From: Candidatus Bathyarchaeota archaeon
GTDB taxonomy: Archaea > Thermoproteota > Bathyarchaeia > Bathyarchaeales > Bathycorpusculaceae
Reading direction: 5' to 3'
Assembly: GCA_963832745.1 (NCBI GenBank)
Contig: CAWHVC010000005.1
Coordinates: forward strand, 32,001-96,000
Length of the DNA stretch: 64,000 nucleotides
The notes beneath the pieces were generated by a model. The model did not search any database and was not told where the DNA came from. It was given only the letters and a program-made list of their open reading frames with translations. Numbering within the stretch: position 1 is the first letter of the stretch; each line of letters opens with the position of its first letter. Of this stretch, positions 1 to 64,000 are shown one piece after another. A program made the position numbers and the translations under genes.

Positions 1-87
1 GCTGTATTGACACTTAGTGTTGACGCATCGTTAAGCGGAGTTACAAGCTTCAGCATTGACGTAACAATTGAAGGATCAGTAACGTAA
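1..87 (+). CDS. 3' end of a hypothetical protein (partial, runs in from window edge)
   Basis: Frame 1 is open from base 1 (AVLTLSVDASLSGVTSFSIDVTIEGSVT*) and converges on the next gene. Confidence 0.55.
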   Translation, partial: AVLTLSVDASLSGVTSFSIDVTIEGSVT

Positions 88-112
88 AAACAAACATATC
101 CTTTCTTATTTT

Positions 113-322
113 TTAAAAAACCTGCGCTACATGCATAACAACAGTTACAGCAAAAGCTAACCCACAACCTATAGCTATCCAACGCAGAAGATTCTTATCA
201 ATACTGAATTTCTCATCATATTCAGGCGAATAAGCTAACAGTTCAGAAGTAGCCAAGAGAATAATAGACATAGCAGCAAGCCACAAACTTAAGTCATACA
301 AAGACAAAGGAAAAACCATCAA
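113..322 (-). CDS. small 2-TM membrane protein
   Basis: 69 aa, two hydrophobic helices; 4-bp overlap with the upstream gene. Confidence 0.7.
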   Translation of the reverse strand: MMVFPLSLYDLSLWLAAMSIILLATSELLAYSPEYDEKFSIDKNLLRWIAIGCGLAFAVTVVMHVAQVF

Positions 323-1128
323 ACACTGCCTCTAACAAAATTAAAAACAACTTCAACACCAGCGCCATTAGGCCAAAACGTTTGCTCGCTAATAATCACC
401 GTTTTACCAGAAGATTTCGCTAATGCACAAGCAACCGCACTAATCACAGGGCAACCAAGCAAACTAACACTTTTCGGCATATCCTCAAGCCTATACAGGC
501 TCGCATATAAGACGCCAACCATGCTAAGACGCACAGTTGATTCGTCTATAACCTGTAAATCCATTTCTTTGGCTAAACTAAAAAACTCTGTCATGCTTCG
601 AGGTAAAATATTGCATAATTCTGCGGGAGGAATTGTTGAGAAGTCTATGTTTAGTTGGTTTTCAATTTGATGCAGTACACCGCTGCCGGGGGATGTTATG
701 AAAACGCCTCTGTCACGTTCAGATATGAATTTGCCGGAAGCTAACTCTTCAAGTGCGGGGAGTCCATTGAAGTTTTCGTCTGCAATGAAAACTATTGAGT
801 CTTTAAGGTTCTTGTAGTATTCGGGCAAGTAAGCGTTTTGTGGATATGAAGGAATGTAGTAACCATGCCCATTGAATTTTAAATCGTTAATCATTCGGTC
901 TAAAGTGGAGTAAACCGTGTTTGCTGTACTATCAAGAAGGTTGCTGTCCACGTATTTGCCAGGTTGAGCTAAAGAAAAAATGGCGCCCCACAAGACAAAG
1001 CCCAATCCAATGAAAGCAACTACCTGCCAAGTGTACAACACTGAAAACGCAAGCATCAACACGCCAACTACAAAAAAGCCTACAGCGAGTCCAGTAGAGG
1101 AACGTTTATTTTTAGAAACTTTTTTCAA
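319..1128 (-). CDS. conserved archaeal membrane protein (2 N-terminal TM + soluble domain)
   Basis: 269 aa; N-terminal TM pair; C-terminal GCPVISAVACALAK motif. Confidence 0.75.
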   Translation of the reverse strand: MKKVSKNKRSSTGLAVGFFVVGVLMLAFSVLYTWQVVAFIGLGFVLWGAIFSLAQPGKYVDSNLLDSTANTVYSTLDRMINDLKFNGHGYYIPSYPQNAYLPEYYKNLKDSIVFIADENFNGLPALEELASGKFISERDRGVFITSPGSGVLHQIENQLNIDFSTIPPAELCNILPRSMTEFFSLAKEMDLQVIDESTVRLSMVGVLYASLYRLEDMPKSVSLLGCPVISAVACALAKSSGKTVIISEQTFWPNGAGVEVVFNFVRGSV

Positions 1129-1187
1129 GAAAAAAACAACTCCAGTTTTTATAATAATTGAAAAATGTTGAAGAAGCTTTGGCTTCT

Positions 1188-2873
1188 TTAGTTCGATGGT
1201 TCGAGTTTTCCGGCGTAAATTTCTTTATTTTGGGGGCGTTCTTTGCAGATTTTGCGCATTATCAAAAATGGAATTTCCAAGAATTTTGAAAGTATACCTA
1301 ACCCTGAAGTCATTAATTTTAAGTTGTCAATGTCAACACGGTTTATTGCACCAATAAGGGGGGCACTAACAAGGTAAACTGTAAGAAAAATTAAGGCACC
1401 AACAACTAATAATATCCAGTAAGGTGCAGTGAAAACAGCCAAAAAAGCGTATGTTACAATAGAAGCGGTCAATGAAGCTGTAAAGATTTTGCCTGAACTT
1501 TTAAAGTCTGCTTTGGCATGATAGTTTTTCCATAACCAGATTAAACCCCAAACCATTCCTGGAATAGTTGAAACCATTACTGCAATTATGCCGCCGATTA
1601 CTACAAGAAATTCTCCACCATAATTTCCAAGGTAGGTAATTATGAAGAAAGAGAAGGGCAAGCTTATTACAAGGGAAAGTATGCTTTGCTTCATTATCTG
1701 TTTCGTTTTACCTATTCCAGTCTGGAAAGTTGCTAAGCTGACGTTGCCGAAAAGCACAAACAAGTTAACAATAGAAGAAGCAGCAAGATACAGTGGTGCA
1801 TAAGGAAATTTTGGTTCAGCACCAATAACAAATAGTGATTGCAATATGCCATCTTGGGGGAAAAGAGTGTTAACGAGTGGCGTTGCGAGAGTTATGAGCA
1901 GCATTGTTGTGGGCACAAGAAAAATTGCCGTGTACTTAACAGATGAAGCAAAGACGGTTTTTACAAGCTCAGGTTCATTTTCAGGTTTTAATTTAGCGAA
2001 AGCAGGAAATAACGCGGTTGAAATTGGGAAGCTAATGAACGTAACAATGACAGAGAAGTATGTGGCTGCGTAATAGTTTCCCATTATACTGTTGCTTGCA
2101 TACAGCGCCATGAAAAAGGCGAAAATCTGAGGCAATACACCAACCACAATGTTTGACAGCGTTAAGGGTATACCGTATTTTAGCATAGGAGTTAAGGTGT
2201 GTTTGACATTGCATTTCTCAACTTTTGACTTGTGAAGAGGTCTAAACAATACAAAGTAAACAAGCAAAATACCGGCTAAACCGCCCACAGCAACAGAAAC
2301 AATCGTACCAACGACAGCACCAAAAACGCTGAATCCTAAGAAAACCAGCAGGGGACCAAGCGCGGTTTTAATTATAGCTTGAAGGACTTGTGCGAAGCTG
2401 TTAAGCTTCATTTTTTCGAAGCCTACAAAGATGGACGAGGAAGCGGAAACTATTGCGCTTGCAAAAATAGAAATTGACATTAAAGCGATTAAAGGCGAGG
2501 CTTCCGGACGATTAAGAATTATCGCCAAAGGTTGAGCTATCGCAAAACAAGCCAATGAAAGCAGCAAGCCGCTTATGATTTCAAAAATTAATCCTGAAAG
2601 AACAACATCATGTATTTCGTCGTTTTTGTTGCTTGCTCTTAAGCTGGCGATTTGCTGGGTCATCGCTGAGTTAACGCCTAAGTCCCTGAAGAAGGCGATT
2701 GTGGTTGATGGAATCAAAACTATACCGTACAAGCCAAGTTCTGAATCACTCAATAGTCCAGCCAGAATCAGGGTGCCTAAAGCCATTATTACGGTGGAGG
2801 CTACGAGCCCAATTAAGAGGAAAAAGCTTCCAGTTGTTGATGATTTACCCATCTGTAAAGCTTTATCTTCCAT
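1188..2873 (-). CDS. oligosaccharide flippase (Wzx/MOP family)
   Basis: 561 aa, about 14 TM; LGLYG, DLGVNSA, MGNYYAA motifs; inside a glycosylation locus. Confidence 0.88.
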   Translation of the reverse strand: MEDKALQMGKSSTTGSFFLLIGLVASTVIMALGTLILAGLLSDSELGLYGIVLIPSTTIAFFRDLGVNSAMTQQIASLRASNKNDEIHDVVLSGLIFEIISGLLLSLACFAIAQPLAIILNRPEASPLIALMSISIFASAIVSASSSIFVGFEKMKLNSFAQVLQAIIKTALGPLLVFLGFSVFGAVVGTIVSVAVGGLAGILLVYFVLFRPLHKSKVEKCNVKHTLTPMLKYGIPLTLSNIVVGVLPQIFAFFMALYASNSIMGNYYAATYFSVIVTFISFPISTALFPAFAKLKPENEPELVKTVFASSVKYTAIFLVPTTMLLITLATPLVNTLFPQDGILQSLFVIGAEPKFPYAPLYLAASSIVNLFVLFGNVSLATFQTGIGKTKQIMKQSILSLVISLPFSFFIITYLGNYGGEFLVVIGGIIAVMVSTIPGMVWGLIWLWKNYHAKADFKSSGKIFTASLTASIVTYAFLAVFTAPYWILLVVGALIFLTVYLVSAPLIGAINRVDIDNLKLMTSGLGILSKFLEIPFLIMRKICKERPQNKEIYAGKLEPSN

Positions 2874-2896
2874 TCCGACCCAGCGACCTTAACTGC

Positions 2897-3883
2897 CTAC
2901 TTTAGATTGATGGTGTTTTTATAGGCTTTGGAAATCGCTTCTAAATCACGCAAACCATCCAATCCAGTAGAAACGGGAACTTTGTCATCTACAATGCAGT
3001 CAACGAAATGTTGTAGCTCGGTAAGGTGGGGCACAAAAAAGTTGGATATGCCTTTTGTTAGCATTTGGTACGCTGTATCGATTTGGCTGGGCGGCATGTG
3101 GGTCGCTGAAACGTTTTTGACGCTGCCAAGCAAGTCAACTCGTAACAGGTACTCTTGAGAAAACCAGCCCACGTTAATCAGGGAAGTGGTGCCTGAACTA
3201 AATTTTGCAAGGCACATTGCAGAGTCTTCAAAACTCATGTTAAACCTGTATCCGAAATGCGATTTTATGTCCACGATTTCCCCGAAGAACCAACGCATCA
3301 AATTAATTACGTGACAACCCAAATCGATTAGGACGCCGCCGCCTGTGCTTTGAGTGTTAAACCACCATTCAGGAACAGGAACAGGCGAATACCCTTCAGC
3401 ACGGTGAAAAAAGGGGCCTGAACTGATGTAGGTGGCGTGTGCGTTTTCGACGTCGCCGATTAAACCGTTATCATAATCAGCCTTTAACGCCTCGAAGGTT
3501 TTGTTGAAACGTAAGGGGTAACCCATCATGAGTTTAACATTGTTTTTTTGGGCTAAACCAATTATTTCTTCAGCCTCGGCTATGTTAGTTGCGATAGGTT
3601 TTTCAAGAAAAACAGCTTTTCCTGCTTCAGCGGCTTCCTGCGTACATTTTAGGTGTAAATGTGTCGGCAAAGAAATCAGGACAGCCTCCACTTCAGGGTC
3701 TTTAAGCAAGTCAATATAGTTGTCATAGGTTTTTTTGACGCCGTAACTTTTGGCCTGCTCTAAAGCTTTAGGCGACACATCAGCCGCAGCTACAACTTCA
3801 GCGTTGGTCAACTTTAAACTGTGTCGTAAATGAACCATGCCAATGTAGCCTAATCCGATTATGCCAAGTTTAACATTCTTCAA
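2897..3883 (-). CDS. Gfo/Idh/MocA family oxidoreductase
   Basis: GIIGLGYIG Rossmann motif, LEKP, GGGVLIDLGCH. Confidence 0.92.
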   Translation of the reverse strand: MKNVKLGIIGLGYIGMVHLRHSLKLTNAEVVAAADVSPKALEQAKSYGVKKTYDNYIDLLKDPEVEAVLISLPTHLHLKCTQEAAEAGKAVFLEKPIATNIAEAEEIIGLAQKNNVKLMMGYPLRFNKTFEALKADYDNGLIGDVENAHATYISSGPFFHRAEGYSPVPVPEWWFNTQSTGGGVLIDLGCHVINLMRWFFGEIVDIKSHFGYRFNMSFEDSAMCLAKFSSGTTSLINVGWFSQEYLLRVDLLGSVKNVSATHMPPSQIDTAYQMLTKGISNFFVPHLTELQHFVDCIVDDKVPVSTGLDGLRDLEAISKAYKNTINLK

Positions 3884-3902
3884 AAAGTCATGTCTCCTAT
3901 TC

Positions 3903-4805
3903 TTACTCTAAACCAAGCCGCCGTCCAAGCCCAACCTGTAACACCATCTTGTAAGCTCGCCCCATCACTTTACGCCGAACCGTCTTCTTTGGATACAAAG
4001 CCTTAAACTGCTCTAAAGGGGCACCACGTTCGATAAACCACTTGTTGCCAACGCCTTCCGTTTCAGCTAAACGCAAATAAGGAATGCCTTGAGGATTTAA
4101 CCAGGCGATTTGGGCAGCGGCAACATCAATAGCTACAGGGTCAGTACTTGCCATCATTAACCCTATACGACGCGGCTGAATCCCCGATGCAATGTTACTG
4201 TCTATGATGACGAGGTCAAACGGCATTGCTTTGTTTAAAGCCACAATCACGTTTCCAAGATCATTATGAAGCTTATACTTTTTAGGGTAAGGGTTACAGC
4301 CGTAAAGGTTTTTGAGAGCACAAGTTATTTTGATTGGGTCAACAGTATACTTGATTTTGGGCAAGTTAATTCTTAAGTCGGCTTCTTTGAGGATTTTTGG
4401 AACCATAAACTTGTAGGGTTTGCCATTGCATGACACTTCAGCCTCATCGCTTGGTTCTTCCGACAGGTTGATTAACTTGACATTTTTTTCTAAAGCAAGC
4501 TTTTCAAAACCCAGCATGCGAAAAGCATACTTGCAACGCATAGCTGACGCGTCCGACTCCACAACCGAAATGTCAACATCCGCAGAGACTTGTTCACGCA
4601 GAAAATCTATCAATTCGCCTACGAATCGGGGGTCGGATGTTTGTCCAGTGGTGCTGTCCCAGTAGTAGCACAGGTTGGGTTTTATAACGATTTTTTTGGT
4701 TGACTTGTCAAACTTATAGTCTATAAGGTTCAGGGCTTCACCTATTGCCTGTTTTAGAGAGCTTTGATTGGTGTTTTGGATTTTAGTTAAACCAACTATA
4801 CTCAT
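3903..4805 (-). CDS. DUF362 domain protein
   Basis: IVIKPN, NLPKIK, ALKNLYG, DPVAID motifs; ATG 4805 preferred to track start 4862. Confidence 0.85.
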   Translation of the reverse strand: MSIVGLTKIQNTNQSSLKQAIGEALNLIDYKFDKSTKKIVIKPNLCYYWDSTTGQTSDPRFVGELIDFLREQVSADVDISVVESDASAMRCKYAFRMLGFEKLALEKNVKLINLSEEPSDEAEVSCNGKPYKFMVPKILKEADLRINLPKIKYTVDPIKITCALKNLYGCNPYPKKYKLHNDLGNVIVALNKAMPFDLVIIDSNIASGIQPRRIGLMMASTDPVAIDVAAAQIAWLNPQGIPYLRLAETEGVGNKWFIERGAPLEQFKALYPKKTVRRKVMGRAYKMVLQVGLGRRLGLE

Positions 4806-4839
4806 AAAATCAGTTCCTTTAAAATCGACGTAAACTGAG

Positions 4840-5796
4840 TTACTTGTAGGTTCTAACCTCAAAAAGCGAGCTAACCTTCATGTATAAACGCAAAAGGTTC
4901 CCGCCGACAAACCCTTTCGCGTCACCCAAAACATACGCTAAATACAAAATGGCTTCTTTGTCGGCAAAATTTGATTTTAAAGCCTTCAAATAGTAATGTC
5001 TAGCCAAATCATCAATACCTAAAGAAGAGTAAGCATTTCCAATTTTCATGTACAAGTTGCCTTTCAGGTTTCTTGACAGGTTACTGCCGTATTTTTGCAG
5101 AAAATACTCTCTCAACGCTATACGATCTTTAAGCCAATTTGGCTCGTCTTTAACTATGCTGTTATCGCCATGTATGCGGTATTTTGCTAGAGGCTCAGAA
5201 ATGAAGTAGAAGTCGTGTTCAAACGCTAAATCAACCATGAAACGGTAATCACTTAAGTATTTGAGGTCTACTGCAAAATGATTTTTCAAGTGCTCCTTTC
5301 TAAACATGAGGCTTTGTCCAAAAATATAGTTGTCGTCAAGTATTTCGCGGAAGATATTGCCGGTCTTTCGTTTTTTGCTTGCAACATGCAATTCGGTGAA
5401 AGTTTTTCCTGTTGATTTTCCGTTGCTATCGATAATTTCTCCTTCCGACCAAACAAGCAAGTCAGGGTGGTTTTGAAGGATTTTTAGTTGCCTTTCAAGT
5501 TTATTGTTTACCCAAAGGTCATCTGAACCGATGAATGTGATGTATTGCCCGCTGGCATTGTTTAGACACTGGTTTGCTGTTGGCGCGATACCCATGTTTT
5601 TTTTGTGAAAAAAAGTTTTTACTCGAGAATCCTTTTGCTGGTAGCTTTTGATTATTTGCGGCGTGGCATCACTTGAGGCGTCGTCTACAATTATCAATTC
5701 AAGATCAGGCATAGTTTGACTAAGCACGCTTTCAATGGCTTCTGCAATGTAGCGTTCATGATTGTAGGCACCCATTACTACGCTGACTAGAACCAT
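4840..5796 (-). CDS. glycosyltransferase family 2
   Basis: VSVVMGAYN, IVDDASSD, GSDD; ATG 5796 preferred (track 5823). Confidence 0.92.
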   Translation of the reverse strand: MVLVSVVMGAYNHERYIAEAIESVLSQTMPDLELIIVDDASSDATPQIIKSYQQKDSRVKTFFHKKNMGIAPTANQCLNNASGQYITFIGSDDLWVNNKLERQLKILQNHPDLLVWSEGEIIDSNGKSTGKTFTELHVASKKRKTGNIFREILDDNYIFGQSLMFRKEHLKNHFAVDLKYLSDYRFMVDLAFEHDFYFISEPLAKYRIHGDNSIVKDEPNWLKDRIALREYFLQKYGSNLSRNLKGNLYMKIGNAYSSLGIDDLARHYYLKALKSNFADKEAILYLAYVLGDAKGFVGGNLLRLYMKVSSLFEVRTYK

Positions 5797-5819
5797 TAAA
5801 CGTACCTTCAAATCCACCT

Positions 5820-6788
5820 TCACAAACAGATTTCATATTGGTCATACATTACCGAGTTTGCACCAAAAGTTTCCTTTCTCGCAATCAAACCCTCATTGAG
5901 CACTTGCCCAGAGTTTTCGGTTGAAATCCCAAAATCATAATACATTTTGTCCTTGTAGTAAGTGTTAATCAAGTAGGCCTCGATGATGTCTTGCGCGCCA
6001 AGATTCATGCCTTCCTTTGAGTTAGCAGCATACTGCACGTGGGCAACATTTTTGCTTTCATAAATAAGCAAACCCGAAAGCATCCTTTCCCCATTGAAGG
6101 ACCCAAAAAGTTTGATGTTACCGGGGAACCTGCTGGCTAAAAGCTTCATTTCCTCGGTTGTATGCACCGGTTTTACGTTATGGCGCTCACCTAAGGTTTC
6201 TTTAAGCAACTGCATGAAAGAACCCAAATCATTCGTCTGCTTAACCACAAGTCCACTCTTGAGTGCTTTGCTGATGTTGTATTTTCTGCCGTCGCTGAAC
6301 GCGTGACTGCAAGGTAAATAGATACATGATGAAGCGTTTCGGGCGACGAGTTTGGCGTTGTAACGGAAAAGGGCGTAAAGGTCCTCGCTTGCTGGAACAG
6401 AATGATAAATGTACGGGATAGCTTTGTAAAAAATTGATTTAATCCCCAAACTGCGGCAGTAACCGGTTAAGGCTTCAAAAATTTTCAGCATCGCCAGGGT
6501 TTTTGTGCTGTGACCGACGATTACGCCGCCGAAGGTTAAGCCGCCATGACTCTGCAAAGCGTTATCTTTAATGTTTGCTGGAAAAAGTCCTGCAAGTTGG
6601 TTTTTTCGGTAAAACATTAATGAGTGGTCTTTGAAGCGGTCGGAATGGTATTCCATGTAGTTGCGGTGAAAAAGGAAAACGCCGTTTCTGGATGCGTCAA
6701 CGTAATTATCCCATTCTTGCTGATGCCCGGTCGTGTAGGGAACAATCTTGACGGGTTCAGCAGTGTTTAACGCCATTTTCCCCACCAA
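5820..6788 (-). CDS. GNAT/FemAB-like acyltransferase
   Basis: FLFHRNYMEYH, SHGGLTFGG, YYDFGIS motifs typical of glycan-locus GNAT proteins. Confidence 0.8.
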   Translation of the reverse strand: MVGKMALNTAEPVKIVPYTTGHQQEWDNYVDASRNGVFLFHRNYMEYHSDRFKDHSLMFYRKNQLAGLFPANIKDNALQSHGGLTFGGVIVGHSTKTLAMLKIFEALTGYCRSLGIKSIFYKAIPYIYHSVPASEDLYALFRYNAKLVARNASSCIYLPCSHAFSDGRKYNISKALKSGLVVKQTNDLGSFMQLLKETLGERHNVKPVHTTEEMKLLASRFPGNIKLFGSFNGERMLSGLLIYESKNVAHVQYAANSKEGMNLGAQDIIEAYLINTYYKDKMYYDFGISTENSGQVLNEGLIARKETFGANSVMYDQYEICL

Positions 6789-6794
6789 AACAGG

Positions 6795-7478
6795 CTATAC
6801 CATTCTGTTGATGAAAGATTCAACACCTCTATCCGACAATGGTTTAGCAGGGTTGCCGGCGTAAATTTTTCCTGACTCCGTGTCAGCGATAACTACTGCG
6901 CCAGCGCCAATTACAGTGTCTTTTGCGATGCTTACATGGTCAATTATACAGCTGTTTACTCCCAAAAAACAGTTCTCACCAACGTTGCAAAAACCTGAAA
7001 CGGCGACTTGAGAAGCAACAAAACAGTTTGCTCCAACAACCGAATGATGAGCAATGGAACTGCCAGTCCAAATGGTGACGTTATCGCAGATTTTTGTTGC
7101 TCTTTGGATAGCAACATTTTCAAATATGAAACAGTTTTCGCCGATTTGGACGCCTTTTCCGAGGAAGGCTTTCGGGCTAATGTAAGAGCAAGTCTTGAAC
7201 CTTTTCAATTTGGCAGTTTCAAGCAGTCGAGCTCTGACACGGTTTAGTCCCGTGAAGGATACCGCTACAAAAACCCGAAAGTCATCTGGGTCAAAAGCCT
7301 TCTCCAATTCCTCAAAAGGTACAACAGGTAAGCCAAAAAGCGTCTTGTTTTTCATGAATTGTTTTTCGGCACTAAAAGCTACTACTTCAAAACTGGTGTC
7401 TTGGGTGAAGTATTCGTAAGCTATTTCGCCTGTTTCGCCGTCGCCGATAATTACCAGTTTCTGTTTATTTGACGACAT
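6795..7478 (-). CDS. hexapeptide-repeat sugar acetyltransferase (PglD/NeuD-like)
   Basis: N-terminal IIGDG domain, LbH repeats, GAGAVV and GNPA; ATG 7478 overlaps the upstream gene end. Confidence 0.88.
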   Translation of the reverse strand: MSSNKQKLVIIGDGETGEIAYEYFTQDTSFEVVAFSAEKQFMKNKTLFGLPVVPFEELEKAFDPDDFRVFVAVSFTGLNRVRARLLETAKLKRFKTCSYISPKAFLGKGVQIGENCFIFENVAIQRATKICDNVTIWTGSSIAHHSVVGANCFVASQVAVSGFCNVGENCFLGVNSCIIDHVSIAKDTVIGAGAVVIADTESGKIYAGNPAKPLSDRGVESFINRMV

Positions 7479-7905
7479 TGCTAACGAGACCCTTCTTGAA
7501 AACCTCATAATCCCTAATGTAATCAGATTCGTCATAGACTGCAGAGACAAGCGATAAAGCAACAGAGTTGGAAGAAAAATTTTCCAGTTCCCGCCAAACC
7601 CCCGGTGGAATATATAAACCATAATGGGGCCTGTTCAAAAAGAAAGAACGTTTTGTTAAACCATCATCCAGCATGACGTCAAAGCTACCGCTTAACGCAA
7701 TGATAATCTGTTGCAGCGCTTTATGGGCATGTCCACCGCGTGTGGCGCCGCTTGGCACATCATAAAGGTAGTAGACGCGTTTTATTTGGAAAGGGATTTG
7801 GTTGTTTTCTTCGATAAAAGATAAGTTGCCGCGAAAATCGGCAATTTTTGGAAAATAAATTAGTTTACAATCATCTAAAACCAAAAATTCACCACCAAAA
7901 AGCAA
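7465..7905 (-). CDS. fdtA: sugar 3,4-ketoisomerase (FdtA/QdtA cupin)
   Basis: DFRGNLSFIE, KRVYYLYDVP, RGGHAH, DYIRDY. Confidence 0.9.
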   Translation of the reverse strand: MLFGGEFLVLDDCKLIYFPKIADFRGNLSFIEENNQIPFQIKRVYYLYDVPSGATRGGHAHKALQQIIIALSGSFDVMLDDGLTKRSFFLNRPHYGLYIPPGVWRELENFSSNSVALSLVSAVYDESDYIRDYEVFKKGLVSNVVK

Positions 7906-7917
7906 AAATTTTCTAAA

Positions 7918-9002
7918 TTAGGTTTCAAGGAGCGTTGATTCGTATTTTTGTGTTTCAAACGCGAATCTGCTAATACTTAACTTGGATGGAACCAAATACA
8001 GGGGCAAAGGAAGCTGTATCCTGACAAACCGTTCCTGCAGTTGCCTTGGCGCAATTTTCTTTTTTGCCCAATGACTCAATCGGTTAAGCCATAGGTACCG
8101 AAAATTTTTCAAACCCCAACCTAAAGCGGAAACATTAGCAAAAATAACTGGCAAGTTACGTTTTTTAAGGAAAAAAAGCGAGTTAACCATAATCGAAAAA
8201 AGGTTAACAAACAAACCTCTAGCAAGGTCACCTATGGGGTAGTAAACGTCGAACATTAGGCAGATTTTGGCTTTAAGCAGGTTGTAGGTTGTGCGTTTGA
8301 GGTTCCAAACGTTTGTTGCACCTTGAATGTGACGAATTTTGCTGCCAGAAACAGTGACAACTCGTTTGTTTGCAAGCCAAACTTTAAAAGACAATAAGGT
8401 ATCGTCGTAAAAAAAAGGGATTTCTGGGTCAAACAAGCCAATCTCGTCAATTAGGCTTCGACGTGTAATCATTGATGCCCCTGACGCGACGGAAACCTCA
8501 AAAACCGGATGCATCTTTAAACCGCTGGTCTTGTTTTCAGCCAACCCATGCTTCTGCACCAAATAGTTACTGTACAGCCAACCAGCGGTTTGGATTTTTT
8601 GGCCGTCAATCATTAAAATTGTGCTTTGCGCCAACCCTATTGAGTCGTCGGTTTGCATGGCGTTTACGAGTTGTGTTAGCCATTGGGAGTCAACGATGGT
8701 ATCATTGTTAAGGAAGACTATGTAGTCGCCTTTTGCGTGCGTGAAGCCAAGGTTATTTCCACCACTAAAGCCCAAGTTTATGTTGCTTTGAATTAAACGT
8801 AACCGTGGTTCACCGTCGAAGGTTTCCAGGGCATTCTTTACGCTCAAATCCGTCGACGCGTTATCAACAAGGAGAACTTCGAAGTTGGGGTAACTGTTCT
8901 TTAGAACCGACGCTATGCAGTTGTCAAGGTAGCTTTGACCGTTGTAGTTTAGAATTATGACGGAAACAAGTGGTGTGGGTTCGACCGTTTTTGGTTCACC
9001 AA
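7918..9002 (-). CDS. glycosyltransferase family 2 (true N-terminus upstream of track start; probable 1-nt indel near 8990)
   Basis: Frame stays open to 9003, encoding PLVSVIILNYNG...VDNASTD; NLGFSGGNN and FLNNDT motifs. Confidence 0.85.
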
Positions 9003-9063
9003 CCTATTTGCTGCCTATTTGAATCCTATTAGAAATAGTATGCAGAAACCTATAGGGGTAGGT
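8999..9063. repeat. dispersed 60-70 bp periodic palindromic element, copy 1
   Basis: ccaacctatttg...tatgcagaaacctataggggtaggt aligns with the reverse complement of 19261-19329 and with 53381-53441. Confidence 0.75.
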
Positions 9064-9161
9064 AAAAACCAAGAAAGACAGAGCTAATAGCACAAAAACA
9101 AGCCAGTAACATATTAAAAATTAAAATGACAAAAACACGGTTTGTTCTCAAAAGCGCTGTT

Positions 9162-10214
9162 TTACTTGCTTACATTGCCTTTAGAGGCTTTTTGGAATCT
9201 TTTCAGGTCAACTATCGGCGAATAAGGCACGTTAACGGCTTTGCAGATTACCCATTTTGCCCCGATAATGTTTCCAAGAAATATTCCTTCAACCTTTCGC
9301 AGATAATATTTCGAGTTTTCTTTCATATGCTTAAGACTGTGAGCAACGCGGACCAAGTCGGAGACCAGTTTGCTTATCAACGAAAATTCGGGTTCAGACC
9401 CATACAAGCGGTAAAAGAGCATTTCAGCCTCCACAGCCCACAACAAATCAGTGCGTGGATTCAAGAAATCGCGGCTGGAAGTTCGCCCATGCACTATATG
9501 GTAGACTTTAACTTTGGGACTGTAAACCATGCCATAACCTTGTTTCCAGATTTGCCAGCCCAGAACCATTTCCCAAGCGCAACCTAAAATCCACTCCGAC
9601 GGTAAACCTAAGCCTCGAAGCACGTTACCGTTTATCGCCATTGAAGGACCTCGGAGCAGAGCTTTAGCTGAGCCATGTTTACGTGAGTAAGCATTATTTC
9701 CCCGTTCATAAACGACCCCGGAATTGGCGATTGAATTTTTGAAGTCTTCAAGCCCACGCAATGGTCGTCCCCACAATGCGAACTCGTAATGAGAAAGAAC
9801 ACATGGAATCTCAGCTTCCTTAAGAATGTGTAGTTTGCCGCCGTTTATTATTACAGGAAACTGGTCACCTGTTACTCCTACAACATTTGAGTCTTGTTGA
9901 AATGATTTTACCGTTTCCATAAGCCAATCTTCAGCTGGAATGGCATCATCATCAAGAAAAGCTACAATATCGCCGGTTGATTTTTTGGCGCCTAGAAAGT
10001 ATGCGTCAACTATGTGTCCAGTTTGCTGGGTTAAAACTGTTATTTTTAGGCTGCTTGAGGCTTGTTTTAAGAGTTCTTCGGTGCCGTCGCCTGAGGGTTT
10101 GACAACCATTATTACGTCAAAATCTTTGAATGACTGGCTTTTCAGCGCTGAAAGCATCATTGGTAAGACGTGAGCTCTTTTGTATGTGGGAATAACAACC
10201 GATACTTTGGTCAT
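9162..10214 (-). CDS. glycosyltransferase family 2
   Basis: VSVVIPTYKR, AFLDDD. Confidence 0.9.
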   Translation of the reverse strand: MTKVSVVIPTYKRAHVLPMMLSALKSQSFKDFDVIMVVKPSGDGTEELLKQASSSLKITVLTQQTGHIVDAYFLGAKKSTGDIVAFLDDDAIPAEDWLMETVKSFQQDSNVVGVTGDQFPVIINGGKLHILKEAEIPCVLSHYEFALWGRPLRGLEDFKNSIANSGVVYERGNNAYSRKHGSAKALLRGPSMAINGNVLRGLGLPSEWILGCAWEMVLGWQIWKQGYGMVYSPKVKVYHIVHGRTSSRDFLNPRTDLLWAVEAEMLFYRLYGSEPEFSLISKLVSDLVRVAHSLKHMKENSKYYLRKVEGIFLGNIIGAKWVICKAVNVPYSPIVDLKRFQKASKGNVSK

Positions 10215-10236
10215 GACAATTAATCCTTAAGCGCCG

Positions 10237-11034
10237 TTAAGGGTGACGCGCAATGAAAACGTGCAAGCCGCCCATTGTATTCAAAATGTACTGTTCAAAT
10301 TTTGCAACTGAATTAAGCAGGTGCTCTTCAAAAACAGTTTTTAGACGCCAAAACAAAAACGGTCCCAGCCACAGGTTGTTCTCGGTGATTGTTAGTAGTG
10401 AACCGATGTCATAGCTGTTTATGATTTGGAACCCGTTGTTTTTAAGTTCTTGAGCAACTTTTTTCTCGTCAAAATAAAACTGGCCATCAGGAGCATGAAT
10501 AAAGTATTTGGTTACAACGTTTTGGCGCCAAAAAGCCACAGCCAACAAACCGCCAGGATTAAGCACACGATAATATTCGTTAAAGATTAAGCTGACATCA
10601 CTAAAAGGCACATGGTCAATTGTGCTTAAGTCTAAAACTAAATCAAACCTGCCAGAAGCAAAAGGAAGACTGTGACAGGTCGCCTGCGCCATATTGGAAG
10701 TTTTTAGACGACGCTTTGCTAGGCGGCAAATTGTTTTTGAAAAATCGAAGCCAACAACATCTTCCGTTGTAAAGCTGCCAAGAATGTCTCGTGAGGTTTC
10801 AACGCCTTCATTCCACAAGTCAACCTTCAAAATTCTTGGATTTTGTGGTGGTTCGATTTGCCCAAGCGCACGGTTTACAAGAAGTTGATAAAAGGTTTTG
10901 ATGTACTGGTTTGTCCAGTCTTGAATGTTTCTACGTTCAACTGTGTAGGCTGTTATGCTGTTGTCCCAATAGTTCATGCTGCCTAGACAAGCTGCTAAGC
11001 TGTCGCTGAGGGCTGGTTTTAGTCGCTGAGGCAT
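10237..11034 (-). CDS. class I SAM-dependent methyltransferase
   Basis: LPFASGRFDLV, RVLNPGG; divergent motif I. Confidence 0.8.
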   Translation of the reverse strand: MPQRLKPALSDSLAACLGSMNYWDNSITAYTVERRNIQDWTNQYIKTFYQLLVNRALGQIEPPQNPRILKVDLWNEGVETSRDILGSFTTEDVVGFDFSKTICRLAKRRLKTSNMAQATCHSLPFASGRFDLVLDLSTIDHVPFSDVSLIFNEYYRVLNPGGLLAVAFWRQNVVTKYFIHAPDGQFYFDEKKVAQELKNNGFQIINSYDIGSLLTITENNLWLGPFLFWRLKTVFEEHLLNSVAKFEQYILNTMGGLHVFIARHP

Positions 11035-11050
11035 AAAAGGGCTTACCTTT

Positions 11051-13183
11051 TTAAGTGGGAGTTTGCCGGATTTCGCTGCCGCCGTTTGAGTAGATAACGT
11101 TTGTTTGATTAAGTATAGTGTTTAAGGTGCCGTTCCACGCTTGGGGTTCATAGTTGATGCTTATGTAGCTTAAGTAAATGTATTCTTCAGAATGTAGCAC
11201 AGTGTCGTTTCTAAGTTCTGTTACGTACCCACGGTACACTAGGCCATATGCCGTCAATGACGTAAATAGCCCGTTGTCTGCCGTTATGTTGTTCTGGTAA
11301 GGCACATTTGAATGAAGCCACACTGCACCTTGCACGCTAAAGTCATCAATGTAACCGAAGTCGCCGTACAATCGCAATGGATTCATGCGGTAACCACTTA
11401 ACGGAATTGACCAACTGTCAGTTTTAGCGGCTTCATACACAAAATTGGTTTGGAACAAGAAATAAGGCACCAAAATAACAACAACTAGTAAAGCCACCAT
11501 TAAGGGACGTTCTTTTTTGGTTAAGAACTTTACAAACATCCAAATGCCGACAATGCAGAAAGGCGCAAGCAGCATCAAAAGAATGTGGTAAAACCGAGTC
11601 ATGTTAAGCGTGTTTGCCAAGCCGGGAACTATGGTTAACGCCGCCAATATTGCCATGGCGACCAAAGCGAAGACTGCATAGTCACGGTCGAAACTAAACT
11701 TGGTTTTGCGTGTGATTAAACCCACAATTCCGATGAGGATGAAGAGTTCGGTTAGGTAGGCAAAGCCGCGGCTTACAGTGTTAAGCAGTGAAGGAGATTC
11801 AGCTAAACCTAACCCAGTTAGAACCGCTGAGCCTCGAGATAACGGGTTAAAAAAGTCGCCTAACTGGCTATACACGTAATTAGTGAAGGTTACGAAACTG
11901 TCGAAAACGATTGAACCTGAAGTGAAAATGTACCAGCCAAACATGGCGACAAAAAAGAACACAATCATGCCAAGCTGCAGGTTAACGCTGGGGCGCCTAA
12001 AAAGCCACATGGATGCTGCCCAAGCAGTAAAAATCAGTACCAAAAAAATTTCAGAAAGCGCGTAATGCGAAAAAATGAGACCAAAGCCAAAAATCATGAA
12101 AGCAAAATATTTTGTTTGCATTTTTATTTGTTTGTTAAGCAGCACCATGAAGAGCAGGACAAAAAAGAGTTCGGCGATTAATTGTCGGCTTAACGCCATC
12201 ATTTCTGTATAAAAGGTAGATTGTGCCATAAACAGGAAAGCGGCAAGGAAAGCGTATTTTTTGCCGATGTATGGCTTCCAAAGCATGTATAAAGCGACGG
12301 GCAGAAAAGCAAAGATTATGGGGTAAATGATTTTGTAAACCCATGTTGGGTCTAAGCCTAGCATGTTTGAGTAAACTGTCGGTAGAACGGTTACGCTGAG
12401 CATTGCGTTCATTCTGCCCAATGGTTGATCGCCGACTGCAAACGGAAGCACAGGGGACCAGTAAGAGTTCATTTGGGCATTTCTGAAAACAAACAGTTCA
12501 ACCGGCGAATCGCCGCCGTATGGCACAATGTAGCCAGATATAAGAGAGAAATGAAACAGCAAAGCCAAAGCAATCATGAAGATGGCTACAGGATAAACTT
12601 TGCCAAGGCCCGGCCGGTTAAGGAATGCAAGGGCAACAAAAAGCAAGCTTACAATGGATATCATAAGCATTAGGATGCTACTGTTACCGTTTAAATTCAC
12701 AAAGTAAGCGCCGATTATGCTTAGAATTGGCAGAAAAACTAGAATTAGCGCCCAAGGCGAAAAAGAGTTCTTTTCGGCAGAGTTTTGCGGCGGAATTGTT
12801 GGTTGTTGCTGGAATTGTGCGATTGCGGCTCCAATAAGAATCAAACTGTTCAAGAATAATGAGATAGGTAAAGTTGAAAGCGGCATGTTTAATCCAAAAC
12901 TTGCTCCGAAACTGTTGATTATTAAGCCCGCAATCATCAAAAATGCAAGACTGAAACCTAAAGCAAAAAGAGCGGACTCAACAACGTTTAGCCTATCAAG
13001 TTTTAACAGTTTAAGAGCAACAAAACCGGGAATGAAAGTTAAGTAAGCAATTCCAACGATTATGCGGATGAGCGGCAAATCAGCGAATAAGGCAAAATAC
13101 ATTACGAACTGCAGCACAAACACGACTGCAAAAAAATGCTGCGAAAACTTGCGTTGATAAAGCTCCAAAACGTCGGTCTCCAA
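11051..13183 (-). CDS. DUF2206 family polytopic membrane protein
   Basis: 710 aa, many TM; TFIPG, RQLIAE, FSHYA, TRFYH motifs of this archaeal glycan-locus family. Confidence 0.8.
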   Translation of the reverse strand: METDVLELYQRKFSQHFFAVVFVLQFVMYFALFADLPLIRIIVGIAYLTFIPGFVALKLLKLDRLNVVESALFALGFSLAFLMIAGLIINSFGASFGLNMPLSTLPISLFLNSLILIGAAIAQFQQQPTIPPQNSAEKNSFSPWALILVFLPILSIIGAYFVNLNGNSSILMLMISIVSLLFVALAFLNRPGLGKVYPVAIFMIALALLFHFSLISGYIVPYGGDSPVELFVFRNAQMNSYWSPVLPFAVGDQPLGRMNAMLSVTVLPTVYSNMLGLDPTWVYKIIYPIIFAFLPVALYMLWKPYIGKKYAFLAAFLFMAQSTFYTEMMALSRQLIAELFFVLLFMVLLNKQIKMQTKYFAFMIFGFGLIFSHYALSEIFLVLIFTAWAASMWLFRRPSVNLQLGMIVFFFVAMFGWYIFTSGSIVFDSFVTFTNYVYSQLGDFFNPLSRGSAVLTGLGLAESPSLLNTVSRGFAYLTELFILIGIVGLITRKTKFSFDRDYAVFALVAMAILAALTIVPGLANTLNMTRFYHILLMLLAPFCIVGIWMFVKFLTKKERPLMVALLVVVILVPYFLFQTNFVYEAAKTDSWSIPLSGYRMNPLRLYGDFGYIDDFSVQGAVWLHSNVPYQNNITADNGLFTSLTAYGLVYRGYVTELRNDTVLHSEEYIYLSYISINYEPQAWNGTLNTILNQTNVIYSNGGSEIRQTPT

Positions 13184-13189
13184 CTGCTT

Positions 13190-14377
13190 TTAAATTATTG
13201 AACGGTAAACCTGCGCCATTTTTGGTGCAACCGCGCGGATGTCGTATCCTTGTACTGTTTGGGCTCCGTTAAAAGCCAGTCTTTCTCTTAACTGCTTGTC
13301 ACGTAACAGACTGATAATTGCTAAAGAAAGGGCTTCTACGTTCTGAGGCTTCACTAAAAGACCATTTTCACCATGAGTTATGGTTTCAGTCATTATGCCA
13401 AAATCGGGTGCTATAACCGCTAAACCAGCTGACCATGCTTCCAGAGTTGCAATGTAACCGAAATTTGTGGCGATAAAGATGTTGCTGCTCCACAAAAACT
13501 TGGGCACATCCGTCTGTTTGCCCATCAACAGCACGGTACCGTCAAGATTTAACTCGTGCACAAGCTGTTTTAACTTTTCAAAAATGCTTCCGTAACCGAT
13601 AACGTGCAGTTTAGCATTTGGAAACTCTTTATGCACACTCTCAAAAGCACGAATCGGCAAATCGGGGTTAGTTACAGGTTCAAGCCTGCCAACATAAATA
13701 ACAATTTCACCGTCTGCGCTGTCGGAACCAATGGGGTTCTTAAAGCGAGGGGTATCGACAAAATTTGTTATGTGGTGACTTTTGCTTTCTAAACCCATCT
13801 CCTGTAGGGTGCCGAGGACTTCTTTGGAATACGTAGTTATTGCAGCGGCGTCGTTGAAGAGAATGTCTTTGACTGGTGTTGATTTTAAGGGCATTCCACC
13901 ATGCAGTGGGTTACCAACAAAACTACCGTGCAGAGTGAGAACCAGCGGCTTATGGAAGTGTTGACTAAGGTAAATGCCTAATTTAATGTATTCCAGGTCA
14001 GCCCAGATGCCGTGAATATGAAAAATGTCTGCTGTCTGCGCTGTTTTCCATCGTATGGCTTCATTGCAGAGGCTTGCAAGTTTTAATTCGTTAAGATATT
14101 TTGGTTGACGTTTAACAGCGTACATGAAAAAACCGTTAACTAAATCTATAGGACGTGGTCCAAGCCGGTAAACTTTGATGTAGCCAGCGTCTTCAACTTT
14201 TTTGATGTTTTTAGTTATAAACAGAATTTGGGTTCGACCCGTAATCAGAGAAAAATCGATTTGTTGACTCTTTGATAAGTAGTTGGATAAACCCATAATG
14301 TAGCGTTCTAAGCCGCCAATTTCTATAGGCCAAAAACGTTCCCAAACGTGACAAACATGCAAACATAAAAACCTCAA
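13190..14377 (-). CDS. glycosyltransferase family 4
   Basis: GGLE, HIHG, YVGRL, LEAWSAG, ENGLLV. Confidence 0.9.
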   Translation of the reverse strand: MRFLCLHVCHVWERFWPIEIGGLERYIMGLSNYLSKSQQIDFSLITGRTQILFITKNIKKVEDAGYIKVYRLGPRPIDLVNGFFMYAVKRQPKYLNELKLASLCNEAIRWKTAQTADIFHIHGIWADLEYIKLGIYLSQHFHKPLVLTLHGSFVGNPLHGGMPLKSTPVKDILFNDAAAITTYSKEVLGTLQEMGLESKSHHITNFVDTPRFKNPIGSDSADGEIVIYVGRLEPVTNPDLPIRAFESVHKEFPNAKLHVIGYGSIFEKLKQLVHELNLDGTVLLMGKQTDVPKFLWSSNIFIATNFGYIATLEAWSAGLAVIAPDFGIMTETITHGENGLLVKPQNVEALSLAIISLLRDKQLRERLAFNGAQTVQGYDIRAVAPKMAQVYRSII

Positions 14378-15480
14378 CTATCTGCGTATCTTGAAAAAAG
14401 CTCCATAAATCTGTGCGAAAAATTATTTATTGAAAACTGTTCAGCTATCAGCTTAGGCTCTACGGTTTTGTCTTCTGACCAATCAGCAATTGCCAAATTA
14501 ATTTTATCTGCAGCCTGCTCAATGGTTTCATAACGGTTTTGGGCTGGAACAAACTCTACCATGCCGCCTGAGTTATGACTAACGGGGATGCAGCCTGACG
14601 CCATGGCTTCAACAATGGAAATCCCAAAATGTTCCCCAACCATCGTATGCAAATAAACTTTGGCGGTTGCCAACATTTTGAGTTTCTGTTCTGCTGGAAG
14701 GTCAGGATAAAACTTTACGCGCTCGGTTAAATCAAGCTTTTTAACTTGAGACTGCAGACGATCAAGAGTGGCTCTGTCATAAAGCCGCCCAATTACGGCA
14801 AACTTAGTTTTGTTGCTTGTTTTTTCAGCAATTTTCGGGATATTTTCAAGTTTTTTGTTTTGCTCGAACCGCGAAGTTGTCACGACGAGGTCCTGTTTTT
14901 CTTTGGCTGGAATGTTTTTGATGCTTGAAGTGAAAGGTGGGTAAAGCACTGGAACACGTTTTCCTGAAAACTCTTCAATTTCTTTGGCAGTATAGTGGCT
15001 GTTTGCTAAAACAAGTTTGTCGTCATAGCGGGCAAGGTTTTTTTCCAGCAATACTTGAGGCAAGGCGCCGACTTCAGTATGGTGCGGACTTAACAAGTAA
15101 GGGAACCGTGTTCGGTAAGCGTAATGGTTCAGGGTTGGAAAATGGATGTAACACACGTTTGTCCATGGAAAAACGCTGTTTGAGTAGGGGTCAATGAAAG
15201 TGGCGATTTTTGATTTGGCGATGTATGAGCGAAAGATTGTTTGGTAGAAACCCATGATTCCTTTGATGTTTAAGTTAGTTGGCTGCGTGACCGCCGCAAT
15301 TTTAGGTTGCAAAGTTTCGCCGAAAAAGCCGCTAATGGCTTTTGGGTTTACTGGTTTTGTGGTAAACAATGTCACTTCAAAGCCTTTCTCAGCGAGCGTG
15401 TTGGCGATGGCTACGGCAACGAATTCTCCGCCGCCGTAATTGTGCAAGGTTGGGCAGAATATGCCGACAGTTTTTGCCAT
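14374..15480 (-). CDS. glycosyltransferase family 4 (ALG11-like)
   Basis: GGGE, YIHFP, ANSHYTA, LHTMVGEHFGISIVEAMASGCIPVSHNSGG. Confidence 0.88.
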   Translation of the reverse strand: MAKTVGIFCPTLHNYGGGEFVAVAIANTLAEKGFEVTLFTTKPVNPKAISGFFGETLQPKIAAVTQPTNLNIKGIMGFYQTIFRSYIAKSKIATFIDPYSNSVFPWTNVCYIHFPTLNHYAYRTRFPYLLSPHHTEVGALPQVLLEKNLARYDDKLVLANSHYTAKEIEEFSGKRVPVLYPPFTSSIKNIPAKEKQDLVVTTSRFEQNKKLENIPKIAEKTSNKTKFAVIGRLYDRATLDRLQSQVKKLDLTERVKFYPDLPAEQKLKMLATAKVYLHTMVGEHFGISIVEAMASGCIPVSHNSGGMVEFVPAQNRYETIEQAADKINLAIADWSEDKTVEPKLIAEQFSINNFSHRFMELFSRYADS

Positions 15481-15490
15481 GACTAAGCCC

Positions 15491-16246
15491 TTACGCGGCT
15501 GTTTTTTGGGCTATAAGGCCAATGTTTGCCCCGAAAAAGCGCCATGACTTCTTGTTTTCCAGCGAGTTAGAAACCAATGTGACTACTTTGCTGAGGTGGA
15601 AGAAACTGGTTATTTTTGGGTGCAAATGCACGTAGTCAGTTCCTTTAATATCGATGATGGTTAAGCGTTCAGAGTTTACGAGCCTTTTAACTTTAGGATA
15701 ATGAAAAATGTACTCTTTCTCTACGCTTAAGAATCGTTGTACATATTTTGGTTGCCCCATAACTTTGAAAAACACAACCTCAAAAAATAGGCTGCTAAGC
15801 AGGTTAGGCACGGTTATGCAAATGTATCCCGATTGGTCAATTATTCTTGCAAACTCGTGAAACGCTTTCTCATGCCCCTCAATGTGCTCCAGCACTTCAG
15901 AAGAAACAATCATGTCTTGGCTACGATCAACAAACGGCAGAAACCTTGCGTCACTAACCACAAATTCGACATTATTTTGGACCCCGTATTGTTTGGTTAA
16001 GGTTTTAGCTTCCAAGATGGCGCTTTTTGAAATGTCCAGTCCAATGGCTTCGCCTCCGTTTCTGGCAACATGCATGCAGAAAACGCCAATGCCGCAACCG
16101 ACTTCCAGCACCCGTTTGTCCTTAAAGCTGGTTACAGGTTTTATCATTTTCAGAAGAAGCTGGTACCAGGGGTCGGTTAGGTTTATTTTGTGGTCAAACC
16201 ATGTCAAAAATTTTTCGTCTGCTTGACTAATTGTTTTTTGAACCAT
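15491..16246 (-). CDS. class I SAM-dependent methyltransferase
   Basis: VLEVGCGIG, EVLEH, ITVPN. Confidence 0.9.
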   Translation of the reverse strand: MVQKTISQADEKFLTWFDHKINLTDPWYQLLLKMIKPVTSFKDKRVLEVGCGIGVFCMHVARNGGEAIGLDISKSAILEAKTLTKQYGVQNNVEFVVSDARFLPFVDRSQDMIVSSEVLEHIEGHEKAFHEFARIIDQSGYICITVPNLLSSLFFEVVFFKVMGQPKYVQRFLSVEKEYIFHYPKVKRLVNSERLTIIDIKGTDYVHLHPKITSFFHLSKVVTLVSNSLENKKSWRFFGANIGLIAQKTAA

Positions 16247-16262
16247 AAAAAATCAGAACCAT

Positions 16263-17123
16263 TTAATGTAGTGCGCCTTTAAGGTAGCCGAGGCACCAAG
16301 CGCTGAGTTTGAAAACAAACTGGAAGGGTAACAAGAAATTTTTTTTCTCATACGTTAATCGGTAGGCGATGAAGGCACGTTTTAGTCCCGCAGCAAACCC
16401 AGCTACGGGCGTCATTTCGTAAAGTGTTACAAGGTTTGGGTTAGCCCTGCAGGCTTCATGCAAACCGTAGCCCCAGTTGAAGTATTTATTCCACAGTTTT
16501 CGCCAGCTGGTTCGGGGATACTCGTAAAAGATGGCGAGGCTGCGTTCAAGTTCCCAGCCTGCGGCACCGATTTTGGATGATGCATCATGGTCTTCGCCGG
16601 CAAAACGGAGCCGATGGTCAAAGCAGCCTACGCCCTTAAGAGCTTGGGTTCGGTAGATACTGCCGCCTGTTCCGCATTCGTAACGGTAATTTTCGCTAAC
16701 AAAAGACATGTTTTCGAGGGAAGCAACAAGGTTCGCGTCTTGAATTATGCCGTAAATGCCTTTGGCGATGCCGACTTTGCGGTTTTGCTCCATAAAACGG
16801 TACTGTTCCTCAATGAAACTGTCGGAGAGCACCATGTCGCAGTCTACCCAAACAATGTATTTTCCTTCAGCGTTCCGTGCAACTGTGTTTCTTGCTTCTG
16901 CGATGCCTTGCCAACGGTGACGCAAAATCCGCACATTCATATCCATTCCAAGCGCCAAACCGCGGACGACATTAAGCGTTCCATCCACACTGCCATCATC
17001 AACGATTATGACTTCAATTTGGTTGTGGGGAAAGCCTTGTGCCATTACACTTTTTAGGGCTCGCCCGATGGTGTGGGCACCGTTTTTTACGCAGATGCCA
17101 ACGGTTACAGCGTAACTCACCAA
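16263..17123 (-). CDS. glycosyltransferase family 2
   Basis: VDDGSVD, WVDCD, GED; paralog of the adjacent 17137-18039 gene. Confidence 0.9.
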   Translation of the reverse strand: MVSYAVTVGICVKNGAHTIGRALKSVMAQGFPHNQIEVIIVDDGSVDGTLNVVRGLALGMDMNVRILRHRWQGIAEARNTVARNAEGKYIVWVDCDMVLSDSFIEEQYRFMEQNRKVGIAKGIYGIIQDANLVASLENMSFVSENYRYECGTGGSIYRTQALKGVGCFDHRLRFAGEDHDASSKIGAAGWELERSLAIFYEYPRTSWRKLWNKYFNWGYGLHEACRANPNLVTLYEMTPVAGFAAGLKRAFIAYRLTYEKKNFLLPFQFVFKLSAWCLGYLKGALH

Positions 17124-17136
17124 ATCGCTCTCCGTT

Positions 17137-18039
17137 TTAGGTTTGTCTGCGGCTTTTCAGAAACCCCAAAAACCATGCAACTCGTTTGAATACGTAATGA
17201 AAAGGCAGCAGCACAGCAGTTTTCTGTCGAGTTAACCGGTAAGCTTCAGGCACACGTCTAAGTTCAGCCAACACCGCCACCGGCGGCAACATTTTACCGA
17301 TGTTAACCATATCACGATTCTTGTTAAGCAGCGACCGAAAACCGTAGCCGTGCCAAAAATATTCATCCCAAAGTGACCGCCAAGAATCCCTGCGGCGTTC
17401 AACAAAAACGGCGTCTGTAACGTACAGTTTCCAGCCGCTGTTATGCACACGGTATTCGGCGTCCATGTCTTCTCCTACGCCTCGAAAGTTGATGTCAAAA
17501 CCGCCCGCTTGACGGATGGCTTTTACTCGGTAGATGCAGCCGGATGTGCCGAGGTATTTGAGGTTGGTTTCTCCTTCAAAGCGGTAGTTGATTAGGAACT
17601 CCATGTTTTCTAGGGAGGCAACTAGTTTAGCGTTTTTGTCCATGCCGTATTGCGCTTTTCCGATGCCAACGTGAGGGTTTGAATCCATGAAGTTAACTTG
17701 TTTGCGGACAAAATCTGAGGGTAGTTCCATATCGCCATCTACCCAGATTACGTATGCTCCAGCGGCGTTTTCGACTACTGTCTGGCGTGCCTGGCCTAAG
17801 CCGTGGTTTTCTGAGAAGAAACGGGTTTGCAGCGCCGTAGTTGTTAGGCAAGTCTTTATTGTTTCTACTGTTTGGTCTCTGCTTGAGCCGTCTACAACCA
17901 GAAGCTCCATTTGGCCGGCGGGGTAATCTTGGGAAAGGATGCTGTTTACGGCGGCTTTTACTGTTGCTTCAGAATTTTTTACGCACAACCCTACAGTGAC
18001 TCTAACGCCAAAAGCTTCTTCAGCCATTTTGTGATGCAC
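17137..18039 (-). CDS. glycosyltransferase family 2
   Basis: VDGSSRD, WVDGD, GED. Confidence 0.9.
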   Translation of the reverse strand: MHHKMAEEAFGVRVTVGLCVKNSEATVKAAVNSILSQDYPAGQMELLVVDGSSRDQTVETIKTCLTTTALQTRFFSENHGLGQARQTVVENAAGAYVIWVDGDMELPSDFVRKQVNFMDSNPHVGIGKAQYGMDKNAKLVASLENMEFLINYRFEGETNLKYLGTSGCIYRVKAIRQAGGFDINFRGVGEDMDAEYRVHNSGWKLYVTDAVFVERRRDSWRSLWDEYFWHGYGFRSLLNKNRDMVNIGKMLPPVAVLAELRRVPEAYRLTRQKTAVLLPFHYVFKRVAWFLGFLKSRRQT

Positions 18040-18041
18040 GC

Positions 18042-19205
18042 CTAAATTAAACCGTAAAAAGACAGGTTTGCCTCGTTAAGCCACATGCGGTCTTCAGGTT
18101 TTGCCCAAACGCTGAATTTTTTGCCAAACAAGACGGCAAAGATGGAGACAAAAAGTAGAAGGTTGTTTTCTACGAGTTGATAAGTGTAGAATCTAACTTG
18201 CGGAATAAGTAGAAGCCCAAACGTAACAAGCAGTAATGGGTACAATGCAATTAGGTATCCGGTTAAACCGAGAAAAACAAGAAACGCAACAGGCGAGAAA
18301 AGGTAAAGCATAGTGTTGGGGACAACAGTTGCTCTGGCGCTTTTGGCTTTCCCATCAACAAGCAAACTCAGATACCGCGAGAAAACATGCACAAGCTGAA
18401 TTGTTCTTCGCAGTTTAATGCTAATTTTGCCCCGAAACGTTGCTGGAAAACTGCTGTAAAACTTGGCATCCACAACAAGCATTGCCCTGAAATCGTGCTC
18501 AATAACGCTTAGCACTGTGCCGCAGTCGTCTGAACCAGTTTGGTATGGGTCAAAACGTTCAAGTGCTTCACGTCTAAAAGCGCTAAAGCCGCCCTCAAAA
18601 AACAGTGTTGACCCAGCTTTAGATTCACCCAACCTTAGCATGTTGGCTGATTTGAGGTAGCCTTGTTCCATGCGGGTTATCCATGTTTGGTCTTTGTTGA
18701 AGAGGATTTTTGGTCCTCCGATTGCGCCGACTGTAGGGTCTGCAAGGTATGGGAGTGCTTTTGTTAAGATGTCTTTTGGCCAGAAACAGTCCGCGTCAGA
18801 AATGACTATGATGTCGCCGGTGCATTGTGAAAGTGCAGTGTTTAAGGCATGTGATTTGCCTTTTCTTTGCTGCTCCGAAATGAACGTTACTTTTAACTGG
18901 GGATTTTGTTTTGTGAATCCTTCAACGATTTGAGGTGTGCCGTCACTGGAGTTACTGTCTACGACAATTATTTCCATCAGTTCTTGAGGGTATAAGAGAC
19001 GGCTTGTGTTTGCCAGTTTGTACTTGATTATTTCTGCTTCGTTATAGGTTGGGATGATGATGGACACTTTAGGGGAGTAGTTGTCGTCGATTTTGGTTGG
19101 CCAAGCAGCTTTAGATTTTTGTTTCATATACAGGTAAATGAAGGCAGGGGGAGCAAAAGCTAAGACCCCGAAAAGTAGCCAAAATATCAAAAGAAGAAAT
19201 GGCAT
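18042..19205 (-). CDS. membrane-bound glycosyltransferase family 2
   Basis: N- and C-terminal TM; IPTYNE, GKSHALN, SDAD. Confidence 0.9.
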   Translation of the reverse strand: MPFLLLIFWLLFGVLAFAPPAFIYLYMKQKSKAAWPTKIDDNYSPKVSIIIPTYNEAEIIKYKLANTSRLLYPQELMEIIVVDSNSSDGTPQIVEGFTKQNPQLKVTFISEQQRKGKSHALNTALSQCTGDIIVISDADCFWPKDILTKALPYLADPTVGAIGGPKILFNKDQTWITRMEQGYLKSANMLRLGESKAGSTLFFEGGFSAFRREALERFDPYQTGSDDCGTVLSVIEHDFRAMLVVDAKFYSSFPATFRGKISIKLRRTIQLVHVFSRYLSLLVDGKAKSARATVVPNTMLYLFSPVAFLVFLGLTGYLIALYPLLLVTFGLLLIPQVRFYTYQLVENNLLLFVSIFAVLFGKKFSVWAKPEDRMWLNEANLSFYGLI

Positions 19206-19260
19206 AGATTCGCCTTAGACTGTTTTTTAACGTACTTTTGAGGCAATTCAGCGTCAATAG

Positions 19261-19329
19261 ACCTACCCCCTATAGGTTTTTGCATAGAACTGCTATTAGG
19301 ACCCTAATAGGCGCCTAATAGGTTGGCTA
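19261..19329. repeat. dispersed 60-70 bp periodic palindromic element, copy 2 (inverted relative to copies 1 and 3)
   Basis: Reverse complement matches 53381-53429 at 44/49 by hand; contains perfect IR ctattagg-ac-cctaatag. Confidence 0.8.
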
Positions 19330-20268
19330 CTTTTCCAGAAACGGAGGCAAAACATCTCCTGAAACTGTCGTGTACGCTTTAACCAGACTTAACTGCAGAC
19401 CCCAAGACAGCGAATGCATACGGTGGCTGTAATGCGGAAATTCTCGTTTAACTTGCGCAAGCGTTATGCCGTCTTCAAATACGCCGATTCTTGAAACGTC
19501 ACCAAGTTGTTCTTTTGCGGCCAAATGCAGATACGGCACCCTCATCGGGTTAAAACCCATGACCTTCGCTGCGACATAATCAGTTGATAAAACATTATCG
19601 CCAGTCATAATTACTCCAAGCTTTTTGGGGCAGGAGCCACGGACGATTAAGCCGTCAACCACTGTGAGATGCGACTTCACAATTTTGTTTGCGGCAACTA
19701 TTACGTTGGTTATGTTTTTGTGGTAGGAGTATTTTCTTGGTTTTGCGATGGCGCCAAACATGTTTTTCATTCCAACGGTTGCCCCAACGAAATTGTGGGT
19801 TTTCAGTTTGGGTACGTTAATGATTAAGTCAGCGTTCAAAAAGTCCTCGTTAAAGGGCAACGTCAAATGCTGGTTGCCAACAGTGACAGTACGTTCAACA
19901 ACATCGCCTTCGCTTAGGTTCTTTAAGGGCACGCTGTGTTTTTCGCAAAGGTCTCTGTAGCCAAGGATTCCGAACGCAAACTTGGTTTTCATTGCTGAAG
20001 CGTCAGCCTCCGCCACGGTAATTGAGACGCCGTCAATTTTCTTTTTCAGGTAATCGATTACTGCACCCACGATTCTGCCATCGGTTGTTTCTCCTGTAGA
20101 AGCGTTCCAGTAATAGCACAGGTTTGGTTTAATGTAAACCGTTTTGATTTTGCTGAAATCATAGTCTAACTTATCAATCGACCGTGCAACCGCCGAATCT
20201 ATAGCCTCACCTAGAAAAGGCTGCTTAACAGAAGTTACTGTTACTTTCGCCATTTTTTTGTACTCCAT
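19327..20268 (-). CDS. DUF362 domain protein
   Basis: YIKPNLCYYW, NVPKLKTH, MKNMFG; paralog of 3903-4805. Confidence 0.85.
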   Translation of the reverse strand: MEYKKMAKVTVTSVKQPFLGEAIDSAVARSIDKLDYDFSKIKTVYIKPNLCYYWNASTGETTDGRIVGAVIDYLKKKIDGVSITVAEADASAMKTKFAFGILGYRDLCEKHSVPLKNLSEGDVVERTVTVGNQHLTLPFNEDFLNADLIINVPKLKTHNFVGATVGMKNMFGAIAKPRKYSYHKNITNVIVAANKIVKSHLTVVDGLIVRGSCPKKLGVIMTGDNVLSTDYVAAKVMGFNPMRVPYLHLAAKEQLGDVSRIGVFEDGITLAQVKREFPHYSHRMHSLSWGLQLSLVKAYTTVSGDVLPPFLEK

Positions 20269-21283
20269 TTTGTTTGTATGCGGATTCTATTATTCGCACC
20301 ACATCCAACTGTTGAGGTAAAGAAACCGGAAACTCTGAACCATTCTTAAGTGAATCAAAAAAGAGTCTCATTATCGTGTAAAATGATTCATAATAGTAGG
20401 TATAAGACAAATAGTTTGGTTTTTGGAAAGTGATTCTGCGTGCAATGTTTTTTACGCCTTCTTTAAAGGCGTTCATTTTTGCATCCGCTGGAATGTAACG
20501 GTCTGTTGAGTCAAAACCGACTGTGCCATGCAGGTTCAGCCGGAAGTTGAAGTCAGGAAAAATCGATTTTGAAAACCAACCAACATTCACTATACAATCT
20601 AAATCGCAATCTTTCGAATGTAACACAACAGTGCCGGCGTCCTCAACAGGCAAATTCATTTTGTGACCTAACTGGGAAAAGGAAACGGTAAAATCGCCGA
20701 GCATCCAAGTCAACAAATCTACAAGGTGGTAACCTAAATCCAGAAGCGCTCCGCCGCCAGCTAAATCCTTGTTTAGCCACCATTCAGGAACAGGAACAGG
20801 AACTGCTCCATGCGAAATAGGCCCGTTAAGCACCAGCTCTGATGTGGCAATAACTGTGTCACCAAGTTGACCGCTGTCGAGTTTTGCTTTAAGTTTTTGA
20901 ACACAAGGAAAATAACGGTAATTAACACCCACCATTAGACGCGTGCCGTTATGTTGGGCTTTATTCATTATCGCTTCTGCTTCCGCAAAACCTCGGGAAA
21001 ACGGTTTATCCAAAAAAACGTCAAGCCCTCGTTCTGAAGCATAAAAAACGCCGTCTTTTTTAAGGAAATTTGGCAAAGAAACAATTACTGCGTCAAGCTC
21101 TTCAGAATCTATCAGTTTTGTATAGTCATCATAGGTTCTTACGTGAAAACGTTCCGCGTAGGCACGGCTTTTTTTATCTTTGTCTGCGGCAGCAACCACT
21201 TTTACGCCGTCAACACGCATAGCGTTTAGCATGTGCAGTTGACCCATGTGGCCTAAACCGACCATTCCAATTTTTACAGTCAA
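20225..21283 (-). CDS. Gfo/Idh/MocA family oxidoreductase
   Basis: GMVGLGHMG, DKP, GGGALLDLGYH; shares PVPVPEWW with 2897-3883. Confidence 0.92.
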   Translation of the reverse strand: MTVKIGMVGLGHMGQLHMLNAMRVDGVKVVAAADKDKKSRAYAERFHVRTYDDYTKLIDSEELDAVIVSLPNFLKKDGVFYASERGLDVFLDKPFSRGFAEAEAIMNKAQHNGTRLMVGVNYRYFPCVQKLKAKLDSGQLGDTVIATSELVLNGPISHGAVPVPVPEWWLNKDLAGGGALLDLGYHLVDLLTWMLGDFTVSFSQLGHKMNLPVEDAGTVVLHSKDCDLDCIVNVGWFSKSIFPDFNFRLNLHGTVGFDSTDRYIPADAKMNAFKEGVKNIARRITFQKPNYLSYTYYYESFYTIMRLFFDSLKNGSEFPVSLPQQLDVVRIIESAYKQNGVQKNGESNSNFC

Positions 21284-21346
21284 AAAAACACCCTAAAAAA
21301 TACTAAACCTTAGAATCAGAAAAATAGAAACAAAAACATAAAAAAT

Positions 21347-22039
21347 TTAGAACACAAAACCCTCGGTAAATATGCGTTTCATTATACCCCAGCCGTCACG
21401 CATGCGAAGCTTTTTTTCGCCTAGTCTACTGCGGTATTCAATAGGAATCTCAACAATCTTGTAGCCTCTACGCCCCATAATCGCGTTTAGTTCCGCTTCA
21501 ACATCAAAACCGTTACTTTTCAGTTTCAAACCTTCCAAAGCGTCACTTCGAACAACCCGCAAACCTGATAATGGATCAGCAAGTTTAACACCGTTCATGA
21601 CTTGTTGGGCAAAAGCGAGCAACCTGTTTCCGAAGTAAAACGGGTTCTTAAATGACTGATTAACGCCGCCTACGTTTTTGAAACGGTTTCCTATAACCAT
21701 ACCTACTTTAGGGTCCTGCTCTAAAATTTCAATCATTTTAGGAACGTACTCAGCAGGGTAAGTATAGTCGGCGTCAGTGAAAACAATAAACTCTGATTGT
21801 GAACCGTACATGCGTAAGCCTTGGGACATGGCGTTTCCTTTGCCCTTGCCTTCCTGCAAAAGCACGTCTGCACCCATGTTTTTGGCTATCTCTATTGTTT
21901 TATCAACACTGTTACCATCAACAACAATAAACTTTGAATCATGAAGTACGCTTTGCATTTCCAGCAATGTTGGACCTATGCCTTCCTCTTCGTTGAGAGT
22001 TGCGATAACGACTGAAACAAAAGAGCGAAAATTGTCCAT
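21347..22039 (-). CDS. GT2, polyprenol-phosphate glycosyltransferase (DPM1/AglJ-like)
   Basis: LNEEEGI, GKGNA, DADYTYP, EIPIEYRSRLGEKKL. Confidence 0.88.
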   Translation of the reverse strand: MDNFRSFVSVVIATLNEEEGIGPTLLEMQSVLHDSKFIVVDGNSVDKTIEIAKNMGADVLLQEGKGKGNAMSQGLRMYGSQSEFIVFTDADYTYPAEYVPKMIEILEQDPKVGMVIGNRFKNVGGVNQSFKNPFYFGNRLLAFAQQVMNGVKLADPLSGLRVVRSDALEGLKLKSNGFDVEAELNAIMGRRGYKIVEIPIEYRSRLGEKKLRMRDGWGIMKRIFTEGFVF

Positions 22040-22247
22040 AAAAGGTATCTCCTAAAAACTTCTCGGGTTCTCTTAAAAACAATGCAAAGAAACGTTCATT
22101 TAAAGATGTAAGGAGTATATGCCCCGAAAAACAGGTCCATTTTCTAGAACAATAAGTTAATGTTACATTCAAAGCAGGCATGCAAAATGCACCTTTAGCA
22201 ATCGACCAAAAAACTTGTTTTAAGCGTTAAAATTGAAAAGAGACGTT

Positions 22248-22883
22248 TTAAAAGCTGAAAGTCACTGTGAAAACATGCGTGATTTCGTCAATCAATGCAT
22301 GCAACAATTGCCAACTGCGAAATTGATACAGCTTGTGAAAAACAAAACTTAAAGCTAATTTTTGTTTACTGTTTCCGGTTGGCTTGACAAAAAGACGGTT
22401 ATCTTGCTTAACCACTATCCAACTGTGCACTTCTTCCCCGTACAGAAACTCGTTAAACCATGTCGGGCACTGAATAAAACCATGCTTTGCCACACGTTTT
22501 AGTTCTAAATAAAACATGCCCGGATAAGCAATGTGCTCAAGAAGGTAATAGCTTGTGACAAAATCAAACGCGCCGTTTTTGAAAGGCAAAAAGTAGCAGC
22601 TGCATAAAACAAACGGTTTTCCAGCGGTTTCTAAACGTTTCATGCTTCTGTCCTTTACAGGCAAAGCGTTAAGGTCGCACACTACGTCTGCTTTTGGAAA
22701 AGGTTTTGCCCCGCATGCAACGTCAAGACAAAAAGGTAGATGCCCAATGGTGGAGTTAGCGACTTGAAAGTAGCTGCGTTTGCCAAATTTGAAGCGATCA
22801 AGCTCAGATTTTCGGATTGGAAACCGTTTAAGTGTCGTGTCCACAGGTACAGAAGTTCGATGGTCTTGGATAGTTTGATTCAT
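22248..22883 (-). CDS. class I SAM-dependent methyltransferase
   Basis: LDVACG, LPFKNGAFD, LLEH. Confidence 0.8.
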   Translation of the reverse strand: MNQTIQDHRTSVPVDTTLKRFPIRKSELDRFKFGKRSYFQVANSTIGHLPFCLDVACGAKPFPKADVVCDLNALPVKDRSMKRLETAGKPFVLCSCYFLPFKNGAFDFVTSYYLLEHIAYPGMFYLELKRVAKHGFIQCPTWFNEFLYGEEVHSWIVVKQDNRLFVKPTGNSKQKLALSFVFHKLYQFRSWQLLHALIDEITHVFTVTFSF

Positions 22884-22894
22884 AAGTGTACAGG

Positions 22895-24046
22895 CTACAA
22901 TTCGTTTAAGGATGAAACAAACGATTCCGTGATGTAATCAAGGTTTTCTTGTGTTAAATTGACGTGCATTGGAAGGCAAAGAATTTTTTGAAGAACACGT
23001 TCTGCAACTGGAAATTCTCCTTTGTAGGAATAGTTTTCTAGATAGTAGGGTTGCAGGTGACAAGGTGGAGAGTAAACGCTGCCGGTTTCTATTCCTTTTT
23101 CTTTGAGTTTAAGAGCTAACTGGTCTCGGTCAATTTCGTCGGCCAGTTTAACAGGGTACTTGTAGTAACTGTGCCTAATGTTAGGCGGAACATGAAAAAG
23201 CGAGACACCGCTAATTTTGTCTAAAGCTTTCTCGTAATATCGAGCAATCAAGTTTCGACGTGCAACAAATTCTTCAAGGTTAGACAATTGGCTTTTCCCG
23301 ACAATAGCAGCAATTTCACTTAACCGCCAATTATGACCAAGCATAACAACTTCTTTTTGCGAAGTTTGTCCACAATTGCGCATGCAACGCGCCGCCTCAG
23401 CCAACCCATTGTTGTTTGAAATTATCATGCCGCCTTCACAGCTTGTCATAATCTTAGTCGGGTACAAAGAGAAACAACCCACGTCCCCCATGGTGCCAGA
23501 CATTTTGCCGTCAATCATGGCCCCATGCGCATGAGAAGCATCCTCCAAAAGAACCAATCCGTTCTCCTCACAAAACTGTTTAAGCTCACCGATTTGTGGA
23601 CAGACAAGCCCAGCAATATGCACAGCTACTACAGCGGCTGTTTTAGAGGTAAGTTTACGTTTCACATCTTCGGGGTCGATGCAAAGAGTGTCTTCACGCA
23701 TGTCAGCAAGGACAGGTTTTCCTCCAGCAAAAATTACTGCGTTAGGTGTGGAAATGAATGTGTTTGTTGGCACTATGACTTCTTTGTCTTTTACTCCAAA
23801 ATGCCTAAGCGCAATTTCAAGCGATGCTGTTCCAGAATTAACGCCTACCGCATATTTTACGTGGTTGTATTCTGCAAAGGCACGCTCAAAACTCTCCAAG
23901 CGGGGTCCACCGGTTAAAACGCTGCTTCGTAAAGTGGTTTCGATATCCCTTAGAATTGCTTGCAAACTGTCCTCTGGGAAAAAAGGTTGAGAAGACAAAA
24001 GATGATTCATCATTTCACATTTTTCTGTTCGTAAAGTTTTTTCCAT
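22895..24046 (-). CDS. DegT/DnrJ/EryC1/StrS sugar aminotransferase
   Basis: NSGT, EDASHAHG, FSLYPTK (PLP Lys), EGG. Confidence 0.93.
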   Translation of the reverse strand: MEKTLRTEKCEMMNHLLSSQPFFPEDSLQAILRDIETTLRSSVLTGGPRLESFERAFAEYNHVKYAVGVNSGTASLEIALRHFGVKDKEVIVPTNTFISTPNAVIFAGGKPVLADMREDTLCIDPEDVKRKLTSKTAAVVAVHIAGLVCPQIGELKQFCEENGLVLLEDASHAHGAMIDGKMSGTMGDVGCFSLYPTKIMTSCEGGMIISNNNGLAEAARCMRNCGQTSQKEVVMLGHNWRLSEIAAIVGKSQLSNLEEFVARRNLIARYYEKALDKISGVSLFHVPPNIRHSYYKYPVKLADEIDRDQLALKLKEKGIETGSVYSPPCHLQPYYLENYSYKGEFPVAERVLQKILCLPMHVNLTQENLDYITESFVSSLNEL

Positions 24047-24735
24047 TCATTAACACCTGAACAAAAAAGAAAATCAACAACTGAAAGGTTAGACGCAAAT
24101 TGTCCGTGTAACTGTGGATAATAGGGGTGCTGAAAATTTTGAAAACAAAGTTTTATGCCTTCATCCTCGAAACGTTGAGGGTTAATGTAGCATTTTCCAC
24201 CTGTTCCAGCAAGTTGTGTGTCACCGCCGACTGCTTTGCATTGAGCAATGATTAACTCGCTTTTTCGCCCAGACACGCCTAAAGTGGAGCCCATAACAAG
24301 AGGCGTATTGATGTCTAAGAAACGCATTATTCCACGGATAAGATGCATGTTTAAATCAATTAATTTAACCCATTTCCGGGCGTAAGCATCTTCAAAAAAA
24401 ACGCCGTAGTCACGCCAATATGGAGCTTTACAATAACTGTGTTTAAGTGTTAACCAGTGTCTTAACGCCCACCCTGGTTCACCTTCATTAGAGATTTCAA
24501 TGTCTTTTATTTTTAGAGGTAAATTAGCATGCTTGATTGGAACACTTAACAACCTTACCCCGTCAACCGTTTTAACCTTGTTTCGACTGATGAAACCTTG
24601 GCGTTCAAACTGAACGTCATCTTCAATTATAAATAAGTCACTTGTCTGCATTTTATCGAAAAAGCCTAGCCAAGGCAAATAATTTGGCTGATGCCCTGAA
24701 ACAATCAAGGTTGAGTCACAAACGATCAAACTCAT
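24010..24735 (-). CDS. WbqC family protein
   Basis: HQPNYLPWLGFFDK, YCKAPY, YPQ, NLSVVD; ATG 24735 preferred. Confidence 0.9.
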   Translation of the reverse strand: MSLIVCDSTLIVSGHQPNYLPWLGFFDKMQTSDLFIIEDDVQFERQGFISRNKVKTVDGVRLLSVPIKHANLPLKIKDIEISNEGEPGWALRHWLTLKHSYCKAPYWRDYGVFFEDAYARKWVKLIDLNMHLIRGIMRFLDINTPLVMGSTLGVSGRKSELIIAQCKAVGGDTQLAGTGGKCYINPQRFEDEGIKLCFQNFQHPYYPQLHGQFASNLSVVDFLFCSGVNEWKKLYEQKNVK

Positions 24736-24736
24736 A

Positions 24737-25393
24737 TCAGGTACTCTTTTCTGTTTTTTCGACGTAACGTACAACTTCAAAAGCTTCAGCAGCAGGCAAA
24801 CTAACTTGGCTGCCTCTAAACGACGCCAAATTCACCATTGATTCATATGTAATGTAACGTTTTGTTTTCTGAGAAAAATGGCACTTCAACGCCATCCATT
24901 TATCGTTAACACAGTTTGTAATGTCAACAAAGTAGGTAGGAGAAAACGCTTGTGTAACCCTTGGAGTCTCATAAGCCAGCAGCCTCGGCGCGTTACGGAA
25001 AGCTGAAACCGAAAGCCAACCGACCTGCCGATGATCCTGATGAATATCATTAACTGTATGTGTTAGCACTGTGTCAGGCTTGTTTGCAACAAAAAAAGCT
25101 TCTAAGAAATCAATTGCCTGTCGTGAACAGGGAATTTCGCTGTCAGGAAAATCGCCGAAATAAACCTCTTTTACGCCCAGCAATGAAAGGGCTTCAATGC
25201 TTTCTTTAGGCCTGACTTCAGGATTGCCACTTTGTTCTCCTTTTGAAAGAAAAACCGCGATTACTCGTTTGCCAAGTTTTGAGGCTGCGCTTATTGTTCC
25301 GCCGCATCCCAACTCGATGTCGTCTGGGTGAGCACCAATTGCTAAAATAACTTCTGACTTTAAAACCAACTTAAAAATGCCTCCGAAAAACAA
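24737..25393 (-). CDS. PIG-L family deacetylase
   Basis: AHPDDIELGCGG, HQDH, HFSQ, AEAF. Confidence 0.92.
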   Translation of the reverse strand: MFFGGIFKLVLKSEVILAIGAHPDDIELGCGGTISAASKLGKRVIAVFLSKGEQSGNPEVRPKESIEALSLLGVKEVYFGDFPDSEIPCSRQAIDFLEAFFVANKPDTVLTHTVNDIHQDHRQVGWLSVSAFRNAPRLLAYETPRVTQAFSPTYFVDITNCVNDKWMALKCHFSQKTKRYITYESMVNLASFRGSQVSLPAAEAFEVVRYVEKTEKST

Positions 25394-25408
25394 AACGAGA
25401 GTGTCTGG

Positions 25409-25999
25409 TCAGCGTAGGTTTACCCATAAACCGACGTAACGTTGATTATACTGAAAACTGCCTGAAGCGTCATTGTAAAGGTACAACTCAAAAAATATGT
25501 TACCTAAATACGCGTTTTCTTTGGAATCCCACGCTATAGGCAAATTATCCATATCAACTGAAGTCCCGTTAACATCAAGGCTGTTTAAAGTGGCTTCACG
25601 TGAATCTATATGATAATTAAAAGCTAAGTCAACCCGCAACTCTAAAGATTGCTCGTCTTCAACATTAAAAACGAAATCGGTCAGCGGCGGCAAACTGCTT
25701 GCTGTGTGGTTGAAACTGTCAGGGCCCGACTGGTTTTGAGTACGGAATTTTACTTCCAGCTTGTAACGTGCTTGAGAGCCTAAATGGTTGCCAATTGTGA
25801 AATACAGCGGGTAAACATCGCCTGAAGTCAAATTGTATGGGTAAGTGGCATTATGGTAGGGACCAAGCACTGAGAGTTCAGTTAACGGTTCAGTTTTCGG
25901 AGCTGAAACGTACTGTTCAATCAGGGGTGATGCAATAACTAAAGCTAAAATGGCTACAACAACCAAAATCAATGCACGGTATTTCTGAAAAAAACTCAT
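25409..25999 (-). CDS. DUF1616 family protein
   Basis: N-terminal TM, TELSVLGP, YP, NH motifs. Confidence 0.75.
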   Translation of the reverse strand: MSFFQKYRALILVVVAILALVIASPLIEQYVSAPKTEPLTELSVLGPYHNATYPYNLTSGDVYPLYFTIGNHLGSQARYKLEVKFRTQNQSGPDSFNHTASSLPPLTDFVFNVEDEQSLELRVDLAFNYHIDSREATLNSLDVNGTSVDMDNLPIAWDSKENAYLGNIFFELYLYNDASGSFQYNQRYVGLWVNLR

Positions 26000-26099
26000 T
26001 TAGGCTGCCTCCTTATTTTTTGTTCCACAACCGTTGCACAAGAAACAGTATTCAGGAATAGGGCTTGGTTTAACTTTAACATGTTTTTACCTCAAAAAG

Positions 26100-26435
26100 T
26101 TAGGGCGTGGCTGTTAGGTCTTCTTTGTAAAGACATAAGTCTTCGAGCACACGTTTTTTATTGGAAAAATCGTTAAGACGTTTTTCTATGCTTTTGTTTG
26201 TTCGAGCGTATTCTTTGTAAGCGGAAAGGTAGTCTTGACCTTTAGAAGTTATTAGATAACTTTGGTTTTCACCTTGGAACTGTAAAAGCGAAGCAACTGT
26301 AACCTCGTTTAGGTACCGTTGAAGCACCTTGTAACTAAGGTTTGCCTGATACATTATCTGAGTTTTTTTAGCTTCACGACTGGCAGCCTGCAGAATATCC
26401 GCAATAATGTCTAGTCTATCTCGATAATTGCCCAA
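26100..26435 (-). CDS. winged-helix transcription regulator (ArnR1-like/HTH_45)
   Basis: YRDRLDIIADIL, KTQIMYQANLSY, YLITSKG. Confidence 0.88.
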   Translation of the reverse strand: MGNYRDRLDIIADILQAASREAKKTQIMYQANLSYKVLQRYLNEVTVASLLQFQGENQSYLITSKGQDYLSAYKEYARTNKSIEKRLNDFSNKKRVLEDLCLYKEDLTATP

Positions 26436-26480
26436 AAACAGTCCCTCACAAAAACAAAAACTAAACTAAAAACAGCAAGG

Positions 26481-26864
26481 TCAGGTTACATGCAGCCAGC
26501 CTCTTCCGCCCTTTTTCGGTTGCTGACGAACCCTTTTTTCGTCCGCTACATAATCATTTTTTCTATTGGGAGAGGGCTTGTTTGCAATGTTTGTTTTGAC
26601 AAACTTGTTCCAGCCGCCCACGAAACGGTCAGGGGGAACATAGCGTTCGGCATCTGTGACTTCGTGTTGTTCTAGGATTTCTTTAAAATTTAGCGCTTTG
26701 TAGGCTCTTGTCGCGTGGATGATTGTGCCTTTATCTACAAATAGTTGAGAGTAATCAGTGACGGCTATTCCTTCAGCTCGCACTTTGTCGTCGCGTCTTT
26801 CTCGCCAAAGTTTTTTCCATTCAATCTTTAATTCTTCAACCAACTCTTTTTGACTTATAGCCAT
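26481..26864 (-). CDS. hypothetical protein heading the glycosylation locus
   Basis: 127 aa ORF with ATG, followed by co-oriented operon. Confidence 0.7.
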   Translation of the reverse strand: MAISQKELVEELKIEWKKLWRERRDDKVRAEGIAVTDYSQLFVDKGTIIHATRAYKALNFKEILEQHEVTDAERYVPPDRFVGGWNKFVKTNIANKPSPNRKNDYVADEKRVRQQPKKGGRGWLHVT

Positions 26865-27219
26865 GTCTAGAAAATCCCTTCCTGATAGAAGTGGATAAGA
26901 AATAAAGGTTATTTTATTTGACTAAAACAAGCGTGAGGCTAATCCTCATTCAAATATGGAACTTTAGAGCGATATTTAAACCGTAAGTACGATTAAATGA
27001 TGTTTTATCTAGAATAAGAGTGGGTTTTCTGAAAAAAATACGTTGAAGTTAAGGTAGAATAAGAGATAATGCATAGAACTCAGAAGGATTTATGGCTAAC
27101 TACTGCTGAAGTCGACAGAAACCTGTTGAATGCTTAGAGAATTATTTACTGTTTCAATGGTTTAAAGTTTAGGTTAAAAATTGAACGCCAAATATAAAGG
27201 TGGAAAAAGGTAAAGGAGC

Positions 27220-27600
27220 TTATTTTAAGGATTCTTTTAATGCTGCAAAATACGTTAGAACCTGCTCAAACTCAGCTTTCGACATAGACAGAATCGTTTG
27301 AACAGCTTCCCGCTGCTTTGGCGACTGCGAAACCGTGGTTGTAGCCAACGCGTAATCAAGGTTTGTGAAGAGTTGTTCCCAAGGAATATTGACCTTTAAA
27401 CCTTTTAATTTGTACAAAGTTAAAGTGTATGCGCTGGCGCGGCTTAAACTGTCTTTAAACCCTCGGATAGCAGAGGCAACTTCTAACGCGTCGTAATCCT
27501 TCGCTGAAAGGCTAATTTTGATTTGACGGTAAGTTTGCTCTAAATTGATAATCTCTGCTGATAGGTCTTGCTTGATTTTTGCTTCAGTTCCTTCCGACAT
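27220..27600 (-). CDS. hypothetical helical protein
   Basis: 126 aa ORF; upstream aaagtcttatct promoter-like sequence on the minus strand. Confidence 0.7.
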   Translation of the reverse strand: MSEGTEAKIKQDLSAEIINLEQTYRQIKISLSAKDYDALEVASAIRGFKDSLSRASAYTLTLYKLKGLKVNIPWEQLFTNLDYALATTTVSQSPKQREAVQTILSMSKAEFEQVLTYFAALKESLK

Positions 27601-27780
27601 ACTATTCGCCCAGTTGATAGCAGCAAAGGTAATAGATAAGACTTTATCTTGGTACTTCTGCGTTTATAGAAGTGCATTTATGTCCCGTTGAGGGTCATTC
27701 GTCAAACTTTTTACCCCAACACCCTTCCAGTGATCTGGTATCCTAGGCAATAGCACACTTTTTACCCGCTTAATTCACCA

Positions 27781-28941
27781 CTATGTCGACGGAAATCTTC
27801 GTCGCAAATAACCTTTTAGAAATTCATGATCATTTGCTAATTCCGTGCTTTTTACAATTTGGCCCTCAAGCCTATCCAATGCTATACCAAACGTCTGTTC
27901 TACACCATACCCCTCGCCTGAACTGAAAAATGCGCCACTCTTTGTTCTAAATTGCAATCGACAGTGAATTAACTGATCGCCCTTGAAGTTTGTGCCATGC
28001 GTCTTCATGTAAACAAATAACGTGCCAGCCTCTAGTGTTCCGCCATATCTATGGGTGAAAGATTCGAAGTCGTCCATAATGGCACCTCTTTGGATTTCAT
28101 CAATTTTCACATCTTTAACTGAAAATTGCACAGTAAGCCTTTGTGCAGGCTGTTCCATTTGAGCGAGAGGTTCAAGAAAGTCACGTTTAGTTATAATACC
28201 GACAGGTCTTCCTTTGCTGACGATTACCAAAGAGGAAATGTTGAATTTGTGCATTTGTTCTTCAGCATCGCGCAATTTGGTTTCAGGCAAAACAGTGATT
28301 ACAGGCTTAACCATTAGGCCCTTCGCGGGAATGCTTAAAACTGGAACTTTCTCACCTACTCTTTCGCCAAACCTTTGCACATGTCTAGGCTGAAAGATAT
28401 GCTCGATAATATCTGAAATGCTCACTATTCCCACGAGTTTTCCTTCTTTGACTATGGGCACGTGAGAGATACCCTCACTTCTCAACAGGTTCAGCACTGC
28501 CCCTAGTGATTCATCTTCTTCTATGATGAACGGATCCTTGGTCATTACTTCTTTGACATGAGTGTTACCCCATTGCTCCATTACAACGCCATGGATAACA
28601 TTCTCATCTGTTACAAAACCTATGAGTTTCTGTTCATTGTAAACTGGAAGTTGCCTGATTTCGCTCTCGATCATTAGCTTAGCTACTTTGCTGAGGGAAT
28701 CCTGCATTGTAACAGCAGGCGCTGGCCGCGTCAAAGTTTTTACTTTGGTTCCAGACGTATCAAAACTGGTCCGATTGATCGATTTTTTTGAAATAATCCC
28801 TTTGTAACTGCCTTTACTGTCGAATACTGCTAAAACAGGCGGCATTCCTTCTTTGAAATGTGATAAACAAGAAGCGAGCGTATCATCCTCATGTACTTCT
28901 GTGAAACCCTTTGAAAATACATCTTCCACAATTTTAACCAT
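27781..28941 (-). CDS. 4x CBS domain + C-terminal HPF/RaiA-like domain protein (putative ribosome hibernation factor)
   Basis: CBS repeats (RQLPV, SHVPIV, SSLVIV); C-terminus SGEGYGVEQTFGIALDRLEGQI resembles the last helix of HPF. Confidence 0.8.
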   Translation of the reverse strand: MVKIVEDVFSKGFTEVHEDDTLASCLSHFKEGMPPVLAVFDSKGSYKGIISKKSINRTSFDTSGTKVKTLTRPAPAVTMQDSLSKVAKLMIESEIRQLPVYNEQKLIGFVTDENVIHGVVMEQWGNTHVKEVMTKDPFIIEEDESLGAVLNLLRSEGISHVPIVKEGKLVGIVSISDIIEHIFQPRHVQRFGERVGEKVPVLSIPAKGLMVKPVITVLPETKLRDAEEQMHKFNISSLVIVSKGRPVGIITKRDFLEPLAQMEQPAQRLTVQFSVKDVKIDEIQRGAIMDDFESFTHRYGGTLEAGTLFVYMKTHGTNFKGDQLIHCRLQFRTKSGAFFSSGEGYGVEQTFGIALDRLEGQIVKSTELANDHEFLKGYLRRRFPST

Positions 28942-28973
28942 AAAAACACTTCATTACTCTTATTAATTCAATT

Positions 28974-29303
28974 TTAGGGATTGAATTCCCCATTAACATC
29001 CTCTCCGGCGATGTCCTCGTTATAGTTTTCGTCCTCATGAGCTTCTTCTTCAGATTCTTCTTCTTGCTCCTCTTCGCTGGCTCTTTCTCTGGCCCCTGCA
29101 GCCCTTGCTTTATCTTCAGCTTCACCTTTTGAAGGAAAAGCATCATCTAACCATAGTTTAAACTGTTTTTTACCTTCCGAATTGGAAAAAGCCCACTCAC
29201 ATAATTCACTGAAAACGCTATTCAAGTCAACCTGGTGATCGTTAGCTAACTGTTTTAGGTACTGTTCCCATTTAGCAGGAACAGATATCGCTAATCTGCT
29301 CAT
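28974..29303 (-). CDS. hypothetical protein, RHH-like N-terminus and acidic tail
   Basis: MSRLAISVPAKWEQYLKQLA; Glu-rich C-terminus; starts just after the upstream stop. Confidence 0.6.
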   Translation of the reverse strand: MSRLAISVPAKWEQYLKQLANDHQVDLNSVFSELCEWAFSNSEGKKQFKLWLDDAFPSKGEAEDKARAAGARERASEEEQEEESEEEAHEDENYNEDIAGEDVNGEFNP

Positions 29304-29307
29304 TTTT

Positions 29308-29490
29308 TTACTCATGCCCTTTCGTTTCATGGTGCATTGTATCTCTGTGTCGCTCCATCTCTGAATTGGTCTTGAAAGTTTTGCCACAGACAGGACAAGG
29401 AATATTGTTTGGCTCTACGCCGCCGACTGGTATTTCTTGAGATGACGGCGCACCCAACGTGTGGGGCTGATGAGAATCTTTGTCGCTCAT
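29308..29490 (-). CDS. small C2H2 zinc-finger protein
   Basis: CPVCGKTFKTNSEMERHRDTMH; aggtg RBS-like sequence upstream. Confidence 0.8.
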   Translation of the reverse strand: MSDKDSHQPHTLGAPSSQEIPVGGVEPNNIPCPVCGKTFKTNSEMERHRDTMHHETKGHE

Positions 29491-29666
29491 AACTTAACAC
29501 CTAAACAAGCCATAACTAGGTTCAGTCTTCTTAAGCATATGTGGGTGTAGCTAGACACCCACAAGTCACTTTTTGTTTCAAAGCTATTTACCAAAAAGAC
29601 ATGTAAGTAAAAAATATGCGTTAATTTTAGAAGAGAGAGTAACAACTTAGTAGTAAGGAAGCAAAC

Positions 29667-30614
29667 ATGTCAAGAAAACAGTCATGCGACAGTACATCTT
29701 ACACTGGCGGTTTCAAAATCACGGTAACCCCAGACGGAACTTTTGTTGCCATAAAAGGAAACAATATCCTAAAAGCAGCAAGCGCAGAAGAAATTAACAA
29801 TTTAATAATAATATTTAATGAGACAAACCCGCCGAAAGAAAATGATTCTACTGAATGCGGCGGCGGTCCCTTATTGAATGGGTACTTCTTTGAAATCCAT
29901 AGCAACCTGCCCCGTGAAGGCCCCGGCGACAACAAGTCAACAAGACGAGCGTACCGAATGCTCACAGATTTGCCAGAGAAACCGCGACTCTTGGACATCG
30001 GTTGTGGTCCCGGAATGCAAACAATCGAGTTGGCAAAAATCTCTAACGCAGAAATCACGGCTATGGATAATAATCAATCGTTTTTGGAAGAGCTTGCAAA
30101 AAACTCGAAGGCTGAAGGCGTAGCAGAGAAAATTAAGATTATTCAGGGTGACATGTTCTGTTTGGGTTTTGAAGAGAGCAGTTTTGACGCCTTATGGTGT
30201 GAAGGAGCCATTTTTATTATCGGTTTTGAGAAGGGGCTACACGAATGGCGCAAGTTCCTGTCTGAAAAAGGCTACCTCGCAGTTACGGAAATGTGTTTGA
30301 TAGACCCTAATCCACCCAAGGAGGTTAAGGATTACTTAACAAAAGTGTATCCGCCGATAAAAACGGTTAAAGAAAACTTGGAAATTATTAAGTCGGCTGG
30401 TTACAGTGTGGTGGGTTATTTTGTTTTGCCTGAGTCCAGCTGGTGGGAAAACTATTACTTGCCGATTCTGTCCAAACTGCCGGGGCTTAAAGCCAAGTAT
30501 CGAGCTAACAGAGAGGCTTTTGCGGTTATCGATGCTGAAGAGTTGGAGATTGAAATGTTCCGTAAATACTCCAAGCATTATGGTTACGTATTTTTTGTGA
30601 TGCAGAAAGCATAA
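29667..30614 (+). CDS. class I SAM-dependent methyltransferase
   Basis: PREGPG, LDIGCGPG, WCEGAI, YGYVFF. Confidence 0.9.
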   Translation: MSRKQSCDSTSYTGGFKITVTPDGTFVAIKGNNILKAASAEEINNLIIIFNETNPPKENDSTECGGGPLLNGYFFEIHSNLPREGPGDNKSTRRAYRMLTDLPEKPRLLDIGCGPGMQTIELAKISNAEITAMDNNQSFLEELAKNSKAEGVAEKIKIIQGDMFCLGFEESSFDALWCEGAIFIIGFEKGLHEWRKFLSEKGYLAVTEMCLIDPNPPKEVKDYLTKVYPPIKTVKENLEIIKSAGYSVVGYFVLPESSWWENYYLPILSKLPGLKAKYRANREAFAVIDAEELEIEMFRKYSKHYGYVFFVMQKA

Positions 30615-30808
30615 GACAACTTTTCTTTTTTTATCTGTATTTATGTTGGATAAGACTTCAGAATCTGAATTTTTTCGTAAGTCTTATTAGAGAACAAACC
30701 TAGTTGCCGCTTGTTGATAAAACATGCCAGCCCCCATTAACAACACAAAAACAACAATCAACCCACAAAACAAACTAACAGCCCCAGCCAGCTTGGAGGT
30801 GGACTAAC

Positions 30809-31584
30809 ATGGCAGGCACATCCGTAGCCGTCAGCGAAGCAACAAGACTGGGAGAAATAAAATTCCCCGAATTCACCTCCAAATTAATCACAGACGTTTT
30901 TGACGCCCTAATCGCTGCAAACATAAGACAAACAGAAGCCTACGTTGAACTCTTAAAAGCAGTCTCCAAATCCCTCTCAGAATACATCAACGACACCAAA
31001 GATGACATCAGCGGCGACATGGTACTGCAGTTGCTTGCAAAAGTGCTTCCAGACCCAACAAGCGAGGCAGAACCAAAGTAAGAATCGGCGCAACCTTCTC
31101 CCAAACGGACGCTGAAACATTAAACAAAGCACTCGTTGTACCCAGGCGTACAAGAAACACCAGGCATCGCCGCAACAGCAATCAACAACCAAACTGCATT
31201 AGACCAAATAATTTCAGCAGTGGCAACACGCATTGCAGCAGACAAGTATAGTTTGCTTAAAGAAATGGTAAAAATGGGTGTTTTACGGTTAGTCGTTGAA
31301 CAGGGAGTAATTGAAACCAAGTTAACTTTCACTACTTACGGTTCAACTTTCTACGAGTCAACTAAAAACAACTACAACTCCAGCTCATTTCAGTTAAAGC
31401 TAAAGCTAGAACCGGCGGATTAGCCAGCCTTTGGGTAAAAGCTTCAGCATCAACAAGCTTCACTTCAATGCATATCTCTACAGCTAAAGAAACAAACCGC
31501 GACATTTCAGGCAGCCAAGTCCAAATCTACGGTCACGTTCAAATCAACTTCAAAACAGACTACCAATCGTTAAGCACCTCCTAA
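30809..31584 (+). CDS. uncharacterised protein A of a three-gene paralog operon (frameshifted in this assembly)
   Basis: ggaggtgg RBS; joining frames near 31070, 31140 and 31390 gives about 258 aa ending IYGHVQINFKTDYQSLSTS*. Confidence 0.75.
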
Positions 31585-31600
31585 AAGGTCGACAAGAAAC

Positions 31601-32298
31601 ATGGCAACCAGCATCGCAAAAGCAACAGAATTAGGCTTTGCTGAGTTCGCCTCCACCCTTATTTCTGAAACCCTTAACGCAGTTGTCACATCAATACTAA
31701 CACAGGAAAAACAAGCCGTCCGAACTAGAAAAGCAAACATTGCTTTCACCTGAAGAATACGCGAAAGAGAACTTGACTGATGAAATAATTAGGGCAGAAA
31801 TAATGCGTCTTTTCCCTTCCAGCACAGGCAAAGAGGACAAAAGCTCCGTGGACATTGGCGAACTATATACAGTTAAGCAAAGAAACTGGCGAGTCACCCG
31901 CAATAAACGAGAAAAGTTGGTTACAAAATAATAAAAACAGACGTGACATCCCACAACCCAAAACAGACTATACATTAACCAAACAGGCTACACAACAGTT
32001 CATGCTGCAGTAAGGTTAACGTTGGCTGCTCAGCATTTGCGTTGCTTAGGCGGTTATTGCAAGGGGGATCCCACGAGTATACGTTGACAATGGCCACATC
32101 AAGTCAAAACTCATGTTAAGACTTGAAACCCAAACACCCACAACCACAAAAGCAGCAACAACGGGTTCCCGAATTGCAAGTTTAAGCCTCCCCAAACTTA
32201 TCGCGCAACCAGTCAACGCAACCAAACCAGAATTCTTAACGCTTAAAGCAGACGTTTTAAGCGAAGTTGAAATAACATTCAAAACGGTGGTACCATGA
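31601..32298 (+). CDS. uncharacterised protein B, paralog of A (frameshifted)
   Basis: MATSIAKATELGFAEFASTLISETLNAVV...RGIPRVYVDNGHIKSKL...VLSEVEITFKTVVP*. Confidence 0.72.
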
Positions 32299-32763
32299 GC
32301 ACAACAGCAAACGAGAAAAACGCTTTCTTCCTAACAGAAGCTATCCTATCAATCCACAACGAAGTCCAGAGTGCCCTAGACTACATCAGCACAGTCTCAG
32401 CAGAGGAAGGCACTGAACTTGGAAAAAGCACCGCCCTGCTAAGCATCGAAAACCTCCGCGTCAAAGTCCCATTAAAATTCAGTATTGAAACAGAAAAAAC
32501 CAAACCTGAAACCACCCCAACACGCTCATTAACCCCAGACTGAAGTAGAAGGCTGCCTTAACAAAAAGAACAGGTTTAGTGGTTGAAAGAGACTTAACCA
32601 GAAAACTTTAACATTTCAGCAAAGTCAAAATCGCCTTCAAACCTGAAGAAATCCCAACAGCTACAACAACAAGAACCGCAACAACAACCACAAAAACACA
32701 GAAACCCAGAAAGAAGAGTGGGGCGAAATCGAAATCACTTTCGCACCAATAAAACGCCAATAA
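32295..32763 (+). CDS. uncharacterised protein C (frameshifted)
   Basis: ATGA overlap with B; ends EWGEIEITFAPIKRQ*. Confidence 0.68.
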
Positions 32764-32777
32764 AGGCGACAATAACA

Positions 32778-32795
32778 CTTTTTTATTTTTTTATT
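32778..32795 (+). terminator. oligo-T archaeal terminator
   Basis: cttttttattttttatt directly after the operon stop. Confidence 0.45.
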
Positions 32796-33075
32796 AGAAA
32801 CTGAAAAAAGTTCCGGTTAAGAGTTTTCCGAACCATTTATCAAACCAACTGTTAAACATTTCAAGGCATTCATTTCGGTAAGCCGTTTCACCCGATTCTT
32901 CACGTATGCAACTGGCAAGCTCTAAATGGTTAAGGATTTCTGCTTTTGCTTCATTCAGGTTAACTTCCATGTCGTCAAGCATGTCGTTGCCACCTGCAGC
33001 GTAATCTTTAACGGAAGCCTGCAAAAACGCTCTTTTTTCTCGAATTAAATCTTCAAGTTTACCCTTTATCGCCAT
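32794..33075 (-). CDS. hypothetical protein
   Basis: 93 aa ORF with ATG and aggtg upstream. Confidence 0.6.
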   Translation of the reverse strand: MAIKGKLEDLIREKRAFLQASVKDYAAGGNDMLDDMEVNLNEAKAEILNHLELASCIREESGETAYRNECLEMFNSWFDKWFGKLLTGTFFSF

Positions 33076-33119
33076 TGTTTCAAGGACACCTTTTCAGTCA
33101 TCATAACCAAAATGATTAT

Positions 33120-33512
33120 TTAATTTTTGGTTACCTCGCTGGTTGCTTGCTGCTTGTGTTTTTCAACGTCAATGTCTTTGTTTTTGGATGAACGGAATTG
33201 GTGGTAAATAATTAGAGCCAACGAAATCAGAAGCGCAGCGGCAGCCACAGCAGAGGTAGCTCCAATGATTAGCCATGCTTGCCAAGCGGGAAGGAAAGTT
33301 TCAAGGTACCGAAGTGAACCGATTAGAAAGAACAGGGAAGCAGCACCGATAAGAGAAATTGCCACGGACATCAGGATTGTTGTGGCGATACTGAAAATTA
33401 ATAATTTTTTAAGCCGCTGTTTTAGGGCTGTTTCGGTTTCTTGGAAATATTCTTCTATTGCAGCCTTTACTTCGTTGAGAAGTTGTTTTATAATGTCTTT
33501 TAACGGCGGCAA
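33120..33512 (-). CDS. 2-TM membrane protein (holin-X/DUF1469-like)
   Basis: Amphipathic N-terminal helix, two TM with LPAWQAWLI turn, basic tail. Confidence 0.55.
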   Translation of the reverse strand: MPPLKDIIKQLLNEVKAAIEEYFQETETALKQRLKKLLIFSIATTILMSVAISLIGAASLFFLIGSLRYLETFLPAWQAWLIIGATSAVAAAALLISLALIIYHQFRSSKNKDIDVEKHKQQATSEVTKN

Positions 33513-33721
33513 AAATTCATCTCCACATATAAAAAACGGCAGGATATAGGTTAGAGGCTAACCTGTTATGTTGACGTATCATGCCTGATATGTAATCAAC
33601 AGAGAGAGGCTCTAAACTGTTTGTGACTGCACAGTTGCAATCACACAAAGCCACATTTAACCAAAAAGTTTGGCGAATAAAAGTTAAAAGACTCATCAAC
33701 TATTTGTAGCAGAATTAACCA

Positions 33722-35329
33722 GTGACCCTTGTGACCCCCAGCATCGACTTAATCATTGCAGCTTTCCTGTTAATGGTGTCTTTAACTGCGGTTATTTCAT
33801 TAAGACTAAAAATTCCTTATACAGTGACACTGGTAATTTTAGGCGTAACAATAACAATTGTTTTAAGCATTCTCGCGTTTGAAGGACCATTCCAAGCGGG
33901 CGCACAATACATAATGGATCAGATACGTTCAGCTTACGCGCAGCTTGTAGCGGGAGAAAACGGAGGCGCATTTGTGGGTCTGATTGTTCCGCCACTGCTT
34001 TTTGAAGCAATGATACATATACGTACAGACGATTTGCGTGCCGTAATCCGTCCAGCCTTGGCATTGGCAACAGTGGGCGTCGTGATAGCAACAGTTGTCG
34101 GCGGCTTATTCTTGTGGCTTATAGTTGGTCTTGAGCCCATGGTTGCATTTTTGTTTTCTGCACTCATAGCGCCAACCGACGTAGTAACTGTGCTTGAAGT
34201 TTTTAAACGTGTAAAGGTACCCTCAAAATTAGCCACACTTCTAAAAACCGAGTCAGCGTTCAACGATGCACCAGCAATCGTCATCTTTACAACTATACTT
34301 GCACTTGCAAGCCGCCAAATAGTAACGCCGATTGATGCTGCCTTCAGCTTTGCCTATGTCATGATTGCGGGAGCGCTTGTTGGGTTAGCGATTGCTTTTG
34401 TAGCTGAAATTCTTTCAAGCTTATTTACTGACCCAGTTGTAGAAACAATTCTTACAGTAGTCGTAGTGTACGGTTCTTACGCGCTTGGAACGGGCATAGG
34501 AGCCTCTGGATTAGTCGCTGTTTCGGCTGCTGGTCTATACTATGGCAGCTACACTATGCGTTCAGCCATGGATCAAAAGGAAAGAGACGCCGTAACCATC
34601 TTTTGGCAAATCGTCGCGTTCATCGGAAACACCGTAGCCTTCCTGATTATCGGTTTTGAAGCAAACCTGCTGGAATTCACGCAATCAATCTTGCTGATTG
34701 CTGCAGCTTTTGCTGCGGTAACCTTAGGAAGAGCCGCCACTGTTTACCCGATACTGCACTTCTTTAAGAAAAAAATTGGCGAAAAAACCTCTACTATTTG
34801 GAGCCATGTGGCATTAATTGGAGGAGCCCGAGGCGCTGTATCCATTGCTTTAGCGGCAACAATCACTGCTTCTGCGGTTATTACTCAAAACGACATAAAC
34901 GTTATCAATACTATGGTTTTCGGTGTGGCGTTTATTTCTATTATGATTCAAATGCCGATGCTTTTTGGTTATGCAAAACGTAAACTCGCTAAATGTGACG
35001 AAGGCAAAGAAGATGAGTTGCATGAAAAATTTGCGGCAATAGAAGCAGCAATTATTGAAGTAAATAAACTAAAAATTGAAGAAAAAATATCGCATATAGA
35101 AGTTGAGAATGAGCTTGAAAAACTCAAAGATGAACTTGACTCCATATTGAACGAGTCTTCAGCGTCGCTTCAAACTAAAAAAATAATTCAGGAAAGAGCC
35201 GCTACCCTCTTTGCATCTATACCAAGAATTTCAAGACCTATCCAGATTCCTCATCAAAGATCAAAAGAAAAAAATAACAAAAAAGAAGAAAAAGAAAACG
35301 CGGCAAACCATCCCCAAAATGAAGCTTAA
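33722..35329 (+). CDS. Na+/H+ antiporter, CPA1 (NhaP-like)
   Basis: PPLLFEA, APTDVV, ESAFND, RGAVSIALA. Confidence 0.92.
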   Translation: MTLVTPSIDLIIAAFLLMVSLTAVISLRLKIPYTVTLVILGVTITIVLSILAFEGPFQAGAQYIMDQIRSAYAQLVAGENGGAFVGLIVPPLLFEAMIHIRTDDLRAVIRPALALATVGVVIATVVGGLFLWLIVGLEPMVAFLFSALIAPTDVVTVLEVFKRVKVPSKLATLLKTESAFNDAPAIVIFTTILALASRQIVTPIDAAFSFAYVMIAGALVGLAIAFVAEILSSLFTDPVVETILTVVVVYGSYALGTGIGASGLVAVSAAGLYYGSYTMRSAMDQKERDAVTIFWQIVAFIGNTVAFLIIGFEANLLEFTQSILLIAAAFAAVTLGRAATVYPILHFFKKKIGEKTSTIWSHVALIGGARGAVSIALAATITASAVITQNDINVINTMVFGVAFISIMIQMPMLFGYAKRKLAKCDEGKEDELHEKFAAIEAAIIEVNKLKIEEKISHIEVENELEKLKDELDSILNESSASLQTKKIIQERAATLFASIPRISRPIQIPHQRSKEKNNKKEEKENAANHPQNEA

Positions 35330-35482
35330 ATTTTGTATTAATTCATCTTCAAAATCAAAAGGCTTTAAAACCTAATTTTCCATGGTCAACTCTACCTAAA
35401 TGGTCAATAACTTAATATTGTCCACTGTCCTTTTTCGGATAAAAACAAATGAAACTAACCTGTAAAGCTTTGGATTGGAATA

Positions 35483-36787
35483 TTGACCCAATTTTTAAAG
35501 ACAAAGCTTTCATTTATCTGGAGTATAATCAAATTGGAAATTAAAATCCTCGGAGGAGCCAGAGAAGTAGGCGGCTCATGCATATCTGTTGAAACCGATT
35601 CATGCAAGGTTGCCTTAGACTATGGCACTAAACTTGAAGGCGAACCAAAAAAGTTCCCAAAAGATTTTGACGCCGTAATAATTAGTCATGCTCACCTTGA
35701 CCACACAGGCAGCTTGCTAAGTCTATCAAAACATAATCCCACAATCGTTGGCTCCGAAATATCACGAGACGTAACCGTAGACCTGTTACATGACATGGTT
35801 AAAATTCAAAACGAAAAAGGCAACTTGGAATACGAAGATTTTCACGCTGAAAGAATAGGAGAATGCTGGTGGAGCCGCGATTCAATCGCTCTGCCGGGAA
35901 TGAAAATTAATCTTCAATCAGCAGGCCACGTTGCAGGCGCAAAAGTAACTAGCCTTGAAGCTGAAGGAAAAAGAATCATTTACACAGGCGATATTTGCAC
36001 TCATGACACTGAAATATTGCATGGCTGTAAACTTCAAACACTGCCCAAAAGACCAGACGTTTTAATTTCTGAGTCAACTTATGGTGGAAAGGTGCGACCT
36101 CCAAGACGTCAATTGATTGACGAGTTCATGGATGAATTAATTAAAACTATGGATCGTAGAGGAAACGTTTTGATTCCTACTTTTGCGTTTCATCGAAGCC
36201 AAGAAATGGCCAAACGAATCGACACTGCAATAGAAAACGGTTACTTACCACGCTATAACGTTTACACTATTTCTAACCTTGCCCACAGAATCAACGGTTA
36301 CTATAACCACAACAAACCGTTGTTCACAAAAGAAATCCGGCAACAGAAAACACCCTTCAACTATCGACACGTCAAACATCTTTACCGCACAGCCCAAATT
36401 GAAGACCCAGCCATCGTAATATGTACATCTGGTTTTGGACACGCAGGCGCAAGCCTCAGGCTCTTAAAGGATTGGGCAGGTGATAAACGCAACTCAGTTA
36501 TCTTAACCTCGGGTTACTTGCCACCTGATAGCCCATTGAAGACGGCAAAAGAGGAAGGCTTTTTCAAAACAGAAGAGGAAACAGTCATGGTTAATGCGCA
36601 GGTTAAGCAGATTGAGCTTTCAGGTCACGCAGATCAAAATGAGTTAGTTGAGATTGTTAGTAAGCTGAAGCCTTTGCGGACTGTTCTTGTTCATGGTGAT
36701 TTGGAGCAGGCTGAGTTGTTGGCTGAGAAGATTGGTGAGATGACCGATGTTTGCATACCTCAGCAAGATGAAGTTATTGATGTTTAA
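35483..36787 (+). CDS. MBL-fold beta-CASP ribonuclease (aCPSF2-like)
   Basis: SHAHLDH, AGH, YTGD, ESTYG, SGHAD, VHG; no KH domains; likely start TTG 35534. Confidence 0.9.
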   Translation: MTQFLKTKLSFIWSIIKLEIKILGGAREVGGSCISVETDSCKVALDYGTKLEGEPKKFPKDFDAVIISHAHLDHTGSLLSLSKHNPTIVGSEISRDVTVDLLHDMVKIQNEKGNLEYEDFHAERIGECWWSRDSIALPGMKINLQSAGHVAGAKVTSLEAEGKRIIYTGDICTHDTEILHGCKLQTLPKRPDVLISESTYGGKVRPPRRQLIDEFMDELIKTMDRRGNVLIPTFAFHRSQEMAKRIDTAIENGYLPRYNVYTISNLAHRINGYYNHNKPLFTKEIRQQKTPFNYRHVKHLYRTAQIEDPAIVICTSGFGHAGASLRLLKDWAGDKRNSVILTSGYLPPDSPLKTAKEEGFFKTEEETVMVNAQVKQIELSGHADQNELVEIVSKLKPLRTVLVHGDLEQAELLAEKIGEMTDVCIPQQDEVIDV

Positions 36788-37004
36788 TCGCATCATTTTT
36801 CTGTTTTTTCTTTAAATCTTTGTTTTTTCAGGGTTTTTATGTTGTTTTTTTGGTTTGAAACGCAAAGCCTATTAGCAACATTAGAATATTATAATATATG
36901 CAGAGATGTGTGGAACCCAAAAACGGAATCCGATACTTGCAAAACATAATGGTTTCACAATCATTTCAAAACAACATAAAAATCAAGGGAGGTAAGAACG
37001 AAAA

Positions 37005-37808
37005 ATGAAAACTTGGAAAATTATAACTATAATCACCCTTGCAACAATAGGAGCAGCACTAATAACCACAGCAGCTTTCGCTTCCGCATACAACCCCTAC
37101 CAAACCATGGTTCCAACCCAAGGCTACCAAGGATGGATGATGAACAACGCAAACACTCCAGCAAGCACCGTGCCAATTAATCAGCCACAAACAAACAGCT
37201 ATGGAGGATACGGTTGCAGAGGACCAGGATACAATAATTACGTTGCACCAGCAGCGCCTTCAACAAACAGCACAAATACAACATCATTAACAATTGAACA
37301 AGCAACACAAGCGGCACAACAATACGTAACAGCCCTAAACAACCCTGACCTCAAATTAGGTCAAATTCAAGAATACACTAACAACTATTATGTTCAAGTT
37401 TACGAATCCAGCACAGGCAACGGAGCTTTTGAACTACTCGTTGACAAATATACAGGAAATGTCTATCCCGAAATGGGACCAAACATGATGTGGAACACTA
37501 AATACACCACAACCACCGGCGTCGCGGGAGTCTTTAACGGAATCGGTGGCATGATGGGTTTCCAAAGAACAACCAACACACCAATGACCTTAACAGTACA
37601 GCAAGCAACAACCAACGCCCAGCAATACCTTAACACTTACTGCCCAGGAGCAACCGTAGGTGACGTAACAGCTTTCCATGGCTACTACAGTGCTGAAGTA
37701 CTTTCAGGCGGTCAACCATACGGAATGCTTAGCGTAAACGGTTACAATGGACAAGTCTGGAATCACACTTGGGATTGCGGTTTTGTGCAAGAGCAGACTG
37801 TCGGTTAA
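37005..37808 (+). CDS. secreted protein with two PepSY-like repeats
   Basis: Signal peptide; repeats TIEQATQAAQQY and TVQQATTNAQQY; PEMGPNMMWN; ggaggt RBS. Confidence 0.75.
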   Translation: MKTWKIITIITLATIGAALITTAAFASAYNPYQTMVPTQGYQGWMMNNANTPASTVPINQPQTNSYGGYGCRGPGYNNYVAPAAPSTNSTNTTSLTIEQATQAAQQYVTALNNPDLKLGQIQEYTNNYYVQVYESSTGNGAFELLVDKYTGNVYPEMGPNMMWNTKYTTTTGVAGVFNGIGGMMGFQRTTNTPMTLTVQQATTNAQQYLNTYCPGATVGDVTAFHGYYSAEVLSGGQPYGMLSVNGYNGQVWNHTWDCGFVQEQTVG

Positions 37809-37900
37809 ACCGGCAGTACTCCAACATTTATTCTAACTGAAATTTAACAAAGCTTAAAGGGGGAATGTAACAAAGTTAGAATATTCGAAGGAACCAAGCA

Positions 37901-38242
37901 ATGGCCGAAAAAACCAAAATAGACATGACGGTATACAACATGCAGGCTGAAATATCAAAAACATTGGCCAACCCCTTACGCTTAGCAATACTTCACACTT
38001 TAAAAGAAGGAGAAAAAAACGTTAACGAATTAACCGACATTTTAGGAGCAAGCCAATCAAACCTTTCACAACATTTAGCTTTAATGAGGCAAAAGGGCAT
38101 AGTAGCCACAAGAAAACAAGGCACAAGCATATTCTATCATGTTACTGACCCAAAAATTAACGAAGCATGCGACATTATGCGTGAGCTTTTGTTAAATCAA
38201 CTTAAACATAGGCAGGAACTTGCCAAAAAGTTTCCAACATAA
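37901..38242 (+). CDS. ArsR/SmtB family transcription regulator
   Basis: LANPLRLAIL, SQSNLSQHLALMR, RKQG. Confidence 0.92.
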   Translation: MAEKTKIDMTVYNMQAEISKTLANPLRLAILHTLKEGEKNVNELTDILGASQSNLSQHLALMRQKGIVATRKQGTSIFYHVTDPKINEACDIMRELLLNQLKHRQELAKKFPT

Positions 38243-38260
38243 AATCAGAGGTGAAATACA

Positions 38261-38437
38261 ATGTTCTTTTTAGGGTGCGGATGTGGATGCGGTTCTAATC
38301 GCAGCCGAGACAGAAATGAGGATAGAGTTCGAGAGGTTGTACGGGAAGTTGTAGTTATCCCCTGCAAGTACTGCGGCACCCTGTTTCCTCAAACAGCCGT
38401 TTTTTGTCCTCACTGCGGAGCAAAAAGAACCGCCTAA
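38261..38437 (+). CDS. small zinc-ribbon protein (58 aa, not in track)
   Basis: gaggtga RBS; MFFLGCGCGCG...CKYCG...FCPHCGA*. Confidence 0.75.
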   Translation: MFFLGCGCGCGSNRSRDRNEDRVREVVREVVVIPCKYCGTLFPQTAVFCPHCGAKRTA

Positions 38438-38450
38438 CTTTTCAAATTTT

Positions 38451-40415
38451 TTAAATTTTTAGGACAACCCGCCAGGCTTCTTCGAAGGCATTAAAGATTT
38501 TTCTTGGCGCGACACAGTCACCAATAGCATAAACCATCGGGGCAGCACCTGCATATTCTTTTGCATTTTTCGGTTTGAAACCTACCGCTGAAACTACAGT
38601 GTCAGCCTCAACTTCATGCTTTTGCCAAGAAGAATCAGAACAAACAACTTTGCCGCCTTTTATTTCATCCAAATGCCAACCAGTATGCACTTCAATGCAG
38701 GCTTCCATCAGTTTTTGAGTTAACGCCATTTGGCTTACCGGCTCCATGTCAACAAGGATATTGTCAAGCATTTCAACAATAACTGGCTGTTTTTTGAATT
38801 GCTGGGAAATATAAAGGGCTGTTTCAGCACCTACTAATCCGCCTCCGATAATGACGATTTTGTCGCCCACTGCTTGTTTGCCTATCAGTACATCAACGGC
38901 GTTAACGACGTTCATGTTCTCTGTTGGGACCATTAAAGAAACAGGGTCAGATCCACACGCAACTATAACGGCATCAGGGTTTAACGATTTTACTTGGTCA
39001 GGAGTCGCTTCAGTACCCAGTTTTACTTCTACGCCTAACTGGTTAACCTGCCGCAAAAGCCAATTAAAAAGCTGTTTAACGTCCCACTTAAACGCTGGCA
39101 CCGTACTCTCAAGCATGTGACCACCCAAAACCTGATTCTTCTCAAACAAGATTACCTTGTGCCCACGTAACGCTGCTACACGGGCCGCCTCCAAACCTGC
39201 TGGACCACCACCGACGATTACAACGGTTTTCTTGGGATCCGTCGGGGTGATTGCGAAGTCTTTTTCTCTGCCGCATTGGGGGTTAACTTCGCAACGTATT
39301 GCTTGACCAGTGAAAAACCGTGACAAGCAGCCTTCGTTTCCGCGTATGCATGGGCGAATGTCATCTTTTTTGCCTTCCGCCAATTTTTTAGGTATGTATG
39401 GGTCAGCAATTAGAGCGCGTCCAAGAGCAACTAAATCTGCTTTGCCTTCTTTTAACGCCTGCTCACCTTCATCCACATTAAGAGAACCAACCGTTAACAC
39501 TGGAACAGAAACCAGTTTTTTAATTGCCTCCGCGTAAGGAACGAGAAATGCCCTTGGAACATACACTGGCTGAATAAACTCGGGCAACGTCTCGTAAATC
39601 CCAGCGGTAACGTTGAGATAGTCTACGCCTGCGTTTGAAAGCATCCTTGCGAACAGGGCTGTTTCTTCAATGCGCAGTCCACAGGGCATGAACTCGTCTG
39701 CAGACATACGGTAACCCACAACAAAATCTTCACCAACCTTTTCCTTGACTCTTTGAAATGTTTCAAGTGCAAACAAGGCACGGTTTTCAAGTGAGCCGCC
39801 ATAAATGTCGGTGCGTTTGTTTGTTATTGGTGAAAGGAACTGGTCCATAAGGTAACCATGGGCACCGTGAAGTTCCACACCATCCAGCCCCGCCTGCTTT
39901 GCCCGTCTTGCAGCTTCAGCAAATGAATCCTGAATTAAATCAATCTCATCTAAGTCAAGCTCTCGAGGCATAACACCGAGAAATTGGCAGGGAACGGCTG
40001 ACGGCGCAACAGGTTGCAACCCCATCATGTTTGACGTGGTTTGATTGCCTGCATGACAAATCTGCAAGATTGCAGGCGCGCCTTCTGCGTGTATGGCTTC
40101 GGCAAGTTCGCTTAGCCCGGTTATCATGTGGTCGTTTTGGACGCCGAGTTGGCTTATGGCTGCTTTGCTTTCTGCCTCGTCGATAAAGCTGTATTCTAAA
40201 ATTATCATGCCTACGCCGCCTTTGGCTCGTTCAGTGTAGTATTTTATCATTTTTTGTGTAACTGACCCGTCAGGCCGGGCAAGGCGGGTACACATGGGAG
40301 CCATAACAAAACGGTTTTTTAAAGCTAAGTTTTTAAGATTAAAGGGTTCAAGTAATTTCCAATTATCCAACAAAAACACTTCCAGTTTACAAGATAAGAA
40401 AAAGAAATCAATCAT
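38451..40415 (-). CDS. NADH:flavin oxidoreductase (OYE family with Fe-S and FAD domains)
   Basis: NRFVMAPM, ELHGAHGYL, RTDIYGGSLENR, CIRGNEGC...CEVN, GGGPAGLE; likely start near 40370. Confidence 0.93.
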   Translation of the reverse strand: MIDFFFLSCKLEVFLLDNWKLLEPFNLKNLALKNRFVMAPMCTRLARPDGSVTQKMIKYYTERAKGGVGMIILEYSFIDEAESKAAISQLGVQNDHMITGLSELAEAIHAEGAPAILQICHAGNQTTSNMMGLQPVAPSAVPCQFLGVMPRELDLDEIDLIQDSFAEAARRAKQAGLDGVELHGAHGYLMDQFLSPITNKRTDIYGGSLENRALFALETFQRVKEKVGEDFVVGYRMSADEFMPCGLRIEETALFARMLSNAGVDYLNVTAGIYETLPEFIQPVYVPRAFLVPYAEAIKKLVSVPVLTVGSLNVDEGEQALKEGKADLVALGRALIADPYIPKKLAEGKKDDIRPCIRGNEGCLSRFFTGQAIRCEVNPQCGREKDFAITPTDPKKTVVIVGGGPAGLEAARVAALRGHKVILFEKNQVLGGHMLESTVPAFKWDVKQLFNWLLRQVNQLGVEVKLGTEATPDQVKSLNPDAVIVACGSDPVSLMVPTENMNVVNAVDVLIGKQAVGDKIVIIGGGLVGAETALYISQQFKKQPVIVEMLDNILVDMEPVSQMALTQKLMEACIEVHTGWHLDEIKGGKVVCSDSSWQKHEVEADTVVSAVGFKPKNAKEYAGAAPMVYAIGDCVAPRKIFNAFEEAWRVVLKI

Positions 40416-40524
40416 TGTTTGATTGGCACAGACTAATAAGAATTTGTGGCTACACTAATGAACAAAAAAGGTTTAGCTTAAAAGAAAGCAAAAAGAAAAA
40501 GAAGATTAGGCAAAGTTTAACCAG

Positions 40525-40749
40525 CTAATTCAGGCGCATCAAGTTAGCCTTGACTTTTTCGGCTAACGGAATACCTAAAGACTTCTCCAAACCCAAATAA
40601 ATGGCGGACGCAAGCTGTGGAATATCAGTTTTTTCCAGTGCCGAAGGTTCCTTACGTAATTGTTGCCTGCAGATTCTGTAAAGAAAGGCTTTAGCAGCTG
40701 GCCCTAAATCTTCGGCCATCACTGCCAAGATTTCTTGTTCCAGTGTCAT
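40525..40749 (-). CDS. small hypothetical protein
   Basis: 74 aa; ATGA overlap with the HAMP gene. Confidence 0.7.
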   Translation of the reverse strand: MTLEQEILAVMAEDLGPAAKAFLYRICRQQLRKEPSALEKTDIPQLASAIYLGLEKSLGIPLAEKVKANLMRLN

Positions 40750-41582
40750 TGCGTTGGTTCTGCCCCAGGTTCGTTGATTAATTCTTCTTGTAATCTAAAG
40801 GCGTTAATCATTCGTCTGAAGGCGTCGGTTAATTCGTCAATTTCGTCGCCGGTTTTTAGATTAATGTTTTCTTTGAGGTAATGCCGCTGGGTCATGTCGC
40901 CTAAGCTTACTTTGTGTGCAATTTCAACGAGTTTCTTAAGTGGAAGGGTGATGCGGTTTCCAATGGTTACTGCCAACACGACTGAGATGGCAGCTGTTAC
41001 TCCAATGAACACGACAGCTAGTATTGTGCTGAAAGCTGCATAGTTTTGGGATGCTGTTGTGGCTGCTGCAACGTTGTTCATTGTGATTGTTCTTACTTCT
41101 TGAAGTTTTGTGTCTGCTTGGGAAACTGCGTTCATCAGAACGGTTATTTGTGTCCATGTTTGGGATACTTGTTGGTCACCTGATAGGGAGCTGCTGCTTA
41201 TGATTGAGCTGATTTGTGTGATGGCTGGGTCTATCGTTTGTTTGTCTATGTTTACGACTTCGTTGAATTTTGCTAAAAGGTCGGGGTCATTTGCTAAGTC
41301 GGCTTGCAGGTTTGTTTGGGCTTCTACGATGATTTCTGCACTGTTGACCATTATTTGTTCGCCTTGTTCGGGGCTGTTCATTGTGTACATGATTGTGCCG
41401 AATTGTTTTTGGTCTAATCCTTGGGCGTATGCGTAGGCGTTGTTGTTGATGTCTACTTGTTTGTTTACTTGTGCTTCTAGGTTTTGCATTTGGGATGTGT
41501 TGTATGCAGTGGCTGCTCCTGCCGCTACAAATAGTGCTACTAGTATTAGGTATGAGAGGAGTAGTTTTCGTCTGATTTTCAT
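40746..41582 (-). CDS. membrane sensor-like protein: TM, helical extracellular domain, TM, HAMP; no output domain
   Basis: MKIRRKLLLSY start; ITLPLKKL...GD...DEIDELTDAFRRM HAMP, then stop. Confidence 0.85.
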   Translation of the reverse strand: MKIRRKLLLSYLILVALFVAAGAATAYNTSQMQNLEAQVNKQVDINNNAYAYAQGLDQKQFGTIMYTMNSPEQGEQIMVNSAEIIVEAQTNLQADLANDPDLLAKFNEVVNIDKQTIDPAITQISSIISSSSLSGDQQVSQTWTQITVLMNAVSQADTKLQEVRTITMNNVAAATTASQNYAAFSTILAVVFIGVTAAISVVLAVTIGNRITLPLKKLVEIAHKVSLGDMTQRHYLKENINLKTGDEIDELTDAFRRMINAFRLQEELINEPGAEPTQ

Positions 41583-41690
41583 TTTTTTCACCTTTGAGTG
41601 TAAGCTGAGTATTAAATATTGAGTCTCAATAAACAAATTAATAAAGCTTCGCGCACACATGCCCAACAAAAATACAAAACAAAAAAGAAG

Positions 41691-42098
41691 CTAAAAATTC
41701 TCCCGAACAATCATATCCAAAACAGCATCACAATCAACCGACCTATCCAAAAAAATACTAAGCTGATTCTCACCAACACTCAAACACAAAACACTCAACA
41801 AATCACCCCTCAAAACCACACTATTCAAAGGCCCAGCAGCAGTAGCCTCAAACAATTGAGAAGAAGAATCAAAAATCTCCGAAGACAACAAAGCAAAACC
41901 AAAAACATCCTCAGAAGTACACACATTAAACAGTGCCCTAACCGAATTTTTCAAAATAAAAGCTTCAACCCTATGAACCTTTTGAACCTCAGCAATAATT
42001 AACTGCAAACTATCAAAATCACGCTCAATTTCAACCCTATCATAAGGTACCTCATCGATTCTGAAAGAATCAGAAATTTCAACTGAACCATCAATCAT
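41691..42098 (-). CDS. roadblock/LC7-like protein
   Basis: VEAFIL...ALLSSEIFDSS...LNSVVLRG...VLCLSVGENQLSIF topology. Confidence 0.65.
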   Translation of the reverse strand: MIDGSVEISDSFRIDEVPYDRVEIERDFDSLQLIIAEVQKVHRVEAFILKNSVRALFNVCTSEDVFGFALLSSEIFDSSSQLFEATAAGPLNSVVLRGDLLSVLCLSVGENQLSIFLDRSVDCDAVLDMIVRENF

Positions 42099-42952
42099 CT
42101 TAAAATCTCCTTAAGCACAGGCTTCACTACAACAGATGAACCTTTATTTACACCCAAAACCGTTTGCAACTTATGAGAAACTTGAATTGCACCAGTACCC
42201 TCAAGTTTCGAATTCTTAATCGCCTGGAACTTGCAACGAACCGTCTTTTTTAATTGAACATCCGAAATAGAAACCTCGTCTATCGAATTTTCGCCATAGC
42301 GTTCTCTCCACTCACCGATTAAAGCCCGATCCAGCAACACTGAATCAAGGGAAGAAGAAACTACGCTAAAACCTGAAAAGTTTTCCACCCTAAACTTAGC
42401 CTCAGGAATATCTATCTTTGCTGGTTTGTTAAACAGTGCAGGTTCAGGCGTTGGCATAGGTGTTGGTGCAGAGTAGCCAGTTTGCATTGTTTGAGTGGGA
42501 TTACTTGAGGGGTTTGAGATGGGCAGGTCAATTGTTTTTGGTTTTGGCGGTTCAATTATTTGTGGATTACTGCTTTTTTCTTCTTTGCGTGAAACTACTT
42601 CTTGTATCACTTTTAGTGTTGTGGGAAACAGGATGTTGGTTAGACGGGTTATTTCTTTTTGGCTTATTTGGTTGGTTGCTATGGTTGCGAGGTAAATGTT
42701 TTCATGGCGGTTGAAGAAGATGCTTTGCCCAGTTCCTTTAAACGTTAACGATTCTATTCTGCCTATGATAGAGGCTTTTTGAGATAGTTTTTCGAAAGAA
42801 CCTGAAACTTGCTTAGCTAACTCGGTGTTTGTGGCGCGGTCTTTGGCTATTACTTGATTACTGTCGTCTAGAACCACAAGGCTGGATATGCCGGAATAGG
42901 CAGTTTTAATTTCATTCAGCGTTGTTTCAAGTGCTGAAACGTTTACTTCCAT
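42095..42952 (-). CDS. roadblock-like N-domain, Pro-rich linker and C-terminal beta-barrel-like domain
   Basis: GISSLVVLDDSNQVIA...IGRIESLTFKG; ends GAIQVSHKLQTVLGVNKGSSVVVKP; ATG 42952 (track 43033). Confidence 0.65.
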   Translation of the reverse strand: MEVNVSALETTLNEIKTAYSGISSLVVLDDSNQVIAKDRATNTELAKQVSGSFEKLSQKASIIGRIESLTFKGTGQSIFFNRHENIYLATIATNQISQKEITRLTNILFPTTLKVIQEVVSRKEEKSSNPQIIEPPKPKTIDLPISNPSSNPTQTMQTGYSAPTPMPTPEPALFNKPAKIDIPEAKFRVENFSGFSVVSSSLDSVLLDRALIGEWRERYGENSIDEVSISDVQLKKTVRCKFQAIKNSKLEGTGAIQVSHKLQTVLGVNKGSSVVVKPVLKEILR

Positions 42953-43134
42953 TTTTTCACTCTTGCCCCTTCTTTTCCTTGATGAGTTAGTTTCACTGGC
43001 AAGCATTATGCGGTAGGGTGCTAAATTGAGCAACTATTTAACCGACAATACTTCCTCAAGCAATATAGTAAGTCGCAAGTAATACGATACTAATAAATTA
43101 TACTGACGACCTGTACAACAAAAATACAAACAGC

Positions 43135-43557
43135 CTACAGGCCAAAAATTTGATTGACCAGCTCCTGACCACCCGGCTGCAGCCTTAACAATTCGATTAT
43201 CGCTTCAACATGCGACTTCTGACGAGTATGCGAAGGAGTATGGTCATCACCCGCCTTAAGGACATACAAAAAGTCTTCTTTAGGCAAACCCCACACCACA
43301 CCCACACGGTCACTGGACAAAACCTGCAAAAAACAATGATTAAGACTCTGCTTGGGCGTAGTAAATAGCCTGAAAGGTTTGTGCTGAGCCAAAGTGTAAG
43401 CAATTATGCCAGCGCTGTTTGAAGATGCCAACTTCTTAACTCTCAGCCAGAGGGTTTGGCAGGGTTGACTGCTGCATTTACGGCAGAATTGGCGGTCTTC
43501 TGGGTCAGCGTTTTTGTTCCATTGTTTGCAGAATCCGCGGTTTACTAAATAGGGCAA
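43135..43557 (-). CDS. hypothetical Cys-containing protein
   Basis: 140 aa ORF, CRKCSSQPC. Confidence 0.55.
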   Translation of the reverse strand: MPYLVNRGFCKQWNKNADPEDRQFCRKCSSQPCQTLWLRVKKLASSNSAGIIAYTLAQHKPFRLFTTPKQSLNHCFLQVLSSDRVGVVWGLPKEDFLYVLKAGDDHTPSHTRQKSHVEAIIELLRLQPGGQELVNQIFGL

Positions 43558-43698
43558 TAGGTGTTTCCCCTGTTTTGTTTGAATGCTTCATTAAGGTAGA
43601 GTTGGAAATATAAGTTTAAGCAGGTTTGCTTTTACTGAAAATATTTTGTTTTTTGATGGAGGGAACTGGTTTGTGGTTGGGAAATCCGTATAAGCAAG

Positions 43699-43716
43699 CT
43701 ATGACACGTGTCATAG
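43699..43716. promoter_or_regulatory. perfect 18-bp palindrome (putative operator)
   Basis: ctatgacacgtgtcatag between TATA-like gtataag and RBS gaggtg. Confidence 0.6.
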
Positions 43717-43729
43717 TGAGGTGGGTAAA

Positions 43730-43852
43730 GTGTTATCACGAGACTGTGATGGATGCAACCAACTAAACAACTGCAAACGCCGCTTCGACAAAGTCACCGT
43801 ATGGCAAAAAGTATTCTGCCCAGACGGAACCGCACACCTAGTCGACAGTTAA
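43730..43852 (+). CDS. 40-aa Cys-rich microprotein (not in track)
   Basis: gaggtg RBS, GTG start; MLSRDCDGCNQLNNCKRRFDKVTVWQKVFCPDGTAHLVDS*. Confidence 0.65.
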   Translation: MLSRDCDGCNQLNNCKRRFDKVTVWQKVFCPDGTAHLVDS

Positions 43853-43878
43853 ACCAATTGAAAAGCTATTACTTTAAA

Positions 43879-44970
43879 TCACCTTTTTTGGCGCCATCTA
43901 AAAAACAGTAAACTCAAAACAAATGCCAAAACAATTATGCCTGAACCGGCAGCAACAGTAATCGTCAATGCGGAAGGTTGATTGCTTGTTTGAGAGGCGG
44001 TTTGAAGAGATGTAGTTGGTTTTAGTGCTATCGCGTTCATGTTAACCTGTTGGGTGAATGGGTAATTGTCAGTGTTGTTTTGGTTAATAACATAGGTGCC
44101 CTCATTGTGGTAATCGCTCCAGTAGTTTCCTTGTTGGTTAAAGTCCCATTGATTTGAAAAACTAGCGTTTTCTGTCTCGGTTACCGATATAATTTCGGTC
44201 ATGCATACTTGCTGGGAATTGTTGATAAAATTGTTTAGGTGAAAAACGTTGTTTACTGGTAAAACGTCTGCTAGGCTATGTGAAGTATACTCAAAATTAA
44301 CCGCTAAGTTGGAGTTATTAATCGTGTTGCCCACAACTTCATTGCTTTGTCCATTAAAAATATGAATCCCCTCCTGATTGGACACTAACGAATTATTTGT
44401 TAGCCGGTTACAGCTTGAGAGGTCAAGGTCTACGCCATAGTTATTGTTGCGCAGTTCACTGTTTGACACTTGAATGTCTCCGCTTTGTGCAAAGTGTATC
44501 CCGTGATTGCACTTGCTGACCGTTACAGCATTTATTGTACAATTTGCGGCTTCAAGCAGTCCTACCCCATAATTGAACCCAACAATCGCCACGTTTTTGA
44601 CCAAAACATTGTAATGGTACATGATTGCAATGCCATACTCCAAAAGACCACCGCCACCACAATTAATTAAATGATTATTTCCATCAAATACGATTCCGTC
44701 ACAAGTTATGGCAATAGAATAACCCGAAATGTCCTGAGTTAAAAAATAGGCACGGTCGTCCTGACCGATTAGACCTTTATCTTCAGTAAGGGCACCACCA
44801 TTTGAATAATACTGGATTCCATCCTTAGAAATTGATATTAACGGATAGTACGGGTTAGTGCTAAATGGGTTAGCTTCGACTAAAGGCAAAGATGAAAAAA
44901 CGAATAAGACCGCAAGCGTCGTGACCAAGATTACGCTTAAAGCTTGCTTCACTGGTTTCACTTCAAACAT
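43879..44970 (-). CDS. NosD/parallel beta-helix cell-surface protein with C-terminal TM anchor
   Basis: Signal peptide, Asn-rich PbH repeats, GNYWSDY, DNYP, TM plus basic tail. Confidence 0.88.
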   Translation of the reverse strand: MFEVKPVKQALSVILVTTLAVLFVFSSLPLVEANPFSTNPYYPLISISKDGIQYYSNGGALTEDKGLIGQDDRAYFLTQDISGYSIAITCDGIVFDGNNHLINCGGGGLLEYGIAIMYHYNVLVKNVAIVGFNYGVGLLEAANCTINAVTVSKCNHGIHFAQSGDIQVSNSELRNNNYGVDLDLSSCNRLTNNSLVSNQEGIHIFNGQSNEVVGNTINNSNLAVNFEYTSHSLADVLPVNNVFHLNNFINNSQQVCMTEIISVTETENASFSNQWDFNQQGNYWSDYHNEGTYVINQNNTDNYPFTQQVNMNAIALKPTTSLQTASQTSNQPSALTITVAAGSGIIVLAFVLSLLFFRWRQKR

Positions 44971-45052
44971 ATTTTTCTTTAATTGCTTAATAATCTTTCA
45001 ACAAAACTATTTTTTAACTAACTCTTATCTTAAAAGCAGAAATTTAAATGAT

Positions 45053-45616
45053 CTATAAAGGGATTGGTGGGTAGTATGTAAGTTGGTAAGAATGTAGTAG
45101 TGGATAGAAGATATAAGCAGGCATAAGGTGATAGTTGGAATTGTTGGTGTGGAGATTGGGTTGTAGTTGGGTTTGGTGTAGGTTGTGGATGGGTGGGTTG
45201 ATATGTATAAACTGTATGGTGTTAACGTAGGACAAATATTTGGGGTTGTCGCTTCTTTGATTTAGTATAATAGAATAGATAGATATTGAGCTTAGGAAGA
45301 TTTGGTAAGTTGGCGTAATGCTGTGCGTTACTACGTGTAATTGTCCGTCACTGACTAAATGGACTGAGCTATTGTACAATCCATCGATACTGTAATTCAT
45401 TGATATTTGAGGGTCTAATTGACTCATGACGCCTGCGCTAATGTTATGTTCAAAGCAATATTGGTGTTGTAATAGGTTGTGTTTACAGGCGAATATACTG
45501 TTACGCTAGAGTCAAACGTAACAGCATCGGTGGAATCAGCTTTGGCAGGGCATAGATAGAATAAAGTAAAGAAGTAATAAGGAGAAAACTGTTATTGAGG
45601 TAAGTACTCTTTTCAT
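45053..45616 (-). pseudogene. fragmented secreted/surface protein
   Basis: Signal peptide from ATG 45616, VTVYSPVNTTY, MNYSIDG, then P/T-rich sequence; several frame breaks. Confidence 0.45.
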
Positions 45617-45699
45617 TTGGCATCAGTAACTGAATTATTACAGGTTCCTAATAGTTCTCCCAGGAACAGCTATGCAAAAGAACGGTTAATACCAGTATC

Positions 45700-46520
45700 T
45701 TTACAACCAAAGGGTAAGGGTACACCTGTCAGGGGAAAAGGTGTCATTATTTCAAGTTTGGGTTTTTTCGATGCTTCAAAAAGCAAAACTGCGACTACAA
45801 CAATTACAATAATTACAACTGCTACTTCAAGGCTAAGGTGCTTGTAGCAACAAAAAAAGTGACAGCTTGTTTATCAGTATAGCCGAATGTGTCATTAGCT
45901 AACGTAAGTTGATGAATCCACCGGATAGTTGTGGTAGTGTGGTATTGCATAAAGCGTTATGTTGTCTTTTCCGTAAGACTGTATCCCATCATCCTGCAAT
46001 GTAACTGTAAAGTCTAAAGTCACGTTGGATTCCAAGTAAGGCATGCTTGAAGGTGACAAATATTCACTTCCATAGGAACGCTTGATAGTATAATTGATAT
46101 CATTGAGGCGCATAGGGTTTTCAACAAATAAATATAATTGCAGAACAGGGTATTGTAAAACACCTGAGGTTGAAGCAGTAAAATTAAAAGAGCTTCTGTG
46201 TTGGGGTAAAAATCGTAAAGCGTGTTATAATTAGCTCTTCAATTTTACTCCCACACGATAAGTCGTTGGTTTCCATTATTGAAGACATCAGGATAATAAT
46301 GAAAATTGGTGACGTTGAAATAGCCTTCAACATAATCACCTTCCAATAATTGCAACCGTAATAAGACTATTTTCTCAGGAACCAAAGTAAAATTTTCATA
46401 TATTACATGCGTAAATTCAGTGGCGGAACTCTCAAACGCTGATTGAGCAGTTACACCTTCACTAACCATTAGCTTAGGGTTGAGAAAGCAATTAGAATCA
46501 GCACTATAGCAAGAGCTTTA
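45700..46520 (-). pseudogene. fragmented exported protein with C-terminal TM (boundaries approximate)
   Basis: Track fragments 46245-46469 and 45895-46113 are co-linear, with signal-like sequence upstream and hydrophobic VVIIVIVVVAVLLF downstream. Confidence 0.45.
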
Positions 46521-47366
46521 TTCAAAATAGCATGCTTACACATGCATTGTTTTTATGATAAAAGGTTTGCAGTAAAACATTCTTGACTAAGGTTAGTAAA
46601 GGTTTCTTGACCTAACAAGAAGCCCTGCCAAACAAAGTTATTTTTGGTCCTGTTTTTCCACTTTGGTAACTAACTCCTAATGCTACAAATGGTAAGAAAA
46701 AATGGTTTCACTATAATCTCAAAAAATCAGCAAGTAACAACAAAATTAGTCCACAACAGATAAAATGCACCGTAACGGCTAAACAACAATGCTATTGCAG
46801 TAATACTTCTTTCCAAGTTAGCCTTAGTTTTCTTCAAGTAAGCGTTTATGGCGAATATGAAAGCAGGATCGCAAATATAAAACATAAGTTATCGTTAGAA
46901 ATATTGGCTACTAATAATAAAAGCAGAATAAGTAAAATAGTGAAGAATCAAGAAGACTAAAACCTGACCAATCAACCAAACTATTGCGTATCTACGCCTT
47001 AATTTTAAAAGATGAGAGTGCTTATCTTGATTACTTGCCATAAACTAAGTAATATTGCATTATAAAAGAACTTTTTTGAAATAAAATCAAGTTAACGGTA
47101 AATATAATAATAAACGTCTAATCGTAAAGCGATAGAGGGTACATGTTCATCCAGCTAATGGGGCATAGTTGGTTAACACATGTCTTTTCCTCATATAGGG
47201 GTACTCTCTGCTAAGAAAAGGGTAACTTGTTATTCTTCTTGATTGGTTTCTTCAGGGATATGGGTCATCAAAGAGCACCAACCGGCATAATTTCAAAAAA
47301 GCCTCTTGCAACACTTTTCAGCGCACTGTTGATTATTTGGAGAGATTTTTATGTCTTCTCAAAGAA

Positions 47367-47512
47367 TTAGGTGGTGTTTTTTTCTTTTGTATTTTGTATT
47401 AGCCATAGTATTGCGTCGTCGTAGGTGGTTTCTTTGCCTGTTTTGGAGGTGATGAGTCCTTTTATTTTGGTTAGTTCGGTGTGTGTGGTGTCGTTTATTT
47501 GAGGGTTCTCAT
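47367..47512 (-). CDS. small RHH/antitoxin-like DNA-binding protein (1-nt indel)
   Basis: Adding one A to the run gives MRTLKINDTTHTELTKIKGLITSKTGKETTYDDAILWLI. Confidence 0.6.
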
Positions 47513-47625
47513 TGGGTGGCCTTATTGCCTATAGGGTGGAATTGTTATTAATGGTTGCTATCAATCGTTACTAATGATAAGTAATAAATACTAACAGTGC
47601 CTAACAAGACTACCAGTGAACGCTA

Positions 47626-47901
47626 ATGGTAAAAATACTACATAAAACTAGACAAACAAACCTACCAAACACTACAACAAATCCAAAAAAACCTCCAAAC
47701 CCTCACAACCTACTCGAAAACATAGAAATCGAAATAGACGAAGAAGAAAGAAGCAACCAGCCCCTCCAAACCAAATCACAAGACACATACCCGACCACGG
47801 GCCTAGCTGGTTGTGGCAGTTTGCATAATCCGCTTGCAACCCACAAAAACCGCAGACACGAAAACACAAACCCCTGCAAGGCCCTTTGGTTGGTGTGCTA
47901 A
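47626..47901 (+). CDS. hypothetical protein, divergent from the RHH-like gene
   Basis: 91 aa ORF, low complexity, possibly frameshifted. Confidence 0.3.
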   Translation: MVKILHKTRQTNLPNTTTNPKKPPNPHNLLENIEIEIDEEERSNQPLQTKSQDTYPTTGLAGCGSLHNPLATHKNRRHENTNPCKALWLVC

Positions 47902-47945
47902 GGGAAATTACCAACAAAAAAAGAAACGGTTTAAGTAAAGTTTGA

Positions 47946-47970
47946 GTGCAGAGAGTGGGATTTAAAGCCC
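47946..47970 (-). repeat. degenerate copy of tRNA-Leu 3' end (old att site)
   Basis: gtgcagagagtgggatttaaagccc vs tRNA-derived gtgcagggggtgggatttgaaccc. Confidence 0.5.
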
Positions 47971-48790
47971 CAACAAGTGGAGTCGCCCACAACTCCATTT
48001 TTCTCATTATTTTTTAATGTCAATAATTTGCATATTTAACGTGTATAATATCGAGAGTTTGCCACACTTAAAGAAAGTAGTTCTAAACACCAATACTTGA
48101 GGATTAGCTGTGTCTTGTTTGGAGATTACGGTCAGGTTGGCAAGTCATGACAGTAAATTCAGAGAAAAGAACTATTTAACAGAGTTAGTTATTTTTTTGG
48201 TGCCTCTCCATTTGAAACGGGGAAAAATGTTTCAATTCTTTTGGTATTTTGATTTTTCTTTTTAACCTCTTTGGTTCTATAATCAAAGTTTGTTTTGATT
48301 TTTAAGTCGTTTACTTTTGCTTTTTTCGATGTCATTTCTTTTCTACCTCTAAAGATTTTTTGTTTCGAAGAATTGATTTCTTATCGAGCATGGATCTCTA
48401 TTGCTGCCTCATCTGAGGCGATAGTGTATAAGCAATTACGGTTTTGCATATTTTCCCAGGGGCGGTTTACCTTTTGGGAAAATCTACATCTTCGCGGCGT
48501 TAGGCATTTTTGCCCAAATTAACGCTTCACCCAACCTTCTTTTCTTCTCTTAGACGAGCTTTGCCAGAATCACATGTTTCATTAAATACATGTGATCAAA
48601 GAATCCCATAAACCAATAGAGCCAGAGCCATTCTTTTAAATCATTCTATACAAGAAAAATTTCACGTATATACGTGTCCATCTAATTTTATTCTTGTACA
48701 CAATGGCATAGGCGAACATAGTTGGCACCAAGCCTTAAATAAAATTGAGTGAAACTCACCCGAAAAAAAACTCCTATAGTTTTGTATTGT

Positions 48791-48815
48791 TGGTGCAGGG
48801 GGGGGATTTGAACCC
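48791..48815 (-). repeat. att site: direct repeat of tRNA-Leu 3' end
   Basis: tggtgcag(g-run)atttgaaccc matches 53211-53235, including the CCA end. Confidence 0.85.
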
Positions 48816-48895
48816 TGTCGCCCGTGGAGAAATCACCCGCCCTCTTTCCTTTTTTCTTTACTATTGCAAATTAGGGCTTCTATTATGCCTAAAAA

Positions 48896-49681
48896 TTGTA
48901 TCCATCTAATCGTCGAATTCTATCTCCAACTCTTAACTCCTGCGAGCAAGGAAAATACAAAGAGGCTTGGAGCGAAAATCTTGAACGAATTATTGCCCAA
49001 TCCCAAAACGAACTAAAAAATCACAGTGTTACTCCAGAAAATGCAGTTTTAACCCAAAAAGGCATTCAAGCGTCTTTGCCGTCTTCACTTGATAATAACG
49101 GACAATTCTCACCTACATCAAAAACAGCTAATTGCTGGAGCAAGAAGCAAAAAAGAGCCTACCACTGTGCAATATCAGGACTAAAAAGATGCAAAGCATT
49201 AGGCTACAAAGCATTCTTCCTAACACTCACCAGCTCACCAAAAACAAATCATCCAGACTTAAGAAAAGACTGGGACATACTTGTAAAGCGCATACGAAAG
49301 CTCTTTCCTAAATTCCAATACGTAAAAGTTGAAACATTCGAAGGCTATGGCGTCATTCATGCACTTTATCATCATGCTTTTGAAGACTGGAACTACAAAG
49401 ATATTCACCATTGGATAAGCAAAGCATGGTCAGATATTCATCAAGCACCTATAGTTTGGAATAGTGTTGTAGGTGAAGGTTGGTCAATCAAAAAAGTAGC
49501 TGGTTACCTCTGCCAATATATGAGTAGCCAACGAGGCTTTTTTAGACGTAGCACATCTTTAAACTGGATATTCGCTGGTTACAGGAAAAAATGGGTTTCT
49601 TTGATCAAGAAGTATGAATTTAGAAAAGCACTTCGTGCATGGAATTTTCTTTTGACGGTCCCTGCAATCTATACCACATAA
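48896..49681 (+). CDS. HUH-superfamily rolling-circle replication initiator (Rep)
   Basis: Motif I FLTLTS, motif II variant GVIHAL, motif III variant YLCQYM; start uncertain. Confidence 0.72.
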   Translation: MYPSNRRILSPTLNSCEQGKYKEAWSENLERIIAQSQNELKNHSVTPENAVLTQKGIQASLPSSLDNNGQFSPTSKTANCWSKKQKRAYHCAISGLKRCKALGYKAFFLTLTSSPKTNHPDLRKDWDILVKRIRKLFPKFQYVKVETFEGYGVIHALYHHAFEDWNYKDIHHWISKAWSDIHQAPIVWNSVVGEGWSIKKVAGYLCQYMSSQRGFFRRSTSLNWIFAGYRKKWVSLIKKYEFRKALRAWNFLLTVPAIYTT

Positions 49682-49809
49682 GAAACGTTTCTTAAAAAAT
49701 ATTTAGATGTACTTGGACCTAATAGGGCGATTTGATGATGGGTTGCATAACGATTATTGGCAAGATTTTATTAATAAAAAAATCCTAACTTGCTCTATTA
49801 GAATAGGTA

Positions 49810-51705
49810 ATGAAGTGCATTAAAATGAGCAATAACGATGAATTTAAATCAATCTACAAAGATCTTGAAGACAAAAATTACCCAGTTAGGCATCTAAAGA
49901 ATGTCGCCGATGTTTTTCAAAAAATCCGAGACCAAATGCATAAGGAAGGAAAAACAGATGAAGAAGCAAAGGCTCAGTGGGAAGTAGATGTCTTCAACTT
50001 AATGATCGATGCAAATATTGTTAAGCCTATGTTCGTTATGACAAATGAGAAAGGCGAAGAGATAATCTACCCGAATACGAGTGCATTTACCGAAAAAACA
50101 TATGAATATTTCATTGAAAGATTGGATTTGACTAATAATCCTCAACTTAGATCACGCTATGCTCACATACTTTGGCTAAGCCCAAAAAAACATGGAAAAT
50201 TTGCGCAAATAGCGATAGACGATTATTTGGAACTTGTTAAAATATATGAAAAAAAGGACATCGATGACCCATCTGGACTTTTTGGTTTAGATATTATCAA
50301 TTCAATCGAAAATGCTTTTGCATTGGCAACAAATATCGGTGACTTAACTCGGGTTAATACCCTAAAGAATGAGATTAAGCGATTAATCGTTAATTTCAAT
50401 CCAGTTAGCAAGTCTTTATTTGTTTTGAGGGCTCAATTGATTGATCTGATGTTTAAATATGGGAAGTTTTTTGTAAGCGAAGATTTTCAAGGACTAAATA
50501 ATTTATGCTTGAATTATGCCCAACAACTTCAGGATTGTCATCAATCGATTACCATTTTAGAGATAGGTGCTAAAATCGATCAAAAGCTTGGTAGCTCGAT
50601 TGCTAATTGGAAGCAACTAATCGCTGAATGCTTTGAAAAAATGATGATTGCTAATATTGAAAAAAATAAGCTCGCTGCACTTCATTTCTGCGAGTTAGCA
50701 CTAAAATATTATAGAGAAATCAAAAATACGTTAAAGATAAATGAATTAGAGAAAGTTTATGATCAATTAAAAAATGAAGCTGAATTTAAAGAAATTAGTG
50801 TTCCAATAGACCTTACGGACTACATTAAGCAATGTGAAGAGACTGCCAAGAAACTCTCTGGATTTTCAAGCGAAGACATAATCAAGTATCTCATTAGTGA
50901 ACCAACCTTATTACCGAAATACAAAGATGTTGAGAAATCAGCAATCGAAATAAGCAAAGGGCATTTTGCAAGTGTTATACCGCATACCGTATCAGACGAA
51001 AGAGGACATGTTGAACAGCATTTTAGTACTGATGACGAATTACGGGAATTCCAAACGCTCCAACATTATGATAGGACTCTACAAGTCCAGAGCATGCAGC
51101 TAGTAAATAGACTAATAATCGAAGCTGTAAAAGCAAAAAAACTTGGCTTTCAGTCAGCTATTACATTTTTTAGTAAATATTCATGGTTTGGGAAAACTCT
51201 CAAAAGGAAGAGTCAAAATAAAGATATCCAATATAATTGGCTTAACCTCCTAGCCCCTGCTATTCAAGAATACTTTGCTCAATTAGAATACTTTCTAGCA
51301 TCTGGAAAGCCTCCTCATTTCGTGCTTGCACTTGATTCTTTGGTTCTAAAAATTGAGGGGCTTATTCGAGATTTGTGCACATTATCTGGAGTAATAACTT
51401 TCGAACAGAAAATGGACAATAAGAACAGAATAATCTATCGCGAGAAAGACATAACGAAATTGTTACACGACGAAAAATTTGGAGCTTTGATTGGAGAGGA
51501 CGACCTGTTTTTATTAAAATTTGTCTTAACAGAGAAAGCAGGCTATAACCTTAGGCATAGAACAGCCCACTCACTATTGTTGTTCGAAGAATATACAATG
51601 TTTTACATGAATTTGTTATTCATGATATTGTTAAAACTAAGCAAATACGATCTTAAGAGTACTGAACAACCGATCAAAGATGTAAAGGAGACAGCGCCTG
51701 TCTAA
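49810..51705 (+). CDS. DUF4209-type protein with C-terminal HEPN-like R-x4-H motif
   Basis: 631 aa, AT-rich; LKIEGLIR and GYNLRHRTAHSLL. Confidence 0.75.
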   Translation: MKCIKMSNNDEFKSIYKDLEDKNYPVRHLKNVADVFQKIRDQMHKEGKTDEEAKAQWEVDVFNLMIDANIVKPMFVMTNEKGEEIIYPNTSAFTEKTYEYFIERLDLTNNPQLRSRYAHILWLSPKKHGKFAQIAIDDYLELVKIYEKKDIDDPSGLFGLDIINSIENAFALATNIGDLTRVNTLKNEIKRLIVNFNPVSKSLFVLRAQLIDLMFKYGKFFVSEDFQGLNNLCLNYAQQLQDCHQSITILEIGAKIDQKLGSSIANWKQLIAECFEKMMIANIEKNKLAALHFCELALKYYREIKNTLKINELEKVYDQLKNEAEFKEISVPIDLTDYIKQCEETAKKLSGFSSEDIIKYLISEPTLLPKYKDVEKSAIEISKGHFASVIPHTVSDERGHVEQHFSTDDELREFQTLQHYDRTLQVQSMQLVNRLIIEAVKAKKLGFQSAITFFSKYSWFGKTLKRKSQNKDIQYNWLNLLAPAIQEYFAQLEYFLASGKPPHFVLALDSLVLKIEGLIRDLCTLSGVITFEQKMDNKNRIIYREKDITKLLHDEKFGALIGEDDLFLLKFVLTEKAGYNLRHRTAHSLLLFEEYTMFYMNLLFMILLKLSKYDLKSTEQPIKDVKETAPV

Positions 51706-52039
51706 AACTGTGGGCTATCAAAACAAGTAGATCAGACGTATGCGCTCAGGGAGGAGTGCGGGGGGTACCCTTTAGGGTAGGGTCATCCGCTACGACAACC
51801 GAGGCGCTTAACCGTCGTCGCCCTGGAACGTCCGAGACGGCGATAGCCGTCCAACTTCTACTGAAGATGCTTTCAAACCTTTGTAAACCATGGACTTTGT
51901 TAATTTTTTTTCAGAAAAATCCAATCCAACATGCAGATAGCGATTTTTTATCAACCTAATATTATATCCAAAGTTAAGGAGTTGAAGTTTAACGGTTTTC
52001 CTAAAAAATACTAATGGAGGTGAAACGGCAAGTAGAGAA

Positions 52040-53150
52040 TGACTTGATTGTAGTAGTAAGAGAAATGTAAAGATGGCTTAAGAGAAACAAGCTTTGGTTC
52101 GTTTACGTTTTCTTTGTCGTGATTGTGGTTTTAGGTTTAGTGATTCTAAAGGCTTAAATCTAGACAGCCCCTCTATGGCGTTAGCCAATTATGCGCTGAA
52201 ATTGAGGCGAAAAAATTGGACACAGCAACAGAAACAAAACTGTTGCGGGTGAATCTAAAACTCAAAGCTGACGGAAAAATCCTTGAAAATGCTTGGTGGC
52301 TAAAGAAGAACGGTAGAAGCGAATCAACCATAGAAAGCAGAGTAAAACTGTTAAAGACGTGTTAAACGAGGCGCAAATCTCAATGACCCCGAAACCATCA
52401 AAGATGTAATAGCAATGCAAACGTGGAGGCAGGAAGAAAAAACAATGCTTCAGATGCCTACTCAGCATATCTAAAAATGGTGGGTGGCAAATGGGAAGCA
52501 CCACAATACAAAAAAATCCGTAAACTACCATTCATCCCCAAAGAAAACGAAATGACCACTCATAGCTGGAAGTAGCCCACGCATGGCAGTATTCCTACAG
52601 CTACTAAAAGAGACAGGCGCAAGATGTGGAGAAATCTGGCACTCAAATGGTAAGATATAGACTTCGAAAGCAAAGTAGTCAACATTACACCTGAAAAAAA
52701 CAGCAACCCAAGAGTGCTACATCTAAGCAACAAATTCTTGAAATGCTTACAAATCTACCAAAACGGTACGGTCAAAGAGTTTTCTCGCTACCAAAAATGC
52801 GAATAGATAACTTTGCAGTAAACTTCCAAAGACAACGAAAAAGAACTATCAACATAAATTGAAAAATCCACGGCTAATAAAAATTCACTTCCACACACTA
52901 CGCTATTGGAAAGGCACTATTCTATACCATCAGTATCGTTCAGAACATGTCTAGTCATGCAAAAGTTAGGTCACAAGAACATAGCAAACACACTCTTGTA
53001 TATCCAACTCGAAGAAGCACTGTTTCAAGGAGACTGCTAATACACTTCAAAAGTAGCTAAAACTGAAAAGGAAATATGCGCTTTAATCGAAGCAGGCTTT
53101 GAGTACGTCACCGATTTTCAGGGGAGCTAAAATCTTCAAAGAGGAAGTAA
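52040..53150 (+). CDS. tyrosine recombinase/integrase with N-terminal Zn-ribbon (heavily frameshifted)
   Basis: ETGARCGE, HFHTLR, LGHKNIANTLLY across frames; KDGLR...FLCRDCGFRF at the N-terminus; ggaggtga RBS at 52016; start approximate. Confidence 0.85.
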
Positions 53151-53210
53151 CAAGAGGAAAACCAAAAAAACAGAAACATCGCGAAGTACCCCCATACTAA
53201 TTGCTTATAT

Positions 53211-53296
53211 TGGTGCAGGGGGTGGGATTTAACCCACGAACCTCTAGAGGATAGGCTCTGAAGCCTACGCCTTTGACCATGCTCGGCGACCCCTGC
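53211..53296 (-). tRNA. tRNA-Leu (CAA or CAG; anticodon loop one base short as sequenced)
   Basis: GCAGGGG/CCCCTGC acceptor, A73, CCA, D-loop TGGTCAAA, variable arm CCTCTAGAGG, T-arm GTGGG/CCCAC. Confidence 0.88.
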
Positions 53297-53380
53297 ATGC
53301 ACCGCAGATAGGTTAGTACCCTTGAAGATAACTTTTACTGATAAATACGTTACCACCCCCACCGGGGGTTTGTTGCGTTT

Positions 53381-53441
53381 TAGCCAACCTATTTGGCGTC
53401 TATTAGGGTTCTAATAGAGGTTCTATGCAGAATGCCTGTAG
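53381..53441. repeat. dispersed 60-70 bp periodic palindromic element, copy 3
   Basis: tagccaacctatttggcgtctattagggttctaatagaggttctatgcag. Confidence 0.8.
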
Positions 53442-53589
53442 TGCAAAAAGCATGGAAAAATTTAAGACAAGGCGTAAGAAAACACGGTAAAAGTGTAAAT
53501 TTACGCTATTACCCTATTTCATGGTAAACAGCATTGTAAACAAACAGGCAATCTTACATTTTTTGTAAACGGCCACTTAGCGGCGATTC

Positions 53590-53800
53590 CGTAAAAGAAG
53601 CAAAAAACGGTGTTTTTACAGACTAACGCCAATTGCAGCATTCTAAAAGAACATCTCGATTATCTCGCACAACAAGGCCTAGTGGAAGAGAGTACTGAAA
53701 TTAAAAACACATAGTTTATGCTATTACTAAACGTGGTATAACTGTTCTAAATTACTTTGAAGAACTAAAAAAGGCCTTGCCAATATTAGAGGTAACATAA
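53590..53800 (+). pseudogene. ArnR1-like winged-helix regulator, fragmented (start approximate)
   Basis: TNANCSILKEHLDYLAQQGLVEE...VYAITKRGITVLNYFEELKKALP across frames. Confidence 0.6.
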
Positions 53801-53958
53801 CTCAATACTGAGCGCCACTTTAGTTTTTTAACCTTGGGCTAAGCATTTCTATTCAAAATTGGGTGACATTCTCTCTAAACTGTTAATTTTTTATCTTTAA
53901 TGTCGGAAGATTTTATATTAAATATCATTTATTAATACTCAAACATTAATTTAAATCA

Positions 53959-54405
53959 ATGTCGTTAGATAATTTAGACAGGGCGATAATAGAAGCCTTG
54001 AGTGTTGGTGTTTGTTCTTATGAAGATTTGGCGAAGCAGTGTGGTGTTACCCGTAACACTGTTTATAGGCGGATTATGTTGCTTGAAGAGAAAGGCGTTA
54101 TAACCAACAGGTTGAGTTGTGTTTTAAACTTTGGCAAATTGGGTATTTCTGTTGTTTTAGTTAGTTTAAAAGTTCCAGAAACGGATGTTAAATCTGTTGT
54201 TTCAGCGCTTGTGGCTTTTGAGTTTGTAAAGTTTGTTTGGCGTGCTTATGGCGAATTTAGCGTAGTTTTTGTTGCTTTTAGTGTTAAAGGATTTGAAGGG
54301 GAAATGATTAGTGAGTTACGACAGAAGTTAGAGGAACTTGGTATTGTTAGTTTTAATTTTTCTGTGGGGTATGAATGGGAGAAAGAGAATTATTCACCTT
54401 TTTAA
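53959..54405 (+). CDS. Lrp/AsnC family transcription regulator
   Basis: LDNLDRAII, LAKQCGVTRNTVYRRI..LEEKGVI, GEFSVV. Confidence 0.88.
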   Translation: MSLDNLDRAIIEALSVGVCSYEDLAKQCGVTRNTVYRRIMLLEEKGVITNRLSCVLNFGKLGISVVLVSLKVPETDVKSVVSALVAFEFVKFVWRAYGEFSVVFVAFSVKGFEGEMISELRQKLEELGIVSFNFSVGYEWEKENYSPF

Positions 54406-54517
54406 TTTTATGCATTTTAGGCAGATTGTCACTTCTTTGGAGCAACAAAGTGAATTATTCTTAAAGTTTTTATAGTAAAAACAGCTATACTCATTTCTTA
54501 AGAAAGGAGATTAAAGC

Positions 54518-54763
54518 TTGGAGCGTCAAGAAGCCGCTACTTTTTTAAAAACTATTTTGATTGAGTGTGAGTTATCCCCTGAAGAGTTTGTGATTTTAAA
54601 TCCTTTGCCTGGTGAAAAAGAGCTGGGAAAAGGGCATAGCATACTTATCAAAGGTATGATGGCACCTGAGTGCAGGAAAAAAATTGATGCGCTGATAGGA
54701 AAGAGTGGTCTAAGCTTATTCCAGAATGAGGAAGGATTAATGATTTATCGTGCAAGAGTTTAA
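54518..54763 (+). CDS. small hypothetical protein
   Basis: 81 aa; aggag RBS. Confidence 0.65.
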   Translation: MERQEAATFLKTILIECELSPEEFVILNPLPGEKELGKGHSILIKGMMAPECRKKIDALIGKSGLSLFQNEEGLMIYRARV

Positions 54764-55179
54764 TAAATTTTTTAAAAAGTGTATCCACGGTGTAAACAGG
54801 TTAATGTTCTATGCTAAAGTAATTATTTTCTAATGTTTTAACCGGATTTTCATTTGCGCTATTGCATTTTAGGGCATTTAACCGTGAGCAAGGGCTTCCT
54901 TTCGGTACAAACATGAAGCGTTTTGTTAAGAAGATTTGTTGGCGCTATTTTGTTACAACAATTAGAGATAACTACTGAAAATATTGATTAAAATAAATAA
55001 GGAATTATTAAAATAAAAATTATTTTGTTTGTTAATTTCAATTTAAATTGTTAACAATTTATTCAAGGCTAATTTGAATTGAACAATGGCTTGATAAATT
55101 GTTCGATGGTAGCGCTGTATCGGGGCAGTTTACATGTAGGCTATATCGGAGACTTTCAACATTATTTTAATGTATTAAG

Positions 55180-55452
55180 TTAAGGTATGTCGTCTTGAGC
55201 CATAACTTGGATGTTTATTTCGATTGTTTTTGAAAAGTAGTCTCCTGAAACATCCACACTATAGCGGCTTTCTAATTCTGCAATTGCATTGTTAATGTGT
55301 TTGTTGAAGATTTTGGCGATTTGTTTTCTTTCAGGAGAAAGTGACTTTATATCTCCAGGTGGATTCATCTTTTCTATATTAACGCAAGTTTGCTTAAAAT
55401 AATTTAGTAGTTTAACTGACCTCTCTGCTGTTGGTATTGTTTGTTTCTGCAA
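55180..55452 (-). CDS. hypothetical protein
   Basis: 90 aa ORF. Confidence 0.4.
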   Translation of the reverse strand: MQKQTIPTAERSVKLLNYFKQTCVNIEKMNPPGDIKSLSPERKQIAKIFNKHINNAIAELESRYSVDVSGDYFSKTIEINIQVMAQDDIP

Positions 55453-55499
55453 AGAGTTTATTGCCTGTCATTGTTTTAGGTGGTTCTGTTGTGAGCTTG

Positions 55500-55758
55500 A
55501 TGGGTAAAACTGTTCCGACATACAGGCATGTGATTGAGGGTGAGTTGAAACGGCTGCGATCTTGTGTTGATTGGTAAGTGAGTAGATAAGGCGGCGTTTG
55601 AGGAATTAGCCGATATGTGCCGTAATAATGCCATGGCTGGGAGCGCTGCCTGTAACCCTATTTTGTTTGAGCCCATGGTTATGTCGATGTTGCTTGGGCA
55701 ACAAAAAAGATTAAGCAAGCTTGAAAAGCCAATGAAAGAAGACAGCAACTTTAGGTAA
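55500..55758 (+). CDS. small conserved archaeal helical protein (frameshifted)
   Basis: MGKTVPTYRHVIE...DKAAFEELADMCRNNAMAGSAACNPILFEPMVMSMLLGQQKR. Confidence 0.6.
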
Positions 55759-55975
55759 AAGTAATTCTAAACACCAATTGTTTAAGGGATGAAAAAATTA
55801 GCGTTTTAAACGCTTGACTATAGGGCAGAAAGAACATTCATAACCGGTTTATAATTCTTTACAAGACAAGACGTCCCCAACCCCTTCTTGTCTTTAGTGC
55901 AATTAAGCAACTGTCCCTGATGAAACTAAGAAAAAAGGTAAAAACAAATAAACCATTCTAAACTATTTAATCAGC

Positions 55976-57433
55976 ATGTCTTCCCAAAAGAATTTGGCGA
56001 CAGAGGAATTTTTTTTAATCAAAACTGGTGCTTTAGACCAAATCAAAGACATCATTTTAGCAGTTGATAACCAAAACAACATTATCTACATAAAACAAGG
56101 CAGCAGCGAAATACTACAACATAGACAAAAAAAAAGCAACCAATCTTGAATTAACCAAATTATACCAAATGCAATGGTTTAATCAGAATGATGAACATGA
56201 AGCAAACATATCTCTTAAAGAAAATGGCTACTGGGAAGGCACAAACATTCAGCTATCGCCCGATGGCTCAAAGAAAGCTGTCGAATCCATCGTTAATGTA
56301 ATCAAAGATGAATCAGGCAAAAAAGTTGGTTTGCTCACAATAACTCGAGACATAACAAAAAGAGTCAATGTTGATGAATGGTTATTTGAAAGCAACCAGC
56401 GTCTAAATTACGCTCTGAAGCTGCACGTATCATGGTTTACGAAATTGACAATTTTACCCATAGAGTTATTATCGTTAGGGGCTTAGAGGAGCTTCTCGGA
56501 TACGCAATCGGTGAAGTACCCTCGACAATTGACTGGTGGATTTCTCAAATTCACCCCGATGACATCTCAAAAGCTCAAGAGCAATTTTACCCTACAAAAT
56601 CAATTGACGGCTTAGTCAACCAGTATCGTGTCAAACATAAAGACGACGGCTACATTGTTGTTGAAGGTATCGCCAAAGTTCTAAAGGATAAGTCTGGAAA
56701 AACTACAAAACACATCGGCAGTATGCAAAACATAACCGAAAGCAAAAAACTAGAGAAAATGCTTCAAGAAAAGAACGCTTAGCCACCATCGGGGTTACAG
56801 CAGGCATGGTTGGGCATGATATACGCAATCCACTGCAAGCTATGATTAGTGACGTTTATTTGCTCAAGGATGAGTTAGCTTCAATGCCTAAATGCCCTAC
56901 AAAAGAGGGCGTTAATGAAAGCATCATTAGCTTAGAGAAAAACATTGGTTACATCAACAAGATTGTTGCTGACCTCCAAGATTATGCTAAACCAGTAAAT
57001 CCTCAATGTTCTGAGATGAACATTTACGAATTAGCCAAAGATGTTTTAGAATCAGTTAATTTACCTGACAACTTGACCCTTTCCGTTAACATTGGCAAGT
57101 CTCTTACAATTATTAGCGACCCCATGCTTTTAAGACGTATTCTAACAAATTTGATTACAAATGGTATTCAAGCCATGCCTAAAGGAGGCCAACTTACAAT
57201 TGTAGCTTATGACGAAGAAAAACACTTTTAATTAAAGTTGTGGATACGGTATTGGAATCCCTGAAGATGTTAAGCCAAAACTGTTCACGCCGATGATGAC
57301 CACGAAATCCAAAGGGCAAGGCTTGGGGCTAGTTGTTGTCAAAAAGTTTGTAGAAGCATTAGAGGGCTCGATTAATTTTGAGAGCAAAGAAGGGCATGGA
57401 ACAAAATTTACTATACTGCTTCCCAAGAAATAA
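55976..57433 (+). CDS. PAS-PAS sensor histidine kinase (frameshifted)
   Basis: PAC motifs RDIT and IHPDD; H-box GHDIRNPL, N-box NLITNGIQA, DTGIGI, KGQGLGL across frames. Confidence 0.85.
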
Positions 57434-57810
57434 CAAGAAAAACCAATATGTGCAAGTTGTTTGTAAATAGCTTGGGGGCTGATATGCAGTCCCTTAGTCA
57501 TGGGTAGGTTGTTGGGCGACAATAAACTTGGCTGCTCGGTTGAAAGAAAACTAGACAGGGCATTAATGCAAGTGAAAAACCTAAATTATCCTTTAAAAGT
57601 GTTATAAGCGGTTCTTATCCGTGTGCTAACATAGATAGGATTTAGCAAAAAGTCTGGGGTGCCTCCATTTCTTGTTAACAGATAAAACGCTTAAGCCCAA
57701 ATGCACAGATGTATCCTCAATTCAAGAAATCAAGGAATTAGGATAAAAAATGATGTTGTCACAGCCTGAAGTCACAAGTCCTATGTTTTCAATAGCATAA
57801 TTAATTACTT

Positions 57811-57833
57811 AATGTAGCAATTGTTGCTACATT
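57811..57833. promoter_or_regulatory. 10-bp perfect inverted repeat
   Basis: aatgtagcaa-ttg-ttgctacatt. Confidence 0.45.
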
Positions 57834-57891
57834 TTTGCAGCCACAAAATACTATATTTCGTAAATGGTTTTATGCTTGAAAAGTGATATGT

Positions 57892-58020
57892 ATGATTGAC
57901 CTTCAGTTAAATGTCCAAAATGTAAGAAAGAATAGAGAACCCTTATCAGCTACGGCAACACCGAATGCAGTACCATAAAACTCTGGGAATGGAATATATG
58001 AATCTATCAATGGCAAAATA
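57892..58020 (+). CDS. tiny C2H2 zinc-finger protein (frameshifted, not in track)
   Basis: CPKC-x12-HRMQYH when one indel is repaired; start uncertain. Confidence 0.5.
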
Positions 58021-59290
58021 AATTGTCTTATTTTTTGCTAAATCAGTTTTCTTTATGGTGCTTTAGGGTTTGAAGATTTGGATCGTGCTGTTTTCTTTAT
58101 TTTCAGTAAATGATAATTTTTTGTCTATAACAAAATCTATTAACTGAGAATTATTACTCAAATTTTAATTTTAACTGATATTTCCCCTTGGAGGTTTCTT
58201 CAATACTAATCATAGAAGGAGGTATACTGCTCTGTTTTACCAGCGCCTTTAGGAGATTAATTGCTTCGTCACGGTTCATAGGAGTTTGAACTCCTCTGAA
58301 TTATTTCTCACCGATTTGATATTTATAATATCTAAAAATTAATTGCAAAAATTTTACCCTACATTGGCACATCCTCATTTACTGTCACAATTAATTGATT
58401 GACCACTAAGCTGACTTTAACTGGTTGATGTGATTTTTCAGATTGCTTTTGTAGCCATTACTTTTTTTCATTACACTTCTAAACTCAATTATTAATTAGG
58501 TTGATCTAAGAAACCGCTTCTTTACATGAGCTCTGTTGATTTTAGCTAACGAGTAAGTGCGACCTTGATAAAAAAAAATTGGCAACTATTCAACCAAACA
58601 TCATTATTTTTAAATAAAAAAGTTATGTCATAAATAATACCTAAAATTAAACTGTTAAATCACAAAGAAAGATCAACGAAAAGAAAGCTAAAGTTTAGAG
58701 AGGCATTTCTAGTGAGCGGTATATGTTTTTGTGTAATTTTAGTCTGTGTTTTCTTAGATGGTTAGGGGTTTTCAAGTAATTTTTTGCGGAATAGACATTT
58801 ATAAAAGGTTGCTTTTTTCAAAAAAAATCCCTTAAACAAAAGAAGGCTTGCTTGGATATAATTGCTTCATTATGAGACAACATTTTCTTTTATTTTGTTT
58901 TTTCTAACATGTACCAGTGGATCGGAATATGCTCTTAAGATAAGTGGTTTATCTGCTAACAAGAAATGGTTGCTAGCCCCTCTCACTCTTTTTGGCAACC
59001 TAACTATGCTAGCACAAAGGTAAATCACTTATAACATTTTTTTAAAAAAACAATTTTAACAGTATTAGGTATGCAACAAAAACATGGCTTTAACTATCTT
59101 CCAGAGTATGCAACAGACATTATTAAAAGGGCTTGACTACTTTGGCTAAAGTTGTACAACCCTTTTATTTCTCAGGTCTGCTAATTGTAGAATTGTTGTC
59201 TTGTTCTTCTATGGTGTCTCGAGAGCTAACTCTCTTTGTTGTCTTTTCTCCGTGGTGTTGCAGTCAAGAAAAGCAGGTGCTAATAGTTGG

Positions 59291-59590
59291 GTGAAGCTGT
59301 TTAAACCTGTCAAGAAACCATCATCAAACCGTTCGGCAAAGGAGCGCAGAAATATGTTATTTCGCGTTTTAGACGGCGTATTAAGCCTGTCTCACCAAAA
59401 AATTCATACAGGCGGTAAAAGCGACCGCGCTAAGCAGGGTTGGGCACGGGTTTTGGTTTCAGCAGTCTCAGCCTATGGCCCTTTGCTTAAAGATGAGGAA
59501 CTTCGAGCTTAGGGTAATAGACATTAGAGGAGAAACTAAAAAACAACGTTCTGATTCCAAAACCAGAGGACAAAACGAAATGAACACCCT
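59291..59590 (+). CDS. hypothetical helical protein, possibly mobile-element derived (frameshifted; end approximate)
   Basis: AKQGWARVLVSAVSAYGPLLKDEEL followed by a coiled-coil-like tail in a shifted frame. Confidence 0.45.
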
Positions 59591-59784
59591 AAGCAGAAAA
59601 CTGTATGCATTAGAAAAAAATGTGCTGCCAGAACTTCCAGAAAAAGGTAAAACAAGAATAACATGGGACAACGGAGACACAACGTTAGATGAAGCAGAAA
59701 ACTAATTACACAGACGTGCAACACAAATCTTGCAATACCACGCCAATGAATTGCAGGCATCGTAGACTGACAGAAATGCATTTC

Positions 59785-60517
59785 CTACTTCCATTTGGTC
59801 AGTATTTCTTCACGTCTGAAAGTAGCTTTACTCAAAAAGTAAAGAATTGCATCAATAACTAAGACCACGGCGGAGAATATTAGAAGGTTAGCTATGCTGA
59901 ACGAAAAAAGCCCTTGCACCCCAGCGGCGAACACAAGAACAAACGGAATAAACATGAGTCCTGCAATCTGGTTTGCACCCCGCACGTCGGTAACTCGTGA
60001 GGAGACTATCACGGCTACCTCAATGCTTAAAATTCCTCCGAGAGGAGCTAAAAGCAGCAACATTACGCCAGCGTTCCAGTTGGGAAAATAGTAGTAGCCT
60101 AAACCAGCGTTGACTAGTATGTAATCAGTTGCTGCCATGAAGATTGATGCACCCATCCACGAAGACAGGATAGGCGGTATAAAGGCAGCAATGCCTTTTC
60201 CGAGAAGAATCTCTCCATCTGTGGTCGGTGTCGCAAGCAACGGTTCAAGTGTCTTCTCAACTTTTTCACCCACAATACTGTATGCAGCAATAGTGCTGGG
60301 GAGAACTGTCGTAATAACGACGAAGATATAGATGACAGATTCAGCGCCCAGTGATAATGTCCCAGGGATTCCGTTAGCCGTTAGGCTGCTGAATTACGAG
60401 TGAGAAAGCGATTGCGACGAGAAGGGGAAGCCCAAATGTGTAGACGATGATGCTTTTCTTTCTGCTGATTACCTTCAACTCTTTAAGAGCTATCTTCCAT
60501 GGAATCCATTCAGTCAT
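59785..60517 (-). CDS. ABC-2 type exporter permease (frameshifted)
   Basis: WKIALKELK N-terminus; VGEKVEKTLEPLLATP, FRREEILTKWK. Confidence 0.85.
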
Positions 60518-61450
60518 TGCTTATTCTCCCTCACTAGTTTCAGGTAGGCATCTTCCAACGAACTGCTGGTCACAGTAACAGTCTCGATACGCCCACCCGC
60601 TGAGACGATTGTATCCACAACATCAGGATTCTCCTCTTGAGGGATCCATAACATCGAAAGTCAACTTGTTATCCTCTGAGACCAAGTTCTTCACTTTTAG
60701 TTTTCTGAGGGAATCCAAAATCAATTTGCTTGAATGTATGAGTTGAATCACTGTTTTTCTTCCATGGATGGAGCGTTCCAGTTGTTCGGGAGTACCCACA
60801 GCCATCAGCTTGGTATTCAAGATGCCAATCTTGTCGCAGATTCTTTGCGCCTCATCGAGATTGTGAGTGTTGAGAAAAATTGTTTTCTTCTTCTCCTTCA
60901 ATTCAAGGATAAACTCCCTGACTGACTTTGAAGCTTCTGGATCAAGGTTCGCAGTCGGTTCATCCATGAAAACTATCTTTGGATCGTGAACCAAAGCTCG
61001 TGCTATGGCGAGTTTTTGTTTCATTCCCTTAGAGAACGTTCCCACTGAGAACATCTCTTCTTCGCCCAGAGACCAAAGCAATTTGAGGAAGTATTCATTG
61101 CTTTCTCTTCGTTCGGAGTCAGTCCGTCTGTAAAGTGTTCCATAGTAGTCAAGGTTCTCGTAGGCAGTAAAGCGGTACTCATACAGCCTGACATTATCGG
61201 GAACGAGTCCGATAATCTTCCTAATCTTCAAAGCATTTTCTTCGCTACCAACTTCGTATCCTCCGATCTTAGCGGTACCGCTTGTCTTTGCTATAGGAAG
61301 CAGAGAAATTCCTACCTGTTGTCGTTTTTCCTGCACCGTTGGGTCCTAAGGAGATCGAAAGACTTCACCCTCGTCAACGCTAAGGGTTAGATTATCAACA
61401 GCTGTTATACTACCGAACTTCCTTGTGAGATTCACAGTTTCAATCATCAT
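60514..61450 (-). CDS. ABC transporter ATP-binding protein (frameshifted)
   Basis: LGPNGAGKTT, FSKGMKQK, DEPT, THNL, SLEDAYL. Confidence 0.88.
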
Positions 61451-61906
61451 GAGTCAATCACCACTAAAGTTTCAATTCATGCCTTCTTAGCGTGGAGTTG
61501 CTTATCACTTTAAAAATTATCCTGAAAATGGAAGCTAGTTAGCTTTAATAAACATTTTATGGCTAAGTGCCAGCTAGGGAACCGAACCCTCTGTGTCCAT
61601 GTTAGTTTTTGTACTGGGGATGGGCATCTGATTTGAAGTAATGAACCCTACCCCGATTATGGTTTAAAGAGTTGTCTTGCATTGTTTATTTGCCTCAATA
61701 ACTCTTTTCGGTCCCCTGCCTAATAAAATAGTTCAATTTTCATGACTTCATATGGTGAGACGGTCAGCCAAAAACCTATCCTTGGATTAATGTGATTGCA
61801 TAAGTGAGTAAACTGCGTATTTTTGATTCATGAAAGGTTTATTAATTTTCTTATAATTCTTTTTTTTGGGCCTTTTATTATATACCTGAAATCTGGCGAG
61901 TGATTA

Positions 61907-63313
61907 TTGTCTGGTTTATCTCACACTCAAAAATCTAAGCAACAAAAAAGTCGCTTCATCTACGTTGCAGGCGTAATTTCAGCTTTAGGTGGACTACTGT
62001 TTGGTTATGATACTGGCGTAATTTCCGGCGCTATACTGTTTGTGAAACAAGAATTCGCTTTATCCCCAACAGTTGAGGAGTTAGTTGTGAGTGCAGTTTT
62101 ATTGGGTGCTTTAATGGGGGCCGGCATAGGTGGACCATTAGGCGATAAAGCGGGCAGACGAAAAACACTGATTATCGCAGCGACCATTTTTGCTCTTGGC
62201 GCAATAGGAACATCGCTTTCCCCAAACGTTGCCTTCTTGGTAGCTGGACGAATAATTGTTGGACTTGCAATAGGTGTCGCTTCTTTTACAGCTCCACTTT
62301 ACTTATCTGAAATTTCACCGGCTAAAATTCGAGGTCGTTTGGTAGCGTTTAACCAACTTGCGTTAACAATTGGCATAGTTATTTCATATTTGGTCGATTA
62401 TGCGTTTTCTGCTTCAGCTGATTGGCGAATAATGTTTGGTTTAGCGGCTGTTCCTGCAGCCATTTTAGGCGTTGGTATGTTTTTGATGCCTGATAGCCCA
62501 CGGTGGCTCATAATGGACAGCAAGAGCAGCGAAGCCAAAAAAGTTTTGTTAAGAATTGATCCCGCAAAAAATCCAGACAAAGATATATCAGACATTGAAC
62601 GGAGTTTGAAGCTTCAAAAAACCGGTTGGCATGAACTTTTTGGTCCAATGGTTAAACCGGCGTTAATAATAGGTATCGGATTAGCTATATTCCAGCAAAT
62701 CACCGGAATTAACACAGTAATTTACGATGCTCCAACGATCTTTCAGTTCGCGGGAATTGCTTCAGCTTCTAACGCCATTCTTGTCACAGCTATTGTTGGT
62801 GTAGTTAACGTTGTCCTGACAGGCGTGGCTGTGGCGCTTCTTGACAAAGTAGGAAGGCGCCCCCTTCTACTCATTGGTCTCACTGGAATGGTGGTAAGTT
62901 TAGCAGTTTTAGGCGTAGCTTTCTTTATACCCCCCTCTCAGGGACGGTAGGCATAGTTGCGACAATAGCGTTAATGGCTTATGTTGGGTCCTTTGCCATA
63001 GGATTAGGACCCATCTTTTGGCTTCTAATATCAGAAATTTTTCCGCTCAAAATAAGAGGTAAAGCGATGAGTATAGCCACAGAAGCCAATTGGGGGTTTA
63101 ACCTTGTGATCGCTTTGACGTTTCTAAGTCTCATTGGCATTATCGGACGTTCAGGGACTTTTTGGTTCTATGGAGCAGTAGGAATTATCGCATGGATTTT
63201 CTCCTATATGCTAGTCCCAGAAACACGTGGACGCACACTAGAAAAGTATCGAGGAACATTGGAGAAAAGGTAAACATCCAAAGGAGATGAAACCAGACGC
63301 AGAAACAAAGTAA
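61907..63313 (+). CDS. sugar porter family MFS transporter (frameshifted near 62945 and 63245)
   Basis: GGLLFGYDTGVISGA, GRR, PDSPRWL, QQITGIN, PETRG. Confidence 0.92.
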
Positions 63314-64000
63314 AGTCCCTCCTGGTCATCCAGGATTAGCACCAAACTGGACAACAAGCATGAAACAAGGCATAGGCACAGCAGTCAGCGGACGAAGCCG
63401 AGTATGGTTTAGCATCGCACATGGAAAAATTACTGAAGTATATTACCCAAACGTTGATCAAGCAAACATTCGACTCCTGGAATTATTAGTTACCAACCGT
63501 AAGGATTTCTTTTCTGACGAAATCCAAAGATACCACACATGAGGTTATGATGGTTGATTCAGGTGTATTAGGTTACAGAATTGTCAATCAATGCATCAAA
63601 GGATACTATGAGTTAGAAAAAACTGGGCTAACTGACCCAACAGAGGACACGTTACTAAGAAAGTGTTAAGGTTGTGGCGAAAAAAGGGCAGCTTTCAGAC
63701 TATGACATGTATGCTTTGCTGGCGCCTCACATAGGCAACCAAGGTTACGGCAACACTGGCTGGGCCGGAGAATACAAGGGAACACCGATGTTGTTTGCAT
63801 CACGAGAGGGAACCGCTCTTGCCCTGGCATGTTCTACGCCGTTTAGCACAATGAGCTGCGGTTACGTCGGTTTCAGCGACGGCTGGCAAGATTTGAACAA
63901 AAACAAGCACCTAACAGAACAGTACGATAGTGCAGCCGACGGTAATATCGCGTTAACCGGACAAATAGACCTAAAGAAAAGAGCAATGGATCTTTTGTTT
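63287..64000 (+). CDS. glucoamylase/glucodextranase (GH15) N-terminal domain, partial and frameshifted
   Basis: PGHPG..PNW...KQGIGTA, RVWFSIAHGKITEVYYP, SCGYVGFSDGWQDL, GNIALTG. Confidence 0.85.

Follow-up and report, generated by a model that had tools for sequence, protein, structure and literature searches.

The plus strand between positions 30809 and 32763 of the stretch of Candidatus Bathyarchaeota DNA analysed here (64,000 nucleotides, the window) reads as a succession of short open reading frames (ORFs), raising the question of whether it holds genuine genes, whether the organism makes their products and what these would build. The initial annotation had joined six such ORFs into an unannotated operon of three related proteins that may assemble together. 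The region is one operon of three genes, A-B-C (Table 1), and all the elements and peptides quoted in that proposal are present in the sequence in the frames given for them. The three genes are co-oriented and tightly coupled as described, with a ribosome-binding site ahead of A, a gap of 16 nt from the A stop to the B ATG, and an ATGA at 32295-32298 in which the TGA of B overlaps the ATG of C. The leader of gene A is A/C-rich, and T-runs at ~32778-32796 lie in the oligo-T tract that follows C, likely an archaeal-type terminator common to the convergent downstream gene. No Rfam match is found in 30000-33500. The breakage of the frames holds, but there are more than six fragments, given 17 indel events relative to a genome of the same genus (G008). 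Likewise, the term unannotated suits the broken copy only, whereas the intact orthologs stand in public records as 'hypothetical protein'.

Table 1 Features of the A-B-C locus. Coordinates are those of the window, except positions prefixed L003 or L008, which belong to G008.
Feature	Position	Strand	Basis
Upstream intergenic region and leader	30615..30808	+	read in sequence; aligns with G008
9-bp inverted repeat ATAAGACTT ... AAGTCTTAT	~30651-30688	+	read in sequence, region upstream of gene A
Shine-Dalgarno-like GGAGGTGG	30795-30802	+	before gene A ATG at 30809
Gene A, ~258 aa read through	30809..31584	+	ORF pieces; G008 ortholog; stop 31582-31584
Gene A indels, one base each	near 31070, 31144, 31391		versus G008
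Gene B, ~231 aa, paralog of A	31601..32298	+	ORF pieces; G008 ortholog; ATG 31601
Gene B indels, one base each	near 31719, 31873, 31916, 31948, 31992, 31998, 32037, 32052		versus G008
Gene C, ~155 aa	32295..32763	+	ORF pieces; G008 ortholog; stop 32761-32763
Gene C indels	near 32538, 32548, 32549 (two bases), 32602, 32618, 32698		versus G008
Oligo-T tract cacTTTTTTATTTTTTTATT	32764..32800	+	read in sequence, 3' of gene C
Intact A ortholog, 258 aa	L003:1501-2277		G008
Intact B ortholog, 231 aa	L003:2294-2989		G008
Intact C ortholog, 155 aa	L008:2184-2651		G008

The three genes are almost certainly real and conserved, because the syntenic locus of G008, 89% identical at the DNA level, carries A, B and C as intact ORFs. 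Gene A is intact in G008, G007, G010 and G017; in G008 the whole trio was read as intact, in G007 A and B, while all three ORFs are also intact in nine further Bathyarchaeia-type loci and in one Methanocella locus. Against G008 the window displays three frame-breaking events in A, eight in B and six in C, sixteen of one base and one of two, and their sequence contexts place them outside long homopolymers. The frames were compared gene by gene with tblastn, replacing whole-window blastn indel counts against G008, which were set aside because compensating gaps abound in the alignment of the flanks, where identity is only ~81%. The syntenic block has 35 G008 genes with a counterpart in the window, and splitting over frames affects A, B and C only; a single match in one frame is obtained for 29, and three adjacent paralogs match one another, each with its own whole ORF in the window. 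The confinement of the splits to A, B and C is far from chance.

The indels are probably artefacts, arising from local errors of consensus or assembly. The breaks are read in this way, and not as decay, on account of the low dN/dS between the window and G008 (A 0.069, B 0.121, C 0.044), the lack of a non-synonymous excess on the window branch and the unsplit state of the other 32 syntenic genes. An operon truly dead, in which selection on A, B and C was relaxed by an initial inactivating mutation and 17 real indels accumulated, would also be expected to show breaks in three linked genes with their 32 syntenic companions unsplit. The module appears dispensable, being found in only 4 of the 36 other genomes of the genus that were searched and lacking a second intact copy in the genome of the window, and the indels are unlike the homopolymer type typical of nanopore errors. 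Moreover, 17 errors within 1.95 kb of a clean 33-kb block are odd for random error and need a local cause. Neutral decay spanning 17 indels is expected to leave several times as many substitutions, spread over all codon positions. However, the dN/dS of the three genes is as low as in two intact flanking genes (0.097 and 0.085), and the window branch, polarized with the outgroups L012 and L013, has 51-56 synonymous and 14-18 non-synonymous changes against 47-53 and 19-21 on the G008 branch, where the genes are intact, with an equal third-position bias on both branches. Decay is thus improbable.

The four metagenome runs contain at most 0.12 of the sampled words of the window, and no RNA run is listed among those sharing its sequence. 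A contig identical to the window covers 30620-30883 and ends before the first indel, and since among the short contigs from these runs no same-strain read or contig crosses any indel, the artefact reading is drawn from the evolutionary signal. Contigs of relatives lack the extra base of the window at 31144 in gene A (run X1) and at 31719 in gene B (run X4). A PAS/HisKA/HATPase kinase gene at ~56.1-57.4 kb of the window is also split over frames; its closest matches in 60 same-genus genomes are paralog-like only (64-87% identity), and the split fits patchy consensus errors. Programmed recoding, in which the organism joins the frames by ribosomal frameshifting, is effectively refuted, as it has in its favour only that frame changes join the pieces into full-length proteins, whereas 17 sites in both shift directions would be needed without a common slippery motif in their contexts, the orthologs are read without a frame change (A-B-C in G008, A and B in G007, and ten further loci) and no Rfam element is found. 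With the indels most likely due to local errors of consensus or assembly, A, B and C are probably all produced by the organism; the broken frames call for polishing of a probable assembly defect, and annotation as pseudogenes is not warranted.

A and B are paralogs, as first proposed (BLASTP E 2e-14 at 28% identity; hhalign probability 97.8%, E 9e-13, for their C-terminal parts). The kinship claimed for all three proteins does not extend equally to C, which appears tied to A and B by the terminal strand motif only: BLASTP of A against C finds nothing, B and C share a 6-residue match (E 0.51), and hhalign of B against C gives a probability of 24% (E 8e-4) over 37 columns. The motif reads VQIxFKT in A, EVEIxFKT in B and EIEITFxP in C, forming a conserved [IV]-x-[IV]-x-F strand near the C-terminus after which 3-8 residues remain. 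AlphaFold2 (AF2) models, of pLDDT 63-68, and alignments agree with the layout described initially, in which the N-terminal helix leads into a long strand and, after a variable insert, the terminal strand returns; the helix is amphipathic and the insert Ser/Thr-rich in all three proteins. For A, most of the helical part (~residues 20-160) is modelled with confidence (pLDDT ~72-93), and strands 166-177 and 237-248 flank the strongly conserved residues 177-238, modelled at pLDDT <50. The model of C comprises a helix and a four-stranded sheet whose last strand returns after a disordered insert. No transmembrane segment, signal-like N-terminus or cysteine is present in A, B or C, in keeping with the earlier statement that they lack a signal peptide, and the Kyte-Doolittle maxima (A 1.02, B 1.21, C 0.85) are all under the transmembrane level. 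The products are predicted to be soluble proteins without an enzyme domain.

The operon belongs to a large, cross-domain, uncharacterised protein family. Homologs of A number 450 at E <= 1e-3, and the A/B profile reaches 1391 representative clusters extending from Bathyarchaeia to many bacterial phyla. The distribution of the module is sporadic and looks like the outcome of horizontal transfer. The trio is syntenic in both archaea and bacteria: strict ORF clustering places B after A in 63 of 72 loci (BLASTP in 67), and the third gene of those 63 is C in 22 and a longer C' in 35, so that A-B then C or C' occurs in 57 of the 72 loci, B overlapping the third gene in 36 of the 57. C and C' have a helix-strand module at the N-terminus in common (hhalign probability 84%, E 7e-6), and a Pfam scan of seven C' members gave weak, sub-threshold helix-hairpin-helix matches. 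Beyond A-B-C/C' no other neighbour is conserved among the 72 loci, the commonest other cluster being a histidine kinase (11/72); a papain-like gene lies nearby in five. Proteases and NTPases, named at the outset as flanking genes to look for, are not conserved beside the module across the 72 loci, nor is any sensor, and no protease lies in the flanks of the window.

In Burkholderia, distant superfamily members lie on a plasmid next to a patatin gene and a cyclase-AAA_16-TPR protein; the neighbour in Tolypothrix is an S8 peptidase. The plasmid contexts of distant members are single cases at 27-29% identity. The search for fused longer forms of A found none, which is weak evidence. No Pfam domain rises above its cut-off in 19 longer superfamily members, and a Peptidase_S41_N match in one of them (E 0.0031, 18.1 bits against a cut-off of 26.6) was rejected. 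No relatives of A were found in the phage and viral collections INPHARED and IMG/VR.

No match to a characterised family was found for A, B or C, and for the family no match in Pfam, NCBIfam, PADLOC, PHROGs or PDB is significant or exceeds its cut-off. NCBIfam returned nothing, and the 5027 models of PADLOC-DB 2.0 gave no family at E <= 1 for A, B, C and two C' proteins. A PHROGs tape-measure family (best E 0.0015) was rejected as helical or low-complexity noise, and the best PDB sequence match, a bacteriocin immunity protein at E 0.047, is not significant. In the hmmscan of 54 A/B members, KARI_C, VP16-like capsid and DUF3591 of Pfam all remain under their cut-offs and were rejected. DUF6323 (PF19848), a family of unknown function as well, weakly matches the N-terminal helices of A (residues 21-78) in 41 of the 54 members, but with a best E of 0.0021, and the first member scoring 13 bits where the cut-off is 30.6, it stays under any threshold. 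The literature, searched for the possible relatives DUF2589 and Trypco2 only, yielded no paper on the A-B-C family.

Our main reading, to which a probability of about 0.45 is assigned, is that A-B-C is an operon of real genes with artefactual breaks whose products co-assemble into a strand-paired hetero-oligomer, possibly a barrel. Tight translational coupling would deliver the three products in fixed proportion, and their long strands would pair between subunits, giving a hetero-oligomer shaped as a ring or beta-barrel, its helices packed outside. This arrangement is modelled on the layout of DUF2589-type pairs and on the reported Pepco/Trypco2 barrels, and the assembly could serve as a membrane pore or lysis-like effector, or as a purely structural cytoplasmic particle. 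Co-assembly of the A, B and C products is slightly favoured, while a barrel or pore as its form is rather doubtful. A complex prediction for A+B+C with B as the partner chain reached a score of 0.02, the mark being 0.32, and is counted neither for nor against binding. The lack of a conserved protease or sensor neighbour, the empty PADLOC search and the absence of phage or viral relatives speak against a defence or pore role. With three genes in ~2 kb, soluble proteins and intact natural copies such as that of G008, the question of assembly is directly testable.

The best-surviving alternative, itself somewhat unlikely, is a purely structural assembly in the cytoplasm (a filament, sheet or cage) without a membrane or defence role. 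Between Bathyarchaeia and Proteobacteria A retains 50-66% identity, a conservation unusually high for a defence effector, and self-assembling structural proteins, with their many interfaces, are typically conserved to such an extreme degree. The soluble character of the proteins, free of transmembrane segments, signal peptides and cysteines, suits such a role, as do the strong ribosome-binding site, the tight coupling without need of accessory genes and the missing phage or viral-contig relatives. However, there is no fold match to a known cytoskeletal, cage or shell protein, and the replacement of C by C', with its helix-hairpin-helix resemblance, is left unexplained.

Bolder than the main reading, and unlikely, is the proposal that A-B-C and A-B-C' are a self-contained, protease-free hetero-oligomeric beta-barrel machine, a new class of pre-assembled pore or nanocontainer. 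A and B would alternate around the ring and C or C' would cap or gate it, the helix-hairpin-helix module added by C' possibly tethering the barrel to nucleic acid. Such a design would be distantly akin to DUF2589 pairs and to Pepco, and nearly unchanged across archaea and bacteria.

The two systems that invite comparison are DUF2589 (PF11655) and Pepco. DUF2589 proteins have a layout in common with A-B-C: the N-terminal helix bears an A-x-x-x-A-Q/N-like face, and a central strand and a Ser/Thr-rich insert precede the returning strand. Two DUF2589 matches lie 0.1-1.4 kb apart in 10 of 12 DUF2589-positive genomes, often together with another small gene that lies between or next to the two, forming tandem paralogs as in A-B. 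Among the Atlas predicted-structure neighbours of C are a DUF2589 cluster (TM 0.53/0.38) and a 60%-DUF2589 cluster (0.49/0.47), and the rank-8 cluster of A by Atlas features is 19% DUF2589, all Atlas rows being 'under the bar'. The hhalign alignments of DUF2589 with the C-terminal part of A and with C are collinear, at probabilities of 3% for A and 0.9% for C against DUF2589 type 2.

Membership of DUF2589 is not borne out by HMM and profile tests. The DUF2589 HMM, whose Pfam cut-off is 23 bits, gives no row at E <= 1 for the G008 A, B and C, no match at E <= 1 in a six-frame search of five module-bearing genomes and none in five C and seven C' members; neither DUF2589 nor Trypco2 is among the 25 listed of the 30 families matching 54 A/B members at E <= 10. 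Against 22 DUF2589 members hhalign gives probabilities of 13% for A, 0.5% for B and 0.8% for C, and the best score, of the N-terminal helix of A with type 1 (35%, E 4e-4), is not significant; the profile-profile probabilities span 0.1-35%, compared with 98.9% for the positive control of type 1 against type 2. PDB searches found no solved DUF2589 structure. In contrast to DUF2589, A and B carry a helical insertion of ~90 residues and are without the terminal PEGLxRxLD helix, and A has no viral relatives whereas half of one DUF2589 cluster is viral according to the Atlas. The DUF2589/Trypco resemblance noted in the initial annotation thus stands for layout, tandem paralogs and predicted-structure neighbours, though not for family membership, and is a real lead.

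Pepco (Trypco1/2) is described in a preprint (10.1101/2025.11.14.688446) as a constitutive beta-barrel, pre-assembled as an SDS-resistant 9-10-mer, that becomes a toxic pore once its C-terminal tail is cleaved after a conserved Ile. Trypco2 (PF19631) was named in eLife 2020;9:e52696 and is reported in these two sources beside a serine or cysteine protease that is usually fused to a sensor. This constitutive oligomeric barrel is the kind of assembly proposed here for A-B-C. Trypco2 is a small alpha+beta protein whose opening L-x-E-x-I-x-x-L-x-x-E-L-x-x-A helix resembles the LTEAILSIHNEVQSA of C, followed by long strands, the final one ending in a conserved hydrophobic residue and Pro. The likeness suggests a Pepco-like latent pore-forming defence effector, in which a pre-assembled A/B/C barrel would kill the infected cell once switched on by a protease or another trigger encoded elsewhere. 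The Atlas structure neighbours of C include, besides DUF2589 clusters, a Trypco2 cluster (TM 0.41/0.57, 'under the bar'), and A, B and C all end just past their conserved terminal strand. The sporadic spread, the cyclase-AAA_16-TPR, patatin and S8 peptidase neighbours of distant members and the occasional papain-like gene also accord with such an effector.

The Pepco-like effector is nevertheless an unlikely reading, given the empty PADLOC search, the very high cross-domain conservation of A and the isolation of the plasmid contexts. The Trypco2 HMM (cut-off 24.2 bits) matches none of five other module-bearing genomes at E <= 0.01 and gives no row for the G008 A, B and C or for C and C' members, and hhalign of C against Trypco2 covers 17 columns only, at a probability of 17%. 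Pepco is a single gene of 117 aa whose neighbour is a sensor-fused protease of trypsin-like or cysteine type, whereas A-B-C has three genes, two of them of 230-260 aa, no conserved protease and no evident cleavable tail. If the main reading is true, it provides a structural hypothesis for a family of >1000 sequence clusters that has neither a Pfam model nor a solved structure, and links this family to the recently described barrel-forming Pepco pore effectors and the obscure DUF2589 pairs. A single oligomerising design, 'helix plus long-hairpin', may then underlie A-B-C, DUF2589 and Pepco.

In the source genome (3.02 Mb, 5 contigs, 99% complete), window positions 30809-32763 on the forward strand (window, G000:C5:32001-96000) contain no ORF that reaches 100 aa and are occupied by short ORFs chained across shifting frames. 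The three genes read here as A, B and C are uninterrupted in the best-matching genome of the same genus, G008, where they encode 258, 231 and 155 aa, respectively. The G008 locus is syntenic, with a methyltransferase-like gene upstream and a small gene downstream as in the window, and its DNA is 89% identical over 2.3 kb. A and B are also intact in a second genome of the genus, G007. Real genes thus lie behind the broken frames, and the ribosome-binding site, intergenic gap, ATGA overlap and oligo-T runs quoted in the initial annotation were all found in the sequence. Between A and the methyltransferase gene lies a perfect 9-bp inverted repeat, both arms of which are kept in G008; it could be a terminator of the upstream gene or an operator. 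The convergent downstream neighbour encodes a small membrane protein, whose G008 ortholog (L010:10303-10710) scores 32.9 bits against Phage_holin_3_6 (Holin-X), above the cut-off of 28.4, while the window copy reaches 22.3 bits. Of the 72 loci with the module (see below), only 4 have this neighbour linked to it, and all 4 come from the closest archaeal relatives. No Rfam element was found in window 30000-33500, and the source genome holds no second copy of the module.

Features of the A-B-C locus and of other stretches of the window
Feature	Window position	Strand	Basis
Inverted repeat ATAAGACTT / AAGTCTTAT, 20-nt spacer	30651-30688		
GGAGGTGG	seven bases 5' of ATG 30809	+	read in sequence
A stop TAA	31582-31584	+	read in sequence
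A-B gap, 16 nt	A's TAA 31582-31584 to B's ATG 31601	+	read in sequence
ATGA overlap, B/C junction	32295-32298	+	read in sequence
C stop TAA, then T-runs	32761-32763	+	read in sequence
Small membrane protein	33120-33512	-	
Three short ORFs, different frames	52150-53037	+	
Frame-broken sensor kinase	55952-57430	+	

Alignment to G008 reveals 3 indel events in A, 8 in B and 6 in C, sixteen of one base and one of two, with no long homopolymer or evident shared motif at these sites. Judged from sequence comparison, the indels are probably artefacts of assembly or consensus (probability about 0.75). The frames are broken as the initial annotation claimed and its three-gene operon stands; the genes are most likely hidden by a defect in the assembly of the source genome. 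A true and recent decay of the operon is unlikely. With the window read in the G008 frame, the dN/dS values of A, B and C are 0.069, 0.121 and 0.044, against 0.097 and 0.085 for two intact flanking genes, and third codon positions hold 54 of 70, 34 of 54 and 44 of 54 differences, respectively. When changes were polarised by two outgroup genomes (L012 and L013), the window branch carried 51-56 synonymous and 14-18 non-synonymous changes and the intact G008 branch 47-53 and 19-21, with no sign of relaxed selection on the former. A, B and C are under purifying selection. Decay is also opposed by the confinement of splitting to A, B and C among the 35 G008 genes with a window counterpart; 29 of these give a single match in one frame, and 3 are neighbouring paralogs that cross-match, each with its own whole window ORF. 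Beyond this set, a PAS/PAS/HisKA/HATPase sensor kinase is spread over at least four overlapping frames. Its splitting at ~56.1-57.4 kb likewise argues against decay of the operon and suggests patches of poor consensus in the assembly, although the kinase itself may be either another such patch or a pseudogene. The public sequencing runs found cover a small share of the stretch; the sole contig identical to the window stops short of the first indel, and two contigs of relatives lack the bases that are extra in the window at 31144 and 31719. Programmed recoding is wholly implausible, as it would need 17 sites with shifts in both directions while no intact ortholog read requires any frame change. 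Synteny with G008 is absent at 45.4-48.9 kb and 51.7-59.3 kb, and three short ORFs in a low-GC (36.5%), ORF-poor stretch at 52 kb resemble tyrosine-recombinase/integrase pieces by eye, with no Pfam match at E <= 0.01. Broken frames aside, the window itself shows nothing special.

Searched with the N-terminal 90 residues of A, 4 of 36 other genomes of the genus gave a match, and so did none of 24 genomes from the order's other families. In a 90%-clustered collection 450 homologs of A were found at E <= 1e-3, the best 120 of which are all without a Pfam domain and, where named, 'hypothetical'; an A+B profile matches 1391 representative clusters at E <= 1e-3, 797 of them at <= 1e-10. With each species represented by a single genome, 72 loci were recovered, spread over Bathyarchaeia, Methanocella, Desulfobacterota, Thermodesulfobacteriota, Kangiella, Alteromonas, Bacteroidales, Chlorobiaceae, Clostridia, Acidobacteria, Planctomycetes and others, with 50-100% identity to G008 A in 63. 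B directly follows A in 63 loci by ORF clustering and in 67 by BLASTP to G008 B. Of the 63 A-B loci, 22 have C as their third gene and 35 the longer C' (~237 aa); in 36 of these 57 the third gene overlaps B. The trio is thus conserved across domains. C and C' share an N-terminal helix-strand module (hhalign 84%, E 7e-6), and the extra region of C' gives weak, sub-threshold helix-hairpin-helix matches. The 72 loci contain no further conserved neighbour, and no flanking protease or NTPase is conserved; the next commonest cluster is a histidine kinase (11/72). The core module has a papain-family (Peptidase_C1) gene no more than a few genes away in 5/72 loci, as in L024, L027, L035 and L022 of Desulfobacterota / Thermodesulfobacteriota; no other protease was seen in its vicinity.

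A and B are paralogs (BLASTP E 2e-14; hhalign 97.8% for the C-terminal parts). The description of all three proteins as related holds for this pair, but C displays no BLASTP similarity to A and shares with B the terminal E-[VI]-E-I-T-F alone (hhalign 24%). Searches for a characterised family gave nothing significant or above cut-off for A, B or C in Pfam, NCBIfam, PADLOC or PHROGs, and no significant PDB match by sequence or fold. No relatives were found in phages and IMG/VR; distant ones (27-29% identity) occur in four plasmid records, single cases that serve as leads only. One of the four is the Burkholderia pyrrocinia megaplasmid pBPJTT, which matches A at four places at ~27% identity; in its region 392191-406997 (L082) an unnamed gene run is followed by a 1151-aa zinc-ribbon, guanylate-cyclase, AAA_16 and TPR protein and then a patatin-like phospholipase, a layout typical of conflict systems. 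The module is a genuine, widespread and uncharacterised three-gene system, and its family would repay structural and functional study at low cost.

The AF2 model of A (mean pLDDT 68) comprises a mostly confident helical part at ~20-160 and strands at 166-177 and 237-248, separated by a region (177-238) with pLDDT below 50. Despite its low confidence, this region belongs to the best-conserved segments of the alignment, as would be expected if it folded only within an oligomer. In the C model (mean pLDDT 63) a helix (13-38) is followed by a long strand (54-69) and two further strands, and a disordered Thr-rich linker leads to the last strand (143-149). No transmembrane-level hydrophobic stretch, cysteine or signal-like N-terminus was found in A, B or C, in agreement with the initial annotation as to signal peptides. 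The three genes are co-oriented and translationally coupled, two of them paralogous, and their products are soluble and without an enzyme domain. The products would come together as a hetero-oligomeric ring or barrel, joined by their long conserved strands and by the terminal strand that they share, and C or C' could be an exchangeable third subunit of it. The module may be a classical defence effector, a reading favoured by its sporadic distribution and the structural leads and opposed by the lack of a conserved protease or sensor or of a PADLOC match and by very high conservation.

The likeness to DUF2589/Trypco proteins proposed in the initial annotation is the best available lead, not a membership. 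In the ESM Atlas the predicted-structure neighbours of C include DUF2589 and Trypco2 clusters (TM 0.41-0.57) and the feature neighbours of A a 19%-DUF2589 cluster, all below the tool's bar. DUF2589 proteins have the same order of structural elements and, like A-B, form paralog pairs, with two matches 0.1-1.4 kb apart in 10 of 12 DUF2589-positive genomes. Membership tests failed: DUF2589 and Trypco2 HMMs gave no match in ten module-carrying genomes, and against 22 DUF2589 and 7 Trypco2 members hhalign probabilities were 0.1-35%, compared with 98.9% for an internal DUF2589 control. At DUF2589 loci L094, L100, L101/L110, L103/L112 and L105/L111 two divergent types occur (hhalign 98.9% between types), often with a gene of ~90-117 aa between them. 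Some DUF2589 loci adjoin genes that by eye are amidase- or lysozyme-like, neighbours that would fit a lysis-type role. In Archaeoglobus fulgidus, induction on lactate is reported for a row of short genes related to DUF2589. The names Trypco1 and Trypco2 were given to domains of conflict systems that co-occur with trypsin (eLife 2020;9:e52696). [quoted passage not shown] The A-B-C assembly might similarly be a membrane pore like Pepco, or else a lysis-type device or a cytoplasmic structure.

Follow-up and report, generated by a model that had tools for sequence, protein, structure and literature searches.

A tRNA-Leu(CAG) gene in a 64,000-nucleotide stretch of a Candidatus Bathyarchaeota genome (the whole stretch is referred to here as the window) carries a 4.4 kb insert, and the question is whether this is an element that can still move or the remains of one. 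A preliminary description took it for a present-day integrative plasmid or satellite, but this claim is not supported, as the integrase is multiply broken, the tRNA gene is damaged and the flanking repeat is imperfect. The segment at window positions 48790-53296 instead very probably belongs to a family of small tRNA-integrating elements of the Bathyarchaeia (3.3 to about 6 kb), of which it is a copy that has decayed and become immobile.

A direct repeat derived from the tRNA 3' end bounds the insert. The left att core (48790..48815, unstranded) repeats the final ~26 nt of tRNA-Leu(CAG) with one base missing, and the right att core (53210-53235) is the 3' end of the tRNA-Leu(CAG) pseudogene itself. 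Both copies open with the same exact 13-mer, TTGGTGCAGGGGG, and the 26 nt are 85% identical when aligned without gaps; a gapped alignment has identity in 25 of 27 columns, with one base absent from each copy, at different positions. The 25-bp duplicate reported initially is thus present, but it is not exact. Homology to sister elements starts at the core or no more than ~55 nt inside it (at 48785 for L012, 48825 for L020, 48831 for L018 and 48843 for L013), and across the aligned sisters the core sequence varies with the target tRNA. The congener G008 carries the orthologous tRNA and flank (contig C17) without the Rep, cargo or integrase genes, and has a single copy of the att core within 13 kb; the repeat is therefore not retained in this relative lacking the genes, a point on which the preliminary description had made its reading depend. 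By sequence comparison, the borders are set by the tRNA 3'-end repeat, the end points of homology with the sisters and this unoccupied congener site. A shared flanking gene and the tRNA are 820 bp apart in G008 but 9.6 kb apart in the window, and the element alone does not account for the additional 5 kb on its left side. An older, degenerate attL-like site, composed of a tRNA-Leu 3'-end core and an element arm, lies at 47946..48002 (unstranded); without gaps it matches the tRNA end at 79%, and it is equally close (79%) to the outer attL of a tandem array at tRNA-Leu(CAG) in the congener G243 (L084 4750-4812), and is probably a remnant of an earlier tandem integration.

The tRNA-Leu(CAG) pseudogene occupies 53211..53296 on the reverse strand and was characterized with ARAGORN, Rfam and the G008 ortholog. 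ARAGORN reports merely 'tRNA-???' with an anticodon of two letters. Compared with the intact ortholog, the anticodon loop and the T loop are each short by 1 nt, the latter having lost a single C outside any homopolymer; the last base also differs, and nothing else. Rfam returns no tRNA match at E<=1 over 14 kb, and on a 301 nt segment the top match is tRNA-Sec at 16.6 bits, with the locus below the Rfam tRNA threshold. The gene is also missing from the 46 whole-genome RF00005 matches, whereas two genuine tRNA-Leu genes of the same genome score 50.1 and 48.9 bits. Insertion at a tRNA-Leu gene, as proposed earlier, is thus borne out by the ortholog, although the gene itself is damaged. Beyond the tRNA, on its right, several genes look fragmented, which could mean poor local assembly quality.

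A tyrosine integrase pseudogene is present at 52025..53150 (forward strand) as pieces in three frames. Within ~1.1 kb the frame shifts at least seven times and there are in-frame stops; these frameshifts and the tRNA deletions are read from one assembly. The pieces can be aligned, in their order, with a 439-aa paralog of the same genome that is open in a single frame (G000:C2:87424-88743; Pfam PF00589, E 3.1e-15), and a one-frame alignment to this paralog contains nine stops. The best-preserved pieces are 74-81% identical to it, and fragments still read ETGARCGEIW, HFHTLRYWKGT and NTLLYIQ. The codon opposite the start ATG of the integrase in the sister element L018 is ACG, and this start codon and one Cys codon are altered by substitution, not by an indel. 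The C2 paralog is part of a 23.6-kb element at tRNA-Leu(TAG), the 3' end of which matches the window tRNA end in 19 of 19 nt, and the arms beside the cores of the two elements are unlike. No disruptions are seen in the 2.7 kb of Rep and cargo genes beside the broken integrase, so that of the three genes noted at the outset two are intact ORFs but the integrase is a pseudogene. With the integrase multiply broken, the tRNA damaged and the repeat imperfect, the window copy appears unable to excise by its own means.

The gene at 48896..49681 (forward strand) is intact and encodes a 261-aa protein that we assign as Rep, an HUH-superfamily rolling-circle replication initiator. It matches phrog_3419 ('rolling circle DNA replication initiation', E 1.2e-7) and Pfam PF23343 (REP_ORF2-G2P; E 3.6e-6) with 27.6 bits, 0.2 bits below the curated cut-off of 27.8, which is passed by several close homologs and by L031:5082-6053. 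The AlphaFold2 model (mean pLDDT 82.6) has an HUH / RRM-like fold, in line with the early suggestion of an HUH Rep-like ORF and with the test of it proposed there. Its best match among solved folds is the SIRV1 ORF119 Rep (2x3g; Z 10.5, rmsd 2.8 over 111 of 116 residues, 12% identity; Foldseek E 2.4e-3), with the next row at Z 8.6 and the AAV5, MVM NS1, Helitron and FBNYV Reps at Z 6.5-7.4. The closest named relative in sequence is the pRQ7 Rep (30.6% identity over 82% of the protein, E 8e-15), and among 202 matches in BFVD at E<=1e-3 the two that are named are microvirus replication initiators. In an alignment of 61 sequences, motif I (hydrophobic-uTuT) is FFLTLTSS, with L111 invariant and T112 in at least 90%; motif II is GVIHALY, with only the second His (H155), which is invariant; and motif III is YLCQY, with Y204 and Y208 in at least 90%. 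The single His and the YxxQY pattern were described correctly before, but calling them atypical is not warranted, since these residues are invariant or nearly so among the relatives, some of which have HxH at the same motif II columns (IHLHILY and VHAHLIY, for example). The window Rep retains all of the invariant and nearly invariant family residues, and the four sibling pairs with estimable dS have dN/dS values of 0.10-0.24. Together the three motifs, the predicted fold match to the SIRV1 Rep and the identity to the pRQ7 Rep support its role as an HUH initiator.

Downstream of Rep is the cargo gene (49810..51705, forward strand), also intact, which codes for a 631-aa protein with DUF7380 (Pfam E 1.7e-13) and DUF4209 (E 1.1e-6) domains. 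DUF4209 is a HEPN family predicted to be active, according to parts of PMC3710099, and residues N580, R582 and H587 of the Rx4H motif (HEPN Rx4-6H) are invariant in 25 sequences. The protein matches PDC-S39 in PADLOC (E 6.5e-36), which is only a candidate system whose name our literature search met in three papers, with one mention in each of two, and the payload is accordingly one putative defence gene, as first suggested. A near-identical population is represented by a 24,791-bp contig compared through its called proteins, such that gene-calling artefacts are possible; there the called cargo corresponds to residues 59-438 only (98% identical), with the DUF4209 part absent, and the called Rep begins at residue 61. 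Inside the borders there is no further ORF of at least 90 aa beyond the two intact ones, and scans of these two with Pfam, PHROG, NCBIfam and PADLOC give no virion or transfer families, agreeing with the earlier report that capsid and conjugation genes are not visible. A tblastn comparison with a phage collection gave no match, and no transfer genes (FtsK-like Tra, or relaxase with oriT) are found among the element ORFs.

Several non-coding segments are conserved within the element. The arm and region upstream of Rep at 48816..48895 (forward strand; including GTGGAGAAATCACCCGCC, TTTTTTCTTTACTATT and ATTAGGGCTTCTATTATGCCTAAAAA) is conserved in all five aligned elements (the window, L018, L012, L020 and L013) and at 85% in G243, and may be a promoter or an integrase arm site. 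Between the cargo and the integrase is a GC-rich element (51738..51860, forward strand) that is 91-95% identical in L018, L021 and L013, with unconserved flanks. It contains an invariant core, GCGCTTAACCGTCGTCG, at 51804-51820, which recurs across genera and is single-copy in the window's own genome. The RNA fold of the element is no better than that of shuffles (z -0.13), and it is a candidate origin or regulatory site. The arm from the integrase end to the tRNA (53165..53210, unstranded), which contains AGAAACATCGC and CCCC, recurs where integrase and tRNA join at C2 and in G005. The 'empty' G008 site has it too, and a simple core-only att model therefore falls short.

An intact 3.3-kb sister, L018, lies on a 389,893-bp contig. 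It is flanked by an exact 25-nt repeat (7891-7915 and 11206-11230) at tRNA-Phe(GAA) (11210-11286) and codes for a 270-aa Rep (78% identical), a 281-aa ORF (a surface protein) and a 375-aa integrase. L021 carries Rep, two small ORFs, the GC-rich element and a 420-aa integrase. A 6.1-kb relative in G243 (L084) lies at an intact tRNA-Leu(CAG) with an exact 23-nt repeat, and has the same arm but a different Rep (384 aa) as well as an integrase. The L018 sister and the tRNA-Leu(CAG) relative, as compared at the sequence level, point to a modular family. Among 20 Rep loci, five have a full-length integrase homolog downstream on the same strand (L069, which is the L018 place, L079, L083, L084 and L085) and two have integrase fragments (L075 and L080); none was found at the other 13, many of which are on short contigs. 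Sister copies in G010 and at G008:C23 are likewise broken, and in three sisters a secreted, membrane-anchored protein occupies the cargo slot. One Rep family member is on a contig of 1,354 bp whose ends overlap by 141 nt, corresponding to a 1,213-bp circle; no such overlap is present in L021 or L020, and no circular form of the window element or a close sister was seen. Of the 332 genomes in the searched taxonomic family, 38 have this Rep family, spread over 13 of 70 genera. Our literature search found no description of this Rep family, or of such elements, in Bathyarchaeia, and the words 'rolling' and 'HUH' are absent from the Bathyarchaeia virus survey.

A working member, by the layouts seen in relatives, begins with an att core equal to the tRNA 3' end, followed by the arm, the HUH Rep gene, a variable cargo slot, the GC-rich element (in one subfamily) and lastly a tyrosine integrase gene ending ~45 nt from the tRNA. 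Judging from the protein families, the integrase would recombine attP with the tRNA 3' end, rebuilding the tRNA, and the excised circle would be copied by Rep-started rolling-circle replication, as in the related 846-bp pRQ7. In the window copy the HEPN-type (DUF4209) candidate defence gene fills the cargo slot, and decay has since reduced the integrase to a pseudogene and removed one base from each of two tRNA loops and from each core.

These signs of decay might be assembly errors, in which case the element would be an intact, active integrative plasmid. There is a single assembly, and other genes on the right side of the tRNA appear split; however, the disruptions are confined mainly to the integrase, with Rep, cargo and the long ORFs at 1-45 kb open, the T-loop loss is not in a homopolymer, and the substituted start and Cys codons are not indels, making such errors a very improbable explanation. 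Mobility in trans is also quite unlikely. By this account the C2 paralog would act on the window element and the element's own Rep would replicate it, making it a non-autonomous satellite of the 23.6-kb element; the paralog is indeed intact, similar to the best pseudogene pieces and adjacent to a tRNA with the same 3' end, and Rep keeps its family residues. Against this, each att core carries its own 1-nt deletion at a different position, the window tRNA has not been maintained, and the core-adjacent arms of the two elements differ.

The insertion could also have become fixed, with Rep, the HEPN gene or both retained by the host as a domesticated defence island. The uneven distribution of disruptions, with none in Rep and cargo, the intact Rx4H motif and the PDC-S39 match are all consistent with this, yet PDC-S39 is merely a candidate, and in the near-identical population both called genes are shortened, so that selection on either gene looks not strong; we regard domestication as rather unlikely. 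The open frames and conserved residues of Rep and the HEPN gene may reflect either selection or a short time since decay. The reading of the window copy as decayed and immobilised is the one we prefer.

As a fossil the window copy is of limited interest alone, and its value is as an entry point to a family of small elements with their own integrase and rolling-circle initiator and with intact members down to 3.3 kb. An intact sister such as L018 is a testable minimal replicon and integration module, the variable slot shows carriage of a HEPN candidate defence gene between genomes, and the invariant non-coding core, conserved in sequence, is a concrete candidate for an origin. A more speculative view, and one we hold to be doubtful, is that the Rep-integrase units are an undescribed Bathyarchaeia lineage of minimal integrative rolling-circle replicons, kin of the smallest plasmids known (pRQ7), with a hot-swappable slot between Rep and the 120-nt origin-like element, and that the surface proteins hint at vesicle-like or virus-like spread. 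If so, the intact 3.3-kb members would be natural vector backbones for Bathyarchaeia, for which we know of no plasmid, genetic system or genetic tools.

Known systems share some of these features. In actinomycete AICEs a tyrosine integrase is combined with rolling-circle replication after excision. AICEs such as pSAM2 integrate at specific tRNA genes, as stated in parts of PMC2440964; they are bacterial, 10-17 kb and have conjugation genes, whereas the window element has no transfer gene. The temperate archaeal pleolipovirus SNJ2 (Rep-Arvir family) offers a parallel in arrangement: in the sections of PMC13107129 at hand, its integrase and rolling-circle initiator lie at opposite ends of the integrated form and are joined in the excised circle only, and the window element would similarly bring the end of its integrase up to the start of Rep across attP. 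However, the window Rep has its own conserved upstream region, and an SNJ2-like dependence on circularisation is only a guess; the SNJ2 Rep, moreover, has a Rep_trans-like and not an HUH fold according to the same sections, and SNJ2 is a virus with structural genes. The SIRV1 ORF119 Rep and the microvirus initiators resemble the window Rep, with its two-tyrosine motif YxxxY, through the fold and BFVD matches, but serve virus genomes, while the window element is without a capsid gene. Cryptic integrated elements of Thaumarchaeota are, like the window element, small, archaeal, integrated and without virion or conjugation genes; the available portions of PMC6563490 describe NitAQ6f-E2, which encodes a rolling-circle initiator homologous to the Reps of SNJ1 and euryarchaeal plasmids, and NitUzo-E2, the smallest at 2.6 kb with four genes including the integrase, and in those portions no mention of such elements in Bathyarchaeia was found. 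The host of NitAQ6f-E2 belongs to another class, and its Rep is set beside that of the window by description only. The nearest named relatives of the window Rep are in the 846-bp Thermotoga miniplasmids pRQ7 / pRKU1, Rep-only replicons for which studies cited in the accessible text of PMC3398313 suggest rolling-circle replication. Unlike the window element, pRQ7 is bacterial, free and without an integrase, att site or cargo, and the core GCGCTTAACCGTCGTCG is not found in it. The 1,213-bp circular contig with its Rep family member has a minimal layout like that of pRQ7.

At 48790-53296 lies a small element carrying Rep, cargo and integrase genes at a tRNA-Leu gene. The element exists, with the genes listed in the preliminary description, but this copy is decayed; the accompanying proposal of an active minimal plasmid or satellite is not borne out, since the integrase and the tRNA of this copy both read as pseudogenes. 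The interest of the copy is in the family that it reveals. The source genome is archaeal (3.02 Mb in five contigs, 41-42% GC), and the names on close homologs and related contigs indicate that it belongs to Bathyarchaeia.

The decay is evident in the integrase (52025-53150). No frame between 51706 and 53210 is longer than 97 codons (stop to stop), and the integrase pieces, which fall successively in frames 1, 2, 1, 2, 1, 0, 2, 1 and 1, are collinear with one continuous frame at C2:87742-88716 of the same genome, such that their order requires at least seven frame changes. Alignment in a single frame to this intact 439-aa C2 paralog encounters nine stops, and the codon opposite the ATG of the integrase in L018, an intact 3.3-kb sister element, is ACG. 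The C2 paralog itself has an N-terminal zinc ribbon and matches Pfam Phage_integrase (E 3.1e-15). The split frames, the stops, the ACG at the start position and the Phage_integrase match of the paralog together identify the window gene, at the sequence level, as a tyrosine-integrase pseudogene. We note that a third integrase paralog (C5:11245-12132, upstream of the window), 38-60% identical to the pseudogene pieces, adjoins tRNA-His at C5:12402-12475. The C2 paralog is beside tRNA-Leu(TAG) in a roughly 23.6-kb insertion outside the window (C2:65262-88888; L015, L016) that is bounded by an exact 19-nt copy of the tRNA end (C2:65262-65280) and includes genes with AbiEii, SIR2_2, EVE and AAA_11/AAA_12 helicase domains; it resembles an integrative element that carries a defence island.

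The two copies of the tRNA 3' end occupy 48790-48815 and 53210-53235 (26 nt, 85% identity ungapped); a gapped alignment matches them at 25 of 27 positions, with one T missing from the left copy and one G from the right. The tRNA at 53211-53296 (reverse strand) is called by ARAGORN as 'tRNA-???' only. It differs from its tRNA-Leu(CAG) ortholog in the congener G008 (L011 6831-6917) by the last base and by two 1-nt deletions, one in the anticodon loop and the other a loss of the T-loop C. No tRNA match is found there in Rfam at E<=1, the best match in a 301-nt search being tRNA-Sec at 16.6 bits, and the gene is not one of the 46 genome-wide RF00005 hits, among which the two other Leu genes score 50.1 and 48.9 bits. 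The tRNA-Leu(GAG) and tRNA-Leu(TAG) genes of the genome are genuine, with 88 nt and normal loops, and BLAST found no second Leu(CAG) copy in it. From the two loop deletions, the failed Rfam and RF00005 matches and the ARAGORN call we regard the tRNA-Leu(CAG) gene as a pseudogene, a conclusion that would fail only if both deletions were assembly errors.

Comparison with related elements defines the borders. Homology to the sisters begins at the left core or up to about 55 nt inside it (48785 for the broken copy on G008:C23, 48825 for the metagenome contig L020, 48831 for L018 and 48843 for the related genome G010), and the left core follows the target, being Leu-type in the window and G008:C23 and Phe-type in L018 and L020. 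All five elements conserve the approximately 80 nt that separate the core from the Rep start. The G008 ortholog of the tRNA, with a right flank that is 83% identical, is 820 bp from a homolog of the 140-aa ORF at 43198-43557; this unoccupied site contains no Rep, cargo or integrase, and one core only in 13 kb. The same interval in the window is 9.6 kb, made up of the 4.4-kb element and about 5 kb of mostly ORF-poor DNA to its left. Part of this DNA is probably an older remnant: positions 47946-48002 contain an attL-like sequence whose match is the outer attL of a tandem array that a second congener, G243, carries at this tRNA. The conserved stretch beside the right core (53165-53210) is also found at the unoccupied G008 site.

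Several other features of the flanking DNA are seen. Between the two attL-like sites, the segment at 48150-48460 is 73-75% identical to DNA of four congeners (G012, G002, G001 and G015); it contains no ORF and no Rfam match, and the G012 match (L010, the sole locus examined) is intergenic. To the right, a 1.5-kb stretch without any long ORF (57595-59141) is repeated at C1:6737-8260 with 92.6% identity, and 276 nt on from the C1 copy is an attL-like site (C1:6406-6461) with the same arm as the left end of the window element and a different tRNA-like core. Beyond this site are about 2.6 kb of other DNA and then a homolog of window 59191-59759 at C1:3208-3774. We rejected C1:6406-6461 as a second Rep element, since tblastn gave no match to Rep, cargo or integrase at that locus. 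Right of the tRNA, genes appear to be in pieces (56169-57231, 60623-61336 and 61907-63273): PAS and HisKA portions occupy different ORFs, the match of an ABC ATPase begins only at profile position 37, and a sugar transporter ends at profile position 342 of 452 and is followed by a 99-aa ORF. This region is either pseudogene-rich or of lower assembly quality.

Rep (48896-49681) is an intact ORF of 261 aa that groups, by family and fold matches, with the rolling-circle initiators. It matches phrog_3419 ('rolling circle DNA replication initiation') and PF23343 (REP_ORF2-G2P; E 3.6e-6, 0.2 bits below the cut-off), and has 636 relatives among cluster representatives at E<=1e-3. Motif I (FLTLT), Y204 and Y208 of motif III, and a single invariant His of motif II (H155) are conserved in 61 aligned relatives, some of which have a full HxH in motif II. 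Among named proteins, the nearest in sequence is the Rep of pRQ7/pRKU1, 846-bp Thermotoga plasmids (30.6% identity, 82% coverage, E 8e-15). The best solved match of the AlphaFold2 model (mean pLDDT 82.6) is SIRV1 Rep ORF119 (Z 10.5, rmsd 2.8, 111 of 116 residues; Foldseek E 2.4e-3), with further Rep nuclease domains ranking below it, and the two named entries among 202 BFVD matches at E<=1e-3 are both microvirus replication initiators. A sequence-profile search of solved structures returned only two chance-level rows (E about 0.5), tblastn of a phage collection gave no match to Rep, and an NCBIfam scan found no family for either Rep or the cargo.

The cargo (49810-51705) is a 631-aa ORF with DUF7380 and DUF4209 domains that matches the PADLOC candidate PDC-S39 at E 6.5e-36. 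DUF4209 is among the HEPN families predicted as active RNases by Anantharaman et al. (PMC3710099), and N580, R582 and H587 of the Rx4H motif are invariant across 25 aligned homologs. Disruptions are strongly uneven, with many in the 1.1 kb of the integrase and none in the 2.7 kb of Rep and cargo. This pattern would fit either selection on Rep and cargo or an integrase remnant older than the rest. In a 24,791-bp contig from a near-identical population, for which called proteins only were compared, the cargo covers only residues 59-438 and Rep begins at residue 61, and these shortened products count against strong selection. Between intact siblings, Rep has a dN/dS of 0.10-0.24 where dS is estimable; this points to purifying selection among those siblings and has no bearing on the window's own branch, for which dS is saturated or not computable against all three.

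The sister elements vary in their cargo. In L018 (on a 389,893-bp contig) exact 25-nt repeats 3,315 bp apart enclose a 270-aa Rep (78% identical), a 281-aa ORF in which a signal peptide and C-terminal membrane anchor are recognizable by eye, a 375-aa integrase and the 3' end of tRNA-Phe(GAA). The metagenome contig L021 (4,180 bp) encodes Rep, two small zinc-ribbon ORFs and a 420-aa integrase and carries a GC-rich element; a check for circularity found no terminal overlap in it or in L020. Two copies are broken: that in G010 has Rep in two pieces, integrase fragments and no large cargo, and that on G008:C23 has a shortened Rep and a 303-aa Ig-like membrane protein. A more complex relationship is seen in G243, where an intact tRNA-Leu(CAG) adjoins a unit of 6.1 kb that, with an exact 23-nt repeat, has the same arm as the window element (85% identical) and an integrase region that is 74% identical in nucleotide sequence, yet a different Rep (384 aa, 26% identical over 129 residues), from which we conclude that modules are exchanged between elements. 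The G243 locus (L084, G243:C3:621900-636700) is a tandem array (4750-12938) at that tRNA, in the order outer attL-like site (4756-4800), 546-aa ORF and the 6.1-kb unit, and its integrase reads AAG at the start position where L018 reads ATG.

The Rep family profile matches in 38 of the 332 genomes of the taxonomic family and in 13 of 70 genera; single-protein locus scans recovered two genome loci and two metagenome loci only. Of 20 loci fetched around Rep matches, five show a complete integrase gene downstream in the orientation of Rep, two have integrase fragments and 13, many of them short contigs, have none. One 1,354-bp contig (L048, G121:C217) has an exact 141-nt terminal overlap and thus gives a 1,213-bp circle, which encodes only a family Rep (full HLH motif, YxxKY) and a small C2H2 zinc-finger protein and is in the size range of the smallest plasmids known.

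A GC-rich non-coding element of 120 nt (51738-51860) is 91-95% identical in three sisters, whereas the surrounding intergenic DNA is not conserved. Copies are at L018 9760-9849, L021 2470-2678 (with an insertion of ~110 nt directly after TTAAC) and, in G010, L013 8976-9023, and near L031 7049, L032 7076, L033 7037, L034 7027, L035 6256 and L037 591. Several genera share its 17-nt core, GCGCTTAACCGTCGTCG, without any variation, and one of the loci that have it also encodes a PF23343 Rep and an integrase. A structured RNA was considered and dropped: Rfam returned nothing at E<=1, a single sequence folds no better than its shuffled versions (z -0.13), and RNAalifold of nine sequences gave only 10 pairs, two with compensatory change. 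We therefore prefer a putative DNA site, with a hairpin candidate at the core (CGAGGCG-CTTAAC-CGTCGTCG, 51797-51822), and the element at 51738-51860 is one candidate for the replication origin. The 17-nt core is absent from pRQ7, from the 1.2-kb circle and, except for L069 (the same place as L018), from the loci fetched around Rep matches, including Rep-integrase loci with larger Reps, and so marks one subfamily only. One further locus (L038/L023, near 49247 of G193:C3) has the element's first half about 50 nt from tRNA-Phe(GAA); no Rep or integrase was detected there, as if a deletion had left only this part of an L018-type element.

A plausible scenario, based on the established behaviour of tyrosine integrases and HUH initiators, is that the integrase of an intact element would recombine attP with the tRNA 3' end, and that the excised circle would be nicked by the Rep tyrosine to begin rolling-circle synthesis. 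Circle formation would place the end of the integrase gene next to the start of Rep across attP, which recalls the arrangement described for SNJ2 (PMC13107129); as Rep has its own conserved upstream region, we make no claim that it depends on circularisation. No description of a Bathyarchaeia Rep-integrase family was found in the literature searched, the coverage of which is incomplete. What is new is the family itself, in which a pRQ7-like Rep of Bathyarchaeia is combined with a tyrosine integrase of the zinc-ribbon type, and which also has a variable slot and two conserved parts, the arm and the non-coding core. The kind of element is already known: small cryptic integrated elements are described in archaea, one with a rolling-circle initiator (PMC6563490), and tRNA-integrating elements such as pSAM2 in bacteria (PMC2440964).
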